Shown: positions 1 through 64,000 of the stretch, one piece after another
Numbering within the stretch: the stretch's first letter is position 1
Layout: the number at the start of each line of letters is the position of its first letter
Source of the DNA: a virus
Taxonomy: Duplodnaviria > Heunggongvirae > Uroviricota > Caudoviricetes
Strand: one strand, 5' to 3'
Virus record (IMG/VR): IMGVR_UViG_3300033463_000062
Location: 26,109 to 90,108 of that record
Length of the DNA: 64,000 bases
Position numbers and translations under genes: made by a program
The notes under the pieces: model-generated
Database searches by the model: none
Told to the model about the DNA's origin: nothing
The model's input: the letters and a program-made list of their open reading frames with translations, nothing else

Positions 1-84
1 AGTTTGGTATTGATGAGGGTGACGACGTCGCAGAGGCGATTTGTATCGGACTTGCATACTTAAAAGATAAGGGAGATAAGGATA

Positions 85-747
85 ATGGCAAAGAAAAAGA
101 GTAATGATACGGTTGGCGTAACCGCGGTTAAAGACTTTCTCAAAAGAGAGAAAACAAAAGAAGTAGAAAGAAACATTCGCTTAAACGGAAGCAAAGAACG
201 CGAGCTGACGATAAAGATAAAGACGGAAATTCCGTTCTCGGAGATATGCAGAATAGGGCTTGACGCTTGCGATCGCGCAGAGGAAGCAAAGCTTACCCAG
301 AACGACGGCTCACCTGTGCGGAAAGTCAGCATTGACGATTATATGCTTTGGTACACAATCATAGCGAATTTCACAAATATAAAAATAGACGGACTCGACG
401 TAGATTCAATATGGGAGCTGATAAATTTTACAGACATTAAGTCTGTGCTCAGAGCAACAATTAACAACAGGGTTCTCGAAGACCTCATAGCGTTCTTTGA
501 AGACACGATGCGCAAGCACGCCGAAGACGACACCTGGAAAAACATAGGCACGAAGCTGAGCAATTTATTAGACAAAGTGGGAAAGTCCGTAGATGAAACT
601 CTCGCGCCTGAAATAAATCAGGTTATAAAGAATTTAGAGCGCGTCGCCAACCTCCACGATGAGAAAATTATAGAGGCGGTATTTGACAATGGCACTAACG
701 GAGCGAGACATAATGCAGCTTCTGAGGGAGTACAGTCGAACTCCTGA
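85..747 (+). CDS. acidic protein directly upstream of tape measure gene; putative tail assembly chaperone by position
   Basis: 220-aa acidic ORF immediately 5' of the 1496-aa tape measure ORF; its 3' end overlaps ORF 683..1369 in the +1 frame. Confidence 0.35.
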   Translation: MAKKKSNDTVGVTAVKDFLKREKTKEVERNIRLNGSKERELTIKIKTEIPFSEICRIGLDACDRAEEAKLTQNDGSPVRKVSIDDYMLWYTIIANFTNIKIDGLDVDSIWELINFTDIKSVLRATINNRVLEDLIAFFEDTMRKHAEDDTWKNIGTKLSNLLDKVGKSVDETLAPEINQVIKNLERVANLHDEKIIEAVFDNGTNGARHNAASEGVQSNS

Positions 748-1369
748 AGGTAAAAAGCTTATAGCAGACCACGGCTATGGTTCCGGCGAAGAAGTCGACA
801 GAACTTGGCTCAAAGAACTTGCCGAAGAACTGCGTTCAGATATCAACGAGGCATTCAAAAGTGTGACCACGTCTCACGCCTATCTTACCGAAAACTTGAA
901 TTTGATAAGAATCACATCAAGGGTTGTCGGTAAAAAAGGCGCAGTTTTTACGTTGGTCTTCCCGCCTGAAGTTCTTGGACGCTTGTCCTTAGAAGGAGAA
1001 AAGAAGGTAGGCAATCACAAATATCAAGCGTATTACACGGGTAGCGTATACCACCGTGAACACGCTGCTTATTTTGACGGTCTTGACGACAGATATGGTG
1101 TTTATGACATTATAGGTTTGTTTACACACGGTTACAAAATAAGCGAAAACGCGGTTGTTCCCAAAGGACATTGGCTTTATGCAGACGCCAGTGGAGAGAT
1201 TATGGGCGAGGCTCGTATATCTTCTTCTAACAATAAAGTTAAAGCCAGAGAGTCATTGGGACAAAGCAACTTCATTCAGGTAACTATAAACAAATTTGTC
1301 CAGAGACACCGCAACGAGTTCCCCGACCTAAGGGTTGAATATCCTGCTTGGTGGGGAGGAACGAAGTAA
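683..1369 (+). CDS. hypothetical protein overlapping 85..747; possible frameshift extension of the chaperone or an independent gene (first ATG at 689)
   Basis: 228-aa ORF overlapping the previous ORF by 65 nt in a different frame, ends 13 nt before the tape measure start. Confidence 0.4.
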   Translation: MTMALTERDIMQLLREYSRTPEGKKLIADHGYGSGEEVDRTWLKELAEELRSDINEAFKSVTTSHAYLTENLNLIRITSRVVGKKGAVFTLVFPPEVLGRLSLEGEKKVGNHKYQAYYTGSVYHREHAAYFDGLDDRYGVYDIIGLFTHGYKISENAVVPKGHWLYADASGEIMGEARISSSNNKVKARESLGQSNFIQVTINKFVQRHRNEFPDLRVEYPAWWGGTK

Positions 1370-1381
1370 CGGAGAGAAGAT

Positions 1382-4300
1382 ATGGCAAAAACTCTTGACA
1401 TTCTGTTTGGCGTCAAAGGCGGGAGCAGCATCAGCGAAGGGTCTGGTAAAATCATTTACGACCAGCTTAAAGGCATTGCAAACGAAATCGCCAGCGGAAA
1501 TAATAAAGATATTTTAATACTTGGGCTAAACAAGTCTGTGACCAAAGACTTAATCACAAAGCAGCTCAACGATATAATAGGGCAAATAAAGACTAATGCC
1601 CTCAACATTGATTTAACCATAAACGGCAAAAAGTGGGACGGGTCGGGTAATGGTGGTAGTGGCGGTGGCAGTAAATACGACGCCACGAGAATGGTCAACG
1701 CTCTTACGAGACAAATGTCGGGATTTACGGCTCAAGGGAAACTGCCCGAAGGTTCCGATATGCGCAAATCGTATGAGCAGCTGTTAAAAGAATTGCAGGC
1801 TCCAAATGCCGACCTCAAACAGCTTTCTGAGCGTTGGAAAGACCTCAATCAGCAGATGAGGAACTTTGGCACGGAGTCTAATGCGGCAGTCAAACAGGCG
1901 AACTTATTGAGAAACGTGACCGACTATCTCAAAGATTACGGTGACGCGCTCAAGACTGCCGACCCCGATGTCTACAAAAAGATATCCGACCTTGCGGACA
2001 AGCTTGGTTCCGGCGCGTTCAATCCTGAAGAACTCAAAAAGTTCATTGTAGAGTTTAAAAATCTCACGTCCGAAGCTAACAATGAAGCACCGAAAATCAT
2101 ACAGTTTCTCGGGACTTTGAGCGAGAGAATCAAGCATTTTGCAATTACTCTTGCGCTCGCTGCGTTGAGAAAAGCAATACACGAGGTTTACACCAACGTC
2201 GTGCAGCTCGACAAAGCCGTGACCGACTTGCAGATCGCCTCGGGCAAAACCAGAGACGAAGTCAAGGGCATGGTCAAAGAATACTCGCAGCTTGCACAGG
2301 AACTCGGCACAACGACAACCGTTGTCGCGCAGGGCGCCGACACTTGGTTGAGGCAGGGCTACGCTGCGGCAGAAGCAACCGAATTGCTTGCCGACAGCAC
2401 GAAGCTTGCAGTCCTCGGTCAGATGGACGCGAAGGAAGCCTCCACCGCACTTACGAGCGCGATGAAGGGTTATAAAAAAGAAGTCAGCGAGGCTATCGGA
2501 ATCGTTGACAAATTCACGGCGGTTGATATGCAAGCCGCCGCAAGCGCAGGCGACATCGCAACCGCTATGGCTGAAACAGCCGTCAGCGCGAATAATACCG
2601 GCGTTTCAATGGACAAACTTATCGGTTATCTTACTGTCGTAAAGGAAGTTACGCAGGACGGAGCCGAGAGCGTGGGTACATTCTATAAAACCCTGTTTGC
2701 ACGTATGGGTAACATCAAAGCGGGAAAGTATGTATCCGACGAAGGCGAGGACTTAAACGATACAGAGAAAGTCCTCAAGAAGAACGGAATACTTCTTCGC
2801 GATTCGACAAACGAATTTCGCAACTTTGGCAGTGTTCTTGACGAGGTTGCTTCCAAATGGCAGAACTTCGACAGCGTAACACAGCACGCAATCGCCACCG
2901 CGTTTGCGGGTACAAGGCAGCAGGAAAAGTTCTTCGTTCTTATGGAGAATTACGGCACCGCACTTGAATATGAAGCGGTTGCGGCTGAGTCTGCGGGAAC
3001 TGCAAACAAGAAATACACCGAGGCGTATCTTGACAGCATAGAAGCAAGAAAGAACGCTATGACTGCGGCATACGAAAGTCTGTCGCAAACGATTTTGAAT
3101 AGCGAAGCGATAAAGACGGCATACGAGTGGATAACAGTGATTATCAACGCGCTTGATTATTTGCTAAACGACCAGTTGGGCGGTGCGCTTGTACGTTCTA
3201 CGGCGTTATTTGCACTGGTGTATAAGGGAATTCCGTTTCTTGTTTCTGGTTTGCAAAACATCAAACAAGCGATATCCGCGATTATACCCAATATACTAAG
3301 TATGACAACGGCAACAGATGGAGCGGCAGTTTCAGCAGCAGCTCTTTCGTCTGCGTGGCAGGGAGTATTTGCGATAGTCGGACTTGCTATAGCGCTTATA
3401 ACCGCTATAACTGGGGCTATTAAACGCTATCAACAAGAGCAACACGATGCGAACCTCGCCGCTATAGAATCGTGGAAACAAGGCAAGGACAACGCAGACC
3501 AGCTTAGAAAGTTATATGACCAGTATAGAAAACTTCGTCCAGAAACGGCAGAATACAAATCTGTCGAAGAAAAACTGTTAGAATTACTTGGAGACAAGAC
3601 CGAGGCACTTGAGGGGTTGACAAAGGGAACCGACGATTATCGCGAGGCAATCCTTAATTTAACCGAAGCCGAGCTCAATGAAGCGATGGTCAGAAGTGCG
3701 AATTCAGCAGAGGCAGCGACTAAGGAAGTTTCCAAGAGACACTATTTTGATTATGCGGGACTTGAGGAATATGGGGATGTTCAGCGCGACATGATGCTGC
3801 TTGGATATTCTGATAGCTCAGATCCGAACTCTACAAGAAGAGCTCTCTCTTCAATGTTCTCGTCAAGTGGCAAATCTGTTTTGCAATATAATCTTGACAC
3901 TTTTAACGCGGTCAATAACGCAAAAGAACAATTGATTAAATCAGCCCGAGAAGACTTGCGCACGGGAAAAATCACTGTATCTGAATATAAGAACAGATTG
4001 CGGTCTCAACTGCTAAAAATGTTTGATACGTATTTAGCCGAGTCTCGCTCATCAATAGAAGACTTCTTTGAGAGCAATGTTGCAGAGTATGTGCAGTCTT
4101 TTCTGCTTGTTAACGACTTATCAGGACTGTATAACAAAGAGGATTTGGATGCTGCTAAGGAGTTTGTAAAAGACAATTTTTACGACTCATTTGACATAAA
4201 AGCTTCAGACTTTGTTACTACAATGTTAACCAGCGCTGTCGACAAGTGGTTTGAGGAAGCGGCGTCAAACAAGACTGAGTCTATTGCTGAAGTGTGGCAA

Positions 4301-5872
4301 ACTCTGTCTGATACGCTTAATAGCGACGAACTCAAAAACGCCACATCAGCAGTTTCCGAGCTCTCGTCCGCCATTGAGGAAATGGATGGATCGGGCAGGA
4401 TCTCTCTCGATACGGCTCAAAAACTTGCAGAACTTGGCGAGGAGTACGTTAACGCTATAACCGTGGAAAACGGAGCCTTGCGTGTAAACACCGACATATT
4501 GAGAAGTCTTACAATTAAAAAGTTGGAAGACGCTCGGGCGACCGCAATACAGAACAACGCTACTGCCGAAACAATTAAGTTGTACGATAAGCTGATTGCT
4601 GACGCAAAGAAACTGGGCTCTGGAGACTATCTCGATAGAGCGTTAAGCTTACGTGAATATAAAGACACGATACTCGAGTTTGCCGGTGGTGCCGACTATG
4701 ACAACATAAGACTTGAAGACTATTATCGGAATATCGTCGATATTCGCAAGCAAATAGAATACTTGCGCAATAACGGAGCGGGTTATGACGACCCCGAGCT
4801 CATGGAAAAATATAAACAGTATATCGAGTATTCGGAAAAGTGGCTTGCACTGCAGAAGGAAATCATCGGCAATGACAACGATGCTTATAAAGAAAGCATA
4901 GAAAAACAAAACGAAGCTTTAGATAAACAGAAAGATTTGCTTGACGACATCCTCGACGCTCGCAAGAAGGCTTTGCAGTTAACAAAAGACGAGAACAGTT
5001 ATCAGAAAGAACTCGCCTCTAAGCAGAAAAAGGTTGCGGACTTACAGACGCAGCTTATAACCGCTCGTCTCGACACGTCTGCATCCGGCAGAGCCCGCGT
5101 TCGTGCTCTTGAATCTGAGTTACAGAAAGCCCAAGAGGAGCTTGACGACTTCAATCTCGAACACGCGATTGATATCGTGAGCGATAAACTTGACGCCGAG
5201 AGAGAAGAAAACGAGTCAATATACCAAAGACAAAAGGCTAATAACGAAGCTCTGCTCAACGCATACATTACAGAGCATGAGGCGGAACTCAAAGACCTTA
5301 AGGACAAACTGCTCGAAGATTATGATATTGTTGGCACAGCTCTTGGCAATTTGGCGACCGAAGAAAACAATGTCGTCAGCGAGCTTCAAGGCATTGATGC
5401 AACAATACAGAAAATCGAGGAGAAAATCGGCAAAGACAACTTAGCATCTCAAGGAACAGAGCATTTCGTAACCGACTATTATTGGAACGGCAAGGGCGAA
5501 GATTACTGGAGGCGTAAGGAAGAACAAGTTTACGGCAAGATAGAGAAACATCACTCTGGCGGCATAGTAAGCGACCTCAAACTCAAGGACAACGAAACCT
5601 TCGCTAAGCTGATGAAGGGCGAATACGTTGCAACACCCGAACAGATGTCGCGTTTCTTAAACAGCACGCTTCCGAAAATGGCGTCTGTTAAGCCCGGAAA
5701 CGAATTCTATGCTCCGCTCGTCTCGATTCAAGTCGATTCGGTCAACAACGAAACGATGCCGAAGCTCGAAGCTCTTGTCAAGAGGGCTGCGGACAAAATC
5801 AAATCCGATATCACCTCGGCATTTGATAAAACAGGTTACAGAGGCACGACCAAAAAGGTCTTATCATATTAA
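1382..5872 (+). CDS. tail tape measure protein
   Basis: 1496 aa, Gly/Ser-rich N-terminal stretch, central hydrophobic TM-like segments, long coiled-coil Glu/Lys/Leu-rich C-terminal half, position before Dit/Tal genes. Confidence 0.85.
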   Translation: MAKTLDILFGVKGGSSISEGSGKIIYDQLKGIANEIASGNNKDILILGLNKSVTKDLITKQLNDIIGQIKTNALNIDLTINGKKWDGSGNGGSGGGSKYDATRMVNALTRQMSGFTAQGKLPEGSDMRKSYEQLLKELQAPNADLKQLSERWKDLNQQMRNFGTESNAAVKQANLLRNVTDYLKDYGDALKTADPDVYKKISDLADKLGSGAFNPEELKKFIVEFKNLTSEANNEAPKIIQFLGTLSERIKHFAITLALAALRKAIHEVYTNVVQLDKAVTDLQIASGKTRDEVKGMVKEYSQLAQELGTTTTVVAQGADTWLRQGYAAAEATELLADSTKLAVLGQMDAKEASTALTSAMKGYKKEVSEAIGIVDKFTAVDMQAAASAGDIATAMAETAVSANNTGVSMDKLIGYLTVVKEVTQDGAESVGTFYKTLFARMGNIKAGKYVSDEGEDLNDTEKVLKKNGILLRDSTNEFRNFGSVLDEVASKWQNFDSVTQHAIATAFAGTRQQEKFFVLMENYGTALEYEAVAAESAGTANKKYTEAYLDSIEARKNAMTAAYESLSQTILNSEAIKTAYEWITVIINALDYLLNDQLGGALVRSTALFALVYKGIPFLVSGLQNIKQAISAIIPNILSMTTATDGAAVSAAALSSAWQGVFAIVGLAIALITAITGAIKRYQQEQHDANLAAIESWKQGKDNADQLRKLYDQYRKLRPETAEYKSVEEKLLELLGDKTEALEGLTKGTDDYREAILNLTEAELNEAMVRSANSAEAATKEVSKRHYFDYAGLEEYGDVQRDMMLLGYSDSSDPNSTRRALSSMFSSSGKSVLQYNLDTFNAVNNAKEQLIKSAREDLRTGKITVSEYKNRLRSQLLKMFDTYLAESRSSIEDFFESNVAEYVQSFLLVNDLSGLYNKEDLDAAKEFVKDNFYDSFDIKASDFVTTMLTSAVDKWFEEAASNKTESIAEVWQTLSDTLNSDELKNATSAVSELSSAIEEMDGSGRISLDTAQKLAELGEEYVNAITVENGALRVNTDILRSLTIKKLEDARATAIQNNATAETIKLYDKLIADAKKLGSGDYLDRALSLREYKDTILEFAGGADYDNIRLEDYYRNIVDIRKQIEYLRNNGAGYDDPELMEKYKQYIEYSEKWLALQKEIIGNDNDAYKESIEKQNEALDKQKDLLDDILDARKKALQLTKDENSYQKELASKQKKVADLQTQLITARLDTSASGRARVRALESELQKAQEELDDFNLEHAIDIVSDKLDAEREENESIYQRQKANNEALLNAYITEHEAELKDLKDKLLEDYDIVGTALGNLATEENNVVSELQGIDATIQKIEEKIGKDNLASQGTEHFVTDYYWNGKGEDYWRRKEEQVYGKIEKHHSGGIVSDLKLKDNETFAKLMKGEYVATPEQMSRFLNSTLPKMASVKPGNEFYAPLVSIQVDSVNNETMPKLEALVKRAADKIKSDITSAFDKTGYRGTTKKVLSY

Positions 5873-5935
5873 CAAACAATGGAGCCGTCTGGCAATGCGG
5901 GCGGCTCCCCACATTAAAAATCAAAGGAAAGTTTT

Positions 5936-6736
5936 ATGTTTAGCGGTTTGAGTTTTTCATACGACGGAGAACTTTCGAGAGATTACGGTATAGCAATCCT
6001 TGATTTCGAGGGAACCGGCAAATTCAATACGAATATACTCTCCGCCACGGTCGGCGCGACCAAGCCTGCGTTATCGCGCAGATTTTTTCACGCTGGCTCA
6101 AAGATTGAAGCTCCGCCTCAGTTTGAACTGACGGTTGTAAGCGAGACGGCGCTTGACGACGAAAGACGCCGCGCAATTCTCGCGTGGTTATATAACCGAG
6201 GCGACTTTAAAATATTCAAAGTCTTCCAACCCGATTTGGAAGGCTATTATTATAAGTGCGTGTTTACAGACGTTTCTGCGATTCAGATAAACGGCAAATA
6301 CTACGGATTCACGTTCACGGGTATGTTTGACTCTCCGTATCAGTACGGTGAGCCTTCAATCGTTGAAACGACGCTGTCCGGCACAAGCACTTCATTTGCG
6401 GTACTGAACGAATCGGATATTCCAGACAGGTTTGTATATCCGAAAATCACACTGACTACCAACACATCAAACTACGGTATCATTGCTATTTATAATAGCG
6501 ATAACGTGCTAACCGCAACCCGAACAATGTATTTGAATTCGGTTGCTCCGCAGGAAACCCTCGCGATAGACTGCGAGCTGAAACTCATAAAGTCCAACAT
6601 AAGGACGTTCCCGATGTCTACGTTCGGCGGTCAATGGGTAAAGTTCAACAAGGGCTTTAACACCGTCGGTATATCGGCACCGGCTAATACAACGATAAGA
6701 GTAGAATGTCCTGAATATTCACTTGTCGGATTCTAA
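5936..6736 (+). CDS. distal tail protein (Dit)-like
   Basis: 266 aa, immediately after TMP and before the large Tal-like gene; order typical of siphovirus tail tip genes. Confidence 0.55.
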   Translation: MFSGLSFSYDGELSRDYGIAILDFEGTGKFNTNILSATVGATKPALSRRFFHAGSKIEAPPQFELTVVSETALDDERRRAILAWLYNRGDFKIFKVFQPDLEGYYYKCVFTDVSAIQINGKYYGFTFTGMFDSPYQYGEPSIVETTLSGTSTSFAVLNESDIPDRFVYPKITLTTNTSNYGIIAIYNSDNVLTATRTMYLNSVAPQETLAIDCELKLIKSNIRTFPMSTFGGQWVKFNKGFNTVGISAPANTTIRVECPEYSLVGF

Positions 6737-6745
6737 GGAGGATAT

Positions 6746-9700
6746 ATGGTAATATCATACGGCAATATAAAAAACATCGACGATATGGACATATATCTGT
6801 GTAAGCCGACAGAGGAACGGGTGGCGTGTATTCTCGCAACCGACAAAGTCTTCTCTGCTTGTTTCAACGACCTCTCGACCTTCACGATGAATGTTCACTA
6901 CGGTAACCACTCCGAAAGCTATTACGACCTGATAGAAACAATGAAACTTCTGGAGGTTACGGGGATCGGATATTTCCAGATTACCGTGGCACAGGAGCAC
7001 GAAGACGGCGCGGATAAATACAAAGAGATAACCGCAGAATCGTTGCAGACTGTGTTTAAACGCTTCGGTATAGATATACAAAACAAAACGTATTGCCTGT
7101 ATAATACCGCAGCGCCTACGGCTACGCTCGCACAGAACCAGAACGACGACACGTTCATACCGTCAATTGTTGCAGAGCTTGTAAGTCAGGTTGGAGTGGC
7201 TCTCGATTTGAACATAGTCGACACTACGCCGACCGTGAAATACGACGAGTGGACTATCACGTATATCTCCGATTCGTTGAAATATGCGACAGGCGGTACC
7301 GGCATTTGTCGCACAATGGACGAGAATGTAGATTTTGCCTATGATTTACTTGTCGGAAAAGTTGAAGAAGCTTTTGGCTGTGTGGTGTCATTCGATTATA
7401 TGTATAAGACGATTAAGTTTTATGATATGACGAATATCGCACAGCAGAAAAATGCTTATTTGTCGTTTGACAATTTTACAACCGATATGCAAGTCGAAGA
7501 AAACGCAGACGATATTGTCACGGTTCTCCGTTGTGAAGGCGACGGGGTAGACATATCTCTCGTTAACCCGACAGGTGCGGGCTATATCACGGACTTCTCG
7601 TACTATAAAGACGCAGTCAATCACAAATGGATGTCAGCAGAATTGATAGCAAAGCTCAACGCGTGGGAAGCGGACATTGCTTCAAATAAGTCCACGTATG
7701 AGGGTTTGGTTTTGTCATACAGAAACGCTCTCGCTGATATTCAGATCTATGAGACAGACTTAACAAACAGAACAAAAATCATACAGGATATGCAAGTCGG
7801 ACGCGACAAATACGCCGAGGCTGCGGCAAGCGACCCCGATACTTCTCTCGCTCATTCCGTTGCAATAGGCGAAACGGTTGATGTCGGGACAAAAAGTTTG
7901 GCAAGCACATCAGATTTCTACAATTCGGCGTTTTCTGCTTCTTCGGTAATAATGGCATATAACACTGCGCCGACTTGGGATTCCGCTCAGGCAAAATTCG
8001 TATTTAGCGGAAGCTCTTATCTGGGGTATGCAAGCCAAGCCTACAACTTGGGCTATTATTATTTCGCAGACGGCGACGCGTCACGCTCATACTGTAAACT
8101 CAAGGCAAAATATAATACATCGACTTCAACATACGATGTTATAGCGTTTGACAGATTTGTGGCTTATAAATATCTCGGAGCATTCACCACGCTTCAAGAA
8201 AAGAAAGCGGCATCTATCAAATCTGCTATGAATGCCAAACAGACCATAGCAGACGGTTATGCTCTCAGTATGAAGACAATATCCAACGCGTTAAACATCG
8301 CTTCGTTCTTCAGCGACACTCCTGACTTATATAAAGAACTCAAGCGTTACTGGATAGAAGGCAATTACAACGATTCGAGCATAGCCGTACACGATACAAC
8401 AACTATCGCCGAGCAGATAGACCTTGCGAACGAACTGCTCGCAAACGGCGCGACAGAGCTTTCGAAAGTCTGTCAACCACGTTTCAAGTTGAGCATTCAA
8501 GGCGTCAACTGCTTCGCAAACGAGGAACTGAGAGACATAGCAGACACGCTTAATCTCGGAGACGTTCTCGTCGTAGAGCGCGACGAGAATACAAAGTATT
8601 ATCCTGTGCTGTTAAAGATTACATTTAACTTTGACGATCCCGAACAGCTTCAGCTTGACTTGGGTAACTCCCTGCGTCTTGACGACTGGGGTTACACAAT
8701 GGCTGACATGATTACAAGCTCGGCGCAAACGTCTCGCGGCGTAAGCTCTAACTGGCAGGAGATTATTGCGTTCTCAAACGAGCGCAGTAAAATGTACGAC
8801 TTGATTGCAAATCCTCTCGATTCAGCTCTCAGGGCGGCAAACAAAAATATGACGAACCAGAATTTCACAGTTGATACGACCGGTATTCTCGGCAGAGTCA
8901 TAACAGAAAATCAAGGAGTTACCGATATTTCCGATAAGCAGATTCGTATTTTGAATAATATGATTCTCTTCACCCGCGACAACTGGGAAACGGCAGCCGC
9001 GGCATTCGGAGAAATCACGCTTCCGGGAACTCAGCAGCAGGCTTACGGTCTTGTAGCTGAAGCTATTATCGGCAAGCTCTTAATGGGCGAATCGCTTTAT
9101 ATCTCCAACGCGAACAGTTCGATAGTTTTAGACGGCTCTGGAATTACGATAACAATTGCCGAGTACAGTTCTACATCGACATACGCGATAGGGGATTATT
9201 GCATTTACAGTGGCTATGTCTACATCTGCAGCACTACGATTTCAACGCCCGAAGCGTTTAATTTGCTTCACTGGACTCTATCGAGCATCAGCTCGGGAAG
9301 CGCTTATGTGTTCCGCGCAGATACAAGAGGAAATCTGACAGCAAGAGGCACGATATATTCTTCGGCAGGACAAATCGGTGGCTTTACCATAGCGTCGTCT
9401 AAACTGTATTCCGGAAAAACGTCGTATAGCAGCAATACAAACGGTGTGTATCTCGGTACAGACGGCATAGGATTAGGCAAGCAAGCTTTCTATGTCACGA
9501 GCGCGGGCAAATTAACTGCAAACGAAGCGGTTATCAGAGGCAAAGTTACGGCAAATGACTTTTCTGTTTCCAACACTTTAAGCGCTAAAAACGGCGTACT
9601 TACAGTCGAGTGTGATGCAGACTTTCAAAATAAAACATTATCTGCGGGCACACTTAACTTGGAAACGAAAGCCAATATCGCTGAAATTCAGGGAACGTCG

Positions 9701-10525
9701 TCTTTAGGTGGTACAACGAGTTCAGCAAGCATAAAAATTACTGGCACGTATTCAAGCGAAAGCACATCTGACGGTACGGTTACACTGGCTTTCACTTATT
9801 CGGATATATCAAACTGGAGCAGCACGAACGGCGAATATGCGGACATGTATATTGTATCTCAGTATAATGACCGTTATGTAAGCGACAAAATCTCAATATT
9901 CGTTGCGCCAACTGCTGGAGCCAGAATATCGTCGGGAACTTATAGGATCAGTGGAATCTCGTTCTGTGGGCTAAGTTCTTCTCCTGTAACAGACCCGTCT
10001 GTTGACCCGAGTTCGGGAAGCCAAACCGTTACAAAAACAGTCACGGCGTCGTATACAAGCGGCGGCACCCTAAACGTACTCAAGATTACATACGGCACGA
10101 CTATAGCTCCTACCGTTACCAGCGGAGCGCCAGGGTTCAGTTCATATTTGGGTTCTGCAAACTACAGGTGGGACACCGTTTATTGCTTACGAGTCGACCA
10201 GTCCTCCTCTCGTGACACTAAAGACAAAATTGAGCTTTTGTCTGATCCGTATGAAAAATTCTTCGATAACCTCAAGCCGAGGTCTTTTTTAATGAAGTCG
10301 GATGAGAGCGGAAGAAGACATTACGGATTTATTGTCGACGAGGTTGTGGCTGCTGCGAAAGACGCAGGAATAGACGACTGCGGTTTGTATTCGCTTATGG
10401 ATGCAAAAGACCCGTACAAGAATGGTTCTCTGTCGTACAGTGAGTTTATTGCTCTCAATACGTGGGAGATACAAAAACTTAAGGCTCGAATTGACGAGCT
10501 TGAAAAATACAATTTAAGGGGATAA
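6746..10525 (+). CDS. tail-associated protein / tail fibre (Tal-like) with C-terminal intramolecular chaperone (peptidase S74-like) domain
   Basis: 1259 aa after Dit; strong RBS AGGAGG; C-terminal ~120 aa contains SSRDTKDKIELL motif resembling the Ser-Lys autoproteolytic chaperone domain of tail fibres/endosialidases; Thr/Ser/Gly-rich fibre-like repeats. Confidence 0.7.
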   Translation: MVISYGNIKNIDDMDIYLCKPTEERVACILATDKVFSACFNDLSTFTMNVHYGNHSESYYDLIETMKLLEVTGIGYFQITVAQEHEDGADKYKEITAESLQTVFKRFGIDIQNKTYCLYNTAAPTATLAQNQNDDTFIPSIVAELVSQVGVALDLNIVDTTPTVKYDEWTITYISDSLKYATGGTGICRTMDENVDFAYDLLVGKVEEAFGCVVSFDYMYKTIKFYDMTNIAQQKNAYLSFDNFTTDMQVEENADDIVTVLRCEGDGVDISLVNPTGAGYITDFSYYKDAVNHKWMSAELIAKLNAWEADIASNKSTYEGLVLSYRNALADIQIYETDLTNRTKIIQDMQVGRDKYAEAAASDPDTSLAHSVAIGETVDVGTKSLASTSDFYNSAFSASSVIMAYNTAPTWDSAQAKFVFSGSSYLGYASQAYNLGYYYFADGDASRSYCKLKAKYNTSTSTYDVIAFDRFVAYKYLGAFTTLQEKKAASIKSAMNAKQTIADGYALSMKTISNALNIASFFSDTPDLYKELKRYWIEGNYNDSSIAVHDTTTIAEQIDLANELLANGATELSKVCQPRFKLSIQGVNCFANEELRDIADTLNLGDVLVVERDENTKYYPVLLKITFNFDDPEQLQLDLGNSLRLDDWGYTMADMITSSAQTSRGVSSNWQEIIAFSNERSKMYDLIANPLDSALRAANKNMTNQNFTVDTTGILGRVITENQGVTDISDKQIRILNNMILFTRDNWETAAAAFGEITLPGTQQQAYGLVAEAIIGKLLMGESLYISNANSSIVLDGSGITITIAEYSSTSTYAIGDYCIYSGYVYICSTTISTPEAFNLLHWTLSSISSGSAYVFRADTRGNLTARGTIYSSAGQIGGFTIASSKLYSGKTSYSSNTNGVYLGTDGIGLGKQAFYVTSAGKLTANEAVIRGKVTANDFSVSNTLSAKNGVLTVECDADFQNKTLSAGTLNLETKANIAEIQGTSSLGGTTSSASIKITGTYSSESTSDGTVTLAFTYSDISNWSSTNGEYADMYIVSQYNDRYVSDKISIFVAPTAGARISSGTYRISGISFCGLSSSPVTDPSVDPSSGSQTVTKTVTASYTSGGTLNVLKITYGTTIAPTVTSGAPGFSSYLGSANYRWDTVYCLRVDQSSSRDTKDKIELLSDPYEKFFDNLKPRSFLMKSDESGRRHYGFIVDEVVAAAKDAGIDDCGLYSLMDAKDPYKNGSLSYSEFIALNTWEIQKLKARIDELEKYNLRG

Positions 10526-10527
10526 GG

Positions 10528-10905
10528 ATGTTATTAAAAGACGTAGTGGAAGCAAGAGACGTTCTCAAGCGGATTTGCACTAAAAATTGCAAGCCGAAGC
10601 TCGCATACACCATAATGAAGATTTTGAAAGAAACAGAAGACAGCGAGAACTTTTACATAGAAAAGTATCGCGCCATTATGGACGAATGTGCGCAGAAGAA
10701 CGAGGACGGCTCTTTCGTACAAAACAACGGATTATTTGTATTGAAGGACGATCACAAAGAATTGTTCGACAAAAAAATGGAGGAGCTTTGTGCGTTAGAA
10801 ATTGACGACATAAACAGAAAAATCAAGCTCTCCGATTTGGACGACTCTTTGAAGCTCTCTCCCGCAGATATGTATAGTCTGGATATACTGATTATGGAGG
10901 AATAA
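10528..10905 (+). CDS. hypothetical protein
   Basis: 125-aa ORF abutting Tal stop, co-directional. Confidence 0.45.
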   Translation: MLLKDVVEARDVLKRICTKNCKPKLAYTIMKILKETEDSENFYIEKYRAIMDECAQKNEDGSFVQNNGLFVLKDDHKELFDKKMEELCALEIDDINRKIKLSDLDDSLKLSPADMYSLDILIMEE

Positions 10906-10907
10906 TA

Positions 10908-11249
10908 ATGCAACCTATTAAAATTGTGAGAGGGACGTCAATGGATATTAACGTCACTATCAGAGACGCGAACGGTGATGTTGTCACTCTCGGTGAAGGA
11001 GAGTTTCTCCGTTTTGGTGTTAAGAAAGACGCGAGCGATACCGCGTATCTCATACAAAAGACGATAGACTCGTCGGCGCAGGTTGGCGACGGATATATAA
11101 TTTCGCTTATACCGAGCGATACGATGTCCTTGAATTTTGGACGCTATAATTACGACATAGGCTTACAGAGCGGCACCGACTACTATATGGTAGTTGATTG
11201 CAGCTGGTTCGACGTGGCGGCTAACATAACGAAATACGCCGCTGTTTAA
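10908..11249 (+). CDS. hypothetical tail-associated protein
   Basis: 113-aa ORF in tail fibre cluster. Confidence 0.45.
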   Translation: MQPIKIVRGTSMDINVTIRDANGDVVTLGEGEFLRFGVKKDASDTAYLIQKTIDSSAQVGDGYIISLIPSDTMSLNFGRYNYDIGLQSGTDYYMVVDCSWFDVAANITKYAAV

Positions 11250-11266
11250 ACAACAAGGAGGTTACT

Positions 11267-11782
11267 ATGCAATTAGAAACTGTAGTTGATACAAGGAACC
11301 TTAACGGTACTGTATCGACCTCCGAGCTTGACGGACGAGTTGTTACCACAAGAAGTCTCGCGGGAATGGCGGGGCTTGTTGTAATAGACGACGCTTTGTC
11401 GACAACGTCGATGAACCCCGTTCAGAACAAAGTTATAACCGACGCACTTGAAGCGGCAAAGGCGTTATGTGCGGCACCTTATAATAGCTCTGCAACGTAT
11501 GCTGTAGGCGATTATTGCATTTACAATAATATATTATATTGCTGCAACACCGCAATAGCAACGCCCGAGGCGTTCAACGGCTCTCATTGGACTGCGACTA
11601 CTGTCAGCGGCGAGCTGAAAACAGTAAAAAGCACGGTGTCCGGTCTTTGGCAGCCGCCCGCTTCTCCTGTAGCGGACGCTACGTACAGTCTTGTAAACGT
11701 GGTATCAGGCGGCACTCCGTCGTACTCGTGGGCAGAAGCTGTTACGTATGCTGAGCTGCTCGCAAACGAATGGGGCAACTAA
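11267..11782 (+). CDS. tail fibre-related protein sharing a conserved module with Tal
   Basis: RBS AAGGAGG; contains YAVGDYCIYNNILYCCNTAIATPEAFNGSHWT, near-identical in pattern to YAIGDYCIYSGYVYICSTTISTPEAFNLLHWT in the Tal ORF; C-terminus ELLANEWGN. Confidence 0.55.
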   Translation: MQLETVVDTRNLNGTVSTSELDGRVVTTRSLAGMAGLVVIDDALSTTSMNPVQNKVITDALEAAKALCAAPYNSSATYAVGDYCIYNNILYCCNTAIATPEAFNGSHWTATTVSGELKTVKSTVSGLWQPPASPVADATYSLVNVVSGGTPSYSWAEAVTYAELLANEWGN

Positions 11783-11797
11783 GAAAGGGAAACAAAC

Positions 11798-12121
11798 ATG
11801 ATTGTTATAAATGAATTTACGTTCTTCGACAACGCCGCAGCGGAAGGTTATAGCCCGGAACTCACCAACAACTATGGCGAAAGTCTGGTTTTAACCGTAA
11901 CCGGCAACTTTGTCGGAACTATCGAAATCTATGGAAAGAAGAACGACACGGCGTTTAAACTCGCTCTCGTTGATTTACAGACCATAACGATAATTGACGA
12001 TATTACCGCGCCCGGCGCATATACCGTTGTAAGTCCGTATGGTTTTTCTGAAATCGGAGCGGTTATATCGAGCTACACGAGCGGATCTGTAACCGTTACC
12101 GGCAGACTCTGCAAAAGCTGA
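11798..12121 (+). CDS. hypothetical tail protein
   Basis: 107-aa ORF in tail fibre cluster. Confidence 0.45.
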   Translation: MIVINEFTFFDNAAAEGYSPELTNNYGESLVLTVTGNFVGTIEIYGKKNDTAFKLALVDLQTITIIDDITAPGAYTVVSPYGFSEIGAVISSYTSGSVTVTGRLCKS

Positions 12122-12135
12122 GAAGGAGGTATAGA

Positions 12136-12324
12136 ATGTTAGACGACGCTTTATATCTCGCAATGATTGCCAAATCGAACGCGGGTGACATCACAATCGA
12201 AACACTGAACGTCTCGGCAGACGGCACATACAATGCCGGTGTCGGCAAAGCTTATAACCCCGTCATAGTAAATGTTGAAGACGGAGTATATGCAGAACTT
12301 TTAACTAAGAATTGGGGGAATTAA
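12136..12324 (+). CDS. small tail fibre-associated protein
   Basis: RBS GAAGGAGG; 62 aa; C-terminus ELLTKNWGN paralogous to end of 11267..11782. Confidence 0.45.
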   Translation: MLDDALYLAMIAKSNAGDITIETLNVSADGTYNAGVGKAYNPVIVNVEDGVYAELLTKNWGN

Positions 12325-12327
12325 CAT

Positions 12328-14256
12328 ATGCCTACAGATAAAGAAATATTTGAAGAAAAAATGGACGCTCTTGCCGACGCAATTAACGCAAAGTCCGGTT
12401 CGACAGGGGCAAAGAATCTTGACGCGCTTAGAACTACCGTTGAAAATATAAGCGTGGTCGACGAGGGAGCGATAGCCCCCGAATATGACGAGACTGTCGC
12501 GTATCAAATTGGCATTTTATTTTCATACGCCGGAAAATTGTATTACACAATAAAGAGCGCGCCTGCAGGGACTTCTCCGACAAACACAACGTATTTCCGC
12601 GAAGCGAGCGTTGCGGGCGACTTTATTTCCATTATAAAGATAACCGACACGGCGATTACGCTTGGCGACGTCAACAGCATTCTTAACGGAACGGGCGGTA
12701 TCAACCCGAGAGGGCTACATATAATGTTTGACGTCGGTGCGCTCGGCGCGTCAATGTATCTCTGCACGATTTATCTTGACACTACGACCAACGTATACAA
12801 GATATTCGACCTCGTTCTCGGCAGAGTTGCAGAAGGAACTTACGACGCCACAAAACTTCTGACGATGTGCATCGCTAACGCTGACGTCATTGCAACACAG
12901 CATCAGATAGACGCTTTGCAGAAAGAAATAAATGACCTCGGCGGCAAAACCGTTGTAGAGGACTGGGACAAGCTCGGCGATATGATTAAAGACGGCACGT
13001 CAACAAACGTCGTGAGCGCAGGCGATATAACTGACATCAACTGGATAGCGACTGTTATAGGTTCTACGACGAACGGTCTGACGGTCTCTTGCTCCAACAT
13101 AGACACGTTTGCTAACGGCATCGGAGAGGCAGAAGCAAAGACCTATCTGTTTGTATACAACGGCAGCGCGTGGACTTACAACGAACAGGCTGTCAACCTC
13201 GCAGATTACGCTATCACCGTGTCGGGAACTCCCGCAACGGGCGAGGTTATGACGATACAGACCACCGTTACGACCCGTTCCTACACCTTTACAGGATACG
13301 ACGACGTCGAAGCAGTCGACGCAAATGTGCCGCACAACTGGCTTATGGAACAGACTTACGCGCCCGATACAAAAACGTATGACGCTATCGAGGCTTGCAT
13401 GGTTCTCGCACAGGGCAAAACGCTTGCCGCGGGCAGCTATTACTGGTCGGCTCATTTGCAAGGCAGCGACAGTTTACAGACGAGATACTTTACGATATCT
13501 GCCGCTATAACCGCAATAAACGCGGACATTCAGTTTGCTCCGACCGCAACGAACTGGACTTCGCCGTATGTACCGACAAGCATGACGCCTTACTACAAAG
13601 GACAGACGACCGCTCTCGGCTCTGCTATCGCATTAAGCGCGGATGAAATATCCGGCGCGGTTGACGTTTCTACTGTCGACGGCGTATCTGTTCACGATTC
13701 GATTTATCAAATGGCATTCGGCTCTAACTGTTGGGCAAACTCCAATATAAGACAATGGCTCAACGATGATACGACAGGCACGTTTGTCGCAAAATCTGCT
13801 TGGGACAGACCGAGCGGATATAACTACGGCGCAGGCTTCCTGTTCGGTATTGATCCGAGAGTAAAGGCGTTGATTCAGCCCGCAAAGGTCAAGTGGACTG
13901 CCGGATATAACGCGGAAGGTTATACACAAGGTACGACGTATACTGCCGAAGATAAAGCGTTTCTGCTTTCGATGAAAGAAATGTCGTTCAATATAAATAC
14001 GGCAGAAGGTGAAATCAGCGATTTGTATGGAGAGTACACCAACAACACCCTTACAAACGATGCGGTTGCCGCCAGAGCGAAGTATAACAAAGCTGGTGGT
14101 ACGTTGAACTCGTATAGATGGTCTCGTTCGGCTAGCACTTCCCTCGCCAACTACGCTGGTATCGTCACATCGACTGGCACTAATGACGGCAGCAACGCGG
14201 GCCTCGCGCTCTACGTCGCTCCCGCTTTCATCATAGGCAAATCGACTAATCCGTAA
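12328..14256 (+). CDS. DGR target protein (putative receptor-binding tail fibre) with C-terminal variable repeat
   Basis: 642-aa ORF whose last ~38 codons (14121..14234) are the VR copy of the adenine-rich TR at 14829..14942; located in tail fibre cluster. Confidence 0.8.
   Translation: MPTDKEIFEEKMDALADAINAKSGSTGAKNLDALRTTVENISVVDEGAIAPEYDETVAYQIGILFSYAGKLYYTIKSAPAGTSPTNTTYFREASVAGDFISIIKITDTAITLGDVNSILNGTGGINPRGLHIMFDVGALGASMYLCTIYLDTTTNVYKIFDLVLGRVAEGTYDATKLLTMCIANADVIATQHQIDALQKEINDLGGKTVVEDWDKLGDMIKDGTSTNVVSAGDITDINWIATVIGSTTNGLTVSCSNIDTFANGIGEAEAKTYLFVYNGSAWTYNEQAVNLADYAITVSGTPATGEVMTIQTTVTTRSYTFTGYDDVEAVDANVPHNWLMEQTYAPDTKTYDAIEACMVLAQGKTLAAGSYYWSAHLQGSDSLQTRYFTISAAITAINADIQFAPTATNWTSPYVPTSMTPYYKGQTTALGSAIALSADEISGAVDVSTVDGVSVHDSIYQMAFGSNCWANSNIRQWLNDDTTGTFVAKSAWDRPSGYNYGAGFLFGIDPRVKALIQPAKVKWTAGYNAEGYTQGTTYTAEDKAFLLSMKEMSFNINTAEGEISDLYGEYTNNTLTNDAVAARAKYNKAGGTLNSYRWSRSASTSLANYAGIVTSTGTNDGSNAGLALYVAPAFIIGKSTNP
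14121..14234 (+). repeat. DGR variable repeat (VR)
   Basis: 114-nt gapless match to TR; 19 mismatches of which 17 correspond to adenines in TR (TR AAC codons become AGC, CTC, TAC, GGC, ATC etc. in VR). Confidence 0.85.
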
Positions 14257-14281
14257 TCGGGAGGGCATTCAGCCCTCCCCC
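14257..14281 (+). promoter_or_regulatory. GC-rich inverted repeat (GGGAGGGC-ATTC-AGCCCTCCC) immediately 3' of VR; candidate DGR target-recognition hairpin/cruciform
   Basis: perfect 8-bp GC stem with 4-nt loop starting 1 nt after target gene stop; no T-tract so not a typical terminator; analogous elements flank VR in characterised DGRs. Confidence 0.5.
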
Positions 14282-14296
14282 AACGAGGAATAAACT

Positions 14297-14773
14297 ATGG
14301 CTCAAAGAGTTGATGAAAGAGACCCAACAAGGGTAGAGTTAGACTGCTATAACAAAATATTAAAATTAAACGATCATGTGATGAGCGTTTGTAAACCGAA
14401 AGACAAAAATGTCAACAATCATCACATACCGAAAAAGAATACTGGCATCGGTAAAATACTTATGGAAACGTGCGTTGAGTGCGGCGCGGATATACTTGAA
14501 GCGAACGAGAACTTTTACGTAGGCAAGAATATTGACCGCAAAACGAGACTTGCAAACTATGAAGAAAGAATAAAGCTCCAAAAACACGCTATCCGCTTAA
14601 CGTATCGTATGGAACATATAGTACGGGTTCTCCATTTTAATCAGCCGTTCGCGGAAAGTACGATAAAGTATTTAATGGACTTGCTTTGCGAAGCAAGAGC
14701 GATGTTGATTAACTGGAGAGATTCGGATATTAAAATGTCAAAGCAACTCGCTGACGAAATAAAAGGCGAGTGA
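14297..14773 (+). CDS. DGR accessory variability determinant (Avd)-like protein
   Basis: 158-aa basic, predicted helical ORF located between VR and TR, the canonical position of avd in target-avd-TR-RT cassettes. Confidence 0.5.
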   Translation: MAQRVDERDPTRVELDCYNKILKLNDHVMSVCKPKDKNVNNHHIPKKNTGIGKILMETCVECGADILEANENFYVGKNIDRKTRLANYEERIKLQKHAIRLTYRMEHIVRVLHFNQPFAESTIKYLMDLLCEARAMLINWRDSDIKMSKQLADEIKGE

Positions 14774-14828
14774 TTTGAAGGCTCATTGTTGATGATGTGA
14801 GTGGGGCAAGTTGTTTGCATTTCTCTGT

Positions 14829-14942
14829 GTCTCGTTCGGCTAACACTTCCAACGCCAACAACGCAAGGAACGTCACATCTACTGGCACTAATGACAACAA
14901 CAACGCGAACAACGCGAACTACGTCGCTCCCGATTTTATTTC
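14829..14942 (+). repeat. DGR template repeat (TR)
   Basis: non-coding copy of VR, contains 9 AAC triplets in the VR reading frame; lies 54 nt upstream of RT start. Confidence 0.85.
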
Positions 14943-14995
14943 CATATATTCGTATGACCTGATGTTAGTAGCCGCAAATTATAAGGTGAAAACCC

Positions 14996-16051
14996 GTGTC
15001 GATAAATGAAAATAAAAGGAACAATGAACCTGCCGAAAGGCAAATAGAAGCCGCGGACGAACGATCCGTGTGCGGGCTTAACGCCCTGTTGGCTGCGGAA
15101 ACGAGAGCGCATCGCCACGTAGGCTATAAAAACAGCGTCTCCCGTTTCCATATGCTGACAATGTCTAAATGCAACGCTCTGTCGAACAGTTTGAAGGATA
15201 GAACATATCAGCCGAAGAAGGGCGAAATGCACGAAGTGTTTGAGCCTAAATACAGGATGACAATATCTTCCAAATATTGCGACAGGGTGCCGCAATCCAG
15301 TTTTGTAATCAATTACTTTTATCCCAAAGTCGTGAGCCAACTCATTCCGCATAATTGTGCTTGCATGAAAAACAAGGGTGTTGACTATGCGAGAAACGAG
15401 TTTAAGAAAATGCTCCGTAATGCGTCTTATGACGATTATTGTCTTAAAGCGGATATGAAAAGTTACTTTGCTTCTATTCGTCACGACAAACTTACAGAAG
15501 AACTCGGAGAGTTTATAACTGACGATTTTGCCATGTGGTTCTTTCTGAAAACGGTTGATAATACCAATAAACCAACCGGGCTTGATTTGGGCAGCGAGGT
15601 TTATCAGTTATCGGCTACAAGTTTTCTCAACAAGTTAGACCACGCGATAGGAAACGAACAGTATATTCGCTATCAAGACGACCTTGTATTTATAGGCACA
15701 CACGAGCAATGTCTGCAAATTCTGTCGATGATAGAGCAGGAGACGGAAAGGCTGAACCTTACAATTTCAAGAAAGAAAACGTATATTCAGTCGGTGTCAA
15801 GACCTATACACTTTTTGGGGTTTAGTTTTTGGAAACATGAAACAGGAAAGATCACAGTCAAAAGACTGCCGCAGAAAATTCGCAACGAGCGGAGAAAACT
15901 GCGCCATATGGTGAACAAAAATGTTCCCATAGAAAATGTAAAAATCCATTATCAATCGGTTAGAGCGTGTTTAAAATACGGAGCAAGAGCCGACTTGACT
16001 AAAATGGACAACTATATCAATAAATTATTCGGAGGAATAAAAAATGGTTGA
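14996..16051 (+). CDS. DGR reverse transcriptase
   Basis: 351 aa; RT motifs including GLDLGSEVYQLSA (DGR-type LGxxxSQ-like motif 4) and YQDD catalytic box; adjacent to TR. Confidence 0.85.
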   Translation: MSINENKRNNEPAERQIEAADERSVCGLNALLAAETRAHRHVGYKNSVSRFHMLTMSKCNALSNSLKDRTYQPKKGEMHEVFEPKYRMTISSKYCDRVPQSSFVINYFYPKVVSQLIPHNCACMKNKGVDYARNEFKKMLRNASYDDYCLKADMKSYFASIRHDKLTEELGEFITDDFAMWFFLKTVDNTNKPTGLDLGSEVYQLSATSFLNKLDHAIGNEQYIRYQDDLVFIGTHEQCLQILSMIEQETERLNLTISRKKTYIQSVSRPIHFLGFSFWKHETGKITVKRLPQKIRNERRKLRHMVNKNVPIENVKIHYQSVRACLKYGARADLTKMDNYINKLFGGIKNG

Positions 16052-16304
16052 AATCAGAAAAGGCGATTGGGCTAACGAACAAATCCAGAAGTCAAAGGAT
16101 TTGAAGCTCGGTCTTGTTTCGGAAGCGTCGCAGGAAGAAACGGAAATAGAACTGCTTATCCGTGAAAACTATTCTCTGTCACAGGAACTCGCCCTCCATC
16201 GTAAAAAGGCTATGGGTATTGTTGACGAAGCCGAGTGGGACACATACGTTGCCTACGTGCAGGCTTGCATTGACAGAGTAAGAGACAAAGACGAGCAGAG
16301 ATAA
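16044..16304 (+). CDS. hypothetical protein
   Basis: 86-aa ORF overlapping RT stop by 8 nt. Confidence 0.4.
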   Translation: MVEIRKGDWANEQIQKSKDLKLGLVSEASQEETEIELLIRENYSLSQELALHRKKAMGIVDEAEWDTYVAYVQACIDRVRDKDEQR

Positions 16305-16435
16305 GCCGCAATAAAAGCTGGCTTTTATAATGTGTGAATAAGTAATGCTAATTCGCAGTAGTGACTTTTTCGGTGTAGCGAGGGCAATTCGCCAAAGTAA
16401 TAAACCGAAACACCAAAGAAATGAGGTAAAACAAC

Positions 16436-16675
16436 GTGGAAAAAATACAGTTGAAAAACGGCTTCATTGAGCTCAAGTCGCCCGGTGGAGTCAAAGACAC
16501 GAGAACAGGCGTGGTTCACCCTGCTGTAATTTGCGACAAATCTAAGGAAGAGTTCTTCGTAGACGCAGTAGAACAGCAGCCCGCTGAAGAAGTGGTCGAC
16601 GATCCGGTCGAAGAAGCAGCCGAAGAGCCTGTTGAGCAGCCCAAGAAGGGCAAGAAGAAAGCGAGTGCGAAATAA
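16436..16675 (+). CDS. hypothetical acidic Pro/Glu-rich protein
   Basis: 79-aa ORF ending at start of the peptidase gene (ATGA overlap). Confidence 0.4.
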   Translation: MEKIQLKNGFIELKSPGGVKDTRTGVVHPAVICDKSKEEFFVDAVEQQPAEEVVDDPVEEAAEEPVEQPKKGKKKASAK

Positions 16676-17277
16676 TGGGACGCGCATTAGGATTAGACCA
16701 GTGCCCGGTGTTTGTGGAAAAAGGTGATGCATACGTCACCACCGAGTTTGGTAAAGACATACCTAATTATCCAACGACAGGCAAAACCGGAGACCACTGG
16801 GGACTTGATATTGTCCGTAGAGTAAACAACTCCAACACCACTGCAACGGTTTGCGCTCTTGCTGACGGTATAATATATGCCCAGAGAAAGTATGTTAAGG
16901 ACGGCGAGAAAACCCCGTCTGGCGGCAACTGCGTGTATATAAGACACAGTAATGGCAAAGTCACAAAATATTTGCACTTCAAGCAGGATTCAGTTCCGTC
17001 TTGGGTAAAAGACAATGTCCCCGTCAAAAAGGGACAGGTCATAGGATATATGGGGAACACAGGCAATTCTTACGGAGCCCACTTGCATTTTCAGGTAGAA
17101 GACAAAGACGGGAATCCGATTGACCCTGAACCGTATTTGACCGGCAAAAAAATTATAGACAAAGACGAAGATTTGTACGAGGTGCATATCGGAGAATTCA
17201 AGACTGAAGCAGCAGCAAAAAGCATGCAGTCGGCTTTGAAAGTCTTGGGTACGCAGAGTACAATCGTTAAAAAGTAA
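16675..17277 (+). CDS. M23 family metallopeptidase (putative endolysin) with C-terminal SPOR-like region
   Basis: HxxxD (GDHWGLDI) and HxH (GAHLHFQV) zinc-binding motifs of LytM/M23 peptidases; followed by holin-like ORFs. Confidence 0.75.
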   Translation: MGRALGLDQCPVFVEKGDAYVTTEFGKDIPNYPTTGKTGDHWGLDIVRRVNNSNTTATVCALADGIIYAQRKYVKDGEKTPSGGNCVYIRHSNGKVTKYLHFKQDSVPSWVKDNVPVKKGQVIGYMGNTGNSYGAHLHFQVEDKDGNPIDPEPYLTGKKIIDKDEDLYEVHIGEFKTEAAAKSMQSALKVLGTQSTIVKK

Positions 17278-17292
17278 GAAAGGTGTGAATCT

Positions 17293-17637
17293 ATGAAGAA
17301 ATATCTTACGGGTATTGACTGGAAAGATTTAGCCGAAAGAGCCTTGTGGACATTCGTCGAAGCAGCGCTCGCATCTCTGCCCATAACCCTTTCGTTGGAA
17401 ATGGACGGCGCCGCGTGGAAATCAATTCTGTTTTCAGCAGCCGTCAGCGGTTTGTCTGCATTAAAGACGTTCATCATTGACATTGCGAGACAGCGTCTTG
17501 AGCAGAAGAAGGCAGAAGCTCTTGAGGAGGAGCAGGAAGCGGAAGAAGAAAGCCGCTTACATCTTGAAGAGCTTAAACGCAAAGATGCACTTAACGCTAT
17601 CAATTACGACGGAGAAAACGAGGCTGAAGGCAAATGA
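17293..17637 (+). CDS. holin-like membrane protein
   Basis: 114 aa with two hydrophobic segments and charged C-terminal tail, directly after endolysin-like gene. Confidence 0.5.
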   Translation: MKKYLTGIDWKDLAERALWTFVEAALASLPITLSLEMDGAAWKSILFSAAVSGLSALKTFIIDIARQRLEQKKAEALEEEQEAEEESRLHLEELKRKDALNAINYDGENEAEGK

Positions 17638-18041
17638 ATGAAGGGACACTGATAACTATACTACTTGCATTTCTGTCAGGTGGCGGTGTAGGTGTTGCTG
17701 TTATTGGTCTCTTCAAAGACAGGTTCGATTTCAAGCGTAAGCGCAAAGCTGCCATTGAAGACCGCGAATATAACAAAATCATCGAGCAGCAACAGCTCAT
17801 ACTTGACCAACAGAAGCTTCAGGGAGAAGAACTGAAGGCTCAAGGCGAGGGCGTGAGATTTCTGTTATACGACAAGATTAAATACTTAGGACAGGAATAC
17901 GTCAAAAAGAATGAGGTCTCGTTCGAAGACAGAAAGAATTTACATAAAGCCCATAACGTATATCACAACGGACTACACGGTAATGGGGATTTAGACGGTA
18001 TAATGAAAAACGTCGACGACCTTCCGTTGAAAGTAAAATAA
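17634..18041 (+). CDS. membrane-anchored protein (holin/spanin-like)
   Basis: 135 aa, N-terminal TM helix (ITILLAFLSGGGVGVAVIGLF), coiled-coil middle; last + strand gene before terminator. Confidence 0.45.
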   Translation: MNEGTLITILLAFLSGGGVGVAVIGLFKDRFDFKRKRKAAIEDREYNKIIEQQQLILDQQKLQGEELKAQGEGVRFLLYDKIKYLGQEYVKKNEVSFEDRKNLHKAHNVYHNGLHGNGDLDGIMKNVDDLPLKVK

Positions 18042-18043
18042 AA

Positions 18044-18078
18044 AAAGGCACTCCGATCGGAGTGCCTAAATTTTTGCC
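18044..18078. terminator. bidirectional rho-independent terminator between convergent modules
   Basis: AAAAAAAGGCACTCCGATCGGAGTGCCTAAATTTTTG: 8-bp GC-rich hairpin flanked by A-run and T-run, sits between + strand stop (18041) and - strand stop (18084). Confidence 0.75.
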
Positions 18079-18083
18079 CTAAA

Positions 18084-19292
18084 TCATTCGCCGTCGGTAT
18101 TTTTGTAGTTATATACAGGACGTATTTTCTTTAGGATTTCCACGGTTGGTTCGATATTATCTACGATATCTGACATTGATTTGTATGCCATTGGCGATTC
18201 ATCTAACGTGTTAAAGCACACAGACGTGCTATACACTTTTGACATTCTTTCCTTGTATTCGTCAAGTGAAAGAGACTGCTTCGCGCTGCTCCTGCTTAAA
18301 ATCCTTCCGGCGCCATGTGGTGCCGAGCAGTTCCAATCGGGATTTCCTTTGCCTCGGCAAATCAGACTACCTTCTGCCATATTTATGGGTATAAGCAGAA
18401 TCTCTCCATTGTGTGCAGATACGGCTCCTTTGCGTAATACGTTGTCGTGAATATAATTGTGTCTCGTGGTGAATATGCTTATAGGATCAAACCCCATGTG
18501 GCTTCTGATTATTTCAAACATATCGTATCTATTTTCGTCAGCATAGTCCTGCACAATTTCCATATCGTGTAGATAATCGCGCATATCGTTTCCTGTAAGA
18601 TATGCCAACTCTCGTTGTACTTTTGGCTTTTCTGAATGATAACGCTTAAGCGTGCCTTCAATTTCAGATTGACGCCCCTCTTTCTTGAGCTGTTCGATAA
18701 TTGCTTTGATTTCGTTATATTTGACATCGTCATTAAGGCGTCTATACGCCAAATCCTGATAGTATTCGCACACCTGTTTCCCGAGATATCTGCTGCCAGA
18801 GTGTATAACGAGATATTTTGCTCCATTGTCGTCTTCGTCAACTTCGATAAAGTGGTTTCCGCCGCCTAAGGTTCCGAGTGATAGCATCGCACGGTCGAGA
18901 TTTATGCTATCTTTGCATATTAAATTTTCAAGTATCTTTCTGAAGTGTTGAGAGCGTTCGTAAACTTCGTTTCTGATGTTCATACCTGACGGAATATGTT
19001 GTCTGATCGTCTCGTCGAGTTTTTTAAAGTAGATTTCAGTTGTGTTTAACCCAACTGTCAGCATACCGCATCCGATATCAACTCCGACTAAGTTGGGGAC
19101 AACGTAGTCGTGTATTGTCATAGTTGTTCCTATCGTGCAGCCTGCCCCTGCGTGAATGTCGGGCATCATTCGAATTTTTGAATCTTTAACGAACGGCTGA
19201 TTCAGCAAATTCAGCACCTGTTTTATAGACTCCTCATCAACGCAGTCTGTAAAGATTTTTGCGTTGTTGTATTTTCCTGTAAGTTCTAACAT
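18084..19292 (-). CDS. rtcB: RtcB-family RNA 3'-phosphate/5'-OH ligase
   Basis: 402 aa with MPDIHAGAGC, GGNHF and HGAGR motifs characteristic of RtcB metal/GMP-binding sites. Confidence 0.8.
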   Translation of the reverse strand: MLELTGKYNNAKIFTDCVDEESIKQVLNLLNQPFVKDSKIRMMPDIHAGAGCTIGTTMTIHDYVVPNLVGVDIGCGMLTVGLNTTEIYFKKLDETIRQHIPSGMNIRNEVYERSQHFRKILENLICKDSINLDRAMLSLGTLGGGNHFIEVDEDDNGAKYLVIHSGSRYLGKQVCEYYQDLAYRRLNDDVKYNEIKAIIEQLKKEGRQSEIEGTLKRYHSEKPKVQRELAYLTGNDMRDYLHDMEIVQDYADENRYDMFEIIRSHMGFDPISIFTTRHNYIHDNVLRKGAVSAHNGEILLIPINMAEGSLICRGKGNPDWNCSAPHGAGRILSRSSAKQSLSLDEYKERMSKVYSTSVCFNTLDESPMAYKSMSDIVDNIEPTVEILKKIRPVYNYKNTDGE

Positions 19293-19488
19293 TAGAAGCC
19301 TCCGGTTCTATTTGATTTGAGCGAACAACGCGGATGCTGCGGCTTGCCGCGACCCCTTTGTTTATTAAACTTGCCTGATTGCAAGTTTAATGAAAATTTT
19401 CCTACGTCACATTGCTATAGTTCCGATAAAACCGAAACCAGACTTTCGTCTAATCATTTGCCATTCGCGTTGTCGCTCATTTACCTAC

Positions 19489-19788
19489 TTATTCGGTAGG
19501 TATTTTTTCTATCTCGTGTTTGAGATAAAACATTGCTTTGCTTAAATCTTCTTTCTTCTTTTTGGGGTCTTTCTTCCCTGCTCTCGAGATATATTTCGCA
19601 ACATTCCCGAGGCAGAAGTCCAGTCCCCAAGCGTCAATAACTTTGATTGCTTCATACGGATTGTCCTCCCCGCCGTAATATGACGGGTGATCAACCGCGT
19701 TGGATGTTCCGAACATCGGTGTTTCATAAATCGTTCCCACATTGGGCTCGTCTATAGTCGCGTTGTCCGATAATACTCCGTTATCCAT
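19489..19788 (-). CDS. DUF3310-like small phage protein
   Basis: 99 aa with HPSYYGG...IDAWGLDFCLGNVAKYISRAGKK signature typical of this conserved phage family; start may be internal Met (19716). Confidence 0.5.
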   Translation of the reverse strand: MDNGVLSDNATIDEPNVGTIYETPMFGTSNAVDHPSYYGGEDNPYEAIKVIDAWGLDFCLGNVAKYISRAGKKDPKKKKEDLSKAMFYLKHEIEKIPTE

Positions 19789-22700
19789 TTCTCATACTCT
19801 CCTTCGATTGGTAAGTATTTTCCATTGTTTTGTCTTTCAGACTTTTGTTTTCGCTCAAAATCTGAGATGTGAATTATGTCTCCGACCGCAACAGGGTAGT
19901 CTTCGAACGCCGTGTGAACTCTGCTATATGTACCTTTTCGCGCCCTGTGAATTCTGAAATCCTCTTGTTTGCCGGACTTCAAACTGTAGAGCTTCACGGT
20001 TGGCGAATACATTGTTTTGTCGGCATTACTGTCAACTATCAGAGCGTCGCGTGGGTCTGCGTCTTTGTCGGAGTACAGGACGAACCCGAGGATATCAAGC
20101 TGCGTATGTATTACGTCCACGGGGTCTAAATCCTGAACTTTCAGCATCGAGCAGAGGAACCCAAACAACCCTTCGCCGTCGATGTTCCTGAACTGCTTGG
20201 CGGTCTCCTTTGAAAATCGTATCATTATCTCCGGCGGATAAGGGCATTTCTCTTTGTCGAACTGTGAGCGTTTACGGATGTCCATAAGCTCCATTATCTT
20301 CAGGAGCGTCCAGGACTTTCCGTACTCGCTGAACATTCCGAGCGTAATCATTGTCTTTACCTGCGGCTCGCTGATTCCATTTTCAAAACATAATTCAATG
20401 CACTCAATGAGTGTGCTTGGCTGCTTATCTGCAACTATTTTTAGTGCAGTTGCCACGCCGGTGCCGAAACCTTTGAACGCTGATAAGCCGATGTGAATTT
20501 GTCCGTCTTTGTAGTACGTTCTATCCTTTGCGGTTCTCCAGTCGTCCAGTACGACGCTCACGCCCATTCGTCTCGCCTCTTTAACTGTCTTTGCGATATC
20601 CTCAACCTTTTCATAGGAGTTTATCATTCCCGTGAAGAATTCGCCAGTATGATGAACTTTGAGATACATCGCTATATATGCGGTCAGAGCGTATGCGGTG
20701 GAGTGGGAGTTACAGACAAGCAGTCCCGTGCCGGTGACGAAGTTGTGAGCAGGAGCGCTCATCTCAACGTCGTATGTCATTTCCATTGTCTCGTACTTTA
20801 TCGAGGCAACTCTCGAGAGTTTATACCTACCGTCTTCAGTGCGGTAAGTATATAGGATGTCTCCTACAGACAACTCGTCGGCGCGTTTGATTCCGTTGAT
20901 AGTCGGTATCTTGTGGTTTGGCGTACAATCGACGTAGCATCCGTTGTTTGTCGTTATACGGTAGAGATAGCGGACACCAGATTCCGTGATATTTACAACC
21001 TTATTCGGTTTCACTTTGCCTGCACGGAATTTTGACAAAGCGAATTCAGGAATTTTACTGTTGTCTGCGCACATCTCTTCGACCGTTGCCGACAGACTTC
21101 CGTCGGGTAACATCAATCGTGTGTCGCCTCTTACGCATTTATTGAACGAATATTTCGCGAAATCAATTATGTTGTCCCACAATGTATCGACCTGTTCCTG
21201 CGTCCAACCGCGAGCCATTAAACCGTTCTTCAGTTCTGGTTCGATTTTCGCCATAAGGTCTTTCTTCTTCTTGGCGGTGGCTTTTCTCAATTCGTCAGGA
21301 TTGCGCAGCTTTGCAAGCCTACCGATTTCTATGAGCTGCTCTTGGAACACTATGACGCCGTATGTATTTGAAAGTATCGGCTTGAGATCGTCGTGTAAAT
21401 ACGTGATTTTCTCTTTGCCATTCTTTCTGTTTACGAAGTCTGGGATGTAACTGTTGGAGCCGGGGCGGTACAATGCGTTCGCTGCTGAGAGCGTTTCTAT
21501 CGAATCGCAGTGCATGTCGCGCAATGTACGCTTCATTCCGCTTGACTCAAACTGGAAGATACAGTCGGTATTGCCTTGTTCAAATTCGTTCCACACGTCT
21601 TTGTCGTGCAGGTCAAGTTTGGTAGGCGTTATGTAACTGTAGTCTTTTCCTATCATTTCCAGAGTATCATAAATAGCATCGAGTGTTCTTAAACCGAGCA
21701 GGTCGATTTTAACGAGCCCGAGATCTTCTGCCGAGTGCATATCGCCTTGCAAAACCCAAGTGTCTTTGTCTTCGTTATATTCAATCGCATTGTAATACTC
21801 TGCCGGTTGAATACAGACGCAGACTCCGCACGGGTGTACTCCGAACGATTTAGGCAGTCCTGATAGAGCAGATGCGTATCTGAACAGTTCGGGATATTTG
21901 TCTTTATACTTGTCGAATATACCGAGTTCAAGCGCTTCTTCTATCGTGGCGTTGCTGTTGACTTGGTCGAGTGTCTTCGTCATTTCGTTCGTCACATCGA
22001 ATGGAATGTTCAGAACTCTGCCTATGTCTTTAATCGCACCTTTCGCCCAGATGTACGAGAACTGCCCGAGGTTTACAACTCGTTCGTTACCGTATCTGCC
22101 TACAATAAATTGCAGGACTTTATCTCTTTCGCTTGGACTAAAGTCCAAATCAAAATCCGGGACTTTGAGTTCTTTTTTCGTTATCGAGCCCTCGTGCAAC
22201 AAGTCGAGAGCTCCAACGTCAATAAATCGCTCGAAGTATAGTTTGTACTTGACAGGGTCGACGTCCACTATGTTGCATAAATATGCAAGCAAGCTCCCTG
22301 CGCCGCTACCTCTCGCAAGCCCTCGACGTTTCACAGAATTTCCGTAGCTATATACCAAGAGATAATAGCCAATGAAGCCCATTTCGTCAATAGCGTTCAT
22401 TTCATATTTAGCTCTTTGGATATAGATATTGCGGTAATCTTTTGCAGTCTTGCAATCCGGCGGGATAACGTCCGAGCCTTCGGGAAGATCGCTGAAGTAG
22501 TTCTGCCATTGCTCAATCGTCCAATTTTTAAAACCTTTCTTCTCGAAGCCCTTGTTGCAGAGGTCTTGCAGATACGCTTTCTCGGATTTATACCCGTCAG
22601 GAATATCTACGTGAGGCATTATCGGAGCAGACAGAGGTATCGTGTTTGTGCATTTGTCAGCGATTTTGTGGGTATTTTGTATTGCAATGTCGTTATATTT

Positions 22701-23438
22701 TCGTGTCATCCAACACAACTCTTTGACTTCGTCTTCGGACTGTATATAACAGTCGTCGTAAGTCTCGCCCGCTTCCCGCTGAGTTCCTATCTGCACGAAC
22801 ATATCGTGATACTTCTGGTCTTCTTTATTCAGGTAGTGTGCGTCTGCCGTAACCACGTATTCGATGCCGAGTTCTGTTGCAAGCTCTATTACGGCTTTGT
22901 TCAGCCTCTGTTGTTCGTCGTTCCGGTGCGATTGATATTCCAAATAATAATCATCTTGGAAGAGATTTTTGTATTTAGTTGCAATTATCTTCGCTCCAGA
23001 GACGTCTCCAACTGCAAGCGCTCTTTGTACTTCTCCCGCCATACAAGCCGACAAGCAAATCAGCCCTTCGTGATGTTCTGTCAACATATTGAAGTCTATT
23101 CTCGGCTTGCCATAGTATTTGTGCTTGCTCGACTCGCTTACAAGCCAGTTAAGGTTTTGTCTGCCGGTCTCGTTCTTTGCGAGGAGGATAAGGTGATAAT
23201 ATTTGTTGTCTTTGTCGTTTACGTTTGCATCGGTGCAGATATAAACTTCACTTCCGTTTATCACCTTAATCCCCTCTTTGCCGAGGACTGACAGAGCTTC
23301 AACGGCGGCATATAGGTTGCCGTGGTCTGTTATGGCTATTGTGTCCTGCCCGAGCTCCTTCAGTTTTTCAGCGAGAGCCGGAAACTTTATCATTGCGTCG
23401 AGCAGGCTATATATCGAGTGAACGTGCAGATGTATCAT
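19752..23438 (-). CDS. dnaE: DNA polymerase III alpha subunit (DnaE-type replicative polymerase) containing a mini-intein
   Basis: 1228 aa; N-terminal PHP domain (HLHVHSIYSLLD); conserved DnaE motif YSFNK...SHSTAYA split by a 143-aa insert. Confidence 0.85.
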   Translation of the reverse strand: MIHLHVHSIYSLLDAMIKFPALAEKLKELGQDTIAITDHGNLYAAVEALSVLGKEGIKVINGSEVYICTDANVNDKDNKYYHLILLAKNETGRQNLNWLVSESSKHKYYGKPRIDFNMLTEHHEGLICLSACMAGEVQRALAVGDVSGAKIIATKYKNLFQDDYYLEYQSHRNDEQQRLNKAVIELATELGIEYVVTADAHYLNKEDQKYHDMFVQIGTQREAGETYDDCYIQSEDEVKELCWMTRKYNDIAIQNTHKIADKCTNTIPLSAPIMPHVDIPDGYKSEKAYLQDLCNKGFEKKGFKNWTIEQWQNYFSDLPEGSDVIPPDCKTAKDYRNIYIQRAKYEMNAIDEMGFIGYYLLVYSYGNSVKRRGLARGSGAGSLLAYLCNIVDVDPVKYKLYFERFIDVGALDLLHEGSITKKELKVPDFDLDFSPSERDKVLQFIVGRYGNERVVNLGQFSYIWAKGAIKDIGRVLNIPFDVTNEMTKTLDQVNSNATIEEALELGIFDKYKDKYPELFRYASALSGLPKSFGVHPCGVCVCIQPAEYYNAIEYNEDKDTWVLQGDMHSAEDLGLVKIDLLGLRTLDAIYDTLEMIGKDYSYITPTKLDLHDKDVWNEFEQGNTDCIFQFESSGMKRTLRDMHCDSIETLSAANALYRPGSNSYIPDFVNRKNGKEKITYLHDDLKPILSNTYGVIVFQEQLIEIGRLAKLRNPDELRKATAKKKKDLMAKIEPELKNGLMARGWTQEQVDTLWDNIIDFAKYSFNKCVRGDTRLMLPDGSLSATVEEMCADNSKIPEFALSKFRAGKVKPNKVVNITESGVRYLYRITTNNGCYVDCTPNHKIPTINGIKRADELSVGDILYTYRTEDGRYKLSRVASIKYETMEMTYDVEMSAPAHNFVTGTGLLVCNSHSTAYALTAYIAMYLKVHHTGEFFTGMINSYEKVEDIAKTVKEARRMGVSVVLDDWRTAKDRTYYKDGQIHIGLSAFKGFGTGVATALKIVADKQPSTLIECIELCFENGISEPQVKTMITLGMFSEYGKSWTLLKIMELMDIRKRSQFDKEKCPYPPEIMIRFSKETAKQFRNIDGEGLFGFLCSMLKVQDLDPVDVIHTQLDILGFVLYSDKDADPRDALIVDSNADKTMYSPTVKLYSLKSGKQEDFRIHRARKGTYSRVHTAFEDYPVAVGDIIHISDFERKQKSERQNNGKYLPIEGEYEKWITEYYRTTRL
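20709..21137 (-). other. mini-intein inserted in DnaE (residues 768-910)
   Basis: insert begins CVRGDTRLML (block A), has TPNH (block B), ends ...APAHNFVTGTGLLVCN with +1 Ser (blocks F/G); flanks restore the canonical FNK|SHS DnaE motif; no homing endonuclease domain. Confidence 0.75.
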
Positions 23439-24219
23439 CGCTCTCGTCCTCGTCTTTCATAAGTTTGTATTCGCAAGAATCTCTGTAATCACAAAGATTT
23501 TTGCAGTAGAAGAAATCTTCTTTCGAGTCAAACGCTTTGTCTTTTTTGATTTGAGAAATGAGATTCTTTGCCCATTCTTGGCTTTTTGAAATTTTTTCTT
23601 CGTCGAACGGTATTGAATACCATTTTCCTTCGCGGAAATAGTTCCACGTAAGCTGAACAGGATAGACTCCGAATTTCTGCTTTACCGCTTCTGCATAGAA
23701 GTAAAGTTGAGTTTCATAATGCTCTACTTGATTCAAGCAGGCTTTTAGCGGTTGCCCGTTCTTGCCGAACGGATATCGCGAAGATTTGTGGTCAATGATT
23801 ACGTATGCGCCGGACTCTTTGTTCTTCAACAGAAGGTCGATTACTCCGACGAACTCATACTCGTCAATCTTGAAATAAAGTTCTTCTTCAACCCCGACGA
23901 TTTCAAATTCATCATCGAGCCAGTCGAAGTTGACCTCGGACAGATAAATCAATCCTCTGTCAAAGAACTTTTCTATCGTGTCTTTCGGAGCGTCTTTCAA
24001 CACAACATCGTCAAAGCTGTAGGTGTAATATTCAATTGCCTCGTCGTAGGTCATTTCTTTTTTCAAGATTTTTTCTAAGAGCTCGTGTATGAGGGAGCCG
24101 AAGGTGGAGTAGAAGTTGTCCGCTCCACCTCTTTTCTCTCTATACTTGAGATAGAACTGATATGGGCATTGTTCGTAAGCAGATAGCTTCGTAAATGACC
24201 ACGTCTCTTTTTTAGGCAT
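23407..24219 (-). CDS. PD-(D/E)XK nuclease, Cas4/RecB-like exonuclease with C-terminal Cys cluster
   Basis: 270 aa; N-terminal CPYQFYLKY motif, central D...IDHK-like core, C-terminal C-x-NLC-x5-C pattern typical of Fe-S Cas4-like phage exonucleases. Confidence 0.65.
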   Translation of the reverse strand: MPKKETWSFTKLSAYEQCPYQFYLKYREKRGGADNFYSTFGSLIHELLEKILKKEMTYDEAIEYYTYSFDDVVLKDAPKDTIEKFFDRGLIYLSEVNFDWLDDEFEIVGVEEELYFKIDEYEFVGVIDLLLKNKESGAYVIIDHKSSRYPFGKNGQPLKACLNQVEHYETQLYFYAEAVKQKFGVYPVQLTWNYFREGKWYSIPFDEEKISKSQEWAKNLISQIKKDKAFDSKEDFFYCKNLCDYRDSCEYKLMKDEDESDDTSARSLDI

Positions 24220-24526
24220 CCGCGGTCTCCGTGAGAACGTCGTACAACGCTTCGGGCGAATCTATGCAGAACGTCTTATCCTTCACAACGAAGGTTCTGT
24301 CGTCCTCTCTTTCGCCATAGTTCGCATCGTATATGAACGATACAATCAGGTCGGTGTCGTCGCCCATAACGTCTATCAGAATATCCAGCGCAAGCCCGAG
24401 ACCGTTGTTGTATGTCGTTATAGGCTCTCCGTAGTAGTCTGATAAAGCGTCGTTGAGCCGCATCTCTTTGTTGTCTAACTCTTTATACTTCTTGATGAAT
24501 TTGCAAAATTGTTCTTTTGTTAACAT
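24212..24526 (-). CDS. hypothetical protein
   Basis: 104-aa ORF, start/stop overlaps with neighbours. Confidence 0.45.
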   Translation of the reverse strand: MLTKEQFCKFIKKYKELDNKEMRLNDALSDYYGEPITTYNNGLGLALDILIDVMGDDTDLIVSFIYDANYGEREDDRTFVVKDKTFCIDSPEALYDVLTETADA

Positions 24527-24527
24527 C

Positions 24528-25556
24528 TTAAACCTTTTTCTTGTCGGCGTACAGCTTGAGCCATACGTCTTTTCCGCAATCTACCGGCGCATTTTTCGCT
24601 TCCGCGCCGCCGAGCAGATTGTCTTTGTCTTCTACAATATAGACATTAACGAAATGTTGTAGCATTTTTATGTTCTCTTGTATCTTTTTATCGCTGTATG
24701 GAACGTCAGAATCGTAGCAAAATACGACATCAAATCCAAGTTTTATCAGCAGGCGAATTTGCTCGTCTGTGAGCGAATGTTTCTCGGCGGATACACAATT
24801 CTTCGTTCCGTACCCAAACGCCTTCATTACGGACTTGATTCCCTCGAAAATTATCACTTCTTTTTTCTCTTTGATGTATGGAAGCGTGGTTTCAAGGCAT
24901 TGTAAATAGTCCATAGTGCCGAGCGAGTAGTAGAATACGTACTTTGGAATGCCGAGTTTTTTGTACTCAGGGTTCCTCGTTCTGCCTTTGATGTTAATGA
25001 GATTTCCGTTTGTGTCCCGCACCGGATACACTATTCTGTTCGTCTCTTCGTCTATGCGAATGTCAAACAGTTTCATAGCCTCCACGGAAATCCCTTCATC
25101 AATCCACTCTTGCGGAAACTCTTTGCTGAACTTTGAATATTCAGAATACTCAAGAATTTTTCTTTCGCTCGCATCTGCCTTTGTCCGTCCGCTCCTCAAC
25201 TGTTTGTTGAAGATAACGGTCGGAGATTGGCAGGCTTTTTGAACGTCGAGCTTTGCAAGTATGGCAGCTTTTTTTACGGCTTCGTCGTAGTCGAGATTTT
25301 CAACCTTTTGGAGCCATTGAATTATTGTTCCGCCTATCCCACACGACAGGCAGTGAAATTGTCCTGTCCGTGGGTCTATCGCCAAAGAAGGAGTTTTGTC
25401 TATGTGCAGCGGGCAGTGAGTGTAAAACTCTTGCCCACGCTTTTTGAAAGGATATTCGGTTTCTGCGTAATCAAGCAAATCAACCGTTCCCACGACTTGC
25501 TTTATAAAGTCGGGATCGTACTTTGTTTTTAACATAACCGAAACTCCTTTCTTCAA
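24528..25556 (-). CDS. DNA primase (DnaG-like, zinc-binding + TOPRIM)
   Basis: CHC2 zinc finger CPLH...HCLSCGIGG at N-terminus, TOPRIM-like EG...D..D region. Confidence 0.7.
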   Translation of the reverse strand: MKKGVSVMLKTKYDPDFIKQVVGTVDLLDYAETEYPFKKRGQEFYTHCPLHIDKTPSLAIDPRTGQFHCLSCGIGGTIIQWLQKVENLDYDEAVKKAAILAKLDVQKACQSPTVIFNKQLRSGRTKADASERKILEYSEYSKFSKEFPQEWIDEGISVEAMKLFDIRIDEETNRIVYPVRDTNGNLINIKGRTRNPEYKKLGIPKYVFYYSLGTMDYLQCLETTLPYIKEKKEVIIFEGIKSVMKAFGYGTKNCVSAEKHSLTDEQIRLLIKLGFDVVFCYDSDVPYSDKKIQENIKMLQHFVNVYIVEDKDNLLGGAEAKNAPVDCGKDVWLKLYADKKKV

Positions 25557-25561
25557 GCTTG

Positions 25562-26908
25562 TTAATCGAACGGCTCGTCGGGTTTATGTTGAGTGGCTTG
25601 CACGATTCCTATTCGGTCTCTGAGCCACATCATGTCGATATACTCGTCGTCTCCATTGTGCTGGATACCGAGCCTGTTCAATTTTACTGTGATTTTGTGC
25701 GTACCGCACTCTCTACCGTCTCGCTCAATTTCTTCGGGCGTCTTTTCTTCCCATTTGCACATTGTCGAGCAGTAGCGTTCTATCGCATCGGACTCCGCAA
25801 CTTCGCCGCTTCTATTCAATTGACAGAAGGCGAGCACCGACAGATTTAGTTCTCCTGCTATTGTGTTTTTAAGGAAGTTTGTCATACCGCCCATATATGC
25901 GCTTCGTGCTGCTGCATCGAGCAGGCTGTCATCAGATTTGATGTAGTCGAATACTACAAACTGAAGACCGGCGCTGATTTTCAGCTGAGCACACATAGAG
26001 TAAAACTTCTCTTTGTTGAACACCGGCATATAGACGTGGAATATATTGTACGATTTCAGCTTGTCGTTACACTCTTTTATGAGTTGTTCTTCCTCGTCGG
26101 ACAGAATGTCGTTCTTTATTCTCTTTACTCGGATGCCAGACAGATACGATAGTGCACGGATATACCATTGTTCGTCGGACATCTCGGTATCTAAGACCAG
26201 AACGCACACTCCGTTTTCCGCTTTGTGCAACGCTTCGAACATCGCCAACCAACTCTTACCTTTTTTCATTCGCGCCGAGAACATTATAAGTTCGGACGGC
26301 TCATAACTGTAAAATTCGTTAAGAGCGGGGTAGCAGGAGGGTAAACCGTAGCTTTCTCCTCGTTCTTTCTTTTGCTTTATCCGTTGATATATTTCGTCAA
26401 TTTCGTCACCGATGACTCTTGTTTCGCGGTCGAGCACGAATGATGCCGTTAGATTGTTGAGGTCGCGGTAGACTCCGCTTGATATTTCTGACAGTTCGAT
26501 GTCGGAATTCTCGCAGATCCGCTGCCACGAGTCGCACTTCTTGAAAAGGCTTCTCTTAAAGGCATACTCAACAACCTTTTTCGACAGGATTATGTACTCG
26601 TTTACGTTGTCCGTTTTCGCTTCTTGACAGAGGTCTATATATTCCTGCATTTTCGGAATATTGAACTCCTCAATCTTTCTACGGACTGCCGCGTTTGTAT
26701 TGATTGTTTGTTCCAGATTTAGGGCGGTTATCGTCGTTATGCCCTGTTGGACAAGCACTCCGATAGCCCAGTAGATACAAGAGTTGTCTGTATTGTAGAA
26801 GTGTCTTTCTTTCAAATACGGACTGTGAAATATGAATGTCGGATTGTAAATCAGAGTTGATATTACTCGTCCTTCAATCTTATTGTCACACATTTGCGAT
26901 AAGTCCAT
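25562..26908 (-). CDS. replicative DNA helicase (DnaB-like)
   Basis: 448 aa; N-terminal DnaB-like domain, Walker A-like ARMKKGKS, C-terminal RecA-fold; adjacent to primase. Confidence 0.7.
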   Translation of the reverse strand: MDLSQMCDNKIEGRVISTLIYNPTFIFHSPYLKERHFYNTDNSCIYWAIGVLVQQGITTITALNLEQTINTNAAVRRKIEEFNIPKMQEYIDLCQEAKTDNVNEYIILSKKVVEYAFKRSLFKKCDSWQRICENSDIELSEISSGVYRDLNNLTASFVLDRETRVIGDEIDEIYQRIKQKKERGESYGLPSCYPALNEFYSYEPSELIMFSARMKKGKSWLAMFEALHKAENGVCVLVLDTEMSDEQWYIRALSYLSGIRVKRIKNDILSDEEEQLIKECNDKLKSYNIFHVYMPVFNKEKFYSMCAQLKISAGLQFVVFDYIKSDDSLLDAAARSAYMGGMTNFLKNTIAGELNLSVLAFCQLNRSGEVAESDAIERYCSTMCKWEEKTPEEIERDGRECGTHKITVKLNRLGIQHNGDDEYIDMMWLRDRIGIVQATQHKPDEPFD

Positions 26909-27375
26909 TACTGCCCTCCGAATATTGCGTCAAAGCCTTCGGGTTTGCCGGTGCTTCGTTTGAATTTCGGAGCCTGTAACGCACTCTCATCGGCAACACT
27001 GTTTTCTCTGGCTTCTCGTCCAAGTTTCGCGGCGTTTCTTCTTTGCCACTCGTTTTTGATTGCGTAATCGTCAATGATGTACTGCAATGAGTAAGGCGCT
27101 TTGATTACCGTTCCTTTTTGGATCGCCATTTTGAGCGCAAACAGAAGATACTTGGCATCTATCTGTTTGACAAAAACAATGTTGTTTATTGTTGCGAGCA
27201 ATGTCTTCATTACTACGGTCTTGCTGACCTCGTTATAGTAAAGGTCGACGATTGCTTGAATTGTTTCGGCGGTTTCTAAGCACCGTTTGTGATAATGACG
27301 TTTGTTTTTTACTACGTCGTCATAATCAGGAATATCTCTTGTTTGGTATAAACAGTGTTTGTACGTGCATTGCAC
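26908..27375 (-). CDS. hypothetical replication-module protein
   Basis: 155-aa ORF between helicase and SSB. Confidence 0.4.
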   Translation of the reverse strand: MQCTYKHCLYQTRDIPDYDDVVKNKRHYHKRCLETAETIQAIVDLYYNEVSKTVVMKTLLATINNIVFVKQIDAKYLLFALKMAIQKGTVIKAPYSLQYIIDDYAIKNEWQRRNAAKLGREARENSVADESALQAPKFKRSTGKPEGFDAIFGGQ

Positions 27376-27389
27376 CGCTTATCACCGCC

Positions 27390-27740
27390 TTAATCAAAAG
27401 GGAGTTCTTCGTCCTCCGACGTCGCGGCAGGCTTTTCTTCTTTTTTCTTTTCTTCTTCCTGCCCCCTTATGGTAAGGGTGTGGATGATGTAGTTCGTATA
27501 CTCTTTGCCTTTCTCTTTGTCGTAATGATTTCTCACTTCAAAGTCGCCGATAGTAACGATATCACCCGATTTTACGCCAGCTTCGTGCGCCGCTCCGGAA
27601 AGGAGAACGCTTTTGCAAGCCCATTCTGTTTTGAACTTACCGTCTTTGTCTTTTGATGAAACAGACATTTCTGCAAGCGTGTATTTTTCTTTGGGGTCAA
27701 CTGACCACACTTTGGCTTTCCAGCCTGTTCTGAGTCCCAT
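27390..27740 (-). CDS. ssb: single-stranded DNA-binding protein (SSB)
   Basis: 116 aa OB-fold-like, acidic C-terminal tail ending DEELPFD (canonical SSB D-D-D-I-P-F type tip). Confidence 0.7.
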   Translation of the reverse strand: MGLRTGWKAKVWSVDPKEKYTLAEMSVSSKDKDGKFKTEWACKSVLLSGAAHEAGVKSGDIVTIGDFEVRNHYDKEKGKEYTNYIIHTLTIRGQEEEKKKEEKPAATSEDEELPFD

Positions 27741-28390
27741 TATTTTCTCACTCCCATTAACTGTTTCTTGAGAAGCTTCAGCTTCTCTGTGTCGCTTATA
27801 AGCCTCGGGTCGCCGTTTGCGTCGGGGTCAGCCGTCTTGCAAAGTTCTTCAACTTTCTTTTTCGCGGCATCCGACAACGCGCTCTTTGTCTTTATAAGGC
27901 TCATACATTCTTCCACGAGTTTGGCGGCTTCTGCCAGCACTTCAGGCTGGTCGTCTATGCCCTCATAGATATACAGGGCTACGCCAAACATCGCAGCATT
28001 TTTCGCAAGGCATCTCATCAGCGCCGTGTTAATATCGAACACCGTCGCACCTTCGATTATCGGCTTGTTCTTGTAGTCGATAACGGGATAGTGCATTGTC
28101 TGTTTGAAACCTTTTACGGTTATGCTCGTCCATACCAGATATCCCATGCCCGGGAAAAACTGGAACGGAGCGTCATCCTCGAATCGCTCGATTTCAAATG
28201 TTGCAAGCGGGTCTTTCTTTTTGATTTCAGCCCACGCTACAGCCCACGGAATGTAATCAAGATTGTTCTTTTTCTTAATTTTCGGTCTCAGGTCTGTGTC
28301 GTACATCTCTTTGAAATCTGTACTTGAAAATTCGGGAACTGATAAGACTTGCCCCTGCGGAACAACTCCGAATTCAATGTTGTCTTCCAT
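27740..28390 (-). CDS. Sak/Rad52-like single-strand annealing protein (DUF1071-like)
   Basis: LDYIPWAVAWAEIKKKDP ... NAAMFGVALYIYEG signature matching phage Sak recombinases; next to SSB. Confidence 0.65.
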   Translation of the reverse strand: MEDNIEFGVVPQGQVLSVPEFSSTDFKEMYDTDLRPKIKKKNNLDYIPWAVAWAEIKKKDPLATFEIERFEDDAPFQFFPGMGYLVWTSITVKGFKQTMHYPVIDYKNKPIIEGATVFDINTALMRCLAKNAAMFGVALYIYEGIDDQPEVLAEAAKLVEECMSLIKTKSALSDAAKKKVEELCKTADPDANGDPRLISDTEKLKLLKKQLMGVRK

Positions 28391-28402
28391 ATTATCCTCC
28401 TT

Positions 28403-28972
28403 TCATTGGTCGTTTGTATATTGTAATCCGTTTCCGGCAATAGTAAGCTCCCCGTCTTCTGCTCTTCGTGTTGTGCCGTGCAAATAACCTCTTATTGTGT
28501 TGGTTAAACGCTCTTGCCCTGCGTCGTTCAGCGCTCTTATCACGTCATGTATCATCGCTTCGGGCAGCTGCCCCAAAGCGTCCCGCGGTCTGACCACATC
28601 AACCTCTGCTGCTGTCCACCCCAAGTCAATCGTTGTTGGTACCAGATCGGTTGGTACATCTATCTCTACCGGGTCATACTCCTGCGTTCTCGGGTTGTAA
28701 TTAAAGATACCAGTACCGTACCACTCGCCCAAACCGGATATTTCCACAATATCGTCAATGTGGATTATCACCGAATTGTTCTCGTGCAGATTCAAATGCA
28801 CAAGATTTTCTGCAAGGATTTTGCAACTATCGGCACGAACGCAACAACAAGCTTGGTAGCTGCTTGAGTTTAGAGCAGGCACAAGTCCAACAACGTGATC
28901 TTTATATTTAACTAACGCAGGTAGCCGAGATATAAGCAAATCTATCGTTCGTTGTCTTGATAACGGCGGCAT
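28403..28972 (-). CDS. hypothetical protein
   Basis: 189-aa ORF in co-directional array. Confidence 0.45.
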   Translation of the reverse strand: MPPLSRQRTIDLLISRLPALVKYKDHVVGLVPALNSSSYQACCCVRADSCKILAENLVHLNLHENNSVIIHIDDIVEISGLGEWYGTGIFNYNPRTQEYDPVEIDVPTDLVPTTIDLGWTAAEVDVVRPRDALGQLPEAMIHDVIRALNDAGQERLTNTIRGYLHGTTRRAEDGELTIAGNGLQYTNDQ

Positions 28973-28974
28973 AT

Positions 28975-29397
28975 TTAAAACTCCTTATATCCTATCATAC
29001 AGATCTCACCATCGCACAATTCCGTTAAAGATTCATACGAATCCCCGAAATATATCTTACGGCATTTTTCGTCGGGTATTATTGCGGAGAACGAATCGTC
29101 CCAGTATTTTCCTGTGTCAACTTTGAGGTACGCTATACAAGGAACTCTGCGTTTTACGAAATCGTTTCGGCAGTATGGAGAATTGTCATAATGCCAGTCG
29201 TCTTTTGGTTCACAAACAATGTAGTCATAAGGAAACGCAATATCGACTGCTGCCTTTACGAAATCGTCATAGGCTCCGCCGCAGTTGTGTTCATACGGCG
29301 TATCGTCCCAGTCGTCGCCGTACCATTCCTTGAGGTTGTCGTTTCCGAGATAAAAACGGACTACATTGCCTTTCTTCTCGCAGTCGATTATTTTCAT
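28975..29397 (-). CDS. hypothetical Trp/Asp-rich protein
   Basis: ORF 28975..29499 trimmed to Met MKIID at 29397 which abuts stop of next gene. Confidence 0.4.
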   Translation of the reverse strand: MKIIDCEKKGNVVRFYLGNDNLKEWYGDDWDDTPYEHNCGGAYDDFVKAAVDIAFPYDYIVCEPKDDWHYDNSPYCRNDFVKRRVPCIAYLKVDTGKYWDDSFSAIIPDEKCRKIYFGDSYESLTELCDGEICMIGYKEF

Positions 29398-29591
29398 TCT
29401 GAATTCCTTTCCCACGCTATATCTATTTTGCCGCACTTCTTGCACCGCGATATATATACCGTGCAATTTTCTACGACCTCGATTTCTTCGTATTCGCAAG
29501 GATCAATTTCAATATCGCCTATTGAAATGAACACATCGGAATTATTGTCTCCGAACGAACATTCTTTATTCTTCTTTTCCGGTGATTCCAT
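29394..29591 (-). CDS. small Cys-containing protein
   Basis: 65 aa with C-x2-C (CKKCGK). Confidence 0.4.
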   Translation of the reverse strand: MESPEKKNKECSFGDNNSDVFISIGDIEIDPCEYEEIEVVENCTVYISRCKKCGKIDIAWERNSE

Positions 29592-29814
29592 ATTCTCTCC
29601 TTACCTTGTTTATTCGTCCGAGAAGGCGAACCGTAGTTGCGATTATGCCGTCTCTGTATCCCGCCCAGTAGTTGTAGTCTATCGGGGAGTCTTTCTTTTC
29701 TTTCGCCATTTTGTCGGCTTCCTTATATTCTTTGCTTAGGTCTCCAAACACAAGCGATACATCTCTGATTATGTTTTGCTTGATTGTTTGCAGCTTTTTT
29801 ACTGACAAAATCAT
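29566..29814 (-). CDS. hypothetical protein
   Basis: ORF 29566..29946 trimmed to Met MILSVKK at 29814, whose ATG overlaps the TAA of the upstream Zn-ribbon gene. Confidence 0.4.
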   Translation of the reverse strand: MILSVKKLQTIKQNIIRDVSLVFGDLSKEYKEADKMAKEKKDSPIDYNYWAGYRDGIIATTVRLLGRINKVRREYGITGKEE

Positions 29815-30026
29815 TACTGCACCCCCATATAGGCTAATTTGTTGCCGTTCAACACTCGGATTTTCTTTTTGCCGCTCGTTTTTCTCTGCCTCTTGCCGAG
29901 AACCTCGAGCTCCTCTGTGTAGAAAACGTATCCGCAGGACTCGCATTTGCGACGTCTTTTGGTGTACCCTTCTTTGTCTCTGCTATCGAGGGTTTTTGTT
30001 TTACCTCCGCACAATGGACAAATCAT
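29814..30026 (-). CDS. Zn-ribbon protein
   Basis: 70 aa, CPLCGG...CESCG two CxxC pairs. Confidence 0.5.
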   Translation of the reverse strand: MICPLCGGKTKTLDSRDKEGYTKRRRKCESCGYVFYTEELEVLGKRQRKTSGKKKIRVLNGNKLAYMGVQ

Positions 30027-30037
30027 TTTGACCTCCG

Positions 30038-30454
30038 TTATCTTCCGCTGCTTCCAAATCCGTTCGCACCGCGTTCCGTTTCTTCAAGAGCTCCTACGAG
30101 TTCAACATCCGGCGTGATTATCGGATGTATGACAAGTTGTGTAATCTTGTCTCCCATCATAACCGTATAGTCAGTGTTCCCATTATTGTAAAGTTTTACA
30201 ACAATTGCACCCGTATATCCTGCGTCTATCGTTCCGAAACTCGTCAGATTGTGTTTTACGTTCAGTCCGCTCTTTGATTCAAGCGAACCTACGAACCCCA
30301 CGGGAATCTCCAGATGAACACCAGTGTTGATAACCGCGCTGCTATGTGCCGGTATTGTTACAGTTTCGGGAGACTTTAAGTCCATTCCCGCGTCGTTTGC
30401 ATGAGCCCTTACCGGCATATATGCTCCTGCATCAAGCATTACCTTGATTGTCAT
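30038..30454 (-). CDS. dut: dUTP diphosphatase (trimeric dUTPase family)
   Basis: motifs AGMDL, GTIDAGYTG and conserved C-terminal region of dUTPases. Confidence 0.8.
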   Translation of the reverse strand: MTIKVMLDAGAYMPVRAHANDAGMDLKSPETVTIPAHSSAVINTGVHLEIPVGFVGSLESKSGLNVKHNLTSFGTIDAGYTGAIVVKLYNNGNTDYTVMMGDKITQLVIHPIITPDVELVGALEETERGANGFGSSGR

Positions 30455-30598
30455 TCAGATTTACCCTCCCCGTAATCGCCCTGCATATATGCAAAGGCTT
30501 TAACAGCTTCTTTCATACCTTCTTTGGTTCCCGCCTCGTATCCGTCGAGATAACCTTTGGTATAACCGCGTTTGTAGGCTTCAGTAGCCTCGTCGACT

Positions 30599-30898
30599 TC
30601 AGTTTTCTTCTTTGGCATATAAGACCTCCTGCGGAATAGAGTTGTCGTAGAACATAAATATTGAGCCGCATTCGTCGCAAGTATAAGTGTATCTTGGGTT
30701 TTCAAAATACGCTCTTGCAACTGATATTGCGTGGCACTTGCCGTCGCATTTTTGTGCGTGTTCCAAGAGCTCAACTTTTGCAGCCTCGTCTTTCTTGAGC
30801 TCAAAGCGCACCTCTAAGGCACCCATTCCGAGAACGAGTCCGACTGTAATTGTAATTGCAATCAGAAGTGCAAGTAATATTCGTAGAGCCGTCTTCAT
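30599..30898 (-). CDS. small membrane protein
   Basis: ORF 30599..31015, likely start MKTALRILL; single TM helix then Cys pairs (CDGKCH, CDECG). Confidence 0.4.
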   Translation of the reverse strand: MKTALRILLALLIAITITVGLVLGMGALEVRFELKKDEAAKVELLEHAQKCDGKCHAISVARAYFENPRYTYTCDECGSIFMFYDNSIPQEVLYAKEEN

Positions 30899-30908
30899 AT
30901 ATACCTCC

Positions 30909-32090
30909 TTAAAATTTATGTTTTGTATAGATTTTAACATCTTCCGCGTATTTTGTATTTGACAAATATATATTATCAAAGTTGCGAGCCACGTCGCGGA
31001 CGGTGCAATTTCCAAATATCTCTTGGTTGGTGTAATTCAAGTGGGTTATAAACCCTGAAAATTTCACATTTGTATTTGTCGATTTCGCTTGGCTTTTGTC
31101 GTGCGCTATTCGTTTGTAAAACTCCTCATAATCAAAACGACCGTATCTGATGGTGCCTTGAAATTCGTTTGGTACATTCGTTTTGTCTTCAATTTCAGGA
31201 TTTATACCATTTTTATTACACTCTGTCTGAAAAAACCCTTCTCCGTGTCTTGTAAAATACGATCGGGTTACGTAACAGACCTCAACATTTGCGTTACAAT
31301 ATACCGTTTCATTAACAGGAAGTCGTGACGTTGTATCGCTTGCCGTAACGTATGGATAACATAACGTATTGTCGTCGCTCAGCGCAAGTCCCTGTGCGCC
31401 TTCGTAAACCACAGTGTCGTAGTTCGCGATTACTTCAAAAGGTCTTGTCTCTACGATATCTTGCATTAACATCAAGTCTTCCGAAAATCTTTCCGCTAAC
31501 GATTCTGAATACACGAGGTCTTTATATTCTGCGGGAATCTCGTATATGCCGTATTCTCGCAACCTTGCCGGTAAGTATTCGTGAGATATTACGCGAAGTT
31601 CTGTCATTATGTTGCCTTTTGACATCTTCTGGTAGTCGTTCCAACGCTGAGCATGAGTGTTAAAATATCTCATTCTCGTTTCCCATACACCGCAACCGCA
31701 CGACCCGTGCCGGTTGTCTCCGCGTGATTTCTCAACGATCTGATTTATAAACACATCATACGGCGTTGTAACCCTACACATAGGAGATATTTTGCACTTA
31801 GGAACATAGCCCATACCAACAAGACTTTGATATTCTTTTACAAAAACCGCGGGGTTTATCATAAAATCTCGGTCAAAGTAGTTGTCTGCACCAGAGAAGG
31901 TGCCGCTTCCTAAGTGGTGAAATATATGACGAACGCCGTTTTTTAGTTCAACAGTATGCCCTCTTTGACAACCGCCATTGAACAATACGTTTAAGACGTT
32001 GCCTTTGGCTTTGTCGCAGAAATATCTTGTCGCCAAGCCTTTTCCTTCGTCACCATAATTGGCACCGATTACTACTTTGACCTCAATCAT
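30909..32090 (-). CDS. adenylosuccinate synthetase (PurA) family protein; candidate PurZ-type enzyme
   Basis: 393 aa with GDEGKGL P-loop, GGCQRGHT, YEGAQGLALSDDNTLCYPYVTASDTT and YVTRSYFTRHGEGFFQTE blocks aligning to PurA [53 protein letters not shown]; the TTGRRRR aspartate/IMP loop of PurA is replaced (GTIRYGRFD). Confidence 0.8.
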   Translation of the reverse strand: MIEVKVVIGANYGDEGKGLATRYFCDKAKGNVLNVLFNGGCQRGHTVELKNGVRHIFHHLGSGTFSGADNYFDRDFMINPAVFVKEYQSLVGMGYVPKCKISPMCRVTTPYDVFINQIVEKSRGDNRHGSCGCGVWETRMRYFNTHAQRWNDYQKMSKGNIMTELRVISHEYLPARLREYGIYEIPAEYKDLVYSESLAERFSEDLMLMQDIVETRPFEVIANYDTVVYEGAQGLALSDDNTLCYPYVTASDTTSRLPVNETVYCNANVEVCYVTRSYFTRHGEGFFQTECNKNGINPEIEDKTNVPNEFQGTIRYGRFDYEEFYKRIAHDKSQAKSTNTNVKFSGFITHLNYTNQEIFGNCTVRDVARNFDNIYLSNTKYAEDVKIYTKHKF

Positions 32091-32094
32091 GTTT

Positions 32095-32961
32095 TCACCA
32101 CGATATTTCTGTATTCGAAGTTGTTTCTGTGTCTTTGTTTGAACCCGTCACTATCTGTATAATGACGTTTGCTATATCGTTCAGCCCCACAGTTTTCAAA
32201 TGTTCTGCGTCAAGATATTTGCCGAACGTCTCTTTTATGCGGGAAGCGTAGTGGCTATATGATGTCGCGTTGTCTTTTACTGCCAGATGATAAATGTTAA
32301 ATTTTTCTGTCACCGCTTTGTAAAGTTCTTCCGTTTCGACATGAGCTTGCACGTTGTCTCCAAACACCCTTCGTATCCCGTCTTTCGGCAAGTACGGGTT
32401 CAGCGTTTCGTCACCCATTGTAATTATTATGCCTTTTTCTCCGCGCTTCCAGCAATCAAGATCTGTGTGATTTAAGCCGAAATACCACGCCGCCGTATAA
32501 GACTCGTAAGCATTCCCGCCGCCGCCGAACTCGAAATATACCTTATCGAGCTGTTCAGCTATTCTTATGTCGGACTCGAACTGAGACGCTTGGACAGGAG
32601 CGCCGTCATATACCATATCGCCTATTCCCATTACAAGAAACTCGACGTCTGTAACTTTGCTATACAGCTCGGTCATTATTTCGTTCAGTTTCTTTGCAAC
32701 TTCTACGGCAGCTTTTCCCATACTCCCCGTAACGTCAAGAGCGAGAATTACAGGCTTTGTGTTCGGATGTTCTGCAGTGTCTTTGCACTCTCTCGTCACG
32801 TTAAGAGGGTTTAACGCAGGCTGAAGATATGTGGATTTGAAAATGTCCTGCGCTGTGTATAACCCGTCAAGCGTTACATGTCCGCCTTTTGTAACAGTGC
32901 TTCTGCCTACGCTTGTTGAATACTTCACGTAATCAGATGTTGTCCACGAACCGCCGCCCAT
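32095..32961 (-). CDS. von Willebrand factor A (vWA) domain protein
   Basis: MIDAS-like DVTGSMG motif followed by conserved T and D positions. Confidence 0.55.
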   Translation of the reverse strand: MGGGSWTTSDYVKYSTSVGRSTVTKGGHVTLDGLYTAQDIFKSTYLQPALNPLNVTRECKDTAEHPNTKPVILALDVTGSMGKAAVEVAKKLNEIMTELYSKVTDVEFLVMGIGDMVYDGAPVQASQFESDIRIAEQLDKVYFEFGGGGNAYESYTAAWYFGLNHTDLDCWKRGEKGIIITMGDETLNPYLPKDGIRRVFGDNVQAHVETEELYKAVTEKFNIYHLAVKDNATSYSHYASRIKETFGKYLDAEHLKTVGLNDIANVIIQIVTGSNKDTETTSNTEISW

Positions 32962-33563
32962 TACTCTGCCTCCTTATCCTTTTTGTCTGTTGTCGAGTCT
33001 TCTTCTTCGTCGTCTGTGTCAAAGTCAAACATTCCTTCGAACATATTGGATACGTTGCCGCCGCCCATAAGCATAAACGGGAGCAGCGACGACATGTTGT
33101 TCCCGTTCACAGAGTTGCCGCCCTTAACCATTTCAGACATGAGCATATAGGTCATCATTTTGTCCATGCCCTTTTTGCCTGTTAAGACGTCGTTGCCGAA
33201 CATTGATACGATTTTGCCGTAGAAGTACGTGTTGCCCATGAAAACGTGGCGCTCGGGCAATATGTCTTCGACCGTCGAGTCTTCATAGTTAATCACTTTG
33301 ATTGTGTCTTTTCCGGCAGACACAACGCATTTGGGCTTTCCACCGACGAGTATGACGTCGCCCGGTTTGACCTTACTTGTAGGTATCAAGAAGAAAAATT
33401 CTTCGCCTATATTGAAAACAAAGTCGCTGCAATTTGTCAGCCTATTTGTTTTGAGGTTATAGGTTTTATACCCGTCGTTTGTTTTGACCGCAAGACCTCC
33501 GTTCATCGAAAGTCTGCACATTCCGTTGGCAATTTTGCCAAACATTCCGTTGAGCATATTCAT
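32961..33563 (-). CDS. hypothetical protein (partner of vWA protein), Met/Gly/Asn-rich with acidic tail
   Basis: 200-aa ORF whose stop overlaps vWA start. Confidence 0.45.
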   Translation of the reverse strand: MNMLNGMFGKIANGMCRLSMNGGLAVKTNDGYKTYNLKTNRLTNCSDFVFNIGEEFFFLIPTSKVKPGDVILVGGKPKCVVSAGKDTIKVINYEDSTVEDILPERHVFMGNTYFYGKIVSMFGNDVLTGKKGMDKMMTYMLMSEMVKGGNSVNGNNMSSLLPFMLMGGGNVSNMFEGMFDFDTDDEEEDSTTDKKDKEAE

Positions 33564-33590
33564 TTGTGTGCCTCCTTATTTATTTATGTT

Positions 33591-33818
33591 TTATTGTTTG
33601 TCGTTTGTTTTTCCTGCCGCAATAACGCTTATCCCGAACGGTCTTAATTTCGGGTCGTGCGTTTGCATAAGTTCTTTCACCTCGTCATACGCTTTGCTTT
33701 TCGCTTCTTCGAGCGTTTCTGCCTCGATCTCCTCCGTGTAATAATCAAAATTTGCTCTTACAGACGCCCAATATTTCATTATGTTCCTCCTTCGCTCCAA
33801 TCTAACGCTTGACCGCAA
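33591..33818 (-). CDS. hypothetical small protein
   Basis: 75-aa ORF, probable start at internal Met MKYWASV. Confidence 0.35.
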   Translation of the reverse strand: MRSSVRLERRRNIMKYWASVRANFDYYTEEIEAETLEEAKSKAYDEVKELMQTHDPKLRPFGISVIAAGKTNDKQ

Positions 33819-34087
33819 TTATAGCAATAGTTTATATTAACTGATAATAACGAAATAATTTCATTCTCACACTTCGGACATTTATATGCGTCATAAGTAT
33901 TTATAGACTTTTTTGGTATCTGCTTTTCAAGAGCTTGTATAGCCACTCTATATGCTTCCTTGAATTGTTCTTGATGTTCTTCTTTCATAAACCTAAAACC
34001 GTCTTTAATAAAAGTTGTGCAGTTTATTAAAACCGTTTTTGCTTCTTCGTTTGTCATTCTTCCCCTCCGTCCATACGTGCGCCGCAC
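33779..34087 (-). CDS. Zn-ribbon small protein (paralog A)
   Basis: MTNEEAK...AIQALEKQIP...CPKC...CYNCGQALDW; paralogous to 34401..34691. Confidence 0.5.
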   Translation of the reverse strand: MRRTYGRRGRMTNEEAKTVLINCTTFIKDGFRFMKEEHQEQFKEAYRVAIQALEKQIPKKSINTYDAYKCPKCENEIISLLSVNINYCYNCGQALDWSEGGT

Positions 34088-34470
34088 TTACTACAATATT
34101 TCGGAAGTTTTTGCGTTTTTCGTAAAAAATTTTTATTTCGTTTGCACTCGGAACATTTATATTCTATCTCCGGGTTCTTTGTTCCGTAGCCTCCCTTTTG
34201 CCAGCCAGTTCTTATCCATTCGCCGTGCTTTACTTCTTCAAGGTCGGCGGTAGGCTGGTCGAAAATTAAGTCTAATACTTGAAATTTTCCTATCAAAGTG
34301 TCTTCGTTGTTGATACAAAAGTGGTTGCTTGCACTATCTCCGTCAAGATATAGCTCTTCGATTTGTTTGCTTAATTTATCTGCATCAATAAATCTTGACA
34401 TTATTTGTCGCCCCAATCTAATGCCTGACCGCAAGCATGACAATATCTGCTTTTGTTTCCTGCCGTCCAT
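34054..34470 (-). CDS. Zn-ribbon protein
   Basis: 138 aa with CSEC...CSKCG. Confidence 0.45.
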   Translation of the reverse strand: MDGRKQKQILSCLRSGIRLGRQIMSRFIDADKLSKQIEELYLDGDSASNHFCINNEDTLIGKFQVLDLIFDQPTADLEEVKHGEWIRTGWQKGGYGTKNPEIEYKCSECKRNKNFLRKTQKLPKYCSKCGARMDGGEE

Positions 34471-34691
34471 TTGCCGTCTACTTTTATTATTATACGCGCT
34501 CTACAACGCGGACAATCGTAATCAACAGCTAATGCAAACACTTCGTTAGTAATCGCCTTTTGGGGTATCTGCTTTTCAAGAGCTTGTATCGCCATATCGT
34601 AGGCTTCAGATATACCGCTGTAATCAATACATTCCTCAAGAAATTGCAACTTTTGATTTTCAATTTTCCGTTTTGCTTCTTCGTTTGTCAT
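34401..34691 (-). CDS. Zn-ribbon small protein (paralog B)
   Basis: MTNEEAK...AIQALEKQIP...CPRC...CHACGQALDW. Confidence 0.5.
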   Translation of the reverse strand: MTNEEAKRKIENQKLQFLEECIDYSGISEAYDMAIQALEKQIPQKAITNEVFALAVDYDCPRCRARIIIKVDGKWTAGNKSRYCHACGQALDWGDK

Positions 34692-34883
34692 TTCTTTTTC
34701 CCTTTCTTATCTGCAAATATAATATGATACGTTTTCCCGAACAAAATGACTCGAATATCTCGGTTAAATATTTTTTTACCGAACTTATCATATACGGGCG
34801 GATAATGCACAATAGAAATAATCGGCGTTATCTTTTTCGTATGACGGAAAAAAGCGATAATCTTAATTTTGCAACGGCTCATT

Positions 34884-35162
34884 TCATTCTCCCCTTTTTT
34901 CGATTTCATTTGTTAAAATCAAAAACCAATCTTTTTTTATAACATCGCCTAATAATCTGCTAATGGCGTTTCCTTTTTGATTAAATTCTTTTTTAACATT
35001 TGCGAGACCCGACAATGTAGATATATGACGGGCTTTAATCACAACGCACATTTCGTTAAGCATTTCTCTGAAAAGATAGCGTACATTTTCAACAAATTCC
35101 GCGTCTTGAATTTTTGGTTCTGAAAGTGACTTATACTTTTCTGCGTATTCTTTCGCTGTCAT
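34884..35162 (-). CDS. hypothetical protein
   Basis: 92-aa ORF in array. Confidence 0.4.
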   Translation of the reverse strand: MTAKEYAEKYKSLSEPKIQDAEFVENVRYLFREMLNEMCVVIKARHISTLSGLANVKKEFNQKGNAISRLLGDVIKKDWFLILTNEIEKRGE

Positions 35163-35413
35163 CCTTTCCCTCCGTCTGTTCCTTGCTCATTTCCAATCAC
35201 TTCTATCCAAATATAGGAAGAAGGCTCAAAACCTACATTAAAATCTATCACTGTCCAGTTTTGATATTGCATCACAAGCTCATCCATTTCGTCTCCATCG
35301 CCCTCGGTAATTTCGTGCGGCACGTAGTGACCGTTATCACGTGTGTATATTACAAGCGTTTCTGGATAATCGTTAAATTTATTAAAAAAATCAGCAAGGT
35401 TAATTTCTTTCAT
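35159..35413 (-). CDS. hypothetical acidic protein
   Basis: 84-aa ORF, start/stop overlaps. Confidence 0.4.
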   Translation of the reverse strand: MKEINLADFFNKFNDYPETLVIYTRDNGHYVPHEITEGDGDEMDELVMQYQNWTVIDFNVGFEPSSYIWIEVIGNEQGTDGGKG

Positions 35414-35691
35414 TTTGCACCTCCGTCCATTTTTGCGCTACAGTTGTTGTCGTCCCTTACGGTTAAACGGAGTTCTACGATCATTCCATCTTTACGATCC
35501 CACTCGTAACCGAATGTGTTTTGTCCTTCTGGTATCATTCCAGCAAGATAGTCTCTGACTGCGCACAAAGCTTCATCGGTGCAATCTCTTTTTTCGAGCC
35601 ATAAAGTTTCTTTTGCGTTTACTCTGCCGATATAAATTGTGTTAGTCAAAGCAGATGTTGCAATCTTAATTTTATCAACCGTGTAACTCAT
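35410..35691 (-). CDS. hypothetical protein
   Basis: 93-aa ORF. Confidence 0.4.
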   Translation of the reverse strand: MSYTVDKIKIATSALTNTIYIGRVNAKETLWLEKRDCTDEALCAVRDYLAGMIPEGQNTFGYEWDRKDGMIVELRLTVRDDNNCSAKMDGGAK

Positions 35692-36098
35692 TTGTTATTC
35701 CCCCTTATCCCGTGTCCGCAGCAATCATCAGGATTAACTATTCCCTTCCAAGCTTTAGCACACGTCGCATATCCTCCGGACTCGGCGTCGAGATACTTGC
35801 ACTCTATACAACGAACCGGGCTTGCGCCTTTATCGGAGTCGTGCCCGAGCAGCTTGTAGGTAAGTTCAATCGAGTTAAACAAGTCTTTGCGCATCTTGTC
35901 GTCCTCAAGGGCTTCTCCTACTTCGGATTTGTTCATAAGCGCAAAAGCAGTTAACCCTAAGCTATAACCTGTTTGTATCGCTTTGCATGTAGCAGCGTCA
36001 ACTTCTGAACAAAAGCCGCAAGTTGCCCAGCAAATGTCGAAATCCTCGTACCTCATCCTACAATTTTTGGGGTCTTTTTTCGGACTTTTTTTGGTCAT
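35688..36098 (-). CDS. Cys-rich hypothetical protein
   Basis: 136 aa with multiple Cys pairs (CWATCGFC, CIEC, CCGHG). Confidence 0.4.
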   Translation of the reverse strand: MTKKSPKKDPKNCRMRYEDFDICWATCGFCSEVDAATCKAIQTGYSLGLTAFALMNKSEVGEALEDDKMRKDLFNSIELTYKLLGHDSDKGASPVRCIECKYLDAESGGYATCAKAWKGIVNPDDCCGHGIRGNNK

Positions 36099-36114
36099 AA
36101 AGCCTTCCTTTTAA

Positions 36115-36297
36115 CTAATCGTCGAGATAGGTTTTGAATATTACCAACACAATGATGAAAATTACGGCAATTATCGCGCTTATCCAGATCGGTGATAACA
36201 CCCATATCCAAGACCATTTAATCACATTGCAGAGCTTTAAAACGATAAACGCTATTGCTAAAAGCCCCGCAAATCCTATTCCTGCACCTTTTTTCAT
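36115..36297 (-). CDS. small membrane protein
   Basis: 60 aa, two hydrophobic helices. Confidence 0.4.
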   Translation of the reverse strand: MKKGAGIGFAGLLAIAFIVLKLCNVIKWSWIWVLSPIWISAIIAVIFIIVLVIFKTYLDD

Positions 36298-36308
36298 ATT
36301 GTTTCTCC

Positions 36309-37103
36309 TTACTTAAAACTTTCCGCGTATGCTCTAACGCTCCGCGAATATCCGTTTTCTGTTATGCTTCTTTCTTTTGCCCACTGGGCGTATCCTCCTC
36401 CTCCGTTGTACGCCATTAACGCAAGGTCGATTGTTCCGAACCTGTCGTACTGTGCTCGTAGCAGCCAGCAGATGCCTTCGACGTTGCCTTCAAGTGTGTA
36501 AATGTCGATTCCTTTGTTCGCAAGATTTTGCGCATGATATTCTTCGTTTATGCATCCGATGCCTATGTACTTGGCTCCGCTGTGGATTTCCGTGTGGTCG
36601 GGATTTTCATTCCACGTCGTTTCAACTCCGAGCAACGCAAGGACTGTTCGGTATGGCAAGTCATATTTTTCTGCGTACTTATGAACGATATGCTGTAATC
36701 GTTCGCTTGCCGGTAGCGGTTTTCTTCTTCCGCCGTAAACGTAAGTCTCAAAGATTTGGAACTCGTCTTCCGGTGCTGCGAGACAAAGTTCTTCGGGCTC
36801 TTCTGTTTCAAACTCAATTACGATAACGTATTCGGTTACATAAATCGCTCGTCTATAGTGTTCTGCGCCGTCGTATTCTTCGTACTCGAGTTCGTCAAGC
36901 TCGTCTTCCGTTTCCGGAGGCTCTGTTTGAATTGTTGTTGTCTCTACGATGGTTGTCGTGTCAACGACGTATATCGCCTCTGCTTTTTCGTCCTTTGACG
37001 TTGTGAATGCAATTATCAGGATTGCTGCAAACAACGCCACAAAAAAACACAGAGCGTATTTCGGAAAATCTTTCATAGCAGCTTCTGTCCGCATTGTTCG
37101 CAA
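36309..37103 (-). CDS. membrane-anchored lytic transglycosylase (SLT domain)
   Basis: N-terminal TM helix; C-terminal LALLGVETTW (catalytic Glu-Thr) and AYNGGGGY motif of SLT/lysozyme-like transglycosylases. Confidence 0.6.
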   Translation of the reverse strand: MRTMRTEAAMKDFPKYALCFFVALFAAILIIAFTTSKDEKAEAIYVVDTTTIVETTTIQTEPPETEDELDELEYEEYDGAEHYRRAIYVTEYVIVIEFETEEPEELCLAAPEDEFQIFETYVYGGRRKPLPASERLQHIVHKYAEKYDLPYRTVLALLGVETTWNENPDHTEIHSGAKYIGIGCINEEYHAQNLANKGIDIYTLEGNVEGICWLLRAQYDRFGTIDLALMAYNGGGGYAQWAKERSITENGYSRSVRAYAESFK

Positions 37104-37291
37104 AACTTCGCATTGTCGCCGACCATTGCGCTACATTCGGGGCAAAACCTATGAAAGCCTCTGTGAATTGCGGATTGTCCTTCGCGCTTATCCATGTCCT
37201 CAATGGCGATTGCAAGCGCCTCTTTTGTCTGACTGTTGCTGTTTACACTCATCAAAAACAGAAGCTTGTTCTTGGCTTCTCTGTGTGTCAC
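37073..37291 (-). CDS. Zn-ribbon small protein
   Basis: CPECS...CEQCG. Confidence 0.45.
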   Translation of the reverse strand: MTHREAKNKLLFLMSVNSNSQTKEALAIAIEDMDKREGQSAIHRGFHRFCPECSAMVGDNAKFCEQCGQKLL

Positions 37292-37491
37292 GAACTCACC
37301 TCGTTTATAATCAGGTCGCCGTTCGCAATCGCTGCTTGTTTTCTGCGATATTCACACAAGCAGTTCCACGAACAGAACGGAACCCTTTTTTTGTTTACTC
37401 GTTCTTTATACACTGTGCGAGGCATTAAAACGAACTCTTTTCCACATTCGGGACACACTGCTTTATGAAAATCTGCATAATAATTAGGCAT
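37288..37491 (-). CDS. Zn-ribbon small protein
   Basis: CPECG...CSWNC. Confidence 0.45.
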   Translation of the reverse strand: MPNYYADFHKAVCPECGKEFVLMPRTVYKERVNKKRVPFCSWNCLCEYRRKQAAIANGDLIINEVSS

Positions 37492-37523
37492 TTAAACACT
37501 CCATTTCCCGAACATTTGTTCGT

Positions 37524-37727
37524 TTATTTTTTACTCGGCGATGCGAACTGAGTCGGCATCTTTGCCGTCTCTTTCTTTGTCGCTACGCCGTTTTTAACCT
37601 CGTAAAAAAAATACTTGGTTCTCGCTTGATCGCTCGTCACAAAACCCTTAAGGTTGTGCTCTTTGTCATAATAGCTCGCCCAAAGTGTTTGATTTTTCGG
37701 AACAAGCTTCTTTTCGTTATCAGTCAT
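37524..37727 (-). CDS. hypothetical protein
   Basis: ORF 37524..37835 trimmed to Met MTDNEKK. Confidence 0.35.
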   Translation of the reverse strand: MTDNEKKLVPKNQTLWASYYDKEHNLKGFVTSDQARTKYFFYEVKNGVATKKETAKMPTQFASPSKK

Positions 37728-37974
37728 AGTGAACTGCTGCTCCGGTGTTGTCAGTCGCCCACTTTGCAACTCCGCCGTAATACTTCTCGGCAATCTCGAG
37801 CTGTCTCTTTGTCGGCAGCGAACGGAGTCTCTCATTCGCTTTCTTGAGCCTCTTAACAGACTCAGCGGCGGTAGAATAGAAACTGCATCCTACGCAAGAT
37901 TTTCTCTCAAGAACTTTGCAGGCGTTGCAACCATAATCATAGTTTACGCAGCCTGTTTTTGCGGTGTTTCTCAA
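37720..37974 (-). CDS. Cys-rich hypothetical protein
   Basis: 84 aa, CVNYDYGCNAC...CVGC. Confidence 0.4.
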   Translation of the reverse strand: MRNTAKTGCVNYDYGCNACKVLERKSCVGCSFYSTAAESVKRLKKANERLRSLPTKRQLEIAEKYYGGVAKWATDNTGAAVHYD

Positions 37975-38090
37975 TATATAGTCCTCCTTTATCGAACATT
38001 TGTTCGTTTTTCTATATTATATCACGGCAAAGCCTCTTTGTCAAGACCTTGCCGTGATTTTGTGTTTATGAATTTTTACGCAGTTTTTTG

Positions 38091-38405
38091 TTAACTGATT
38101 ACGTCGTCAGCGTCGTTCAACAAATCCTCGATTTTGCTTATTAGATCGTTGCAATCGCTTGTTATTGTTGTCGCCGACGCCCAGATATCTGTAAGTAAAT
38201 CCGCTTTGTCTGCACGTTCATCATACGTAAGCGAATTCTTAAGATTGTCGGGTGTATTGTCGAGGTTGAAGTGTTCGTCAGACTCAAGCCTTCCGAGCTT
38301 TGCATCCAGTTCGTTCAGCTTCTCCTCGGTTGCTTTGAGCTTATCTCTTATCTGACGGTAGCTCAGCATTATGTCTCTTAAGGTGTCGCGTGATTTTTTG
38401 TTCAA
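38091..38405 (-). CDS. coiled-coil hypothetical protein
   Basis: 104 aa. Confidence 0.4.
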   Translation of the reverse strand: MNKKSRDTLRDIMLSYRQIRDKLKATEEKLNELDAKLGRLESDEHFNLDNTPDNLKNSLTYDERADKADLLTDIWASATTITSDCNDLISKIEDLLNDADDVIS

Positions 38406-38420
38406 ATTTCCCCTCCTGTT

Positions 38421-39074
38421 TTAGGCTCTCCCGTGAAATCCGTATTTCTCCATTAGGGTTTCATAGTTTACAAACGGACAATAGATCTCCGGTCTCGATA
38501 GCCTATTTGTTGAAAAATGTACCGATATGCCGTTCTCAGGAGTCATATGAACGGGATAGCCTATATCAATGTTGTGTACTTTTTTATAGCCGTCACATTT
38601 CAGCGAAATGTTTGTGGAAAACCACTTTTTCAAATCTTGCTTCATTTTCTCGGCTTCTTCCGGTTTCCCCCACATCCAGTTCGTCTTCATGCCTTTGTCG
38701 AGGATTTCTCTGCAAGTAAGATAATAAGCAAGCTGATTGCGGGTTAAATAGTCATATCCGACTATCTTTGTTGACACGATTTTCGTTGCTTTTCTTTTCA
38801 GCAAATAATCGTCTGCCCACTCGATGCCGCCACAGTTTCTGTCTTTTTCGTCTTCCTCTGTCAGCTCAAGCTTTGATTCTTCTTCCTTAATCATCGCCTC
38901 GACTTTGGCGACATTGCTACAATTCAAGCAATACTCTTTGTACCCGTCGGGGAACACTCCGCCGCCGCTAAGTCGTCTGGCTCTCTCGTCGGCATAGTTT
39001 ATTCTTTCGCCTTTTTCTTTAAGACTGAAGAATCCGAATATCAAGAAACAAACTATTGATAAGATTAACCACAT
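38421..39074 (-). CDS. N-terminally membrane-anchored hypothetical protein
   Basis: 217 aa with N-terminal TM helix. Confidence 0.45.
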   Translation of the reverse strand: MWLILSIVCFLIFGFFSLKEKGERINYADERARRLSGGGVFPDGYKEYCLNCSNVAKVEAMIKEEESKLELTEEDEKDRNCGGIEWADDYLLKRKATKIVSTKIVGYDYLTRNQLAYYLTCREILDKGMKTNWMWGKPEEAEKMKQDLKKWFSTNISLKCDGYKKVHNIDIGYPVHMTPENGISVHFSTNRLSRPEIYCPFVNYETLMEKYGFHGRA

Positions 39075-39124
39075 AGTTCACACCCCCTTTACTATATATA
39101 TTATACATTATATGTTGCGTTTTG

Positions 39125-39367
39125 TCAAGACTTTTCGCTCGGATTATCCTGCGTATTGTCGGGTTTGAAAATTGCCTTTTCGTTTATGTGTTTGTAAAGA
39201 ATGTTTTCCGATTCTACATAGATGTCGTAGCTTACGTCCGAGTTGTCTTCAAATGTCCCGAAACGGTCAATGATTTCGATTGTTCCTTCAATCGTTCGAG
39301 GATTTCCGTCCCAGTTGACATTGAAACAAACCTTTTCTCCGTAATCATATTTGGGTTTTCCGATCAT
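39125..39367 (-). CDS. hypothetical protein
   Basis: 80 aa. Confidence 0.4.
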   Translation of the reverse strand: MIGKPKYDYGEKVCFNVNWDGNPRTIEGTIEIIDRFGTFEDNSDVSYDIYVESENILYKHINEKAIFKPDNTQDNPSEKS

Positions 39368-39376
39368 ATTGTCCTC

Positions 39377-40339
39377 TTATTCCGACTGAATGTCTATAAG
39401 TGTGCTCACGTCGCCGTTGCCGCCCATATATGTAATGGGGTATTTTCCGTCCCACTGCTGAATGAGATAATATTTAAGCAGATCGGGAGTGAGATATTCC
39501 GATACAGCTTTATTCTTCGCAGCTTCTTTTAAGCCTGCATATTCGGCGGCATCCGCCTGTATTTTCGTTACTTCGAGTTCTGCCTGAGCAGCTATTTTTG
39601 CAACTTCAGCCTGTGCGGTCGCTTCTATCTGAGCGCGTTCCGCAGCCTGTGCCGCTTCCATTGTTTTCTGCTCCTGCTCCGTCTGCGCCTTGAGTTTATT
39701 CTGCACGGCAACCTGTTTTGCTTCAACCGCGTTGGTAAATTCGTCCGTGAAGTCCATATCCTCAATCGCCGTTGACGTAACCTTTATATTGTATTTATGT
39801 AACTGTTCGCTCAAAAGCGCCTCGATCTCAGAGGCAAGACTATCTCTTTTACCTATCAGGTTTTCTGCCGTATAGTGTGCCATTATCGTTTTCACACATT
39901 CGGCAACATTCGGTGTAATTACCGTGTCAAAATAATCTGTTCCTATGCTTCTGTATATTTCGGAAGCGTTAACCTTGTCTATCTGATAGTTTATCGTGTA
40001 AACGCACGAGACTTCCTGAATGTCAGAACTGAAGCACGCAAGGTCTATCGTAGCCTTCTGAATACGGTTATCCATTTTGACTATTCTTGCCCACGGCGCT
40101 TTTGTGTTAATACCAGCGTCAAGAGTTGTGTCTTCAACCTTTCCGAATATCGTTACTATTCCCGTGTGTCCTGTCGGTATCGAAGTAAAGAAACTTCCGA
40201 CGAACAATCCTATTGCTAAAAATATAGCAACAGCGGATGAAATTATCAAGACTTTTCTATAGTCCTCGTTGAACGCCCCGACAATCAGAAGGATAACCGC
40301 TATAATTGCGATTATGATGCTAAAAACAAATGCTACCAT
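39377..40339 (-). CDS. SPFH/band-7 (prohibitin/stomatin-like) membrane protein
   Basis: N-terminal TM helices, SPFH core, long Ala/Glu/Gln coiled-coil C-terminal region typical of HflK/C-like proteins. Confidence 0.65.
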   Translation of the reverse strand: MVAFVFSIIIAIIAVILLIVGAFNEDYRKVLIISSAVAIFLAIGLFVGSFFTSIPTGHTGIVTIFGKVEDTTLDAGINTKAPWARIVKMDNRIQKATIDLACFSSDIQEVSCVYTINYQIDKVNASEIYRSIGTDYFDTVITPNVAECVKTIMAHYTAENLIGKRDSLASEIEALLSEQLHKYNIKVTSTAIEDMDFTDEFTNAVEAKQVAVQNKLKAQTEQEQKTMEAAQAAERAQIEATAQAEVAKIAAQAELEVTKIQADAAEYAGLKEAAKNKAVSEYLTPDLLKYYLIQQWDGKYPITYMGGNGDVSTLIDIQSE

Positions 40340-40365
40340 TATTATTCTCCTTTTTATTTATTGTT

Positions 40366-41001
40366 TTATTGGTTGTTGTTGCCTGTAATAAGCTCGCTGT
40401 GCGGCAGAGTTTCAATCCACTTGCAGAACTCTCTCCACTCGGGGAGCCGGTGGTTCTTTCTCTGCGCATAAATCGTCTTGAGCTGCCTGTAGTTTGTCGT
40501 CATTCCCGCCGTCAAAATGAAACCCGCAGGATTGCTGTAAAGGATTTCGAGATATTTAACTTTCTGAATATCACTATTCTCGGGAATTAACCCTGCTTCG
40601 ACACGACCAGCAAATTCGTTATACTCTTTAACCTTTTCTTTCATGATCTCAATTATGCGTTTATCGACGTACTCGTTGTACGCTTTGTTGAGATCGAATT
40701 TTGTTATGCGGTGCATTGTGCTTTGCGAGCTGACAAAATCAAGAAAGTGATACCGCTCCGCCTCGACCCACGCTTTGTTTGAAAACGAGAAATCGAACTG
40801 AACGATTATTCCGGTCAAAAATTGGTCATGACCAGAGCCACGTTCAGATTGTGCCAGAGCCTTTATCCCTTCGGTTAATTCTTCTGTCGGTTTGTTTATA
40901 TCAACCGACATCGGAAACTTTGCTCGGCGAATGCTCTCTTTAAGACCATACACAACTGCGTTTGATACCACGCCACAGCCTTCTACTGTAATGTAACTCA
41001 T
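40366..41001 (-). CDS. ThyX-like (flavin-dependent thymidylate synthase fold) protein, diverged
   Basis: SERGSGHDQF...FDFSFS...W..AER(x)7S aligns with ThyX HGHE...FTFH...WFRHR(x)7S but the RHR motif is AER. Confidence 0.4.
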   Translation of the reverse strand: MSYITVEGCGVVSNAVVYGLKESIRRAKFPMSVDINKPTEELTEGIKALAQSERGSGHDQFLTGIIVQFDFSFSNKAWVEAERYHFLDFVSSQSTMHRITKFDLNKAYNEYVDKRIIEIMKEKVKEYNEFAGRVEAGLIPENSDIQKVKYLEILYSNPAGFILTAGMTTNYRQLKTIYAQRKNHRLPEWREFCKWIETLPHSELITGNNNQ

Positions 41002-41016
41002 TTAAACCTCCTGTTA

Positions 41017-41403
41017 CTATTTTACGTAAACACAAAAGTCAGAGCCTATGAAATTGTCTGTGGTTAATTCGTTGCTTGAAAACAGCCTCATACACCCGCT
41101 TTTCGGCAAACAGTCTATACGCCAATCAACATATTTCGGATGCTGAAAATCTATTCCATTGCCGCCGATACCGTTTAAATGTATGACATCTGACCAACCA
41201 GATACAACTCCCACGATTTTTCCACGCTTGGCGAGAATAAACTTAATACTTCTATATCCGCTGTCGTGTTTTTTAGAGGTTGGAACCAGTATGATTTCAG
41301 AAAACGAATCGCATGGTTCAAAATTCTCCATATCCAAGAATTCTTTTTTTGAATAAGAATTGATGTCTCTGTCCATAAAGCCTCCTTTTATAAAGACGCG
41401 CAA
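41017..41403 (-). CDS. hypothetical protein
   Basis: 128 aa. Confidence 0.4.
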   Translation of the reverse strand: MRVFIKGGFMDRDINSYSKKEFLDMENFEPCDSFSEIILVPTSKKHDSGYRSIKFILAKRGKIVGVVSGWSDVIHLNGIGGNGIDFQHPKYVDWRIDCLPKSGCMRLFSSNELTTDNFIGSDFCVYVK

Positions 41404-41666
41404 AACGCGCCGAGCTTATTCCACAATACGAGAGTCTCAGGTGATATCAGGATATCGTCGGGAACTCCAGTTACGCAGTGCCACAGATAAGCTTTCTTCC
41501 ATAACTGTGCGGCATACTGCCTTTCCTTAATGGTGAAGTACTGGAGCCATAATCGTCTGCGTTTGCCGGTGTTCCACCGCATTCCGTAAACCGTTTCTGC
41601 GATCAGTTCGTATGGGATTTTCTCTTTTATTTGCTTGTCAGTCAGCTGAATAAGAGTTCTTTTCAT
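41388..41666 (-). CDS. hypothetical protein
   Basis: 92 aa. Confidence 0.4.
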   Translation of the reverse strand: MKRTLIQLTDKQIKEKIPYELIAETVYGMRWNTGKRRRLWLQYFTIKERQYAAQLWKKAYLWHCVTGVPDDILISPETLVLWNKLGAFCASL

Positions 41667-41968
41667 TCAGCCTCCCAGTACGTATATCCGCATTTAAGCG
41701 AATAGTAGTCTTTGCCGTTTCTGAATTTGATAGGATGTTTAGTGATGAATGTGCCGTAGAAATTGCAGACCACGTTGTTCTCAACGGTAATCGGGTTACC
41801 GCCGTCATCGCTATGCCTTATCTCATACACGTACCACCCGTCGGGAACCGTGCTTCGGTCAACGCGTTCAGATGTAAGCACGCCGACGTTCTCGGTCGTC
41901 TTGCCCGGCGCAAGCATAAAATTATCGCCGATTGCAATCGCCGCGTCGAAACTAATTCCGTTTCTCAT
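41663..41968 (-). CDS. hypothetical protein
   Basis: 101 aa. Confidence 0.4.
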   Translation of the reverse strand: MRNGISFDAAIAIGDNFMLAPGKTTENVGVLTSERVDRSTVPDGWYVYEIRHSDDGGNPITVENNVVCNFYGTFITKHPIKFRNGKDYYSLKCGYTYWEAE

Positions 41969-41980
41969 TTCGTTCTCCTT

Positions 41981-42316
41981 TCAGAATCTTATTTCAAGAG
42001 CGTTTATTGCTCCGTTCTCGTCTTTTGCTGCGAACACGGGGTACCAACCGTCGCCATATCCAGACTCCGTACAGAAACCCTCTTTTGTAATGAGATAGTT
42101 GTGCTCATTTATCTTTTCGCAAAATTCATCCCATTCATCGTCATTATAATCGGGCTTGTTTTGAAAGAAGCCCGCGAGACCCGCATCAACAGCCAGTTCT
42201 CCGATTTCTTCAAAGTCCTCGTAGTCATGCATTGTGTCGCCTTTATAATATATTCCGCATATGAACGTGCGACTGTACTTTCTTCTTTTCTGGGTTATGC
42301 TGTCTATATAACTCAA
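41981..42316 (-). CDS. hypothetical acidic protein
   Basis: 111 aa. Confidence 0.4.
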   Translation of the reverse strand: MSYIDSITQKRRKYSRTFICGIYYKGDTMHDYEDFEEIGELAVDAGLAGFFQNKPDYNDDEWDEFCEKINEHNYLITKEGFCTESGYGDGWYPVFAAKDENGAINALEIRF

Positions 42317-42741
42317 TTGTCATTTCCAAGCAACACAGCGATACTCCCCCGGTTTGACTCTAATTCCGCTTTTGACACACGAGGTGTCCGCATCATAACA
42401 AGGGTCTGTTGCTGTAACCGGCGTTTCGTCGTAATATCTTGTTCCGACTTCTATAGGTTTTAGCTTCATTTTGTTCTCCTTTGCATAAATTCGTTTATCA
42501 TAATCCTGTTTGTAATAAGCGGGGATGCGCCACTGCTTCCAGCGATGTTCTACCGCTACTTTGTCTTCACTCCCAACTGTTTCTCTGATGTCTTGCGTGT
42601 CTTTCTTGTGTTTTTTACCTCTTTTTCCACCATGATTGGTGTCATTTTTGCACCTTTTCCCCCTTTTTTAACGCGATTTCTTACCCGAAGCTTACTTTGC
42701 AACGCGCGTGCCAGACAGCTGGTCTTCCCGGGGTGTTCTTT

Positions 42742-42805
42742 TCGTCCTAACATTTTTATACGTCCGATAATACCGAACGCTTGGTTTCACCAAAATGCGA
42801 TTATG
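42742..42805 (-). repeat. conserved two-hairpin intergenic element, copy A
   Basis: 12 nt after stop of 42814..43116; minus-strand form AATCGCATTTTGG-UGAAA-CCAAGCGTTCGGTATTATCGGACGTATAAAAATGTTAGGACGA. Confidence 0.7.
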
Positions 42806-42813
42806 ATTTTAAA

Positions 42814-43116
42814 TTAAAGCGCGTTTAACGCTGCTATATCTTCGGCAGAAAGTTTGCTGACGTCGAACATCGGCTCCTTCTGCATCGCTTTTATTTCGTT
42901 AAGCGTGTAACCCTCGAGAAGCATCTTCTTCTCGACGCAGAGTTTTGAGACCGAATTATACAGACAGCGTTTGTTGTTTACGACGGTGTCCCATATCGAC
43001 GTGTCGTCCTCTTTGAAAGCTTCGTAGCTTATGTCGTCCACCTCTTTTTCCGTTGTGGCATTTTTGATTTTTGCTTTATAGTATTTAAGTCTTTCGTTGT
43101 AAACTTCTTTTGTCAT
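42814..43116 (-). CDS. hypothetical protein
   Basis: 100 aa. Confidence 0.4.
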   Translation of the reverse strand: MTKEVYNERLKYYKAKIKNATTEKEVDDISYEAFKEDDTSIWDTVVNNKRCLYNSVSKLCVEKKMLLEGYTLNEIKAMQKEPMFDVSKLSAEDIAALNAL

Positions 43117-43301
43117 ATTATTTTCCCTTCCTGTTTGAGTTTTCTGCGAATGTTCAATCGCTCGGTCAAATCCAGATTTGTATAATCAGGATATAACCTG
43201 TAGATTGTCTCATAGTTTTTTGCCTGAATTCTGTCGTACTCCGCAAGGTTCGCTCGTGTAACCTCTTCGCGGATTGAGAATAGCTCACGCGGATACGTCA
43301 A
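43113..43301 (-). CDS. hypothetical protein
   Basis: 62 aa. Confidence 0.35.
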   Translation of the reverse strand: MTYPRELFSIREEVTRANLAEYDRIQAKNYETIYRLYPDYTNLDLTERLNIRRKLKQEGKII

Positions 43302-43501
43302 TCTTGCTCACCTCTTATTTTCGAGTCGAGTTCGTCAAACTTTTCCAAAGCTGAAGCAAGTTCGTTTGCAGAATACACATATCTTGCCGAGCCGTCTTTA
43401 AGGTAAGAACTAACTTCAACTGTAATCTCCTTCTTTTCCCAGTCAATATTCAGACTTAAAGATACGGAATGATATCCTTTGTTTGAAGCCTTAATGACCA
43501 T
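43298..43501 (-). CDS. hypothetical protein
   Basis: 67 aa. Confidence 0.35.
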   Translation of the reverse strand: MVIKASNKGYHSVSLSLNIDWEKKEITVEVSSYLKDGSARYVYSANELASALEKFDELDSKIRGEQD

Positions 43502-43979
43502 TCTTTATCGCCTCCTTCGCCCACCTTACGAGGAAGTTCATCTCCTCGTCAAATCCTCCGTCGCGTCCTACAATGAAATCAGCGTTGAAATACTCGTTGA
43601 CCCACCAATCAAACTCCCCTTTGGTTTCGGGGATGTTGTCGACGTATCCCCACTCGCCCTGAAACTCGTCGGGCATATATTCAAAAAACTTCATGGTGTC
43701 TCCGTCTACTTCTTCGTACAATTTCAAAATGCGCTCTGCATCGAGGATTTCAATTTCAAAACTGCCGTTGCCGTTGTTTGCGCATTCGTTTGCGTAAATG
43801 ATATATACACGATCTTTGGCTCCGTATACTTTGCCCGACGCAAACACCGCGTCCATTCCGGGCACGATATTCTCGTATGTTCTTTCTGTGGACTCGAGGC
43901 AAACGTATCCTTCATAGTCTTGGTCATATCCGTAGAACTGACAACCTTTGCACGAGCCTTTATTACAAATATGCGCCAT
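43491..43979 (-). CDS. hypothetical acidic protein
   Basis: 162 aa. Confidence 0.4.
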   Translation of the reverse strand: MAHICNKGSCKGCQFYGYDQDYEGYVCLESTERTYENIVPGMDAVFASGKVYGAKDRVYIIYANECANNGNGSFEIEILDAERILKLYEEVDGDTMKFFEYMPDEFQGEWGYVDNIPETKGEFDWWVNEYFNADFIVGRDGGFDEEMNFLVRWAKEAIKNGH

Positions 43980-43991
43980 AGCGTTCTCCTT

Positions 43992-44468
43992 TCAGGTTTT
44001 TATGATTGTATTCTTTATGAACTCTTTTTCGTCAATCCCATTTACAGCGTCCCAAGCCGAGACGTCTGCAAAATATTCTGTGCGGTATTCGTCGTATAAA
44101 TCGTATGGTTGAATAACTCTTGCTATAGCTCTTAACGTAACTGTTGTGCTACCAACCCATTCGACGAACGACCATAATATTCCGTCTTTCTCAAATAATA
44201 CGCCATGCTCGTTTAAATCAGAGATATCGTAATAATTTGATATAATGCCACTTTCGAGGAAGTGAAATCCGTGTTGAAGCGCAAGATCTATACAGCTACT
44301 TGCCCATACTCTTGCGGTTATATTGCAAAAGCGGGAGGTGTTTGTAAGCCGTTCGACTTTCATCCCGTCACCCCGTTTATCGCGTCCCAAGCGGACACTG
44401 CGTCGAATTCCGGTTCGAACACGTTTCCGACTTCTCGCAGGATTATGCCGGATGAATCGTTGAGCCAA
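43992..44468 (-). CDS. hypothetical protein (paralog of 44360..44698)
   Basis: shares ...SAWDAVNGI... block with neighbour. Confidence 0.4.
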   Translation of the reverse strand: MAQRFIRHNPARSRKRVRTGIRRSVRLGRDKRGDGMKVERLTNTSRFCNITARVWASSCIDLALQHGFHFLESGIISNYYDISDLNEHGVLFEKDGILWSFVEWVGSTTVTLRAIARVIQPYDLYDEYRTEYFADVSAWDAVNGIDEKEFIKNTIIKT

Positions 44469-44698
44469 CGTATAAACACATACAATTTGTTGTCTTTTAC
44501 GTACATTGTGCTGAAATCGTTAACCAATTCTCCATCGGAAATATCGACAAGATTCGATATGCTTATAGCGTATACTCTTTCATATCCGAGGCGCTTGGCA
44601 ACTGTTTCGCACCACTCTTCGCCTCCCTCGCGTGGAAGAAAAACGTCGACCGGTGTGTATGGATTGTAAGTTTTTTCTACTATCATATCACACCTCAA
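44360..44698 (-). CDS. hypothetical protein (paralog of 43992..44468)
   Basis: ...VSAWDAINGV... block. Confidence 0.4.
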   Translation of the reverse strand: MRCDMIVEKTYNPYTPVDVFLPREGGEEWCETVAKRLGYERVYAISISNLVDISDGELVNDFSTMYVKDNKLYVFIRWLNDSSGIILREVGNVFEPEFDAVSAWDAINGVTG

Positions 44699-44913
44699 AC
44701 GTCGAATTCGTACAGCCAGTCTGAGAAATGTTCGAGAATGTTGCCGTCAACATTCATCCACTGTGCACAGAACTCGTCCTCGGAGTATCTTCTATAGAAA
44801 TCCTCAATGACACCCGCCGATACATATACAGTTCCGTGCGCCCTTAGGTAATCCATAATCTTTTTCATATCGTCGGGAAACTCAAAGTGTTCGTATTTTT
44901 CGTAAATTTTCAT
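44695..44913 (-). CDS. hypothetical protein
   Basis: 72 aa, RBS GAGGAGAACGATATG. Confidence 0.4.
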   Translation of the reverse strand: MKIYEKYEHFEFPDDMKKIMDYLRAHGTVYVSAGVIEDFYRRYSEDEFCAQWMNVDGNILEHFSDWLYEFDV

Positions 44914-45186
44914 ATCGTTCTCCTCTAATGTAATCCAATAAAAGTGTGCTACAGCAGTTACTACCGATGTATTGGACTCAATTAACTCCGCCTACACCGC
45001 TCTGTGTGTTTCGTTTGTCAAAGTTTCTCGAATCTTTTTTTCCTTTTTTCTTTTCAAAGTCTTGATTTCTTGTACTCATTGTCGGTATTTCTTCTGCGTT
45101 TTAGCCAATTCTGACAGTTCTTTGCGATTTCTGTATCTATTTTGGCAACTGTTGCTATGTGCCCATAGTCTCCTCAGCTCGATCTG

Positions 45187-45250
45187 TCGTCCTAACATTG
45201 CGGTGCGTCCGATAAAACCGAACGCTCAACTTGCGTTGAAATACGATTAC
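45187..45250 (-). repeat. conserved two-hairpin intergenic element, copy B
   Basis: begins at stop of 45263..45784; hairpin 1 is CAAC-GCAA-GTTG. Confidence 0.7.
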
Positions 45251-45262
45251 ATTATAAAATGG

Positions 45263-45784
45263 TTATTTGTTTTTCGTTTTCTTCTCGCTGAAATCTAAGC
45301 GATAAAGCCCCGACTGAACCCGCCAGATTCCATCGGTACCACGGACAACGTGGTCTATTTGGTGTACGGATTTTTCCCAGCAGTTCAACTTCCACTTGTA
45401 AAAGATTTCTACGGCAAAAACTCCAGAAGAGTTTTGTTCGGTGAACCCGATTTTTATATCATAATCACCCTTTTCTTCGTGTACCTTTTTTACCATAGAT
45501 ATAGCTTCATCGACCGTTATTCTGATTGCTTTCCCACCTGACGCCGACCAGTGCGGGCACCAGTGCTCAAACACATCCGCATAATGCATATACTGCGGAG
45601 GCTGTATATATGTGCAAAAATCGCTTGCTCCCCTCATTTCGCGATGCTTGCAATTAAGGCACACACGCTTTCTCTCTTCGCCCATATTTTCATCAAACTC
45701 CTTTCTGATTACCCTCATTTTGCCAATAATCCGTAGTAAACACAGGGCGGTTTTCTGTCTTTTACGTTCGGTTCCTTCCAACAT
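45263..45784 (-). CDS. hypothetical Cys/His-containing protein
   Basis: 173 aa. Confidence 0.4.
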   Translation of the reverse strand: MLEGTERKRQKTALCLLRIIGKMRVIRKEFDENMGEERKRVCLNCKHREMRGASDFCTYIQPPQYMHYADVFEHWCPHWSASGGKAIRITVDEAISMVKKVHEEKGDYDIKIGFTEQNSSGVFAVEIFYKWKLNCWEKSVHQIDHVVRGTDGIWRVQSGLYRLDFSEKKTKNK

Positions 45785-45942
45785 TTGTCGCTAACGCATC
45801 TCTTTTTCATCTCATCGTTTGGACATTTGTAACAGCCGGGACTTTTTAAGCAGTATTCGGCAAGCTCTTTTTCTGTCGGTGTAAGTTCTGTTTGATTCTT
45901 CATGTCATATTCATATCCTCTCCGACAATATTTATCTGGCAA
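45715..45942 (-). CDS. Cys-rich small protein
   Basis: 75 aa. Confidence 0.35.
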   Translation of the reverse strand: MPDKYCRRGYEYDMKNQTELTPTEKELAEYCLKSPGCYKCPNDEMKKRCVSDKCWKEPNVKDRKPPCVYYGLLAK

Positions 45943-46436
45943 CTCTTCATCACCTCGAGCGCCGCCTTGTGTCTTTCCGGCGTCGAACCGGCGCAGCAGG
46001 ACGCGTCAACCGTAATTTCAACTTCGGGGCACGTTGCCTTGATGAGAAGTGCGTTTGAAATAACGCAGATATCGGTACACAGACCGACGATTTCGATGCG
46101 GTCATATTTTTTGCATTTGTTGGCAAGCTCTAAACTGCCAAATGTCTTTTTGTTGACAACTTCGCTTTTGTCGTCTTCAACATTCAACAGAGCGTCACGC
46201 ACCTTGACGTCGAATGTCCACCCTTCCGTTCCGTAGATACAGTGCTTTACGGGCAAATGTTTGCCTTCTGTGGTTTCAAGATAGTCTTCCTCATGTTCAT
46301 CCTTGGTCGCAAAAACAAAGCCGTCCCAGTTGTGGATTTTCTCAACGACTTTCGGAACGATTGCCCGCGCTTCTGCGGAGCCGAGCGAGCCGTCGATGAA
46401 ATCTTTTTGCATATCGACCACGATCAGCGCTTTCAT
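45900..46436 (-). CDS. isochorismatase-family cysteine hydrolase (nicotinamidase PncA-like)
   Basis: ORF 45900..46541 trimmed to MKALIVVDMQKDF; Asp (VVDMQ), Lys and Cys (GLCTDICV) catalytic triad pattern. Confidence 0.65.
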   Translation of the reverse strand: MKALIVVDMQKDFIDGSLGSAEARAIVPKVVEKIHNWDGFVFATKDEHEEDYLETTEGKHLPVKHCIYGTEGWTFDVKVRDALLNVEDDKSEVVNKKTFGSLELANKCKKYDRIEIVGLCTDICVISNALLIKATCPEVEITVDASCCAGSTPERHKAALEVMKSCQINIVGEDMNMT

Positions 46437-46777
46437 ATTTCGTTCCTTTCCTTTCTCAAGTGGTACTTTATCGTCTGTCGAAGCCATTCTGTCATTGTAT
46501 TCCAGTTGAGGTTCAGTGCGCTGACGCTGTCGTCGAGCCATTCGGCGAATAAGAAGTTAAGCAGATCATCTTTCTTGACAAGCCATTCTGCCTCGAATTC
46601 GAGGAACTTGTCCTGAATATAATCTGCCATTAGCATTTCCGCATAATTCTCGAAGAAGCAGATTTCGTAAAATCTGTCGTAAACCTCAGGCGTTTCTTTC
46701 TTGAGCATTTTACTGCGGAACTTGCAAAGTTCGTTTGACACCTTGTCGACAAGATTAAAATATAATTCGTCAGTCAT
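46433..46777 (-). CDS. hypothetical protein
   Basis: 114 aa. Confidence 0.4.
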   Translation of the reverse strand: MTDELYFNLVDKVSNELCKFRSKMLKKETPEVYDRFYEICFFENYAEMLMADYIQDKFLEFEAEWLVKKDDLLNFLFAEWLDDSVSALNLNWNTMTEWLRQTIKYHLRKERNEI

Positions 46778-46789
46778 TTTAGTCCTCCT

Positions 46790-47170
46790 TCATAAAAGAT
46801 TAGTTTGATTTTCCCACGGCGCTGTGACAAGATATGACGGCGAACCGTTATAGGATACGTAGCCGTTCTCCTCATACCAGTTGTCGTTTTTGTATATAAA
46901 ATGCCACATCTCGTTGTCTTCGCCAACGAATTCTATCTCGCCGGCGGAAATTTTATATTCTTTGTTAAGCTCGACTAACGCTTTTTTGACATCATCTTCG
47001 TAGTAGATCGAGTCGTCGCTGATCTCCACAGATAACGGGTGTGCTCTTGATATATACACATCATAAAAAACTTCTTCAAGAATTGTTTTTACATCCTCGT
47101 TGACCTCCGCCCAGTTTTCTTCGGTGGTCAAAAAATCAATATACCCTTTTGCTTGCGCGCTGTATCCCAT
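46790..47170 (-). CDS. hypothetical acidic protein
   Basis: 126 aa. Confidence 0.4.
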   Translation of the reverse strand: MGYSAQAKGYIDFLTTEENWAEVNEDVKTILEEVFYDVYISRAHPLSVEISDDSIYYEDDVKKALVELNKEYKISAGEIEFVGEDNEMWHFIYKNDNWYEENGYVSYNGSPSYLVTAPWENQTNLL

Positions 47171-47188
47171 ATTTCCCTCCTTACATAG

Positions 47189-47974
47189 TTATACTTCTGT
47201 ATAATAAACGCGTTCTTCTATCAACTCTCGTTGTTCAGTAAATATCGGTGGTTCTTCGTCTATCACCCACACGTTGGGAGTTTTAAATACGCAAACTCCG
47301 CGTTTAAAGGCTGCTGGTTGTTTATTGAAGTTTATATTATGCTGCGAAAATAGCATTTCCTGAATATCATTGCAAGATTTTTTATTCAGTTCTTTATGCG
47401 AAAAATAACATTGTCCGAGCATTTGTATGGCGTTTCTGGTTGCATCTTGCTGACGCCAAATAAAGTAGTTTGTGACTTCCTCTTTCGGCAGATTAAACAC
47501 TCTTGCATCGAATATAGCGCCCGTGGCGTTCCGGTATGCGTTAGCAAGTGAGTCTTCTTCCGCAGACGTGTGCCACGCTTCATCGTAATCGTCGAACCAC
47601 TTACCGGCTTCCTCGTCAAAAAACTTGGCGAAGGCGCTCGTTGCTATTGACGCAGCGACAGAACACATTTTTTGTATTCTGTAGTCGAACCAAGCGCTTG
47701 TCGAAAGCGTGTCATAATCAGTCAGAAGAAGAGATATTTCGTCACTTTGCGTGTATCCGAATTTGCATCCTTGAATATTCTGGCACAGATACTGAGTAGT
47801 GCGATTCATTGCATTATGAAAAACGCGATCATATGGCTTCGTAAAGTGTTTGGTGAAAGTGTGAAATGCTTTGCCGTCTATTCGGACTATCACAGGTGTT
47901 CTTCTTGATAAACGAGTTTCAGATCGTTCTTCATAAAACGACTTCATTCTATCCCCGAGCGAATCTTTTTTCAT
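47189..47974 (-). CDS. Thg1-like protein (tRNA 3'-5' nucleotidyltransferase family, TLP)
   Basis: ORF trimmed to MKKDSL preceded by GGGAGG RBS; motifs VIVRIDGKAFHTFT, GYTQSDEISLL, NYFIWRQQDA, FSQHNINFN align with Thg1 RLDGRNFHRF, GQSDEYSFV, YLSWRQADCH, FSEFNINYN. Confidence 0.75.
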   Translation of the reverse strand: MKKDSLGDRMKSFYEERSETRLSRRTPVIVRIDGKAFHTFTKHFTKPYDRVFHNAMNRTTQYLCQNIQGCKFGYTQSDEISLLLTDYDTLSTSAWFDYRIQKMCSVAASIATSAFAKFFDEEAGKWFDDYDEAWHTSAEEDSLANAYRNATGAIFDARVFNLPKEEVTNYFIWRQQDATRNAIQMLGQCYFSHKELNKKSCNDIQEMLFSQHNINFNKQPAAFKRGVCVFKTPNVWVIDEEPPIFTEQRELIEERVYYTEV

Positions 47975-48000
47975 ATATTCCTCCCTTTTGTATGTATCAA

Positions 48001-49116
48001 TCAGTAAAATATTTCCGGTATTGCCTCCGACGGCACCTCGTGAAGCATCGCAGCCGTCCACACAACGGATTTCTGCATACTTGTCGGCTTCCAACGGTCG
48101 TTTACATCGAACTTTGATTTGTAGGACAAATAATATCCTGTTCCGTAGAGATAATGATTTGCGACGTACCCCATATCGACAAGAGTGTCGAGCGCTTTGC
48201 CGTATTCTCCGCCCCACGTCTTTTCTCCGTTAGAAAAAGCCATCACGGGCTTCAGCCCTTCTTCTTGCGATTTATAGCAAAGGATCCTGTAAGCAAGCTC
48301 CTCGTGACCGGCGAAATCGCATGGGTAAAAATCTCCATTCGGAGCGATAATGCCTGTCCAGCCCGGGATTGAATTATCAATAACCGGCTCAAGCCCGAAC
48401 TCGCATCTGGCGTTGTTCCGTTTTGAAAACTTTTCCGGTTCGCGGGTTTCGACTTGGATCTCGCGATCTGCCGACAAGCGGTATTTAGCGTTGCGCATTT
48501 CGAATCCCGGAGAACTTTTCGTTGCTTCATATATATTCTCCCAGAATTCATCATCTGTCACCGGTATTCTGCACTGGTTGGAGCAGATATAAATGAGCTC
48601 CGGATCTTCGAGCAACCATAAACCAGCCTTTGTCGGGTCTTGTGCGGCGGGCAGAGGTTCAATATATTCCCCGAGCCGAACCTTATCTTGATCCTTATCG
48701 CTATATTGGAACCATATCGAACATTCCTCGGCGGTGTGGACGTTCATTTCTCTCGCTTTTCGGTAAGATTTCACCGTACTCCACTTGTCTACATAGTATA
48801 TGCCGTTACGCTGAATATCCGCTTGAATTTTCGCTATTTCATGCTTCTTGCTGACTTCTTGAAGTTTGTCGGTTATAGGGCGATAACGAGCGTTGTCATC
48901 GACAAGCTCAAACGTATTCACACCGACGAACTTTTTGCGACCCTCAAGAATGTCGTTAACTGTCTTGGTTATCTCATCTTCGGAATACCCAACCATACAA
49001 GAACCAATCAGTTCGCGAACGACCGGGTATGGCTTGTCCTCGTCCCAGAACCAAGAACGTGCGAATTCGGTAAGCCACTCGCCGTCTACCGAAAAATGTA
49101 AAACCTCAGTTTCCAT
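48001..49116 (-). CDS. hypothetical protein
   Basis: 371 aa. Confidence 0.45.
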   Translation of the reverse strand: METEVLHFSVDGEWLTEFARSWFWDEDKPYPVVRELIGSCMVGYSEDEITKTVNDILEGRKKFVGVNTFELVDDNARYRPITDKLQEVSKKHEIAKIQADIQRNGIYYVDKWSTVKSYRKAREMNVHTAEECSIWFQYSDKDQDKVRLGEYIEPLPAAQDPTKAGLWLLEDPELIYICSNQCRIPVTDDEFWENIYEATKSSPGFEMRNAKYRLSADREIQVETREPEKFSKRNNARCEFGLEPVIDNSIPGWTGIIAPNGDFYPCDFAGHEELAYRILCYKSQEEGLKPVMAFSNGEKTWGGEYGKALDTLVDMGYVANHYLYGTGYYLSYKSKFDVNDRWKPTSMQKSVVWTAAMLHEVPSEAIPEIFY

Positions 49117-49452
49117 TGTACCTCCTAATTTTATTTATAGTTATCGAGCCATAGGACTTTCACCTATAGGAGCAAAGGTTGGATTCGGGTGCGCATCCAC
49201 TACCAACGGTTTCTAACCACTTTCTACTATTGTTGACTTTGCTTTTTCGTGCTTCATATTTTTAAGAGACTTTCTTTTTGGTCGGGATATTGTGGGATTC
49301 GAACCCCTCCTCCGCCTCCTCTGGCGGTATGCTGCCTCCACTTACACCATCACCCTAATCTCTGCCACGCTTTACCGAGCTGTACGGGCTCTTACGTAAA
49401 GCTTGTACGTGTGGCATACTACACACGGCTTTATTACTCACTACTCGATTTT

Positions 49453-49731
49453 TTATATCGACATTACGTTTTCGGTTATTTCTTTCGGTTTGCCATACAA
49501 GAAGTTTCCGACATCGTGAATATTTGTTATCTTGTCAATCGACCAACCATTATACAACTCAATTGCGCTCTCAAGACTCACTGCAATCAAAGCTTCGAGT
49601 TGTGCCCCTGCGAAGCCGTAGTATTTGCTGAATTCTATAAGTGCATCTTTTGCGCTCTGCGCCTTGACCCAGTAAACATAGCGCAAACTCCCCGTTTCGT
49701 TAACTCTGATTACAAATTCGTATAACCTCAT
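49453..49731 (-). CDS. hypothetical protein
   Basis: 92 aa. Confidence 0.4.
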   Translation of the reverse strand: MRLYEFVIRVNETGSLRYVYWVKAQSAKDALIEFSKYYGFAGAQLEALIAVSLESAIELYNGWSIDKITNIHDVGNFLYGKPKEITENVMSI

Positions 49732-49742
49732 ATATAATCTCC

Positions 49743-50276
49743 TTATTCAATATACATTGGATCAGTCGGTTTTGTTTCGTCTTTTTCATAGTGTGAACAT
49801 TTCCGAAGATATTTAAAGTTATCGCCAGAACGCTCTCTTGTTGACTGCATCCAATTTCCTTTATATTCACAAGCTATATAAGTTCCGTATCCCGTGTCAC
49901 AACAATTGTAATATTTGCACTGTTGTAAACATTTGTATTTTTTAAGAGCCTCTTGTTTTCTTTTTTGATATCTCTCTTCGGCTTCTTTACGATATTCGTC
50001 ATACTCTTTTTGCAACATTTTCTCCGTCCACGGAGAAAGATTAAAAAACTTCCAGACCGGCATTCCATCTAATATGTCTTCTGTTACGCCTTTTGCAACT
50101 TCCTCTGGCGAACAATTCATAAATCTGACCATGACTCTGTTGCTGTTTATAAATGCAACAAGCGCCTCAACGTTTATATCATCTGTGCCATATTCGATTT
50201 GACCATGGATCTTCAACATTTCAACCAGTTCGTAAAATCTGGCGTATGGCATATCGTCTATATATTCGCCAAACAT
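49743..50276 (-). CDS. hypothetical Cys-rich protein
   Basis: 177 aa. Confidence 0.4.
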   Translation of the reverse strand: MFGEYIDDMPYARFYELVEMLKIHGQIEYGTDDINVEALVAFINSNRVMVRFMNCSPEEVAKGVTEDILDGMPVWKFFNLSPWTEKMLQKEYDEYRKEAEERYQKRKQEALKKYKCLQQCKYYNCCDTGYGTYIACEYKGNWMQSTRERSGDNFKYLRKCSHYEKDETKPTDPMYIE

Positions 50277-50639
50277 TTATATATCTTCCTTGAAATCTTC
50301 TGCGCGGAATCCGTTTCTATACTCTCCGCTATCACCTCTGACTATACAAAGCACCATAGCCGTTAACATATAGTCGTAGACGTTGGTTTTAAATGCACCG
50401 TAACTTGCTATTCTGGCGCTTTCCTGCATTTGCCTTAGCTGCATTGACGGTTTATCTGCGTGATCGATAAAATCGCAGAATACTTCAAATATGATGCCTT
50501 CTATGACTCCATCGGTGTAAACATTGCGATCACAGCCGCTGTATTTCATCATATATGCAATGGCGGCTTCGCGATACGAAGGATATTCGCCGCCGTGATG
50601 TTTCAAATAGCGGATCATTCCTACTGTCTTTTTTTCCAT
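50277..50639 (-). CDS. hypothetical protein
   Basis: 120 aa. Confidence 0.4.
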   Translation of the reverse strand: MEKKTVGMIRYLKHHGGEYPSYREAAIAYMMKYSGCDRNVYTDGVIEGIIFEVFCDFIDHADKPSMQLRQMQESARIASYGAFKTNVYDYMLTAMVLCIVRGDSGEYRNGFRAEDFKEDI

Positions 50640-50651
50640 AAAGCCTCCATT

Positions 50652-51032
50652 TTATCCGCCGAACACGATTTCATCAAACAGCGCGAACTGAATGATTGCG
50701 TCTGCGGTTCCGGCGTCATACTCGCTGGAATCGAAATCTCCGTCGAAATAGCCCTCTTCAAAGGCTTTTTTTATGCCGTTGAGTAATTTGTCGAGCGTGA
50801 GGCTCCACTTGTCGTCACTTTCTGCATCGTACAGGATAAGCTCTCCGCCTCTCGAAATCTGATCTGAGGCATATTCGCCGAGATAATCGCCCACGACATC
50901 GACTCTGTCGCACCAGTACGTGATGCCGCCTTCAAGAGCGTCGCACATAAGGTCGTCTATGTTTTCGTCTGTTACTTTTATCGTCTTTTTGACTGTCAAA
51001 TTATGCATACCATTCTCCTTCTGGGAACTCAA
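50652..51032 (-). CDS. hypothetical acidic protein
   Basis: 126 aa. Confidence 0.4.
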   Translation of the reverse strand: MSSQKENGMHNLTVKKTIKVTDENIDDLMCDALEGGITYWCDRVDVVGDYLGEYASDQISRGGELILYDAESDDKWSLTLDKLLNGIKKAFEEGYFDGDFDSSEYDAGTADAIIQFALFDEIVFGG

Positions 51033-51303
51033 TCCCTACTGTTTTATAAAGCGTTTCTAACGCTTCGATTTCTGATTTTGATAACCTCACAGGATTTCCG
51101 TCGATTGCTTCTCCGAGCTGGCTCAAAGCGTCGTTCCACGACATATCCCTTGCGTTTTCCAAGTCGTACACGGCGTAGTACGGCTCGTCAATCCACGTCT
51201 TTTCGTAAACAAGAAACCAACAGTCTGTTTTTGTATTTCTTGTCGCGTGTTCCAACGCGGTGTACTGTTCGTCTGATAATGTCATTGAATGAATTTTGTT
51301 CAT
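51001..51303 (-). CDS. hypothetical protein
   Basis: 100 aa, RBS AAGGAGGAGAACGATG. Confidence 0.4.
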   Translation of the reverse strand: MNKIHSMTLSDEQYTALEHATRNTKTDCWFLVYEKTWIDEPYYAVYDLENARDMSWNDALSQLGEAIDGNPVRLSKSEIEALETLYKTVGIEFPEGEWYA

Positions 51304-51529
51304 CGTTCTCCTCCTTTTTATTTTTACACAATCCTAAGTTATAGATGGCGCCTTGACCAAGGAGTCCTCCTCGTCATCGAGATGCCTCGGTAATCACGTT
51401 TTTATACCTCTTTAGGGGGTCGTTTTTCACATTTTTTCAATTTATATACCCTTAATTTGAGGTTTCACCATCAGGATTACTTCCATCTCGGACTGCAGCA
51501 TCCTTCGGATCCTGATACCTGCTCCTTCT

Positions 51530-51593
51530 TCGTTCTAACATTTTTATACGTTCGATAAGACCGAACGCTTGCGTTTCCGCAAAATACGATTGT
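51530..51593 (-). repeat. conserved two-hairpin intergenic element, copy C (directly after recombinase stop)
   Basis: minus-strand form CACAATCGTATTTTGCG-GAAA-CGCAAGCGTTCGGTCTTATCGAACGTATAAAAATGTTAGAACGA. Confidence 0.75.
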
Positions 51594-51598
51594 GTTTC

Positions 51599-52585
51599 TT
51601 ATTTGTTAAGCTCATTCAAGAGCTCGTCTTTCGTTTGTAGTAATAATTCGTACAGCTCGTTGTTTGATACAACCTTAGGAGCCACAAGTTCATCGCCGTC
51701 CCACTTTCCAAGCGTAAAGTTGGACACCGCTTTCCTCGCTTCGTCGCACTGTTCTTTCATAATGCCAAGATACCGGCTCGTTGTCGTTGCGTTCTCGTGA
51801 TTTAACAACGTCTGAATTACCGCAAAATTCTTCTCGTTGATTGACGCGTCGTAAGTGCACTCAATAACCTTGACGAAAGTCTTTCTCATAGAGTGCGTTC
51901 CGAGGTGGGCTTCAATCCCGAGCGCTTTCTGCGCTGCAGTTAATATCTTGTAATACGCTTTCTCCGTGATGTGCTCGCCGCTTCTCTTGGTCTGGAATAC
52001 ATAGTCATTCAGGATTATTCCCTCGGGAAACAACTCGTTGACATATTCTTCCATAGCGGTCTTTATCGCCTCGGTTATCAGCGCATTGTTAATCTTTGTC
52101 GTTTTTTTCTCGAGCACCGGTATTCTCTCGCGGAACTCGTAGTCGTTGTTGTAAATGTGATAGAATTTCAAGCGAACGATGTCTGACGCTCTGACGCCGA
52201 GGTTACAACCGACCATCCACATTGTAGCGTTACGGATACCCTCAGGAGTTTTTTCCTTGAGCCAGTCATAAACACGCTTGAAGTCCGTGTATGAATTGAT
52301 TGCCTCAGATGCGGATGCAAGTTTCCGTCCGTTGACGTTAACACCGCTCAACATTCGTTCAGTTTTTTCTGCGTTCTCCTTGTCTCTTTTACCCTGACGT
52401 TCTTCTTTCGTCAAGACTTTTTTGTATTGACCGTTGTCGATTGCGTCAACCAACTCCTGATACTTTAACTCATAAGTCAGCTGCTTTCTCTTAGCTTTTT
52501 CGAGTTCTTTTTCGAGGTAGTCGATTTGTATCTGGCGTTCCATTGCAATCTGCTGCCAGTCAACCATTACCCTTGTTTCTTCCAT
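51599..52585 (-). CDS. tyrosine recombinase / integrase family protein
   Basis: C-terminal catalytic region with HSMRKTF (HxxR) and NATTTSRYLG (catalytic Tyr); R...K...HxxR...Y pattern. Confidence 0.65.
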   Translation of the reverse strand: MEETRVMVDWQQIAMERQIQIDYLEKELEKAKRKQLTYELKYQELVDAIDNGQYKKVLTKEERQGKRDKENAEKTERMLSGVNVNGRKLASASEAINSYTDFKRVYDWLKEKTPEGIRNATMWMVGCNLGVRASDIVRLKFYHIYNNDYEFRERIPVLEKKTTKINNALITEAIKTAMEEYVNELFPEGIILNDYVFQTKRSGEHITEKAYYKILTAAQKALGIEAHLGTHSMRKTFVKVIECTYDASINEKNFAVIQTLLNHENATTTSRYLGIMKEQCDEARKAVSNFTLGKWDGDELVAPKVVSNNELYELLLQTKDELLNELNK

Positions 52586-52970
52586 TTCGATCCCTCCGTA
52601 TTCCTTTGTACTAAAACATTTCTTCTGTGCCCTCTTGCGTCTAATATAATCAAACGCGTCTTGCCGACCATATTTAGTCTGCTTAGGTATCTTTTCAATA
52701 CTTAAGGGAAGACTATGAATTGTTCACACAATCCTATGAGAATAAAAACGGTTCTGCCCACAGGGTGCCGGCATCCAACTTTGTTTGGACATTGTTCGAT
52801 TGTGTCCATTTCCTACGCTTAATTGGGAAATCTTTTTTAACTTTTTACTTCTTTGAGGTTCGTTTTTCTTGATTTCCACCCTTTCTTCATTGCGACGGTT
52901 GCTCTCGAATCTTCATTCCCCGTGTGACCCCAGACGACGTTCTTGAGATCCTGATCTGCCTCCTGATCTC

Positions 52971-53035
52971 TCGTCCTAACATTTTTGTACGTTCGATAAG
53001 ACCGAACGCTCAGCTCTTGCTGAAATACGATTGTG
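52971..53035 (-). repeat. conserved two-hairpin intergenic element, copy D (upstream of recombinase, after stop of 53039..53266)
   Basis: hairpin 1 CAGC-AAGA-GCTG, hairpin 2 CGTTCGGTCTTATCGAACG. Confidence 0.75.
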
Positions 53036-53038
53036 CTT

Positions 53039-53266
53039 TTATCTTTGGACAAACTCGCAAATCTCACCCGTCTCAGGATTGTAAAGCTCTCCCGAGAACA
53101 TAAGCGGGACGTTGTATGCAAGTCTGCATTCTTTCCTGATACGATATTTTAAATTGGCGACTGCTTTTCGCGGCGTTTCCGCAAGTGTTGTTGCAACGTA
53201 GTTGTTACGCGTAATCAATGTTCCGTCACGCTCAACTCGTCCTGTAAACACCCATTTTTCTTTCAT
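53039..53266 (-). CDS. hypothetical protein
   Basis: 75 aa. Confidence 0.4.
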   Translation of the reverse strand: MKEKWVFTGRVERDGTLITRNNYVATTLAETPRKAVANLKYRIRKECRLAYNVPLMFSGELYNPETGEICEFVQR

Positions 53267-53362
53267 AAGTTACCTCCAATTGTGGTTCGAAAACTTAATC
53301 TCATGAGAAACTTCCATTCTGGAAGTTTCGCATCTGATTAAGTTTTGAACGATATTTGTTGT

Positions 53363-53412
53363 GTTTTACGTTCGGTAAAACCAAACGCCCGTTTTCTAAA
53401 CGAAATATTCGT
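53363..53412 (-). repeat. diverged copy F of the two-hairpin element (directly after RT stop)
   Basis: retains ACGTTCGGTAAAACCAAACG (hairpin 2 analogue) and CGTTT-AGA-AAACG (hairpin 1 analogue). Confidence 0.5.
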
Positions 53413-53418
53413 AACTTT

Positions 53419-54558
53419 TTATGCGCTCTTTATTGCGCTTATTATCGTGTCGTACACATTCTTGTTGAACTTCAACGACAGCTTATTCAGAATCTGTTCT
53501 ACGGCTTCCTTTTCAACCATTCTACAATAGTTCAGGTTGCCGAGCATTTCCTGCAACTCTCCGAGTTCCCATTTTTCTTCCTTTGCATCGGACATCATAA
53601 ACGAGAACAGCGTTGCTTTCAGGATCTTCTTTCTCTTATAGCCGACCGTAATGTTACCGTCTTTATTCAGCATAAGACCAAGGTTCCAGTTGCGACCTGC
53701 CGATGAACCGTATCTCGTCTTTTCTGCGTTCAGACTGAACGGCGTTTCCCATTTCGCAAGCGTGTTCTTGAGAAACGTCTGAACTTCCGTCCACTTAAAA
53801 TCATACTCGGAAGTTATTGTGATATCGTCTGCATATCTCGTATAGACGAGGTGCGGCGTGTGTTCGCGGCACCAACGCGCTATCTCGAGGTCGAGCGGTA
53901 TCATCATGATGTTAGTTATCATCGGGCTAATCGGACTGCCCTGCGGAAGTCTGCCCTGATACATACATATATCCAGAGCCTTCTCGAAATACTCTTTGCC
54001 TTTTACAGAAGTTAATATCTCGTTGTACGGATATATCATTGAAAACATTTTCAAAACAAATTCTTTCGTGGTGTTCGGGAAGAACTTGGAGAAGTCAAAC
54101 TTAGCAAACCACCTCGAGTGGTTGCTCTGATGACGTTGCATCGCGTATAGACAACATCTATGCGGAACGTATGCAAAGGCACAAGTATGATACGGTGCGC
54201 CGATTATATTCTCGAATATAAACTTGAGTTGACGCTGCGCGTTCTTCAGTTCTTCGTCAGGCTTATCTATCTGTCTGTGTCCACCAGACTTCTTCGGTAT
54301 ATTGTACGGATGATAATGACTGTCGATTCCGCTCTCGAACAGTTCTTTGTGGTTTTCGATGAAGTTGTGGAGCGCGTCCACCATCTTTGTCAACTTCAGA
54401 TTCGCTAACATTCTTATCGGAATTTCTTCCGTCGTGAATGTTACTGTGTCGTATGTGTTTCTGTCGGGCATTAGAGCCGACTCTGTGACGCCGTTGATTA
54501 CGTCCCAAGCAGTTATCTGCTTTTCGCGCTGCTTTTTTGCATAAGTGATATAATACAT
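53419..54558 (-). CDS. reverse transcriptase (non-DGR; retron/group-II-like RT domain without maturase or RNase H)
   Basis: 379 aa; motifs SGGHRQIDKP, RLPQGSPISPMITN, YTRYADDITI (YADD box). Confidence 0.8.
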   Translation of the reverse strand: MYYITYAKKQREKQITAWDVINGVTESALMPDRNTYDTVTFTTEEIPIRMLANLKLTKMVDALHNFIENHKELFESGIDSHYHPYNIPKKSGGHRQIDKPDEELKNAQRQLKFIFENIIGAPYHTCAFAYVPHRCCLYAMQRHQSNHSRWFAKFDFSKFFPNTTKEFVLKMFSMIYPYNEILTSVKGKEYFEKALDICMYQGRLPQGSPISPMITNIMMIPLDLEIARWCREHTPHLVYTRYADDITITSEYDFKWTEVQTFLKNTLAKWETPFSLNAEKTRYGSSAGRNWNLGLMLNKDGNITVGYKRKKILKATLFSFMMSDAKEEKWELGELQEMLGNLNYCRMVEKEAVEQILNKLSLKFNKNVYDTIISAIKSA

Positions 54559-54811
54559 TTTCCCTTTTCCTTTCTTTACCTATCCTATGAGGTTTTGAAT
54601 GCCCCTTCAAGCTTCTGAAGTTGATGTCTGGCACTCGTGTCGAGATAAATTTTTATTAAAATTAGAACTTTTTTGGATTATCTTCGCCAACTTTATTTTT
54701 TTAATTGGGAATCTAACTTCACTTTCTGGTTTTGTTTTGCCATTTTTTCTTGCGCAATGCCTCTGCACCTGTTGCTGCGTCACCAGCTCTGACTCCTCGT
54801 CCCAGTCCTCT

Positions 54812-54875
54812 TCGTTCTAACTTTGTGTTGCATCCGATAAGACCGAATGCTTTGCTTTCGCAAAAATGCGATAGG
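54812..54875 (-). repeat. conserved two-hairpin intergenic element, copy E (between RNase H and RT)
   Basis: hairpin 1 TTTGC-GAAA-GCAAA; hairpin 2 GCATTCGGTCTTATCGGATGC with a compensatory G-C to A-T change relative to other copies. Confidence 0.7.
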
Positions 54876-54876
54876 T

Positions 54877-55305
54877 TTATAATGTTTGTCCTGTTGCGAG
54901 GAAATCGCATCTTTCGTTGTACTGATTTCCCGCGTGTCCCTTCGTCCATTCAAACGTCACATTGTGAATGTCGAGGATATTCAAAAGTTCTTCCCACAAA
55001 TCTGCGTTCGCTGCGGGTTTGTTGTCTTTTTTGTACCAGCCGCGTTCTTTCCACGACTGTACCCAGCCCTTTCCGATTCCGTCAACAACGTACTTACTGT
55101 CCGTTATCAGCTTGACCGAACACGGTCTGTTCAGAGCGTTCAGCGCGTTGATGACCGCCGCGAGTTCCATACGGTTATTCGTCGTGTCTTCTTCGGCTCC
55201 GAAGATCTCCTTGACTTTATCTCCATATTTCAGTACGGCTGCCCAACCGCCCTTGCCGGGATTTCCCGAGCAGGCTCCGTCGGTATAAATCTCCACGTTT
55301 GTCAT
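54877..55305 (-). CDS. rnhA: ribonuclease HI
   Basis: 142 aa; [10 protein letters not shown]...E...D...[11 protein letters not shown] catalytic DEDD-type RNase H signature. Confidence 0.8.
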
Positions 55306-56042
55306 AACTCGTCAATCCTGAACTGGAATGGGTTTACGTAAATCATTCTTTTCAGTTCTCCTTTCTTTACAAAATTTATAAAGTTGCAAACTCCTACGTT
55401 GCAAACTTCTCTCACCGTTGGTGCGACTCCGAGAACAACTCCGCACGCAGACACCGGTGTTGCTTCCGCAGCTTCTTCGTGAGAATAGTTCATCGTCTTG
55501 AGATAGTTTATGACGTCTTTCATCTTGCCCCACTCGGAAGCGTAATGCATAGCGTCCTCAAGCCGTGTTCTGAAATCAAACACCGCTTTTATTTCTGTGT
55601 TATATTTGTTTGCCTCGCAAATTTCTCTGCGCAGGTCTATATTGTCAACCGCAAGGAACACATATCCGTTGAGCGGTTGTTCTGTATACTTGCCCAGAAC
55701 TTCAACCTCGACCTCGGGGTTGATGTCTTCAAGCATTTTCTTCACCTCTGTCGCTTTGTCCTCTCCGACCGAATGCGAGAAGAACATCTGATTGGCGATA
55801 TTGTGTTCTTCCACAAGGTCGAAATCATACAGAGAAAATTTCCTTACTCCGAGCCTCGCAAGATTTTCTGCGAGCGTTGAGCCAACGGAACCGCATCCGA
55901 TTATGTGACACGTTCCGTCAACTTTTTCAGGGGCAAAGTATTCGTAGCTCTTCTGTAAGTTCATAACCTTCGTCCTCCCATTCTCTTTCGCGCAGATACC
56001 ATAACTCTGCGTGCGCCGTCTCAGCTTCTTCTTCGTCGCCAT
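55302..56042 (-). CDS. E1-like (ThiF/MoeB family) adenylating enzyme
   Basis: Rossmann GxGxxG (IIGCGSVGS), [14 protein letters not shown] motif of ThiF/MoeB/E1, downstream Cys (VSACGVV); likely start at internal Met MNLQK (55964), overlapping JAB gene. Confidence 0.7.
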
Positions 56043-56634
56043 ATAACAGGATTGGCAGGAGTTTCACTGCTTTTTCATACGGCGACATTTCTATCATTTC
56101 TATCGTTCGCTTCGGTATAAACGGTTTGACAAGTTCTTTGGCGTTCTTTAAGAACTCTGTCGTATCATATTCTCCGGTCGTGTCGAACTCCACGTCAACC
56201 TCTTTGTTCACGTAGAGTTTGCCGTTCTTTATGTCGTTTATCTGAACTGTAAACTTACCGCTTTTGTTGAATATCATAAAGACGTAGAACACGTCGTCAA
56301 CAAACTCGGCTTTCGGAAGATTTTTCAAAATGTTCTCCCGATATGTCATATCAAAACCCGAGGGGGTTGGCGTCATGTTCACATGAGAATGACCGTGCAT
56401 TCTCAATGCGTTGAACTGTTCATCCGGTAGAGTGTCGAGCCACGCTTCGTACTCTTTCTGGTCGCTCTCTACGTAGGCTCCGGAAGCCTTGTGTGGAAAA
56501 ACAAGTATGTCTTCCACAACAAAACCGTCATCAGTTCTGTTAACAATACCGTGCCATTCGACCTCGGTATCGAATCCCGCAAGCAGTGCGGCAGTCTTTT
56601 TAAATGCTTTTGCATTAAATTTAAGACTCGGCAT
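55927..56634 (-). CDS. JAB/JAMM-family metalloprotease (deubiquitinase-like)
   Basis: exact JAMM motif H-x-H-x7-S-x2-D in MHGHSHVNMTPTPSGFD, preceded by conserved Glu. Confidence 0.7.
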   Translation of the reverse strand: MPSLKFNAKAFKKTAALLAGFDTEVEWHGIVNRTDDGFVVEDILVFPHKASGAYVESDQKEYEAWLDTLPDEQFNALRMHGHSHVNMTPTPSGFDMTYRENILKNLPKAEFVDDVFYVFMIFNKSGKFTVQINDIKNGKLYVNKEVDVEFDTTGEYDTTEFLKNAKELVKPFIPKRTIEMIEMSPYEKAVKLLPILLYGDEEEAETAHAELWYLREREWEDEGYELTEELRILCP

Positions 56635-57904
56635 TGGATTGTTCCTCCTTGTTTATTATTTTCACGAGCTCGCCCGGAGTGATGATTGAACCGTCGGGCA
56701 TTAAAATACACCTCTTATTGCTTCTCATACTCGTTATGAACTGCCTCATCGCCGCGCTGTCGTCAATGTTGATGTTTCTCGTTGCAGCGATTGCCTGTTC
56801 AATTCCCATGTCCCATTCTCCGGCGGCATTATAGTTGTTGAGCTCCGCCGCATTTGTTCCGAGGCATCCGAAGGCTATCAAGTGCGGATGCGAAATTGCG
56901 TTCATGTCGTCTTCAGCCGCGCCTTGTACCACTCTTACGACACCTTCTTTGGTTATCAAAAACCTCGAATACACTTTGATTTTTGCCTTTTTATTTACCA
57001 AGCAATACTTGAGAACTTTTCTCAATTCGGGGCTTGCGCTGCCGAGAATGGTGTTCGGATTGTCTATATAGCGTCCTATTTTGTCGCTATAGTTCTGGAT
57101 AGTTTCGCTTATCGTGAACGTGATGTCATCAGAACTGTATGTTGATATCCGCAACTGTTTATGTTGCTTGAAGAATTTAGCCAGATCTGAGCTATCTCCG
57201 TGAGAACCGAGAGATATCGCTCTGACGGCTTCCTGAAGAGACCGGAGGTTTTCATACTTGGCAGTCAATTGTGATGTCAATTCATAAATCTCGTCATTCA
57301 GATTGGCAATCTGACTCTCGAGATGATTGTATGTTGTCAAACTTGGGTCGATTTTGAATGCCGCAAATGCCTGATTCGCGACCTTTTCCTCAAGATTTCC
57401 GAGCTTTCTGTCAACCAGAGCATTCGTTATCTCGATGATTTTTCCCTCATCTTTTGCAATCAGGGCGTTGATGAACGCCTTGTCTTCTTCGTCGAGAGGG
57501 GTGGGGGAGAGCCACGGAACTAACTGCGGATACACGGTGATTAAGTCCATCGCAGCCTTGTTGTCGCGGTGGTTATAATGATCGCCCGTCATGAATATCT
57601 GTGTCTGTTGCTGATCATTGTTGCGGAGAACGACTACGTTATTCCCGCAGAATTTCCTAAGATATTGCTCTATAGGCGCACTTGCGGTATTCAGCCTCTC
57701 CCAGCCGTCGTAAACGCCAGTCGGCGCTTGCATATACCTGAATTGAATGTATCCGCTGTAATTGTCGGATACCAGCGATTTTGTTGGCTTGATGTCGTTT
57801 TTGATATATAAATACCTACCGACAATCGTATAAACATTGCTTAAACTCGAGCGTGCTGCATAGTCTCTATCAAGCAAATGACTTAAGATTTTTATGTCCA
57901 TCAA
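56621..57904 (-). CDS. hypothetical protein with possible C-terminal E2-like motif
   Basis: 427 aa; C-terminal SHPHLIAFGCLG resembles E2 HPN-x8-Cys active-site signature; first gene pair of operon with Ubl-like ORF. Confidence 0.4.
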   Translation of the reverse strand: MMDIKILSHLLDRDYAARSSLSNVYTIVGRYLYIKNDIKPTKSLVSDNYSGYIQFRYMQAPTGVYDGWERLNTASAPIEQYLRKFCGNNVVVLRNNDQQQTQIFMTGDHYNHRDNKAAMDLITVYPQLVPWLSPTPLDEEDKAFINALIAKDEGKIIEITNALVDRKLGNLEEKVANQAFAAFKIDPSLTTYNHLESQIANLNDEIYELTSQLTAKYENLRSLQEAVRAISLGSHGDSSDLAKFFKQHKQLRISTYSSDDITFTISETIQNYSDKIGRYIDNPNTILGSASPELRKVLKYCLVNKKAKIKVYSRFLITKEGVVRVVQGAAEDDMNAISHPHLIAFGCLGTNAAELNNYNAAGEWDMGIEQAIAATRNINIDDSAAMRQFITSMRSNKRCILMPDGSIITPGELVKIINKEEQSNAES

Positions 57905-57935
57905 CTCTCCTCCTTTCTGTTTTATTTATCTCGTC

Positions 57936-58172
57936 TCAGGCTCCGTCGCCCTTAACGACTGATGCGAGAACCACGTCCTCGTCTTCTTCTACGCCGAGTT
58001 CGGCGAATGTCTTGTCGAAATCTCCGTCATCGAGAACCACGCCGCAAAGCGTTACCTGATTTCTCGTGGACGGTGTGATACCGAAACCAGCGAATACGCT
58101 GCTCGGCGTTGAATTTATATCCTCAACGATCTGCTTACGGATATTGTTTGTTTTAAACGTGATCGAAATCAT
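57936..58172 (-). CDS. small beta-grasp/ubiquitin-like candidate protein
   Basis: 78 aa, MISITFKT... start and acidic region resembling ubiquitin-fold proteins; C-terminus KGDGA (no free GG). Confidence 0.3.
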   Translation of the reverse strand: MISITFKTNNIRKQIVEDINSTPSSVFAGFGITPSTRNQVTLCGVVLDDGDFDKTFAELGVEEDEDVVLASVVKGDGA

Positions 58173-58250
58173 TTTTCATTCTCCTTTTTTGTTTTTTAGA
58201 ATTGGGCTCCGTCGCATTCTGTCACGCGGCGGAGCCGCTTTGTGTTTCGC

Positions 58251-58676
58251 TTATAAAATGTTGATCGAGTTTATAAGCGTCGTTCTTGCCTCGCGAACTT
58301 CTGCGAGTTTCGCGGGGGCTGCCTGCTCGACCGCTGCGAGCTTTACGGGGATTTCCCCAAGTATGTCTGCAACGGTCTCTTTGAGAGCGTCTGCAGTCAT
58401 ACCCTCAGTTCCCTCGAGCGTTACGGAGAGGGTCGCGAAGCCGCCGTTTGAAGTTGCTCCGAAAGTTACACCCTTTTTCGTGAGATTGCCGTTGCCCGAA
58501 GAATAACCGACACCGAATGTCTGGTTGCCGTCAGCGTCGAATAACTTCAACGCGTCCGGATCGTACTTCTTCAGCATTTCAATCTCCTCTACCGTGAGGG
58601 AGCTTGTGACGACGAGAGCGTCACCGAGAACAGTAATGCGCATTCTTTTTTCCTCCTTAAATATATATTTAGGCAC
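58251..58676 (-). CDS. hypothetical protein
   Basis: 141 aa, possible start at MRITVLG. Confidence 0.4.
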   Translation of the reverse strand: MPKYIFKEEKRMRITVLGDALVVTSSLTVEEIEMLKKYDPDALKLFDADGNQTFGVGYSSGNGNLTKKGVTFGATSNGGFATLSVTLEGTEGMTADALKETVADILGEIPVKLAAVEQAAPAKLAEVREARTTLINSINIL

Positions 58677-59087
58677 TTAACCTACTCTTATTAGTCCACC
58701 AAAGGACGGTTTTATTGCGATGCTTCCGAACTCCGAAAACGTCGGCTCCGTGCAATTATACACGTAAGACATGGCGTAGCCGTCCGAAATATCATCGTTA
58801 TCGAGCCTCCATTCTTCTTCATCTCCACTTACGTAGAGAATTGAGTAAAGCTCACCGAATTCTGTGTTATTGTGGATTGCGTGATAGGGCAACAAATCGG
58901 GATAGCTTTTCTTGAACTCGTCGAGAATTTTCGTGAGTTTTTCGTCTGCCCAATACAAGGCGCCTATCCATTCTGAGAAATTGATTTTGCCTTCTTTGTC
59001 GAATTCTTTGATTGCGTTCTTGTGAAGCTTAAGCTTCCTCATACGGCTTATCGCTTCAGCCTTTTGGCGTTCCTGAAACGTGGTCAT
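58677..59087 (-). CDS. hypothetical protein
   Basis: 136 aa. Confidence 0.4.
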   Translation of the reverse strand: MTTFQERQKAEAISRMRKLKLHKNAIKEFDKEGKINFSEWIGALYWADEKLTKILDEFKKSYPDLLPYHAIHNNTEFGELYSILYVSGDEEEWRLDNDDISDGYAMSYVYNCTEPTFSEFGSIAIKPSFGGLIRVG

Positions 59088-59232
59088 TTTTGTTCTCCTT
59101 TTTTATAAAATTTTGAAACACCTTTCTGAAACGAGTGCGCGTTGCCGAGAGGTCAAAGCAAGAGGCTGTTTCTGTCTCCGTAGTGTTTCGTGAGAGCTCG
59201 TACTCAACGTGGTAGCCCCGGGTGACTACATG

Positions 59233-59318
59233 TTGGCAGGAGTTGCAGGATTTGAACCTGCGAATCTTCGGACAAAGCCGGAGTGTTTCCGAATGTGTTA
59301 ACCGCTTCACCAAACTCC
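59233..59318 (-). tRNA. tRNA-like element 1 (86 nt, perfect acceptor and T-arm, encoded CCA, non-canonical anticodon region)
   Basis: minus strand AGGAGTT/AACTCCT 7-bp acceptor, D-arm GTG-AAGCGGTTAA-CAC, T-arm GCAGG-TTCAAAT-CCTGC, then G-CCA; central region forms CGGA-AACAC-TCCG hairpin rather than a 7-nt anticodon loop. Confidence 0.4.
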
Positions 59319-59493
59319 TATATGGCGGGCTTAAGGTCACCCGAATCCGCACATCCGATTATGCACAATGTGATAACGGTGCACCTCCACATCGTGCGCT
59401 GACCCAATCGGCGTGACGTCAGTTTGTACTGTCCTCTGAATAGCTAATTCAGAAACTGCATACACTTTTCGTCAGTTTTGCTCGTAACGGCAC

Positions 59494-59566
59494 TGGTGCA
59501 CCCTACAGGACTCGAACCTGTCACTTCTGACTAATCACAGCACTCTCCCAACTGAGTTAAGGATGC
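59494..59566 (-). tRNA. tRNA-like element 2 (73 nt with CCA)
   Basis: acceptor GCATCCT/AGGGTGC, D-arm ACTC-AGTTGGGA-GAGT, T-arm ACAGG-TTCGAGT-CCTGT, A-CCA; anticodon arm 3 nt short of canonical by eye. Confidence 0.4.
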
Positions 59567-59752
59567 ATAGGAAGCGAGCGACAAGGGCGTCCCCCTGCCG
59601 CCGCCCGACTTTATTAGACAATTGCGGTGTTCGCCCCGCTACTTCTTAAGCAGATTGTCGACTACTTGGCACGAACTTCTTAAGGTGAGTTTGTGTCCTA
59701 TCATACCTATTTACAAACCTCGCGTTTTGCGCTGCGGTGCGTGTTGCCGCGT

Positions 59753-59815
59753 TGCTCCTCAGGGGTTGAACCTGTCACCTGAATCAAGTCAGTGCTCTCC
59801 GCGAGCTCAGGAGCC
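59753..59815 (-). tRNA. tRNA-like element 3 (shortened, related to element 2)
   Basis: acceptor GGCTCCT/AGGAGCA, D-arm GCTC-GCGGA-GAGC, CAGG-TTCAACC-CCTG T-arm; shares GTGACAGGTTC block with element 2. Confidence 0.3.
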
Positions 59816-59940
59816 ATATCTAACCGGCTTTAACGGGAGGGTTGAATGCCTGCTTGAATTTCACAGTATGAAGGAGAACGCTCCGGCTGTCACGGAAGAG
59901 CCGCCAACTCTGCGTGAATTTCACATGTGGTATGGTATGG

Positions 59941-60510
59941 TTAATGCTGCTTAAACACCACCGCTTCTCCTATGCGGAGGTTCCAGCAATTCTGTAAGCC
60001 TGATACACATTCGCCGCAGTATCCGCTGCAGCGGAGGGCTTTCGACGGGATTTTTGCGCTCCCGTCGCGGAGTTCAACGTAACTCATCGGCAGGCGATAC
60101 GGATTTAGCGGTATCCATTCGCCCCACGCCGACAAGACGATTGTCAAATTTCTTGGGAGTTCTTTATGCTCGTCAATGTATTCGTTGACGAGTTCGTACT
60201 TTTTTGTAAACACCAAGAACTTTACTTCGCGATGCTTGATTGCGAGCTCGACCATTTTCTCGAGATAATACTCATCGACAATATCGCCGCTCGAGTGATA
60301 ACGGAAGTATCTCACGGGGTTGAGATGCAACCACGCTTCGATATCGGCAAAATATCCATCAGGATCCTCAAGATATCGCTCAAGATTCTGGTGATATTTC
60401 GCTCGCGTTTTCGGGAACGCCATTCTTCCTTTGCGAGCGTAACACCCTATGTGGCAGGGCGCGTCCGTTCTGCAAGTCTCTCCGACAGGCAGATTCACGC
60501 TCGGTATCAT
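59941..60510 (-). CDS. Cys-rich hypothetical protein
   Basis: ORF 59941..60636, contains C-x5-C-x3-C and C-x2-C-x2-C clusters. Confidence 0.4.
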   Translation of the reverse strand: MIPSVNLPVGETCRTDAPCHIGCYARKGRMAFPKTRAKYHQNLERYLEDPDGYFADIEAWLHLNPVRYFRYHSSGDIVDEYYLEKMVELAIKHREVKFLVFTKKYELVNEYIDEHKELPRNLTIVLSAWGEWIPLNPYRLPMSYVELRDGSAKIPSKALRCSGYCGECVSGLQNCWNLRIGEAVVFKQH

Positions 60511-60692
60511 TGCGCCGAGCTTGCTGACGTCTGTCGAAATATACGCTCTTTTATCTCTGACTTGTACCGTGAAATCGCCTCCTTTTTTGTGTAATAGTAA
60601 TACTGTTTTATTCCAAGCACGCCGTACACCACCCACGCTCCGTGGATGTTTTGTTCGACGAGCCAGATGTCGTTGTCCGTTATCTTTCTCAT
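60507..60692 (-). CDS. hypothetical small protein
   Basis: ORF 60507..60740 trimmed to MRKITDND. Confidence 0.35.
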   Translation of the reverse strand: MRKITDNDIWLVEQNIHGAWVVYGVLGIKQYYYYTKKEAISRYKSEIKERIFRQTSASSAQ

Positions 60693-61030
60693 GACGTCAA
60701 CCTCATTGCCGTTTCGACTATGTCTTCGACCGGCAACCATTGGTTACGACCGCCGGTGTAGTCTCTGTTTGATTTTGCCGTGCGCATCATTACCGCATTT
60801 CTCGGGTTGCCGAATAAGCCGTTGCCCTCGCCGTAATCGAAGAACGGTTCGGTCGTTATGTAGCAGTATTTGCCCGTTTCGGGGTTGAGTATGAAACCCG
60901 AACAACCTCTTGTCTGTCCGTTTATATTTATGTTCTTTATTTCAGGTTCGAGGATCGTGTTCCGCAGCATATTGCGGATGTGAATTGAGCCGATGTAATT
61001 ATTAAACTTAAGACCGGCGCTTGTTTTCAT
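60689..61030 (-). CDS. hypothetical protein
   Basis: 113 aa. Confidence 0.4.
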   Translation of the reverse strand: MKTSAGLKFNNYIGSIHIRNMLRNTILEPEIKNININGQTRGCSGFILNPETGKYCYITTEPFFDYGEGNGLFGNPRNAVMMRTAKSNRDYTGGRNQWLPVEDIVETAMRLTS

Positions 61031-61413
61031 TTCTTGCCTCCAATCTGCTTGAGTATCGTTGTTTTCTTGTGCTGCAATTCGATGAGTTCGTTTTCAAGCC
61101 GAGCCATTTTGTCGTCTATATCGACAAAATTGTCGACCAGCGTGTCATACATCCACAGTCCTTCGTGGGAAATGTTGTCGGAATAAACTCCGACATAGTT
61201 GCTCAAAAAGTCGCGGGTTTCTTCGACGTCTTTTTCGTTTTCAATGTAAACATAGTAGACATCTTCGCAATCCTTGAACTCTTTTATTCGTTTTAAACCG
61301 TTGTCGAAAAACGTGTGCTTGCCATTGTCAAGATTGCGCTCTTGCTCGTAAGCAAAACAATCGTCTTCATCGTCGAATTCTGTGCCGTCATCTGCTATAT
61401 AAACCGTTCTCAT
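61027..61413 (-). CDS. hypothetical acidic protein
   Basis: 128 aa. Confidence 0.4.
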   Translation of the reverse strand: MRTVYIADDGTEFDDEDDCFAYEQERNLDNGKHTFFDNGLKRIKEFKDCEDVYYVYIENEKDVEETRDFLSNYVGVYSDNISHEGLWMYDTLVDNFVDIDDKMARLENELIELQHKKTTILKQIGGKK

Positions 61414-61539
61414 TTTTCTCTCCTTTGACCTTCTTGCCGTCGCACAAACCTCTCACATAAAAGGTGCATTTTCTGCACTGTTCCTGCGGTGTTTTCTGAC
61501 AAAAATTCATCACTTTGAATAAGTCAGATATGTTCATGT

Positions 61540-62328
61540 TTAAAGATTGCATATCGCCCTCACCGCCTTGTTTATATCGCTCGGAACGCCGGGCAAGCAA
61601 TTTGTTTTTTCGTACCCATAACCGGAAGGTTCTTTGACGTAAAACTCTCCGTCAACAACTCTGAAATAATACGACTTTCGGCAATTTCTGATGTAGAAGT
61701 TTTCTACGCCGATTTTCTTTCCGTCCACATACTTGCAGTTCGCGTCGAGCCTATAAGACCCAAGTTTTCCGATGTATCTTCCGTTCAAGCACCCTTGCTC
61801 GAATACAAATCCGCGGATAACGAGTCTGTCGAAATCGGTTATATCGTCAAAACCGTTCGGGTATTTCAGGAAAAATGTGTTATCCGACGTGAACCAGAAT
61901 ATCCCTGCTCTGCGGCACTCTTTGTAAGTGCAGTCGGTTCGATTGGCTTGAGCAGCGTCGTTGTACGTACATCTCGGCTTATAAGTTTCAACTATTGTCT
62001 TTGTAGTTGTCACGATTTTCTCGCCTTTTTCGTTTGTGGAGTCTGTCTTCTTTTGGTCGACTTTTCTGTCCAACAATCTGTCTCTGTAGTACCAGCACCC
62101 TACGCAACTCTTTGCTTCCTGTTCAGCGAAATGTTTTTCTTCTTCGCCGCGCTTAACCATCGCTCCGCAGTATTCGCATCTGCCCATACCGACGCGGGCA
62201 TCGTTCCTGATTGCTTTAATATCGCGGTCAAATATCCTGCGACCGTCGACTGTGTTGTACTGGTTGTCAAACAGATAATTGGTTTCGATTTCTATCCACT
62301 TATTTGTGGACTTTTCGAGGGCTTCCAT
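61540..62328 (-). CDS. Cys-rich hypothetical protein
   Basis: 262 aa. Confidence 0.45.
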   Translation of the reverse strand: MEALEKSTNKWIEIETNYLFDNQYNTVDGRRIFDRDIKAIRNDARVGMGRCEYCGAMVKRGEEEKHFAEQEAKSCVGCWYYRDRLLDRKVDQKKTDSTNEKGEKIVTTTKTIVETYKPRCTYNDAAQANRTDCTYKECRRAGIFWFTSDNTFFLKYPNGFDDITDFDRLVIRGFVFEQGCLNGRYIGKLGSYRLDANCKYVDGKKIGVENFYIRNCRKSYYFRVVDGEFYVKEPSGYGYEKTNCLPGVPSDINKAVRAICNL

Positions 62329-62329
62329 A

Positions 62330-62557
62330 TCAACACCCCCAAAACTTTATTATCTGTTCGGTTATCTTTGCGGCTCCGAGGCTGAGCACGGCGCCTATGC
62401 AGTAGGCAATTACTGTTCGGGTATAATATCCGAACATTGAGTCAGAACTTGATTCAATTTTACCTACAGAACCTACGATGGCAATTATGCAAAGAATGCA
62501 TATTGCAATCATCAAAATTCTTGCGATTTTTAATAATACGGTTGCTGTTTTCCCCAT
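62330..62557 (-). CDS. small membrane protein
   Basis: 75 aa, two TM helices. Confidence 0.4.
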   Translation of the reverse strand: MGKTATVLLKIARILMIAICILCIIAIVGSVGKIESSSDSMFGYYTRTVIAYCIGAVLSLGAAKITEQIIKFWGC

Positions 62558-62664
62558 ACCACTTTTCTCCTTTTTGGCGATTAGATTTTAGAACAGATGT
62601 TCGTTTTTGTCAATTGACATATCGAACAAATGTTCGTGTAAAATTTCTACGGTTTGCACAAATT

Positions 62665-63255
62665 TTAGGCGAGTGCCGCCTGAAGCGATGTCTTGAGCTG
62701 CAGAGAACTGAGCATATCCACGAAAGTTTTACTACGCTCAACGAACTCTTCTGTTGTCAGGTCTGAATTCAGATATAATTTTGAAATTGCCATTGAAGTT
62801 TCGACATCGTTTCCGACATACAATGGAACTGATCCGTTCTCGTACATCGAGTCTGATTCAAGCGTTAGATATGCCTCCGATACGCCGGTAAAATCGCTAA
62901 GAGTTTTTATAAATCTCGGCGAACAGAAGTGCGTTCCAGCTTCGATGTTGGCTACATAGCTTGAAGCATAACCCATAGAGACGCTTAATGTCTGCTGAGT
63001 AAGACCTAAGAATTCCCTCACCTTTTTAACTCTGAGCCCTCTTTCGAGACCGTTTTCAACTCTTTGCGTCAAAACTCTTCTTCTTTCTTCGACAGACAAA
63101 TTCTTGAGAGCTCTAAGGTCAACGTCGCCAGACGCTCTTTTTGCCTTTTCTGCTCCGTCAGGTTCGTCAATGATTGCGTATACCTTGTACGTTTCATTGT
63201 CTTTTTCGATCTGGACTTTGCGATTGTCCTTCGAAAACTGGTTTAAAATTGCCAT
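62665..63255 (-). CDS. XRE-type HTH transcriptional regulator
   Basis: ORF trimmed to MAILNQ preceded by AAGGAGGAG; HTH block VREFLGLTQQTLSVSMGYASSYVANIEAG. Confidence 0.55.
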   Translation of the reverse strand: MAILNQFSKDNRKVQIEKDNETYKVYAIIDEPDGAEKAKRASGDVDLRALKNLSVEERRRVLTQRVENGLERGLRVKKVREFLGLTQQTLSVSMGYASSYVANIEAGTHFCSPRFIKTLSDFTGVSEAYLTLESDSMYENGSVPLYVGNDVETSMAISKLYLNSDLTTEEFVERSKTFVDMLSSLQLKTSLQAALA

Positions 63256-63282
63256 TGATTTTCTCCTCCTTAATCTTGGCAT

Positions 63283-63310
63283 TAAAAAAAGAACCCGTTT
63301 GGGTTCTGGC
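63283..63310 (-). terminator. rho-independent terminator (minus strand)
   Basis: minus-strand GAACCCAAACGGGTTC hairpin followed by TTTTTTT. Confidence 0.6.
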
Positions 63311-63435
63311 GGTTTATTTAAAACTCGGCTTTTATTGCGTACCGAGTACGATGGCTCGCGTGCAGCTTAGCTGCCGGACGGATTAGAGCCGGGGCTGGCT
63401 CATTGACCCTACGCCCGCCAAACGCTTATATATTA

Positions 63436-63472
63436 GCCGTGACGGAGATTCGAACTCCGATATCACTTTGGC
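63436..63472 (-). other. tRNA 3'-fragment-like sequence (T-arm CGGAG-TTCGAAT-CTCCG plus acceptor 3' strand); possible att core remnant
   Basis: perfect T-arm with canonical TTCGAAT loop but no matching 5' acceptor/D/anticodon arms nearby. Confidence 0.35.
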
Positions 63473-63738
63473 GTAATTTTCATATTAGGTGGTCAAACAC
63501 GATTTACCATATCATATTTGACTAATTACGGTTTCAGCGTTTTTAATGTTTTCACCGGTTCGGTGAAAGTGAAACTTGCTTTATTTAATCTTGCAAAAAG
63601 TTTAAGCAAGTTTTAAGTAAAGATTTGTGAATAATTATGCAGGATTTATGCATAACGAATTTCCTCAAGGATTTCCTCGAGTTCTTGTGAGTCAAGTGCC
63701 TCGCCCCGTTCGGGTATAATTTGCTGTTCCATATCTGA

Positions 63739-63993
63739 TTATGCACCTGATTTCTTGGGGAGTTTTCTACCGTTTCTGAAAAACGAATTCAGCTCCATTG
63801 CCAAATCGTATGCTTCTTCTTCGGTGAGTGTTATGCCTTTGAGCGGTACTCCTGCATCCCAACGCCTTATATCAAAGCGCGGGTCTAAATCGTCGCCCCA
63901 TTGGACTATGTTTAGTTCTTTGGTTATCGGAGCATTTTTGTTGCCGAGCGTTGCGAGCTTCTCTATAATTTCAAAATCTGCGTCGTAGTACAT
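63739..63993 (-). CDS. hypothetical protein
   Basis: 84-aa ORF at window edge. Confidence 0.4.
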   Translation of the reverse strand: MYYDADFEIIEKLATLGNKNAPITKELNIVQWGDDLDPRFDIRRWDAGVPLKGITLTEEEAYDLAMELNSFFRNGRKLPKKSGA

Positions 63994-64000
63994 ATCGCAC

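Follow-up and report, generated by a model that had tools for sequence, protein, structure and literature searches.

Evidence for a BPP-1-type diversity-generating retroelement among the tail genes of a siphovirus-like phage from an uncultivated lineage

Does the genome of an uncultivated phage, in which a short stretch of a tail gene is repeated 708 nt downstream of itself, encode a system that rewrites one of the phage's own tail proteins? The window analyzed here, a 64,000-nt stretch of a Caudoviricetes genome, had been described in an initial annotation as carrying a complete diversity-generating retroelement (DGR) in the canonical BPP-1 order, and each element of that arrangement was found, namely a target gene with its variable repeat (VR), a hairpin, an Avd homologue, a template repeat (TR) and a reverse transcriptase (RT) (Table 1). 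We consider it very probable that positions 12328-16051 constitute a BPP-1-type DGR that lies among the tail genes of a siphovirus-like phage; the phage is probably one of gut or rumen Clostridia, and the element is complete and apparently recently active.

Table 1. Features of the DGR locus and of the sequence adjoining it (positions are those of the window).
Feature	Position	Strand	Description
DGR target gene, 642 aa	12328..14256	+	variable N-terminal ~100 aa, conserved body, C-terminal DUF6273 with VR
VR	14121-14228	+	ungapped match to TR; diversified positions 14135-14210
IMH-like VR 3' end	14215..14231	+	GC-rich GTCGCTCCCG common to VR and TR, then a fixed VR-C/TR-A difference
GC-rich hairpin/cruciform	14259..14279	+	GGGAGGGC-ATTCA-GCCCTCCC, just past the target stop codon
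Divergent Avd homologue, 158 aa, pI 8.6	14297..14773	+	fold and profile searches; between VR and TR
TR	14829-14936	+	108 nt; 34 A; read in the VR frame, 11 AAC codons and 1 AAT
Predicted structured DGR RNA 3' of TR	14929..15042	+	covariation: RNAalifold and pair counting
DGR RT, 351 aa	14996..16051	+	GTG start, AAGGTGA ribosome-binding site
Conserved 86-aa ORF	16044..16304	+	start overlaps the RT stop codon

When the two 108-nt repeats are aligned without gaps at an offset of 708 nt, 19 mismatches separate them and 17 of the 19 fall at adenines of the TR, such that the predicted enrichment of mismatches at TR adenines is borne out. The initial annotation had given the same offset and the same counts, and these stand for 14121-14228; its end point of 14234 does not, the last 4-6 nt of that range lying already beyond the repeat, and over the wider range 23 mismatches, 17 of them at A, are counted (enrichment at A, p = 1.9e-6, Fisher's exact test). 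Nor does the repeat make up the last 114 nt of the ORF, as had been claimed, since the ORF continues for 28 nt past the VR and closes with its stop codon at 14256. The translations quoted for the two copies were correct, and the nine AAC triplets attributed to the TR should read 11 in-frame AAC codons plus one AAT. A codon check in the VR frame demonstrates that no stop codon can be reached from the TR via adenine mutagenesis. Searching both strands of the 64-kb window revealed no further VR-like copy, and a 70-aa ORF reported by gene callers at 14797-15009 amounts to an in-frame reading of the TR, probably a spurious gene.

The VR-C/TR-A difference, at 14225/14933, is fixed in 10 of the 10 loci examined, and Ala633, the residue encoded at this site, is invariant in the target family, an indication that the transfer of sequence from TR to VR ends 5' of that base. 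The hairpin described previously is present and GC-rich; its DNA fold has a predicted energy of -10.4 kcal/mol (z = -3.5), and an equivalent GC-rich stem of 7-9 bp, differing in sequence, is found 26-40 nt past the VR in 8 loci scored by script, the equivalent stems of two further loci (L010 and L011) having been read by eye. Across all loci examined the stems covary, sequence differing while pairing is kept, and the loops, which range from 3 to 6 nt, do not fit the GRNA consensus, a 4-nt loop of that type being critical in BPP-1 (PMC3240598). In other respects the hairpin corresponds to the DGR target-recognition hairpin described there (PMC3240598). An alternative assignment as an intrinsic terminator was rejected, as the T-run is absent.

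Between the VR and the TR, where an Avd-sized helical ORF had been noted, lies a protein whose AF2 model is a four-helix bundle (pLDDT 91). A Foldseek search of the PDB with this model returned as top matches 2rld and 2gsc, which we take to be 23S-rRNA-IVP (Avd-like) family proteins, with Bordetella Avd (4dwl) at rank 15 (TM 0.82), and target-normalised TM values for the three range from 0.82 to 0.88. Similarly, hhalign matches the ORF at 99.9% to a family that includes members matching Pfam bAvd or PF05635 (23S_rRNA_IVP). Direct sequence searches of Pfam, NCBIfam, PHROG and the PDB with this ORF were negative or at chance level, and its identity as an Avd homologue is resolved through structure and an intermediate profile only. 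A match to a cytosine methyltransferase (0.004) is likewise at chance level and was discarded.

The protein encoded after the TR, designated an RT from the outset, has intact catalytic residues (D153 and YQDD) and matches RVT_1 (3.3e-18) and PHROG 1423 (7e-49), while its best match in the PDB is the Bordetella bRT (8ub7, 1.4e-14; next match, 7e-7). Additional residues shared with bRT include R87 (bRT R74), L198-G199 (bRT I181-G182) and Q204 (bRT Q187), and its relatives in phage databases include RTs of Bordetella phages, of nd4/nd12, and of Faecalibacterium, Roseburia and crAss-like phages. Taken together, the affinity to bRT and the database relatives indicate, at the level of sequence comparison, that this protein belongs with the DGR RTs. 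Motif 4 of DGR RTs usually bears the signature [LIV]GxxxSQ. Here the motif reads LGSEVYQ and departs from that signature in lacking the Ser, a position occupied by Y, N or D among the RTs of the clade, in which the Gly and Gln are kept; the deviation concerns one signature residue and not a catalytic residue.

Only ~59 nt separate the TR from the RT, and the RNA elements of the spacer consequently overlap the first ~16 codons of the RT. Within this region, the 3' end of the TR (14929-30 and 14934-40) is predicted to form a duplex with spacer positions 15011-15019 (AATAAAAGG), directly after which an invariant AAC is found, and a GNRA/UNCG tetraloop hairpin is predicted at 15031-34/15039-42; a further conserved motif, AGTAGCC, is located at 14967-73. 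RNAalifold recovered the same pairs from two alignments, and pair counting found 97.6% of cells paired as opposed to 38-50% in slid controls, with 18 compensatory cells as opposed to 0-3. As predicted from this covariation, the duplex and tetraloop hairpin resemble the priming duplex and Avd-binding stem-loop of BPP-1. A search of Rfam with the DGR region returned no match, and for the whole window it returned tRNA only.

From these components a sequence of events can be proposed. An RNA that extends across the TR and the spacer after it would fold such that the 3' end of the TR pairs with the spacer at 15011-15019, whereupon the RT, kept in place by the Avd homologue, would prime in cis from the spacer and copy the TR into cDNA, misincorporating opposite the 34 TR adenines. 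The cDNA would replace the VR within the target gene, with homing directed by the common GC-rich 3' end and by the downstream hairpin. In this manner the C-terminal DUF6273 domain would have ~17 of its surface residues rewritten, allowing up to ~1e18-1e19 protein variants and zero stop codons, and altered receptor binding would be the likely consequence. Both the priming chemistry and activity of the element at the present day are matters that we infer.

The nature of the target bears directly upon what such rewriting would accomplish. Pfam places DUF6273 at residues 460-636 of the protein (3.7e-13), and among 57 homologues the entropy maxima of the family coincide exactly with the AAC-templated residues, which lie between invariant scaffold residues. 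An AF2 model of residues 440-642, built with the question of a C-type lectin fold in mind, was poor (pLDDT 55), and the Foldseek search conducted with it was for that reason uninformative and not used. Upstream of the DGR are tape measure, distal-tail and tail-spike-like genes as well as a gene for an S74-chaperone tail protein, and downstream are lysis genes and an M23 peptidase. The target has 60 homologues, among them one that bears the name of a BppU-family baseplate protein and another with PF10651. The label of tail fibre, applied initially, is thus a fair approximation, though gene context and the BppU-annotated homologues make baseplate-attached receptor-binding protein the more accurate term; this same context, together with the homologues that are annotated as BppU or bear a BppU domain, suggests tropism switching via the target, and receptor binding is presumably the function under selection. 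It is unlikely, in our estimation, that the DGR is active upon a protein serving instead in adhesion to mucus, immune or other ligands, or as a decoy, with no switch in host tropism. In favor of such a role, DUF6273 does occur in settings other than receptor-binding proteins, among them a bacterial IgA peptidase and the Ig-domain-bearing tentaclins (PMC10743442), an adhesin role has been proposed for tentaclin/Hoc-like DGR targets, and the homologous cassette of L011 adjoins capsid genes. Against it, in the window and in most relatives the target is encoded within the tail/baseplate module, immediately ahead of the lysis genes, its homologues have the BppU connections given above, and relatives have exchanged the N-terminal ~100 aa, a pattern that tail-attachment modules would be expected to show.

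Comparison with related phages speaks to whether the element has been active. Nine other related loci have the DGR layout seen in the window and adenine-specific TR/VR mismatches, with 14/14, 16/16, 16/16, 17/18, 13/16, 24/24, 17/17 and 17/18 mismatches located at A in those scored. In the sister phage L013, which is ~95% identical to the phage of the window, the TR differs at 0 of 108 positions while the flanks are 5.3% divergent, a disparity that points to purifying selection on the template. The VRs of these two phages differ at 20 positions, 18 of which are TR-A positions (p = 2e-9), as would result from homing since their recent split, and the sequences therefore argue for real mutagenic homing in the window/L013 lineage. 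It is accordingly quite unlikely that the DGR is structurally intact but now inactive, its VR/TR differences recording homing of the past: the RT, Avd and target ORFs are intact, the catalytic residues are conserved, and the unchanged TR and the 18 TR-A differences between the VRs both tell against such inactivity. In its favor are the atypical motif 4 of the RT, the single VR allele on record for the exact window phage, and two non-adenine mismatches that have accumulated in the VR (14160, VR T and TR G; 14172, VR G and TR T). The VR is the copy that changed at both of these positions, given that the TR agrees there with its relatives, yet the rate of 2 in 74 non-A sites is not above the 5.3% background divergence, and judging from the sequences these two changes are compatible with ordinary drift.

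A remnant of ordinary duplication or recombination lying next to the RT of a group II intron, retron or defence system, with no templated mutagenesis, is effectively refuted as an explanation. In its favor, NCBIfam scores the RT highest against group II intron and DRT models, every one of them well short of its cutoff, and PADLOC lists DRT/UG RT models. Against it, mismatches are strongly adenine-specific both here and at the nine other loci, Rfam gave no intron or retron RNA, bRT leads the other solved structures that match the RT by seven orders of magnitude in E-value, an Avd homologue lies between the VR and the TR, the TR/spacer duplex of priming type covaries, and the true retron-type RT of the phage is located elsewhere, at 53419-54558. 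In the vicinity of this second RT, Rfam identified no retron ncRNA.

The DGR favored by these data shares several characteristics with that of BPP-1 (mtd-avd-TR-brt). Firstly, the order of elements is the same and mutagenesis is adenine-specific. Secondly, the VR and TR have in common a 3' end rich in GC, past which they diverge in an IMH/IMH*-like tail, and the VR is followed by a GC-rich hairpin. Additionally, bRT is the closest relative of the RT among solved structures, the accessory protein has an Avd fold as modelled, and a duplex of the TR 3' end with the spacer plus a tetraloop stem-loop is found in both, in the window as a covariation-based prediction. In contrast, the RT aligns only weakly to bRT (57 bits) and has LGSEVYQ rather than IGSLTSQ in motif 4, the 158-aa Avd homologue escapes detection by Pfam, DUF6273 takes the place of an Mtd-family target domain, the hairpin loop is of 5 nt (ATTCA; 3-6 nt in the clade) rather than GAAA, and the short TR-to-RT gap places spacer RNA elements over the first codons of the RT.

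Targets with DUF6273 have been described in DGRs of the Faecalibacterium prophages Lelie, CP11, Roos and Pioen and of phages nd4/nd12 (PMC11792537, PMC10743442), the last two bearing two targets each (PMC10743442). As in these gut Bacillota phages, the VR of the window is at the DUF6273 C-terminus of a tail-associated protein, and the RTs of nd4, nd12 and Faecalibacterium phages are among the nearest database relatives of the window RT. Differences include an RT identity below 33% to all of them, an absence of nucleotide similarity to any of 50,697 phage records, and, relative to nd4/nd12, a single target in place of two. DUF6273-targeting DGRs of gut Clostridia phages having been described already, the window provides a new example and not a new system, and it leaves the understanding of how DGRs work unchanged.

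What the locus does add is a further, well-documented DGR, carried by a phage lineage that is uncultivated; the covariation offers independent comparative confirmation that a distant DGR, that of a Bacillota phage, retains the TR:spacer priming duplex and tetraloop stem-loop seen by cryo-EM in BPP-1. From the varied loops of the hairpin beside the VR it would seem that the dependence on loop sequence found in BPP-1 is not universal. Of modest practical value is the observation that annotation pipelines dependent upon Pfam Avd or upon [LIV]GxxxSQ would under-call the clade. One could go further and regard the clade as a compact, sequence-divergent DGR variant, characterized by a Pfam-invisible Avd, a motif 4 without Ser, a duplex and stem-loop inside the first codons of the RT, a hairpin loop free to vary and even to flip, and, most speculatively, a fourth component in the form of the ~85-aa ORF at 16044-16304, translationally coupled to the RT; this we offer as a tentative and rather doubtful proposal.

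The lineage itself is probably of Clostridia or Oscillospiraceae and is without relatives in phage reference collections, having been met only in unannotated metagenome contigs. A nucleotide search of 50,697 phage records with the DGR region and the first 25 kb of the window gave no match, scanning IMG/VR on the basis of the RT turned up no relatives, and an exact scan of IMG/VR and JGI metagenomes for the VR 3' end/IMH gave no match. For the target protein, the cluster at 90% contains one member, as does the sole exact-sequence cluster.

Two genes outside the core of the element merit brief mention. The 86-aa ORF overlapping the RT stop codon, which had no match in family or PDB searches, is a candidate DGR-linked gene: in 8 of 10 clade loci, and in L014 as well, a homologue is the next ORF past the RT, and homologues also follow three distant DGRs in IMG/VR, with two further homologues having no RT nearby. 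Separately, a homologue of adenylosuccinate synthetase at 30909-32090 was considered as PurZ, an identity that, if true, would imply a 2-aminoadenine genome and a possible interplay with adenine mutagenesis; the candidate was rejected, its PurZ score being 47 bits against a cutoff of 300, and PurA, with the GDEGKG motif kept, provides the better fit.

The cassette in this window is a diversity-generating retroelement (DGR) of the type carried by the Bordetella phage BPP-1, comprising a target gene, an accessory variability determinant (Avd) homologue and a reverse transcriptase (RT), and its variable repeat (VR) and template repeat (TR) form an ungapped direct repeat offset by 708 nt. Consistent with the adenine-specific differences proposed in the initial annotation, 17 of the 19 mismatches between VR and TR fall on the 34 adenines of the TR when the best bounds of 108 nt are used. 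Over the longer range originally assigned to the VR (14121-14234) the adenine enrichment stands (Fisher p = 1.9e-6), but the extent and count do not, as that range holds 23 mismatches because its final bases fall beyond the repeat. Two further details required correction: the repeat is not the last part of the target ORF, the VR ending 28 nt short of the stop codon (14254-14256), and the TR contains, in the VR frame, 11 AAC triplets and one AAT rather than nine AAC. No stop codon can arise by adenine substitution in the TR, the theoretical repertoire amounts to ~1e18-1e19 proteins, and no second VR was found in the 64-kb window. The 70-aa ORF annotated by gene callers (e.g., at 3501-3713 of L012, a locus identical to the window and probably from the same phage) corresponds to a translation of the TR in the frame of the VR, and is probably a spurious gene call.

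Features of the DGR cassette and of other genes in the window, with homologues of the 86-aa ORF in comparison loci
Feature	Coordinates	Strand	Remarks
Tape-measure protein	1382-5872		Upstream of target
DUF6558 tail protein	5936-6736		Upstream of target
1259-aa tail protein	6746-10525		S74 chaperone domain; upstream of target
Target ORF, 642 aa	12328-14256	+	Pfam DUF6273, residues 460-636, 3.7e-13
VR	14121-14228	+	108 nt
Hairpin	14259-14279	+	GC-rich, 8 bp, loop ATTCA; starts 31 nt after VR
Avd homologue, 158 aa	14297-14773	+	Fold and profile bridge
70-aa ORF	14797-15009	+	Probably spurious
TR	14829-14936	+	108 nt
DGR RT	14996-16051	+	RVT_1; PHROG 1423, 7e-49
86-aa ORF	16044-16304	+	Start overlaps RT stop codon
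~85-aa homologues	L001 9752-10003; L007 5732-5995; L008 3723-3977; L009 5730-5987; L010 2387-2641; L011 5694-5957; L013 4748-5014; L014 4712-4966; L017-L019 about 5001		
RtcB RNA ligase	18084-19292	-	Adjoins DNA polymerase III alpha gene
DNA polymerase III alpha subunit	19752-23438	-	Intein splicing domain PF14890, residues ~776-878
PurA homologue (adenylosuccinate synthetase)	30909-32090	-	Adjoins dUTPase 30038-30454
Retron-type RT	53419-54558	-	NCBIfam retron St85 family, 1e-56; PADLOC RT_II-A, 2e-53
RNase H	54877-55305	-	Adjoins retron-type RT
ThiF/E1-like adenylyltransferase	55302-56042	-	PADLOC E1-E2 models; NCBIfam PRTRC ThiF-like
JAB/MPN-like ORF	55927-56634	-	HxH...S..D motif; follows ThiF/E1-like gene
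tRNA-Arg (CCG)	59234-59319	-	Phage-encoded

Nine further loci, reached via homologues of the Avd family (L001, L002, L005, L007-L011, and L013), all display the gene order DUF6273 target, Avd homologue, TR, RT. Mismatches at TR adenines account for 16/16, 14/14, 16/16, 17/18, 13/16, 24/24, 17/17, and 17/18 in eight of these loci and for 13/13 in L013, a sister phage ~95% identical to the window across the cassette. Between L013 and the window, the TRs show 0/108 differences, their flanks are 5.3% divergent, and the VRs differ at 20 sites, of which 18 are TR adenines (p = 2e-9). The other two are the window's own non-adenine mismatches, a rate compatible with ordinary drift. Identical TRs accompanied by divergent VRs constitute the strongest available evidence for recent homing in this lineage.

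The closest solved relative of the DGR RT is the Bordetella enzyme bRT (8ub7, 1.4e-14), followed among PDB matches by a group-II-like RT (7e-7). Aligned with 8ub7, the window RT has D153 and the YQDD motif at the places of catalytic D138 and D215/D216 of bRT, and R87, L198-G199 and Q204 at those of R74, I181-G182 and Q187, respectively. The catalytic motifs expected of the RT proposed initially are present. The usual DGR RT signature is [LIV]GxxxSQ, whereas motif 4 of the window RT reads LGSEVYQ, and the Ser is replaced by Y, N or D across the clade formed by the window and the nine loci. All RT relatives within the phage collection, including those of nd4/nd12, Roseburia phage Shimadzu, Faecalibacterium FP_Brigit/FP_Lagaffe, crAss-like and Bordetella phages, are less than 33% identical; nd4 and nd12 are known to carry DGRs (PMC10743442).

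Direct sequence searches of Pfam, NCBIfam, PHROG, and PDB returned no match for the 158-aa ORF between VR and TR. Its AlphaFold2 model, built from an alignment of 33 homologues, is a confident four-helix bundle (pLDDT 91) whose top Foldseek PDB matches, 2rld and 2gsc, we take to be proteins of the 23S-rRNA-intervening-sequence (Avd-like) family; the Bordetella phage Avd (4dwl) ranks 15th (target-normalised TM 0.82, rmsd 2.7). Since the Foldseek E-values are weak, at about 1e-2, a bridge in sequence was sought. Searched against 1.84 billion proteins, a profile of the family retrieved 107 cluster representatives, and its distant matches of ~140 aa form one family that hhalign joins to the query family with 99.9% probability (E = 8e-32). 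Four of 40 such distant proteins match Pfam bAvd (PF22296, 3e-9) and 23S_rRNA_IVP (PF05635), which identifies the ORF as a divergent homologue of Avd that carries an insertion between its first two helices, in agreement with the avd-like label it had first received on the basis of size and helicity.

The 3' ends of VR and TR share GTCGCTCCCG, followed by a difference (C in VR, A in TR; 14225/14933) that is fixed in 10/10 loci, and diverge beyond it. From this fixed difference and the invariance of Ala633, the codon holding it, we infer that information transfer would stop 5' of that base, by analogy with the IMH at the 3' end of the BPP-1 VR. The hairpin noted near the VR in the initial annotation is likewise recovered; its stability exceeds that of shuffled sequence (z = -3.5), and it has no T-run of the kind found in terminators. 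Stems of 7-9 bp, GC-rich and differing in sequence, occupy the same place in eight loci scored by script, and equivalent stems were read by eye in L010 and L011. In stem and position the window hairpin agrees with the hairpin/cruciform that Guo et al. (2011) described for target recognition, characterized by GC stems of 7-10 bp located 4-34 bp from the VR (PMC3240598). The loops of the clade, 3-6 nt in length, depart from GRNA: the window has ATTCA (14267-14271), L001 has GTTCA (7972-7976), and L013 has TGAAC (2971-2975). The last two are exact reverse complements between identical palindromic stems; judged from sequence, the hairpin has undergone a small inversion (flip), which suggests that this clade places no constraint on the sequence of the loop.

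Downstream of the TR, RNAalifold predicts from two alignments that the TR 3' end (14929-30 and 14934-40) pairs with spacer positions 15011-15019 (AATAAAAGG), directly followed by an invariant AAC, and that a hairpin capped by GNRA or UNCG tetraloops forms at 15031-34/15039-42. Pair counting found 97.6% of cells paired versus 38-50% with slid partners, and 18 compensatory cells versus 0-3; no shuffle reached the observed score. These predicted elements fit the BPP-1 cryo-EM model, in which TR(117-129) and Sp(47-56) form a template:primer duplex and Avd binds a tetraloop stem-loop downstream of the TR, such stem-loops being widespread according to the same study. With only 59 nt between TR and RT, the RNA elements extend into the first ~16 codons of the RT. 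All loci conserve the position of the RT start codon and its ribosome-binding site and keep the frame open; the amino acids encoded by the hairpin vary (AER, VYG, VCG, GES, VER) while base pairing is maintained, pointing to constraint on RNA rather than on protein.

DGRs diversifying DUF6273 domains of tail proteins have been described in Faecalibacterium prophages (PMC11792537) and in the gut phages nd4/nd12 (PMC10743442), and the window DGR differs from known DGRs in degree: its RT and Avd sequences are very divergent, RT motif 4 is atypical, the VR-proximal loop is non-GRNA, and the spacer RNA is compact and overlaps the RT start.

Column entropy, computed for 57 homologues of the target, is high at precisely those residues that AAC codons template (603, 606, 608, 609, 612, 619, 621-623, 625, 626, and 628), between which lie near-invariant scaffold residues (A607, V613, G617, A624, Y629, A631, P632, and A633). 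Upstream of the target are tail genes and several small ORFs; downstream of the DGR are an M23 peptidase and small ORFs that are possibly holin-like. One target homologue bears the annotation of a BppU-family baseplate protein, and another carries PF10651. The N-terminal ~100 aa of the target are swapped between relatives and the body is conserved, a pattern typical of receptor-binding proteins on modular adaptors. Together, tail-gene context, BppU-type homologues, and N-terminal exchange make receptor-binding diversification the most likely role of this DGR. Two MAG contigs with relatives point, weakly, to Clostridia or Oscillospiraceae as the probable host. Separately, the 1259-aa tail protein (residues ~800-830) and a 171-aa ORF (11267-11782) share the motif YA[IV]GDYCIY...C.T.I.TPEAFN..HWT, which weakly matches CBM_5_12 (3.8e-4) and may be a repeated carbohydrate-binding module of tail proteins.

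The 86-aa ORF belongs to a family of ~85-aa products (LIRxxYSMSQExxLHRKK...EW..Y..VQECI) whose start overlaps or abuts the RT stop codon, and which has no Pfam, PHROG, or PDB match. Homologues directly follow the RT in 8/10 clade loci and in L014, another comparison locus. An IMG/VR pattern scan made independently of DGRs yielded five relatives, of which three lie just downstream of distant DGRs (L017-L019) with RTs that are 28-32% identical or RVT_1-positive and TR/VR mismatches at adenines of 18/18, 16/18, and 22/24; no RT lies near the other two (L016 and L020). The ORF may be a fourth, accessory gene linked to DGRs, or it may be associated with the receptor-binding protein. In L019, the RT cassette sits between two paralogous target-like genes of ~492 aa (1840-3321 and 5150-6628) that share ~82% identity over 1.28 kb; this may be a two-target DGR.

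The second RT of the window carries a YADD motif and scores 192 bits against the retron St85 model, below the cutoff of 235; a search of Rfam models found no msr/msd-like RNA nearby, and no obvious effector was recognized. Around it, an intergenic repeat of ~77 nt occurs in three copies that are 70-75% identical (51530-51606, 52971-53047, and 54812-54888), each containing the hairpin CGTTCG-ATAAGAC-CGAACG and located just downstream of a minus-strand gene; these may be regulatory or terminator/promoter modules. Identity of the PurA homologue as PurZ, which would imply a 2-aminoadenine genome, was rejected, given that GDEGKG is kept, PurA structures match best, and the product's 47 bits fall below the PurZ cutoff of 300. 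Finally, the ThiF/E1-like and JAB-like genes look like a phage-encoded ubiquitin-like conjugation/deconjugation pair.

Follow-up and report, generated by a model that had tools for sequence, protein, structure and literature searches.

A retron normally has one non-coding RNA (ncRNA) for its reverse transcriptase (RT). That RNA (msr-msd) consists of hybridising terminal inverted repeats, one to three msr hairpins and a long stable msd stem-loop, and the residues named as most conserved in retron RTs are the H of NAxxH and the G of VTG (PMC7736814). In the phage-encoded RT systems of the UG27 family (Mestre et al. 2022, PMC9226505; bioRxiv 10.64898/2026.09.22.753630, September 2026), the templates for short cDNA hairpins are arrays of ncRNA units that share a structure and vary in sequence; the same preprint notes clades whose units escape its UG27 model. 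The locus described here, found in a 64,000-nt stretch of phage DNA (the window), brings together in one gut phage a retron-type RT and seven retron-like units. Such an arrangement has not been described for retrons, and its only known analogue is in another phage enzyme family, UG27. With a probability that we put at about 0.6, the units are retron-like RNAs at scattered sites that serve the phage RT as templates, the link to the enzyme being drawn from their architecture and co-location.

The two-hairpin element

An earlier note on this DNA had listed six copies of a 65-nt two-hairpin element. Five strong copies do lie at 42742-42805, 45187-45250, 51530-51593, 52971-53035 and 54812-54875, and the diverged copy at 53363-53412 is genuine (26.9 bits with covariance model R1, 46.9 bits with model R2). 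The total of six is too low: a covariance-model search, the kind of check that the note had proposed, recovers all six and adds a seventh copy at 19400-19466, upstream of RtcB, which the note had missed (33.8 bits with R1, 49.1 bits with R2). Model R2, run with its filters off, returns exactly these seven in the window, and every one is a minus-strand copy. At three or fewer mismatches, six sites match the hairpin-2 core GCRTTCGGTNTTATCGRAYG where 0.13 are expected, and none of 100 shuffles reaches six. As the note had also stated, the elements follow stop codons, starting 0-14 nt 3' of them.

Scoring of covariation used 27 copies, which come from the window and four related phage genomes. It gave 0.72; shuffles gave 0.24, none of the 500 reaching the observed value, and slid controls gave 0.04-0.12. 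Pairing is kept in 99.5% of cells, and 12 of the 14 pairs change on both sides. The compensatory stem changes and G-U wobbles claimed earlier are both found in the copies. The alignment used (A4) was fitted to the model's structure, which we count against the retron-like reading; RNAalifold, run independently, predicts the same two hairpins. In these 27 copies the non-Watson-Crick pairs are all G-U when read on the minus (sense) strand, and the base pair at the foot of hairpin 2 is G-U in 25. Hairpin 1 often carries the GNRA loop noted before, and in one case a UUCG loop. Covariation and sense-strand G-U pairs together support the note's view of a folded single-stranded nucleic acid of the sense strand and not a protein-binding duplex site.

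A long-range stem closes a larger unit

What the note described makes up the 5' domain of a larger unit, 150-330 nt long, that occupies the entire intergenic gap, in the order a1, G, hairpin, hairpin, tail, variable region, G, a2. The a1 segment, 7-13 nt directly 5' of a near-invariant G, pairs with a2, which lies 130-310 nt away, just ahead of the next gene's ribosome-binding site. The sequences of a1 and a2 are unlike in every copy and their complementarity is always kept: the a1 of each unit scores better with its own downstream spacer (mean 18.7) than with the spacers of other units (13.4, sd 2.9), and 0 of 10,000 permutations reach the own-spacer mean. Unconstrained minimum-free-energy (MFE) folds of whole units from the window and three relatives (L001, L003, L005) recover the a1/a2 stem and both hairpins; two units of L001 have identical 59-nt cores, yet different a1/a2 pairs, each self-consistent. 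Single stems are short, and some are not significant alone, a second point that we count against the retron-like reading. G stands directly after a1 in at least 21 of the 27 units and directly before a2 in about 20, and a conserved single-stranded tail lies 3' of the two hairpins. The earlier proposals for a self-contained 65-nt element (a boxB-like antitermination site, a processing site, a recombinase target) are not supported, the element being one domain of something longer.

The seven units are spread along 35 kb, separated by unrelated genes, and each is encoded on the minus strand. The short ones carry a long, nearly perfect hairpin. Unit G (19324-19474, 151 nt) lies between an ORF at 19489-19788 and RtcB; its parts are a1 19466-19474 (GACAACGCG), core 19400-19466 and a2 19324-19332 (CGCGUUGUU), its variable part is rich in hairpins, and its MFE fold recovers a1/a2 and both hairpins of the core. 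Unit F (53267-53417, 151 nt) begins right after the RT stop codon, with a1 at 53411-53417 (AAGUUAC), G at 53410, core at 53355-53419 and a2 at 53267-53273 (GUAACUU) abutting the next ATG; its long, nearly perfect msd-like hairpin, at about 53283-53352, also gives spurious miRNA-type Rfam matches.

In the five long units (270-330 nt) the variable region, about 200 nt, is branched and lacks a single long hairpin. Unit A (42497-42807, 311 nt) has a1 at 42799-42807 (AUCAUAAUC), G at 42798, core at 42738-42809 and a2 at 42497-42505 (GAUUAUGAU), about 27 nt before an ATG at 42469, and a basic 65-aa ORF (42556-42753) lies inside it; unit B (44926-45254, 329 nt) has a1 at 45245-45254 (UAAUGUAAUC), G at 45244, core at 45183-45255 and a2 at 44926-44935 (GAUUACAUUA), 12 nt before an ATG at 44913. 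Units C and D enclose a recombinase gene. Unit D, upstream of it (52726-53036, 311 nt), comprises a1 53029-53036 (GCACAAUC), G 53028, core 52967-53039 and a2 52726-52733 (GAUUGUGU), and unit C, which begins right after the recombinase stop codon (51326-51595, 270 nt), comprises a1 51588-51595 (ACACAAUC), G 51587, core 51526-51598 and a2 51326-51333 (GAUUGUGU). Unit E (54578-54876, 299 nt) is right upstream of the RT gene: a1 is 54870-54876 (ACCUAUC), G 54869, core 54808-54880, and a2, 54578-54584 (GAUAGGU), ends 19 nt before the RT ATG.

Inverted termini, the recombinase gene between units D and C, the bounding of cassettes of one to several small genes, the difference in content between relatives, and a GTTAGRAC that agrees with the attC core GTTRRRY in six of its seven positions could all be taken as marks of DNA-level elements, either miniature mobile elements with terminal inverted repeats or attC-like folded single-strand sites at which the nearby tyrosine recombinase would shuffle gene cassettes. 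The terminal repeats differ in every copy, however, and therefore offer a transposase nothing to recognise. Every copy is oriented with transcription; the mismatches are all G-U on the sense strand, and loops of the GNRA and UUCG types belong to RNA. The recombinase is no integron integrase (it scores 16 bits, and the cut-off is 265), in line with the earlier note's exclusion of attC; the inverse core is absent at the 5' end, and unit G is far from any recombinase. We give DNA-level elements the slimmest chance of all the readings weighed here.

The location of the elements at gene boundaries, and the conservation of hairpin 2 and the tail within the genome, as in phage promoters, might suggest instead transcription signals: factor-dependent terminators, promoters for a phage-specific polymerase or sigma factor, or put- or nut-like RNA antiterminators. 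The put sites of HK022, two per genome and just downstream of promoters, are likewise two adjacent RNA hairpins of about 65-70 nt that act in cis in a phage transcript, but they have neither a closing long-range stem nor an RT. The note had discounted canonical terminators and sigma-A promoter spacing, and the elements are indeed neither canonical terminators nor sigma-70 promoters: they show no recurrent U-tract and no recurrent promoter hexamers, predicted promoter-like sites occurring at chance frequency in the region. No RNA polymerase gene is found among the window proteins scanned, and TATAAAAA is missing from copies B and E. A covarying a1/a2 stem 130-310 nt away and the association with an RT would also be left unexplained, so that we regard transcription signals as very improbable. 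The promoter-early stem-loops (PeSLs) of T4-type phages, promoters with a hairpin that act through DNA homology and bound accessory-gene cassettes, resemble the units as repeated intergenic elements punctuating variable cassettes of small phage genes; PeSLs lack the long-range covarying stem and the RT association.

The reverse transcriptase and its relatives

The presumed partner of the units is the RT encoded at 53419-54558 on the minus strand (379 aa, active site YTRYADD, Pfam RVT_1). By its sequence it belongs to the retron clade: the PADLOC match is to RT_II-A (2e-53), with retron RTs filling all of the top 25 matches; the NCBIfam match is to retron_St85_RT (1e-56, 192 bits, under the cut-off of 235); and its best PDB matches are the RTs of retrons Ec83, Ec86, Ec67 and Ec78, in alignments that run through the thumb. 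Of the motifs NAxxH and VTG it retains the H and the G, within AMQRH and NLG; the departure from the exact motifs and the score under the NCBIfam cut-off also count against the retron-like reading. An RNase H gene (54877-55305, minus strand; Pfam RNase_H, 7e-45) adjoins the RT in the window and in L037, L038, L039, L040 and L041. Upstream lies a minus-strand module present in every relative examined (55302-57904), composed of p427 (56621-57904), p235 (55927-56634) and a ThiF/E1-like protein (55302-56042).

In most of the relatives examined (RT identity 36-66%), units stand on either side of the RT gene. The window and 13 relatives (L005, L036, L037, L039, L041, L053, L055, L056, L058, L059, L060, L062, L065) have a core 250-350 nt ahead of the RT start codon, 10-30 nt past the stop codon, or in both places. 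In the distant clade L042-L047, with RTs at 36-40% identity, both sides of the RT carry diverged units that keep this plan, a1(..AAU)-G ... UUAG-a2(AUU..), and L010, which was found through the DNA pattern alone, also has an RT and an integrase beside its two matches. No relatives without an RT were found, and the association is thus one seen solely among the RT-carrying relatives examined. The earlier note had listed the RT as a mere neighbour gene; the adjacency stands, and architecture and constant association now point to the units as templates for it.

Several features invite the suggestion that this is a plain UG27 system whose units are missed by the published covariance model: gut phages of Bacillota, an RT of about 380 aa beside two conserved proteins with no recognisable domains, many structurally conserved, sequence-diverse units in intergenic regions (in UG27, some in neighbouring ones) with a basal stem, a central hairpin and, in the short class, lengths near 150 nt, and an ...AUAG before a2 that resembles the UANAG half of the UG27 motif. 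The preprint's own mention of clades with units beyond its model is in keeping with this. The system nevertheless fails three UG27 features. The active site is YADD in 130 of 130 RTs of the family checked, against YSDD reported for UG27; the motif AUC-N7-UANAG is at chance level in the window and never within any unit; and the units are dispersed between genes, with no tandem array, a gene-free stretch in L039 being a tRNA cluster. The RT is far nearer to retron RTs than to Drt2 (profile matches of 1e-56 and 9e-12), no UG/Abi-class RT structure is among its PDB matches, and the two-hairpin msr-like domain, the second size class of 270-330 nt and the ThiF-like and RNase H genes of the module are further differences. 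This comparison with UG27 covers the RT motif, profiles, structure matches and the published description. A plain UG27 system is, in our estimate, distinctly improbable.

Candidate template RNAs

The published msr-msd description (PMC7736814) fits units F and G exactly, as it does the units that follow the RT in L037, L039 and L041, and the order ...GAC-G-[a2] recurs in retron Ec86, whose sequence is given in bioRxiv 10.1101/2022.06.05.494888. The likeness to retrons (Ec86/Eco1, St85/Sen2, Ec83) extends to the clade of the RT, the closing of the ncRNA by terminal inverted repeats, the unpaired G after a1 and another before a2, two msr-type hairpins followed by a single-stranded tail, the long stable hairpin of the short units, an ncRNA ending right before the RT start codon, and the involvement of an RNase H, here phage-encoded. 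The a1 side of Ec86 likewise matches the unit layout. Retrons differ in having one ncRNA per RT instead of seven, dispersed over 35 kb and on both sides of the gene; in lying in bacterial defence islands and not at a conserved position in a large phage family; and in their effectors, no recognised retron effector being present here. The variable regions of about 200 nt, which in five units have no single long hairpin, exceed any msd known to us, and the Rfam retron msr family does not match the units.

It is the architecture of the units and their constant association with a retron-type RT that lead us to read them as templates for reverse transcription, with the UG27 ncRNA arrays as the precedent (bioRxiv 10.64898/2026.09.22.753630). 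The elements would be the msr-like 5' domains of seven retron-type ncRNA units placed between early and accessory genes in a phage of Clostridia, each transcribed as part of a minus-strand message. Pairing of a1, after the upstream stop codon, with a2, before the next ribosome-binding site, would place two Gs opposite each other, the near-invariant unpaired one at the 3' end of a1 and a second at the 5' end of a2, and the two hairpins and tail that follow the first G would dock the RT. The enzyme would then copy the variable region into single-stranded DNA, starting next to a2 and, by analogy with retrons, priming from the 2'-OH of that G, and the RNase H encoded beside it would remove the template. 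Binding, cDNA synthesis, branching of the cDNA at G and a purpose for the DNA are what we infer from this layout.

The same placement would also suit cis-acting structured mRNA spacers that are never reverse-transcribed: processing or excision stems, stability elements or insulators of ribosome-binding sites, with hairpins that bind a phage protein. Each unit fills the exact gap from stop codon to next ribosome-binding site, and in most of them the start codon comes 0-30 nt after the end of a2; the units sit between cassettes of small accessory genes; and the long units have no msd-like hairpin. Left unexplained would be a layout that reproduces retron msr-msd RNA even in the two Gs bordering the closing stem, units on both flanks of a retron-type RT across lineages only 36-66% identical, and the long, nearly perfect hairpin of the short units. 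RNase III cannot use stems as short as 7-13 bp, and the a1/a2 stems are thus below its requirement. Spacers of this kind are unlikely, if far from negligible.

A folded RNA core in the minus-strand gene block

Plus-strand tail genes occupy 0.6-18 kb of the window, and a long block of minus-strand genes fills 18-64 kb. These are genes of replication and nucleotide metabolism together with small accessory genes, and among their products are DNA Pol III alpha with an intein, DnaB, primase, RtcB and a Thg1-like protein, as well as a tyrosine recombinase, a reverse transcriptase (RT), an RNase H and a ThiF-like protein. Five strong copies of a ~65-nt two-hairpin element, all on the minus strand, have exactly the boundaries assigned to them in the earlier note. 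All six copies counted there are real, including the diverged one after the RT gene, which is recovered by R1, a covariance model built from the five window copies. The count is nevertheless seven: searching the window with R1 yields a further copy at 19400-19466, upstream of RtcB, and a broader model, R2, returns exactly seven copies with filters off. The hairpin-2 core on its own occurs six times in the window at ≤3 mismatches, against 0.13 occurrences expected by chance.

The earlier note had proposed a covariance-model search, and this recovers the copies of related phages along with the seventh window copy. In these relatives, found by way of the RT protein and of DNA patterns, the element recurs with other sequences. 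Megablast of the region against GenBank phages gave no match, nor did the exact hairpin-2 pattern in IMG/VR; a degenerate hairpin-2 pattern picked out 28 loci, mostly by chance, yet two relatives, the contig of L005 and L010, are among them. In the window, Rfam at gathering thresholds finds tRNA alone and no retron msr family, and permissive Rfam scans of units C, D, E and F give chance-level matches only.

As predicted by RNAalifold, the core is a hairpin of 5 bp with a tetraloop and, directly after it, one of 9 bp with a loop of 3 nt; from an alignment of 27 copies from five genomes the program, unaided, arrives at this same structure. Pairing is standard in 99.5% of the cells of that alignment, and in 12 of the 14 pairs both partners change; covariation scores 0.72, compared with 0.24 for column shuffles (0 of 500 reach the observed value) and 0.04-0.12 for slid registers. 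The model to which the alignment was fitted was trained on the five window copies only, which leaves the remaining 22 sequences independent of that model. On the minus strand all non-Watson-Crick pairs are G-U, the pair at the base of hairpin 2 being so in 25 of 27 copies, and the loops of hairpin 1 are often GNRA and once UUCG. The core is a sense-strand RNA structure, in line with the folded nucleic acid that the earlier note had argued for from compensatory changes in the stems.

Closing stems and whole units

Downstream of each element lie 95-385 nt that hold no convincing gene and have loose collinear motifs in common. When the region upstream of the RT gene is folded, the nucleotides directly 5' of the element (a1) are found paired to a motif (a2) that shortly precedes the RT ribosome-binding site. 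Such a1/a2 pairing is present in every copy, with partner sequences that vary from copy to copy: AUCAUAAUC with GAUUAUGAU in unit A, UAAUGUAAUC with GAUUACAUUA in unit B, ACACAAUC with GAUUGUGU in unit C, GCACAAUC with GAUUGUGU in unit D, ACCUAUC with GAUAGGU in unit E, AAGUUAC with GUAACUU in unit F, and GACAACGCG with CGCGUUGUU in unit G. Unconstrained minimum-free-energy folds of whole units from the window and from three relatives (L001, L003 and L005) recover the closing stem and both hairpins. In a swap control with 27 units, a1 averages 18.7 when scored with its own spacer and 13.4 (sd 2.9) when scored with the spacers of other units, and 0 of 10,000 permutations reach the observed mean. 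L001 has two units with identical 59-nt cores, yet with different, self-consistent a1/a2 pairs.

The pairing of a1 with a2 across the spacer means that the real units are 150-330 nt long and not 65 nt; the earlier interpretation holds as to a folded RNA of the sense strand and gives way as to extent, the 65-nt element being the 5' part of a longer unit with a closing stem. Each unit extends from 0-14 nt past one stop codon, which bears out the placement directly after stop codons, to just before the ribosome-binding site of the next gene. Its layout is a1, an unpaired G, the two hairpins, a single-stranded tail, a variable region, G and a2. At least 21 of 27 units have G as the first base past a1, and this G is invariant among the five strong copies of the window; a2 is preceded by G in about 20 of 27 units, mostly in the form ..UAG or ..GUG.

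The units fall into two size classes. Units F and G, of 151 nt each, contain, between tail and a2, a single hairpin that is long and nearly perfect, as do the post-RT units of three relatives (L037, L039 and L041); units A-E, of 270-329 nt, fold into branched structures without a single msd-like hairpin. Across genomes, orthologous pre-RT units show no sequence conservation in their variable regions, and BLAST of the variable regions against the window finds neither antisense targets nor further copies. The long hairpins of post-RT units (window 53283-53352; L041, about 5800-5860; L037, about 11205-11270) have a common internal-loop motif, AUCAGAUG...CAUGAGAU, in which the 3' GAG is conserved; this motif could be a recognition or stop signal.

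A very basic 65-aa ORF (42556-42753, minus strand) lies entirely within unit A and starts from the conserved AUG of the msr-like tail, and similar short ORFs begin at the conserved tail AUG of units B, C and D. These ORFs (MLGR...) were considered as genes and set aside: they have no Shine-Dalgarno sequence, their peptides are not conserved, and the AUG is missing from copy E as well as from some relatives. In all probability they are not genes.

A role for the elements as terminator, promoter or antiterminator is very unlikely. An intrinsic terminator is a GC-rich hairpin with a U-tract behind it. A terminator scan of the minus strand makes one weak overlapping call, in copy B, while leaving the other elements uncalled; no U-tract follows either hairpin in the copies, as the earlier note had said, and the intrinsic terminator was rejected on that ground. 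Counts from the sigma-70 promoter and terminator scans are at chance level with nothing recurrent at the elements, in keeping with its statement that they do not match sigma-A promoter spacing. The signals that such functions require are absent from the scans, and the long-range stem would be left unexplained. N4-type hairpin promoters, which have a 3-nt loop, were also rejected, the G-U pairs being on the non-template strand and the phage having a tape-measure tail module; so were group I and II introns and ribozymes, since the genes on either side are complete and unrelated, each with a ribosome-binding site of its own, and a ribozyme core is lacking.

It is extremely unlikely that the units are mobile elements or attC-like sites acting at the DNA level. 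Integron attC recombination involves an integron integrase and sites with R''/R' cores (RYYYAAC...GTTRRRY). The motif GTTAGRAC does fit the R' core at 6 of 7 positions, but the 5' end has no inverse core, so that the reported lack of attC cores is upheld, and the recombinase scores 16 bits against the integron integrase model, whose cut-off is 265; it is not an integron integrase, and the attC identification was dropped. Moreover, the unit termini are copy-specific, the G-U pairs are strand-specific and the loops are of RNA type.

The reverse transcriptase and its gene neighborhood

Profile matches identify the RT (53419-54558, minus strand; 379 aa) as retron-type, a divergent relative of the retron RTs. 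The best 25 PADLOC matches are all retron RTs, headed by RT_II-A at 2e-53, and the best PDB matches are the RTs of retrons Ec83, Ec86, Ec67 and Ec78, aligned over residues 73-358 with the thumb included. The best NCBIfam model, retron_St85_RT (1e-56), gives 192 bits, which is under its cut-off of 235, and the RT is for this reason called retron-like and not a member of the curated family. The retron region X motif NAxxH (NAKIH in Ec83) reads AMQRH here, with H alone kept, and the region Y motif VTG of Ec83 reads NLG, with G alone kept; H and G are the most conserved residues of these two motifs (PMC7736814). Homologues of the RT at E ≤ 1e-20 number 4373.

The RT gene has unit E in front of it, ending 19 nt short of the ATG, and unit F behind it, starting 1 nt past the stop; both are on the RT strand. 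In all relatives examined (RT identity 36-66%) the module has the order p427-p235-ThiF-(RNase H)-[270-350 nt gap]-RT-[gap]. Covariance-model matches lie 250-350 nt before the RT start, 10-30 nt past the RT stop, or at both places, in more than a dozen distinct contigs; they are always on the RT strand, and further units are found among the downstream accessory genes. In L010, which was found by DNA pattern alone, the two matches have an RT and an integrase next to them. In the most distant clade (L042-L047) the covariance model misses the units; the RT-flanking gaps of these loci fold into the same design with another consensus: a1 ending AAU, G, two hairpins, UUAG, and a2 starting AUU. The same six loci have a close homologue of the ThiF gene, and the RT is present in every one. 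No relatives without the RT were found, so that the tie between units and RT is drawn from RT-bearing genomes.

The position of the module is conserved across a large phage family whose hosts are gut and rumen Clostridia, and the MAGs of two relatives indicate Clostridia hosts; this conserved position suggests a function that benefits the phage, rather than a cargo defence system. In the window, p427, p235 and the ThiF/E1-like gene occupy 55302-57904 (minus strand), directly upstream of the RT as in all relatives examined. Neither p427 nor p235 has a match in Pfam, PHROGs, PADLOC, NCBIfam or PDB, and none of the three proteins matches retron effector models.

Weak model matches (20-30 bits) also occur on short viral contigs, at L024 492-558, L034 512-578, L013 1903-1966 and L014 13419-13518. 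They have a similar hairpin 2, AGCAUUCGAU-UUU-AUCGAAUGC, L014 has the 5' motif AAAUCGUAUUUC with a 45-nt insertion, and no RT is visible within the short stretches examined. Gene-free stretches of L037 and L039 were considered as arrays of noncoding RNA and rejected, their contents being tRNA genes and other repeats: L039 17101-19316 is a tRNA gene cluster with repeated GGTTCGAATCC T-loops, and L037 18715-19091 holds three ~56-nt repeats, 94-130 nt apart.

Relation to retrons and to UG27 systems

Retrons, which are used as genome-editing tools, are understood to be defence systems of bacteria in which one RT goes with one noncoding RNA (ncRNA). In their msr-msd RNA, hybridising terminal inverted repeats enclose an msr with one to three hairpins and an msd that forms a long stable stem-loop, and the layout of the units is that of the msr-msd RNA so described (PMC7736814). 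The two covarying hairpins of the units correspond to an msr region, and units E and F, like retron ncRNAs, adjoin the RT on the same strand with hybridising a1/a2. The conserved G at the 3' end of retron a1, which is the branching and priming residue, is matched in position by the G of the units, at which a 2'-5' link between RT-DNA and RNA, as in the msDNA of retrons, would form; Ec86 has the same arrangement at a1. On the a2 side, a single G precedes a2 in Ec86 (...CTGAC-G-TAAGGGTGCGCA; bioRxiv 10.1101/2022.06.05.494888), as in the units here. The short units match the long stable msd stem-loop, and the long units A-E do not. One ncRNA is the norm for retrons, whereas this phage has seven units for one RT, and the tripartite defence retrons combine RT and ncRNA with an effector, whereas no recognised retron effector is present here. 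A single ncRNA and an effector are typical of defence retrons and not part of the molecular definition. The literature yielded no report of a retron with several ncRNAs, nor of this phage family.

The UG27 RT systems of gut prophages are reported to have variable arrays of ~150-nt units that are conserved in structure and diverse in sequence; the central hairpins of these units are reverse-transcribed into cDNA hairpins of 50-100 nt, and cDNA synthesis requires the RT and two accessory proteins without recognisable domains (bioRxiv 10.64898/2026.09.22.753630, 24 September 2026). An ncRNA at UG27 had been predicted earlier (Mestre et al. 2022). The existence of these arrays raises the prior for phage RTs that use multi-unit RNA templates, and the parallels are strong enough that membership in UG27 was tested. 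The domain-less p427 and p235, conserved beside the RT, recall the two accessory proteins, bORF and sORF. In contrast, the active site is YADD in 130 of 130 RTs of the present family, whereas YSDD is reported for UG27 (class 2 UG/Abi). The UG27 motifs around the central hairpin are AUC-N7-UANAG and UUYA; the window has 6 occurrences of the former, where 7.0 are expected, and none of them is inside a unit, the ...AUAG before a2 being the sole reminiscence of the UG27 unit motif. UG27 units form a tandem array in one long intergenic region, whereas the units here are dispersed and separated by genes. Finally, the RT resembles retron RTs far more than Drt2, whose profile matches it at only 9e-12, against 1e-56 for the retron profile. 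For these reasons (YADD, a motif at chance level, dispersed units and an RT closer to those of retrons) the locus is not filed under UG27, from which it appears distinct by UG27's published features and the Drt2 profile. The RT family may have a distant relationship to UG27.

Probable templates and primers for a phage reverse transcriptase

The units are best read, with a probability of roughly 0.6, as templates and primers for the phage RT, that is, as retron-like template RNAs. The architecture of the units and their location beside the RT are established; RT binding, cDNA synthesis, branching and a biological function are inferred, and would proceed from there as follows: the a1/a2 stem would set the priming G beside the template start, the two hairpins and the tail would dock the RT, the variable part would be copied by the RT into single-stranded DNA (ssDNA), and the adjacent RNase H would trim the template. 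Weighing against this reading are the five long units, which have no single msd-like hairpin, the one ncRNA that is normal for retrons, and the divergence of the RT, which has no recognised effector at its side. The units might instead be purely cis-regulatory RNA spacers, and their positions between stop codon and ribosome-binding site fit; this is unlikely, since it leaves the retron-like design and the association with the RT unexplained.

Read as template RNAs, the units would constitute a retron-like, multi-template and phage-borne feature, parallel to the UG27 arrays yet distinct from UG27. More tentatively, with slightly less belief than doubt, the RT may represent a retron-derived phage lineage, separate from UG27, for which many dispersed intergenic msr-msd-like units serve as templates, so that spacers of the phage's early polycistronic mRNAs would give rise to different branched ssDNAs. 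Candidate functions are counter-defence decoys, mRNA processing driven by RT and RNase H, and donors for the exchange of accessory-gene cassettes.

If the template reading is true, a retron-type RT in a fixed position with seven or more template-like RNAs would be a different, multi-template and phage-serving use of retron chemistry; together with the UG27 arrays, it would suggest that RT-made ssDNA has been recruited by phages more than once, and the role of phage ssDNA hairpins would become a general question. A natural RT able to use many templates with nothing in common but a 65-nt handle and a closing stem would also be a useful chassis for multiplexed ssDNA production in vivo. The covariance model can annotate seemingly empty gaps of 150-330 nt in these phage genomes.

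Other genes in the window

An adenylosuccinate-synthetase-like gene at 30909-32090 (minus strand) scores 106 bits against a PurA cut-off of 402, with a weak PurZ match (47 against 300), and might belong to a 2-aminoadenine (Z-base) pathway. The gene for the DNA polymerase III alpha subunit (19752-23438, minus strand) has its intein splicing domain at residues 776-878. Genes of RNA-repair type encode the RtcB ligase, with unit G directly upstream, and the Thg1-like 3'-5' polymerase, and there is also a tRNA-Arg(CCG) (18084-19292, 47189-48217 and 59234-59319, respectively; all minus strand). The peptide motif AWD(A/V)INGV, near the N-terminus of the RT (54485-54510), is also found at the C-termini of the small paralogous ORFs 44360-44698 and 43992-44468 (at 44367-44392 and 44032-44057).

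Follow-up and report, generated by a model that had tools for sequence, protein, structure and literature searches.

The window, by which we mean the whole 64-kb stretch of phage DNA analysed here, carries two reverse transcriptase (RT) genes (Table 1). As a preliminary description of this DNA had stated, the two are unrelated, and both match Pfam RVT_1. One of them belongs to a DGR and is adjoined by a 111-nt TR/VR-like repeat pair; no TR/VR-like repeat is seen near 53-55 kb. The other, hereafter simply the RT, is the third part of the order RNase HI gene, element E, RT gene and element F, where E and F are copies of one structured element. All parts of this order, which had been proposed in the same description, are in place. 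Upstream lies an operon for Ubl, E2, JAB and E1 (ThiF) proteins. An integrase gene is located between the element copies F2 and G.

Table 1. Genes, repeats, structured elements and element parts in the window.
Feature	Position	Strand	Details
Ubl	57936-58172	-	part of the Ubl-E2-JAB-E1 operon, 55302..58172
E2-like protein	56621-57904	-	427 aa; invariant HPH..C.G
JAB/JAMM	55927-56634	-	JAMM motif HSHx7SxxD visible in the translation
ThiF/E1	55302-56042	-	Pfam 73 bits; PADLOC E1-E2 models
RNase HI	54877..55305	-	stand-alone, 142 aa; Pfam RNase_H 153 bits; NCBIfam PRK00203 (ribonuclease HI) 207 bits, cut-off 160
RNase H-RT spacer	54559..54876		filled by element E
Element E	54578..54876	-	long type, 299 nt; covariance model 83 and 65 bits
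E, 5' arm	54876-54870	-	ACCTATC; followed by G 54869
E, hairpin 1	~54864-54851	-
E, hairpin 2	~54850-54830	-	followed by the conserved tail, to ~54809, and the variable interior
E, 3' arm	54584-54578	-	GATAGGT; preceded by G 54585
RT	53419..54558	-	retron-type by profiles and predicted fold; 379 aa; family-specific N-terminal extension of ~75 aa
Spacer after the RT	53267..53418		contains element F
Element F	53267..53417	-	short type, 151 nt; follows the RT stop codon directly; covariance model 25-35 bits, E 4e-4 to 1.5e-5
F, 5' arm	53417-53411	-	AAGTTAC; followed by G 53410
F, long hairpin	~53350-53285	-	near-perfect, ~28 bp
F, 3' arm	53273-53267	-	GTAACTT; preceded by G 53274; abuts the ATG of a 75-aa ORF
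Element F2	52727..53035	-	long type; 83 bits; between the 75-aa ORF (upstream) and the integrase gene (downstream); arms CACAATC-G ... G-GATTGTG
Element G	51326..51595	-	long type; 86 bits; downstream of the integrase gene; arms ACACAATC-G ... G-GATTGTGT
Element H	44926..45254	-	long type; covariance model 81 bits; arms TAATGTAATC-G ... G-GATTACATTA; 3' arm abuts GAGGAG-ATG
Element I	42497..42807	-	long type; covariance model 80 bits; arms ATCATAATC-G ... G-GATTATGAT
Element J	19319..19478	-	short, divergent; covariance model 24-27 bits; upstream of the RtcB gene; closing helix ~13 bp long, with a single bulge, GAGCGACAACGCG ... CGCGTTGTTCGCTC; G after the 5' arm ambiguous
RtcB	18084-19292		downstream of element J
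DGR RT	14996..16051	+	RVT_1; unrelated to the RT at 53419..54558
TR/VR-like repeats	14121-14231 and 14829-14939		111 nt; adjoin the DGR RT

The motifs RLPQGSPISP and YTRYADD can be read in the translation of the RT gene, and Pfam RVT_1 matches it with 75 bits. The catalytic aspartates D155, D244 and D245, whose loss would have spoken against the preliminary description, are invariant across the RT family, as is the motif Y242-A-D-D245. Four independent comparisons agree on a retron lineage. The best PADLOC model is RT_II-A (180 bits), and retron RTs account for all of the top 25 matches. Among the NCBIfam models, retron_St85_RT gives 192 bits, under its cut-off of 235, and other retron models give 123 bits (Ec67; cut-off 450) and 109 bits (TIR; cut-off 600). 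The 12 best matches of a PDB profile search are retron RTs, with E values from 3e-36 to 5e-18. The AF2 model of the RT (pLDDT 90), when compared with the PDB by Foldseek, has retron RTs as its top 11 matches (TM 0.69-0.82).

The RT is 25% identical to the Ec86 RT over the fingers, palm and thumb. In region X, NNATPH of Ec86 aligns with YAMQRH in the RT; the family consensus is DAVKRH, with the pattern (D/Y)A(V/M)xRH. In region Y, VTG of Ec86 aligns with NLG inside NWNLG, which is invariant in the family. The exact signatures NAxxH and VTG are not found in the family in this alignment, but the H of the former and the G of the latter are retained. These are the most conserved residues of regions X and Y (Mestre et al. 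2020, PMC7736814). Pfam and NCBIfam profiles detect no fused maturase, endonuclease or RNase H domain in the RT, in line with the earlier reading. Based on the profiles and the predicted fold, the RT is assigned to the retron type, and not to group II introns, DGRs or DRTs. The "retron or group-II lineage" suggested earlier can be narrowed to its first half: all of the best matches are retron RTs, while the group II RT/maturase model reaches only 83 bits against a cut-off of 300.

It is very improbable that the RT belongs to some other system (a group II intron, a DGR accessory, or a template-independent or rolling-circle enzyme of the Abi, DRT2 or DRT9 type) and that the elements are unrelated to it. 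Besides the group II match, weak matches to the UG models Drt2 (45 bits; cut-off 390) and Drt3a (32 bits; cut-off 200) point in this direction, as do the DGR elsewhere in the window and the closing helix of the elements, which surrounds a ~230-nt template and superficially recalls the ncRNA of DRT2. However, retron models beat group II models by ~100 bits and DRT models by more, the UG class reaches an E value of only 1e-6 in the PDB profile search, and the fold search places the retron RTs first. Group II intron RNA domains, which would have changed the picture if present nearby, are not found among Rfam families at gathering or E-value thresholds. The DGR is 38 kb away and comes with an RT and a TR/VR pair of its own. 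The interiors of the elements do not show adenine-specific substitutions, and since they are unconserved, they cannot encode a Neo-like product.

The RT family comprises >560 loci in IMG/VR and >570 in assemblies of genomes and MAGs. The RT gene is near-universal in a large family of gut Clostridia phages; a nucleotide search of GenBank phages found no close relative of the 4.1-kb region. The neighbourhoods of relatives were surveyed with the ThiF alignment as an anchor. In 78 of the 79 informative loci, the RT is located 0.3-3.4 kb downstream of ThiF. The conserved unit, constant by position, is element, RT and element behind the Ubl-E2-JAB-E1 operon. PADLOC finds no retron effector near the RT.

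RNase HI is not part of this unit. Its DEDD/H residues are visible in the translation, and it neighbours the RT in the window, so that the proposal of an RNase H acting in trans with the RT holds as far as adjacency in the window is concerned. As a conserved arrangement it fails: RNase HI lies within 10 kb of the RT in just 4 of 87 related IMG/VR loci. They come from one small subclade, the nearest to the window, and in some members the gene is downstream of the RT. Maturation of retron cDNA is described in PMC8989520 as dependent on RNase H1.

Seven copies of the structured element are found in the window with a covariance model, all on the gene strand; a search with the element pattern is expected to give 0 chance matches in the window. 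Each copy consists of a copy-specific closing helix, two covarying hairpins, a conserved single-stranded tail (GTAnCAnnnTGTyRGRA) and a variable interior. The preliminary description had placed the structured element after the RNase H gene and after the RT gene. E and F are indeed covariance matches, but with seven copies the element is not confined to these two spacers. The msr/msd-like inverted repeats for which a check between RNase H and RT had been proposed are present as ACCTATC-G ... G-GATAGGT. The MFE fold of E regains the closing helix and both hairpins (z -3.1), and its interior alone gives z -0.6. The suggestion that this spacer encodes a template or ncRNA survives in its retron-like layout. 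It does not survive as a unique template, because the element is multicopy and dispersed. The interior of E is unstructured. The MFE fold of F2 also regains the closing helix (z -3.0), and that of G has a z of -3.3. In F, a closing helix encloses two hairpins and then the long hairpin, with a fold energy of -51.6 kcal/mol and an interior z of -8.9.

In all relatives examined, the RT is preceded by a spacer of ~300 nt with the same element architecture, and the length of this spacer is constrained to 250-350 nt. Among 72 unique copies, G follows the 5' arm in 52 (G is 12.8% of bases there) and precedes the 3' arm in 54. An unconstrained best-helix statistic was too noisy (own mean 8.7, null 7.7), and anchored tests were used instead. 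Anchored helices of at least 7 bp are seen in 38 of 49 element copies versus 157 of 919 cross-locus controls. The covariation score of the closing helix is 0.93 versus 0.21 in shuffles (0/500). In the hairpins, 93.6% of cells are paired and 10 of the 12 pairs show compensatory changes. The closing pair of hairpin 2 is a nearly invariant G.U. Hairpin 2 is uniform among the copies of one genome; between genomes it varies through compensatory changes. This fits a single co-evolving trans-acting reader.

In most copies, including E, the interior is 190-280 nt long with z about 0 and no significant structure. Folding of the orthologous elements upstream of the RT gives no consensus structure for the interior; support is confined to the closing helix and the 5' module. 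F and its orthologues contain a long near-perfect msd-like hairpin, with interior z from -5 to -11. Such short hairpin-type copies are confined to the subclade of the window. Rfam at the gathering threshold reports a tRNA alone in the whole window, and at the E-value threshold it gives chance-level matches only in 51200-55000, with no known RNA family. Judged from sequence covariation, the elements are a new structured RNA family.

The elements accompany the RT across its relatives. In 63 IMG/VR loci, 49 element matches lie at most 500 nt upstream of the RT (in 49 loci) and 52 lie just downstream of it (in 41 loci). The same loci contain 43 matches further downstream, 3 inside the RT interval and only 10 further upstream. 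All but one of the 264 covariance model matches (263/264) are on the strand of the RT. The model finds 0 matches in 30 ordinary retron loci and the Ec86 locus. The elements bracket the RT across hundreds of related phages. Copies occupy orthologous positions in phages whose RTs are just 57-66% identical, which indicates that they are old and have been maintained. In one natural variant (L176), an element and the RT are cleanly deleted by recombination between the two flanking 5' modules. The RT is lost there, so it may be dispensable.

The interiors diverge faster than the third codon positions (synonymous sites) of the RT in 33 of 34 close pairs. The excess is ~22-fold in a recent pair and ~2-fold in older pairs. 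The substitutions are mostly transitions of all kinds. A constant local hypermutation, either DGR-like or by feedback from the RT, was considered and rejected, as the rate ratio is not constant and the substitutions are not A-specific. The non-constant ratio suggests that mosaic exchange, whose breakpoints would lie in the conserved modules, accounts for at least some of the excess.

Such exchange, together with the recombination that produced L176, could be taken to mean that the elements are selfish or recombinogenic boundaries of cassettes at the DNA level, comparable to MITEs, integron attC sites or "linkers", and are perhaps used by the neighbouring tyrosine recombinase. Whole intergenic gaps between cassettes are filled by elements, and the integrase gene is nearby in the window. 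We consider this explanation quite unlikely. The arms covary between copies and are not conserved recognition sites. The G.U pairs, including the closing pair of hairpin 2, work on the sense strand only, and the matches are nearly all on the gene strand. On these grounds the MITE/attC reading was rejected. The age of the copies and their maintenance at orthologous positions also argue against it, and most relatives have no integrase near the RT.

A different alternative is that the elements are general cis-regulatory RNAs, read by another phage protein or by the ribosome, and that the RT is just one of the genes behind them. Possible roles would be a translational operator, long-distance coupling of the preceding stop codon to the ribosome binding site that follows, an RNA processing site, or antitermination of the nut/put type; the RT would have another template or none. 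The position of the arms is consistent with such roles. The 5' arm begins 1-10 nt past the stop codon of the preceding gene, and the 3' arm touches or overlaps the next gene's Shine-Dalgarno sequence or ATG, so the closing helix could couple or gate translation. Copies precede unrelated genes: integrase, RtcB, small ORFs and, in relatives, RNase H. This is what a general 5'-UTR element would do, and it counts against a retron model. Small cassettes follow one another downstream of the RT, every one of them with an element, and this array alone would give the downstream skew of element matches. The long interiors are unstructured and unconserved. The uniformity of hairpin 2 within a genome would fit any phage-specific RNA-binding protein equally; N and boxB of lambdoid phages are such a phage-specific pairing of protein and RNA.

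Nevertheless, we regard a purely cis-regulatory function as rather unlikely. It leaves unexplained why an RNA that follows the architecture of retron ncRNA point by point stands beside a retron-type RT, and it gives no reason for the constrained length of the spacer upstream of the RT. Neither sigma-70 promoters nor intrinsic terminators in 42-56 kb exceed the shuffled expectation appreciably, and neither has a consistent site in the elements. A terminator reading of hairpin 1 was dropped since no U tract follows it. All retron-clade RTs investigated to date rely on a neighbouring ncRNA (PMC7736814), and the elements are the only conserved RNA seen close to the RT.

The explanation that we prefer, by analogy with retrons, is a phage-borne retron-like RT system with multicopy template RNAs, from which cDNA would be synthesised; our confidence in this reading is evenly divided. 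We infer that the RT binds the elements, that cDNA is primed by a G, that distal copies serve as templates and that RNase H takes part. The RT would recognise the 5' module, made up of both hairpins, with the G.U closing pair of hairpin 2, and the conserved tail. The closing helix, resembling a2/a1, would set the G after the 5' arm beside the end of the template just inside the 3' arm. cDNA synthesis would then start from the 2'-OH of this G and proceed into the variable interior. RNase H would remove the RNA strand from the hybrid, and the subclade phages would supply their own RNase HI for this. The product of element F would be a hairpin msDNA of the classical kind, ~70-80 nt long. Different ssDNAs, mostly unstructured, would come from E and the five remaining copies, and one RT would serve several template loci. 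Against this retron model, the best canonical copy, F, is located downstream of the RT and not upstream. The missing exact NAxxH and VTG, the NCBIfam score under its cut-off, the unstructured interiors of most copies, the lack of an identified effector, the rarity of RNase H near the RT in relatives and the loss of the RT in L176 count against it as well. To our knowledge, there is no retron precedent for multiple dispersed ncRNA copies per RT.

It can be speculated further, more tentatively and with some doubt on our side, that a retron-derived RT has become a core gene of these phages and services dispersed template RNAs, so that a set of different ssDNAs that serve the phage is produced during infection. 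Candidates for their biological purpose are anti-defence decoy ssDNA, superinfection exclusion, and intermediates of replication or recombination. If this is true, the ssDNAs or the copying itself might provide decoys or sponges against host immunity, or intermediates of recombination or replication, through which the template interiors would also become hypervariable. The ssDNAs may act in concert with the adjacent ubiquitin-like conjugation operon, and the usual role of retrons in host defence would be reversed. If cDNA is made at all, these phages would use retron chemistry for their own ends. They would offer a natural case of a retron RT that works on several templates, of interest for multiplexed retron editing, and a compact new pair of RT and ncRNA that comes from Gram-positive gut phages. 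Should the RT play no part, the elements are still a new, strongly covarying structured RNA family, of which hundreds of copies are detected. Literature searches on phage retrons, on RTs with Ubl/JAB/ThiF and on multicopy ncRNA found no prior description.

Several known systems share some of these features. DRT2, of the UG/Abi class, makes cDNA by rolling circle; its one RT has a structured ncRNA of ~300 nt upstream, in which base pairing encloses the template. The locus in the window resembles it in having a single RT and an upstream structured RNA of ~300 nt. Its profile and fold similarity to DRT2 is much weaker than that to retrons, the interior is unconserved and non-coding, and the copies are dispersed. 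The nut sites of lambdoid phages (boxA/boxB) and the put sites of HK022 are composed of small hairpins and a single-stranded motif, are repeated in each phage and have phage-specific sequences. The elements are similar in their conserved hairpins and single-stranded motif, in their occurrence in several transcription units and in their phage-specific sequence. Nut and put sites, in contrast, lack a long-range closing helix flanked by Gs and a length-constrained interior of 250-350 nt, and they are not associated with an RT. The two RNAs that flank the RT are homologous to each other, which the halves of a group II intron are not.

Retron-type RTs are also annotated in lytic Staphylococcus jumbo phages and in phages of Klebsiella, Pseudomonas and Vibrio (bioRxiv 10.1101/2020.12.14.422802). 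The RT described here is like them in being phage-encoded and of retron lineage, but the identity is only 25-29%. The alignments start at residues ~64-82 of the RT, and its N-terminal extension is therefore unmatched in those phage RTs.

The closest resemblance is to Ec86 (Retron-Eco1; type II-A, St85 family). It is seen in the lineage and fold of the RT, in an ncRNA that is adjacent to the RT and co-oriented with it, in the geometry a2-G ... G-a1, and in the upstream stop codon overlapping a2/G. Retrons have one to three small msr-like hairpins, and the elements have two; element F has a long msd-like hairpin. Ec86 itself resides in a P2-like prophage and is phage-borne as well. On the other hand, the RT family does not have the exact NAxxH and VTG and carries an extra N-terminal domain of ~75 aa. 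Retrons have one ncRNA, whereas here seven ncRNA-like copies occur per 64 kb and bracket the RT. The canonical msd is a long stable stem-loop, and most copies here have a long unstructured interior instead. There is no recognisable effector, and the subclade of the window encodes its own phage RNase HI. Retrons are found in accessory defence islands, while this RT is a near-universal gene of Clostridia phages. Retrons are known as bacterial anti-phage systems composed of one RT, one ncRNA and an effector. The phage system described here differs from them in its RT, which is a conserved phage gene, in its lack of a recognisable effector, in its multicopy family of retron-like RNAs, which the RT may serve, and in its place beside a ubiquitin-like conjugation operon.

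The non-DGR reverse transcriptase (RT) of the window, 379 aa in length, is most similar to the RTs of retrons. As the preliminary description proposed, it was classified against retron, DRT and group II profiles. Its best 25 PADLOC models are all retron RTs, and the top one is RT_II-A (180 bits, full length). The best NCBIfam model is retron_St85_RT (192 bits, under its cut-off of 235); the scores of group II RT/maturase, Drt2 and Drt3a are 83, 45 and 32 bits. In the comparison of the RT family profile with PDB sequences, 12 retron RTs are on top (Ec83, Ec78, Ec67, Kva2 and Ec86) and group II RTs are behind. The best 11 Foldseek matches of the AlphaFold model (pLDDT 90) are also retron RTs, with TM scores of 0.69–0.82. 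The identity to the RT of the retron Ec86 is 25%, and the alignment reaches through the thumb. Two observations had been named as refuting: loss of the catalytic aspartates, and clustering with group II intron RTs that have their intron RNA nearby. The aspartates are invariant across the family, and no group II intron RNA was found with Rfam in the whole window or in 51200–55000. That the RT belongs to another RT system fits the data poorly and is very improbable.

The retron signatures NAxxH and VTG (Mestre et al. 2020, PMC7736814) are kept only partly in this family. NAxxH is replaced by (D/Y)A(V/M)xRH, and VTG by NLG inside an invariant NWNLG. Only H of NAxxH and G of VTG are retained, which are the residues named most conserved in the same paper. 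A further conserved feature of the family, an N-terminal extension of ~75 aa (residues 1–75), is not seen in ordinary retron RTs. The invariant residues of the extension are M1, Y3, T5, T38 and T40, and the model shows it with high confidence as a small beta/alpha domain. Full-length relatives (≥38% identity) in genome assemblies are seen only on Clostridia-binned contigs; the next matches (≤33% identity) are ordinary retron RTs, which align only from around residue 75. IMG/VR has at least 561 loci of the family, and genome and MAG assemblies have at least 574. Full-text literature searches for this RT family, for the structured element described below and for an RT tied to a phage Ubl/E1/JAB operon found no description. 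Retron-type RTs are annotated in some lytic phages, such as Staphylococcus jumbo phages, without an assigned role.

Features of the window around the RT, copies of the structured element (E–J) and other phage genes
Feature	Position	Strand	Remarks
Ubiquitin-like conjugation operon	55302–58172	-	phage-encoded
Ubiquitin-like (Ubl) ORF	57936–58172	-	78 aa
E2-like protein	56621–57904	-	427 aa; invariant HPH..C.G
JAB/JAMM protein	55927–56634	-	235 aa; JAMM motif HSHx7SxxD readable
ThiF/E1 protein	55302–56042	-	
RNase HI	54877–55305	-	score exceeds NCBI equivalog cut-off
Spacer RNase HI/RT	54559–54876	-	318 nt
RT	53419–54558	-	LPQGSPISP and YADD
Spacer RT/75-aa ORF		-	152 nt; 3' of RT
ORF	53039–53266	-	75 aa
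Spacer 75-aa ORF/integrase		-	453 nt; 3' of 75-aa ORF
Tyrosine integrase	51599–52585	-	
Element E	54876–54578	-	
Element F	53417–53267	-	
Element F2	53035–52727	-	
Element G	51595–51326	-	
Element H	45254–44926	-	
Element I	42807–42497	-	
Element J	19478–19319	-	RtcB gene directly behind
RtcB RNA ligase	18084–19292	-	
DNA polymerase III alpha	19752–23438	-	1228 aa; DnaE-like, PHP domain; intein splicing domain at residues 776–878
tRNA-Arg(CCG)	59234–59319	-	early or accessory phage region
DGR	12328–16051	+	
DGR repeat 1	14121–14231	+	end of ORF 12328–14256
ORF between DGR repeats	14297–14773	+	158 aa
DGR repeat 2	14829–14939	+	
DGR RT	14996–16051	+	RVT_1

The RT, RNase HI and paired element copies noticed earlier are all present. 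The second, unrelated RT is located beside a 111-nt repeat pair (82% identity) typical of DGRs. Directly upstream of the RT gene region, all genes of a ubiquitin-like conjugation operon are present. Their order, Ubl-E2-JAB-E1, is that of bacterial Bil-type systems. The synteny of Ubl, E2-like, JAB, ThiF, a ~300-nt spacer and RT is kept down to 36% RT identity. In 78 of 79 informative ThiF-anchored loci, RT lies 0.3–3.4 kb downstream of ThiF. The operon RNase H, E, RT, F is real in the window, but RNase HI is found within 10 kb of RT in only 4 of 87 IMG/VR loci; in the related loci L004 and L006–L008, it is downstream of RT and preceded by an element of its own. Linkage to RNase H is therefore subclade-specific.

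The spacer between RNase H and RT has a 5' part that repeats elsewhere in the window, and a covariance model finds seven copies of the element, all on the minus strand. The 5' arm begins 1–10 nt past the upstream stop codon and is followed by G. Then come hairpin 1, whose loop is often GNRA-like, and hairpin 2, in which one C-G pair is invariant and the closing G.U pair nearly so. A single-stranded tail of conserved sequence (GTAnCAnnnTGTyRGRA) leads to a variable interior. The interior is followed by G and by the 3' arm, which is complementary to the 5' arm and abuts the ribosome-binding site of the next gene. When E, F2 and G are folded independently by MFE, the closing helix and the two hairpins reappear in each (z -3.0 to -3.3).

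The iterated model has 201 matches at E ≤0.1 in 91 sources (the window and 90 related loci) and 63 matches at E ≤0.01 in 58 further loci; 263 of these 264 are on the RT strand. There are no matches in 30 ordinary retron loci and the Ec86 locus. Of the hairpin cells, 93.6% are paired, and compensatory changes are seen at 10 of 12 pairs. G follows the 5' arm of the best anchored closing helix in 52 of 72 unique copies (G is 12.8% of bases there) and precedes the 3' arm in 54 of 72. When the model fixes the 5' anchor, a closing helix of ≥7 bp is formed in 38 of 49 copies vs. 157 of 919 cross-locus controls. Arm covariation is 0.93 vs. 0.21 in shuffles (as high in 0 of 500); the 3' arms are placed by complementarity, which biases the percentage paired, not the copy-specificity of the arms. 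The G.U pairs and the strand bias show that the element structure acts as sense-strand RNA. DNA-level repeats fit the data poorly and are an improbable explanation. The hairpin-2 sequence is common to copies of one genome and differs between genomes by compensatory changes; this pattern fits a single co-evolving reader.

The placement of the element was counted in 63 IMG/VR loci with 10-kb flanks. Forty-nine matches are ≤500 nt upstream of RT (in 49 loci) and 52 just past its stop codon (in 41 loci). The others are further downstream (43), further upstream (10) or inside the RT window (3). The conserved unit is therefore element-RT-element, heading an array of element-bearing cassettes. The sole exception among the ThiF-anchored loci, the natural variant L176, lacks ~1.5 kb containing the upstream element and RT, and its aligned flanks are 92–97% identical to L174 (IMG/VR 3300045988_160459 and _145588, respectively). 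The deletion junction is a 45-nt overlap in the conserved 5' modules of both flanking elements, which indicates loss by homologous recombination between the direct repeats.

The spacer upstream of RT had been proposed as a template or ncRNA. E does have a closing inverted repeat and two hairpins, but its interior is unstructured. The interiors of E and the other long copies are 190–280 nt, with z near 0 and without a consensus fold; nonetheless, their whole span is constrained to ~250–350 nt. The fold of F (151 nt) has a closing helix, two small hairpins and a third, near-perfect one of ~28 bp (interior z -8.9), which is the layout of a textbook msr-msd. Short copies orthologous to F come after the RT stop codon in five loci (L001, L003, L004, L006 and L016), and the hairpin type is limited to the subclade of the window. 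In L004 (7159–7755), L006 (7151–7439) and L016 (11172–11447), a short hairpin-type element is followed a few nt on by a long-type element, in the order RT, short element, long element, RNase H.

Element interiors are hot spots of divergence: in 33 of 34 close pairs, their conservation is below that of the third codon positions of RT (median identity 0.78 vs. 0.92). Examples are the RT-flanking elements of L017/18, L029/45, L037/44, L058/61 and the L067 and L080 groups; between L067 and L074, identity is 0.82 in the interior and 0.99 at four-fold sites. In diverging elements, both the 5' module and the final ~50 nt remain almost identical. The excess divergence of the interiors varies over time, and their substitutions are not adenine-specific. 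Hypermutation, diversifying selection or mosaic recombination may be responsible; a probable contributor is mosaic exchange whose breakpoints lie in the conserved modules.

The RtcB gene lies immediately behind element J, and L004 and L006 have KTI12/AAA_33 kinase-like and metallophosphatase genes downstream of RT. These genes suggest an RNA repair module in the phage family.

The most economical reading, in which we place middling confidence, is that the RT derives from a retron and that the elements are its putative cognate ncRNAs. RTs of the retron clade are expected to depend on a neighbouring ncRNA that carries a priming G. Precisely this architecture is seen in the only conserved RNAs beside the RT, and in F everything that can be computed is canonical. 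In the main rival, the elements form a general cis-regulatory 5'-UTR module and the RT just lies behind one of them; such a module could act as a translational operator, in stop-to-start coupling, in processing or in antitermination. Copies upstream of unrelated genes and arms at stop codons and ribosome-binding sites would be accounted for. The point-by-point resemblance to retrons is left unexplained by such a module, which we regard as possible but doubtful.

The cognate-ncRNA reading can be compared with Ec86, whose ncRNA sequence is 100% identical in 48 E. coli genomes. Its ends, TGCGCACCCTTA|G ... G|TAAGGGTGCGCA, have the same arm|G ... G|arm geometry as the elements. At the Ec86 locus, which is in a P2-like prophage, the effector gene upstream ends in a stop codon that overlaps both the 5' arm and the branching G; the 5' arm of the elements lies 1–10 nt after the stop codon. 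The system departs substantially from retrons: copies are numerous and dispersed, the long interiors are mostly unstructured, the signature motifs are missing, the RT has an additional N-terminal domain, no recognisable effector is present, and nearly all of the phage family carries the RT gene. Therefore, the system could be considered to work like a retron, outside any defined retron type.
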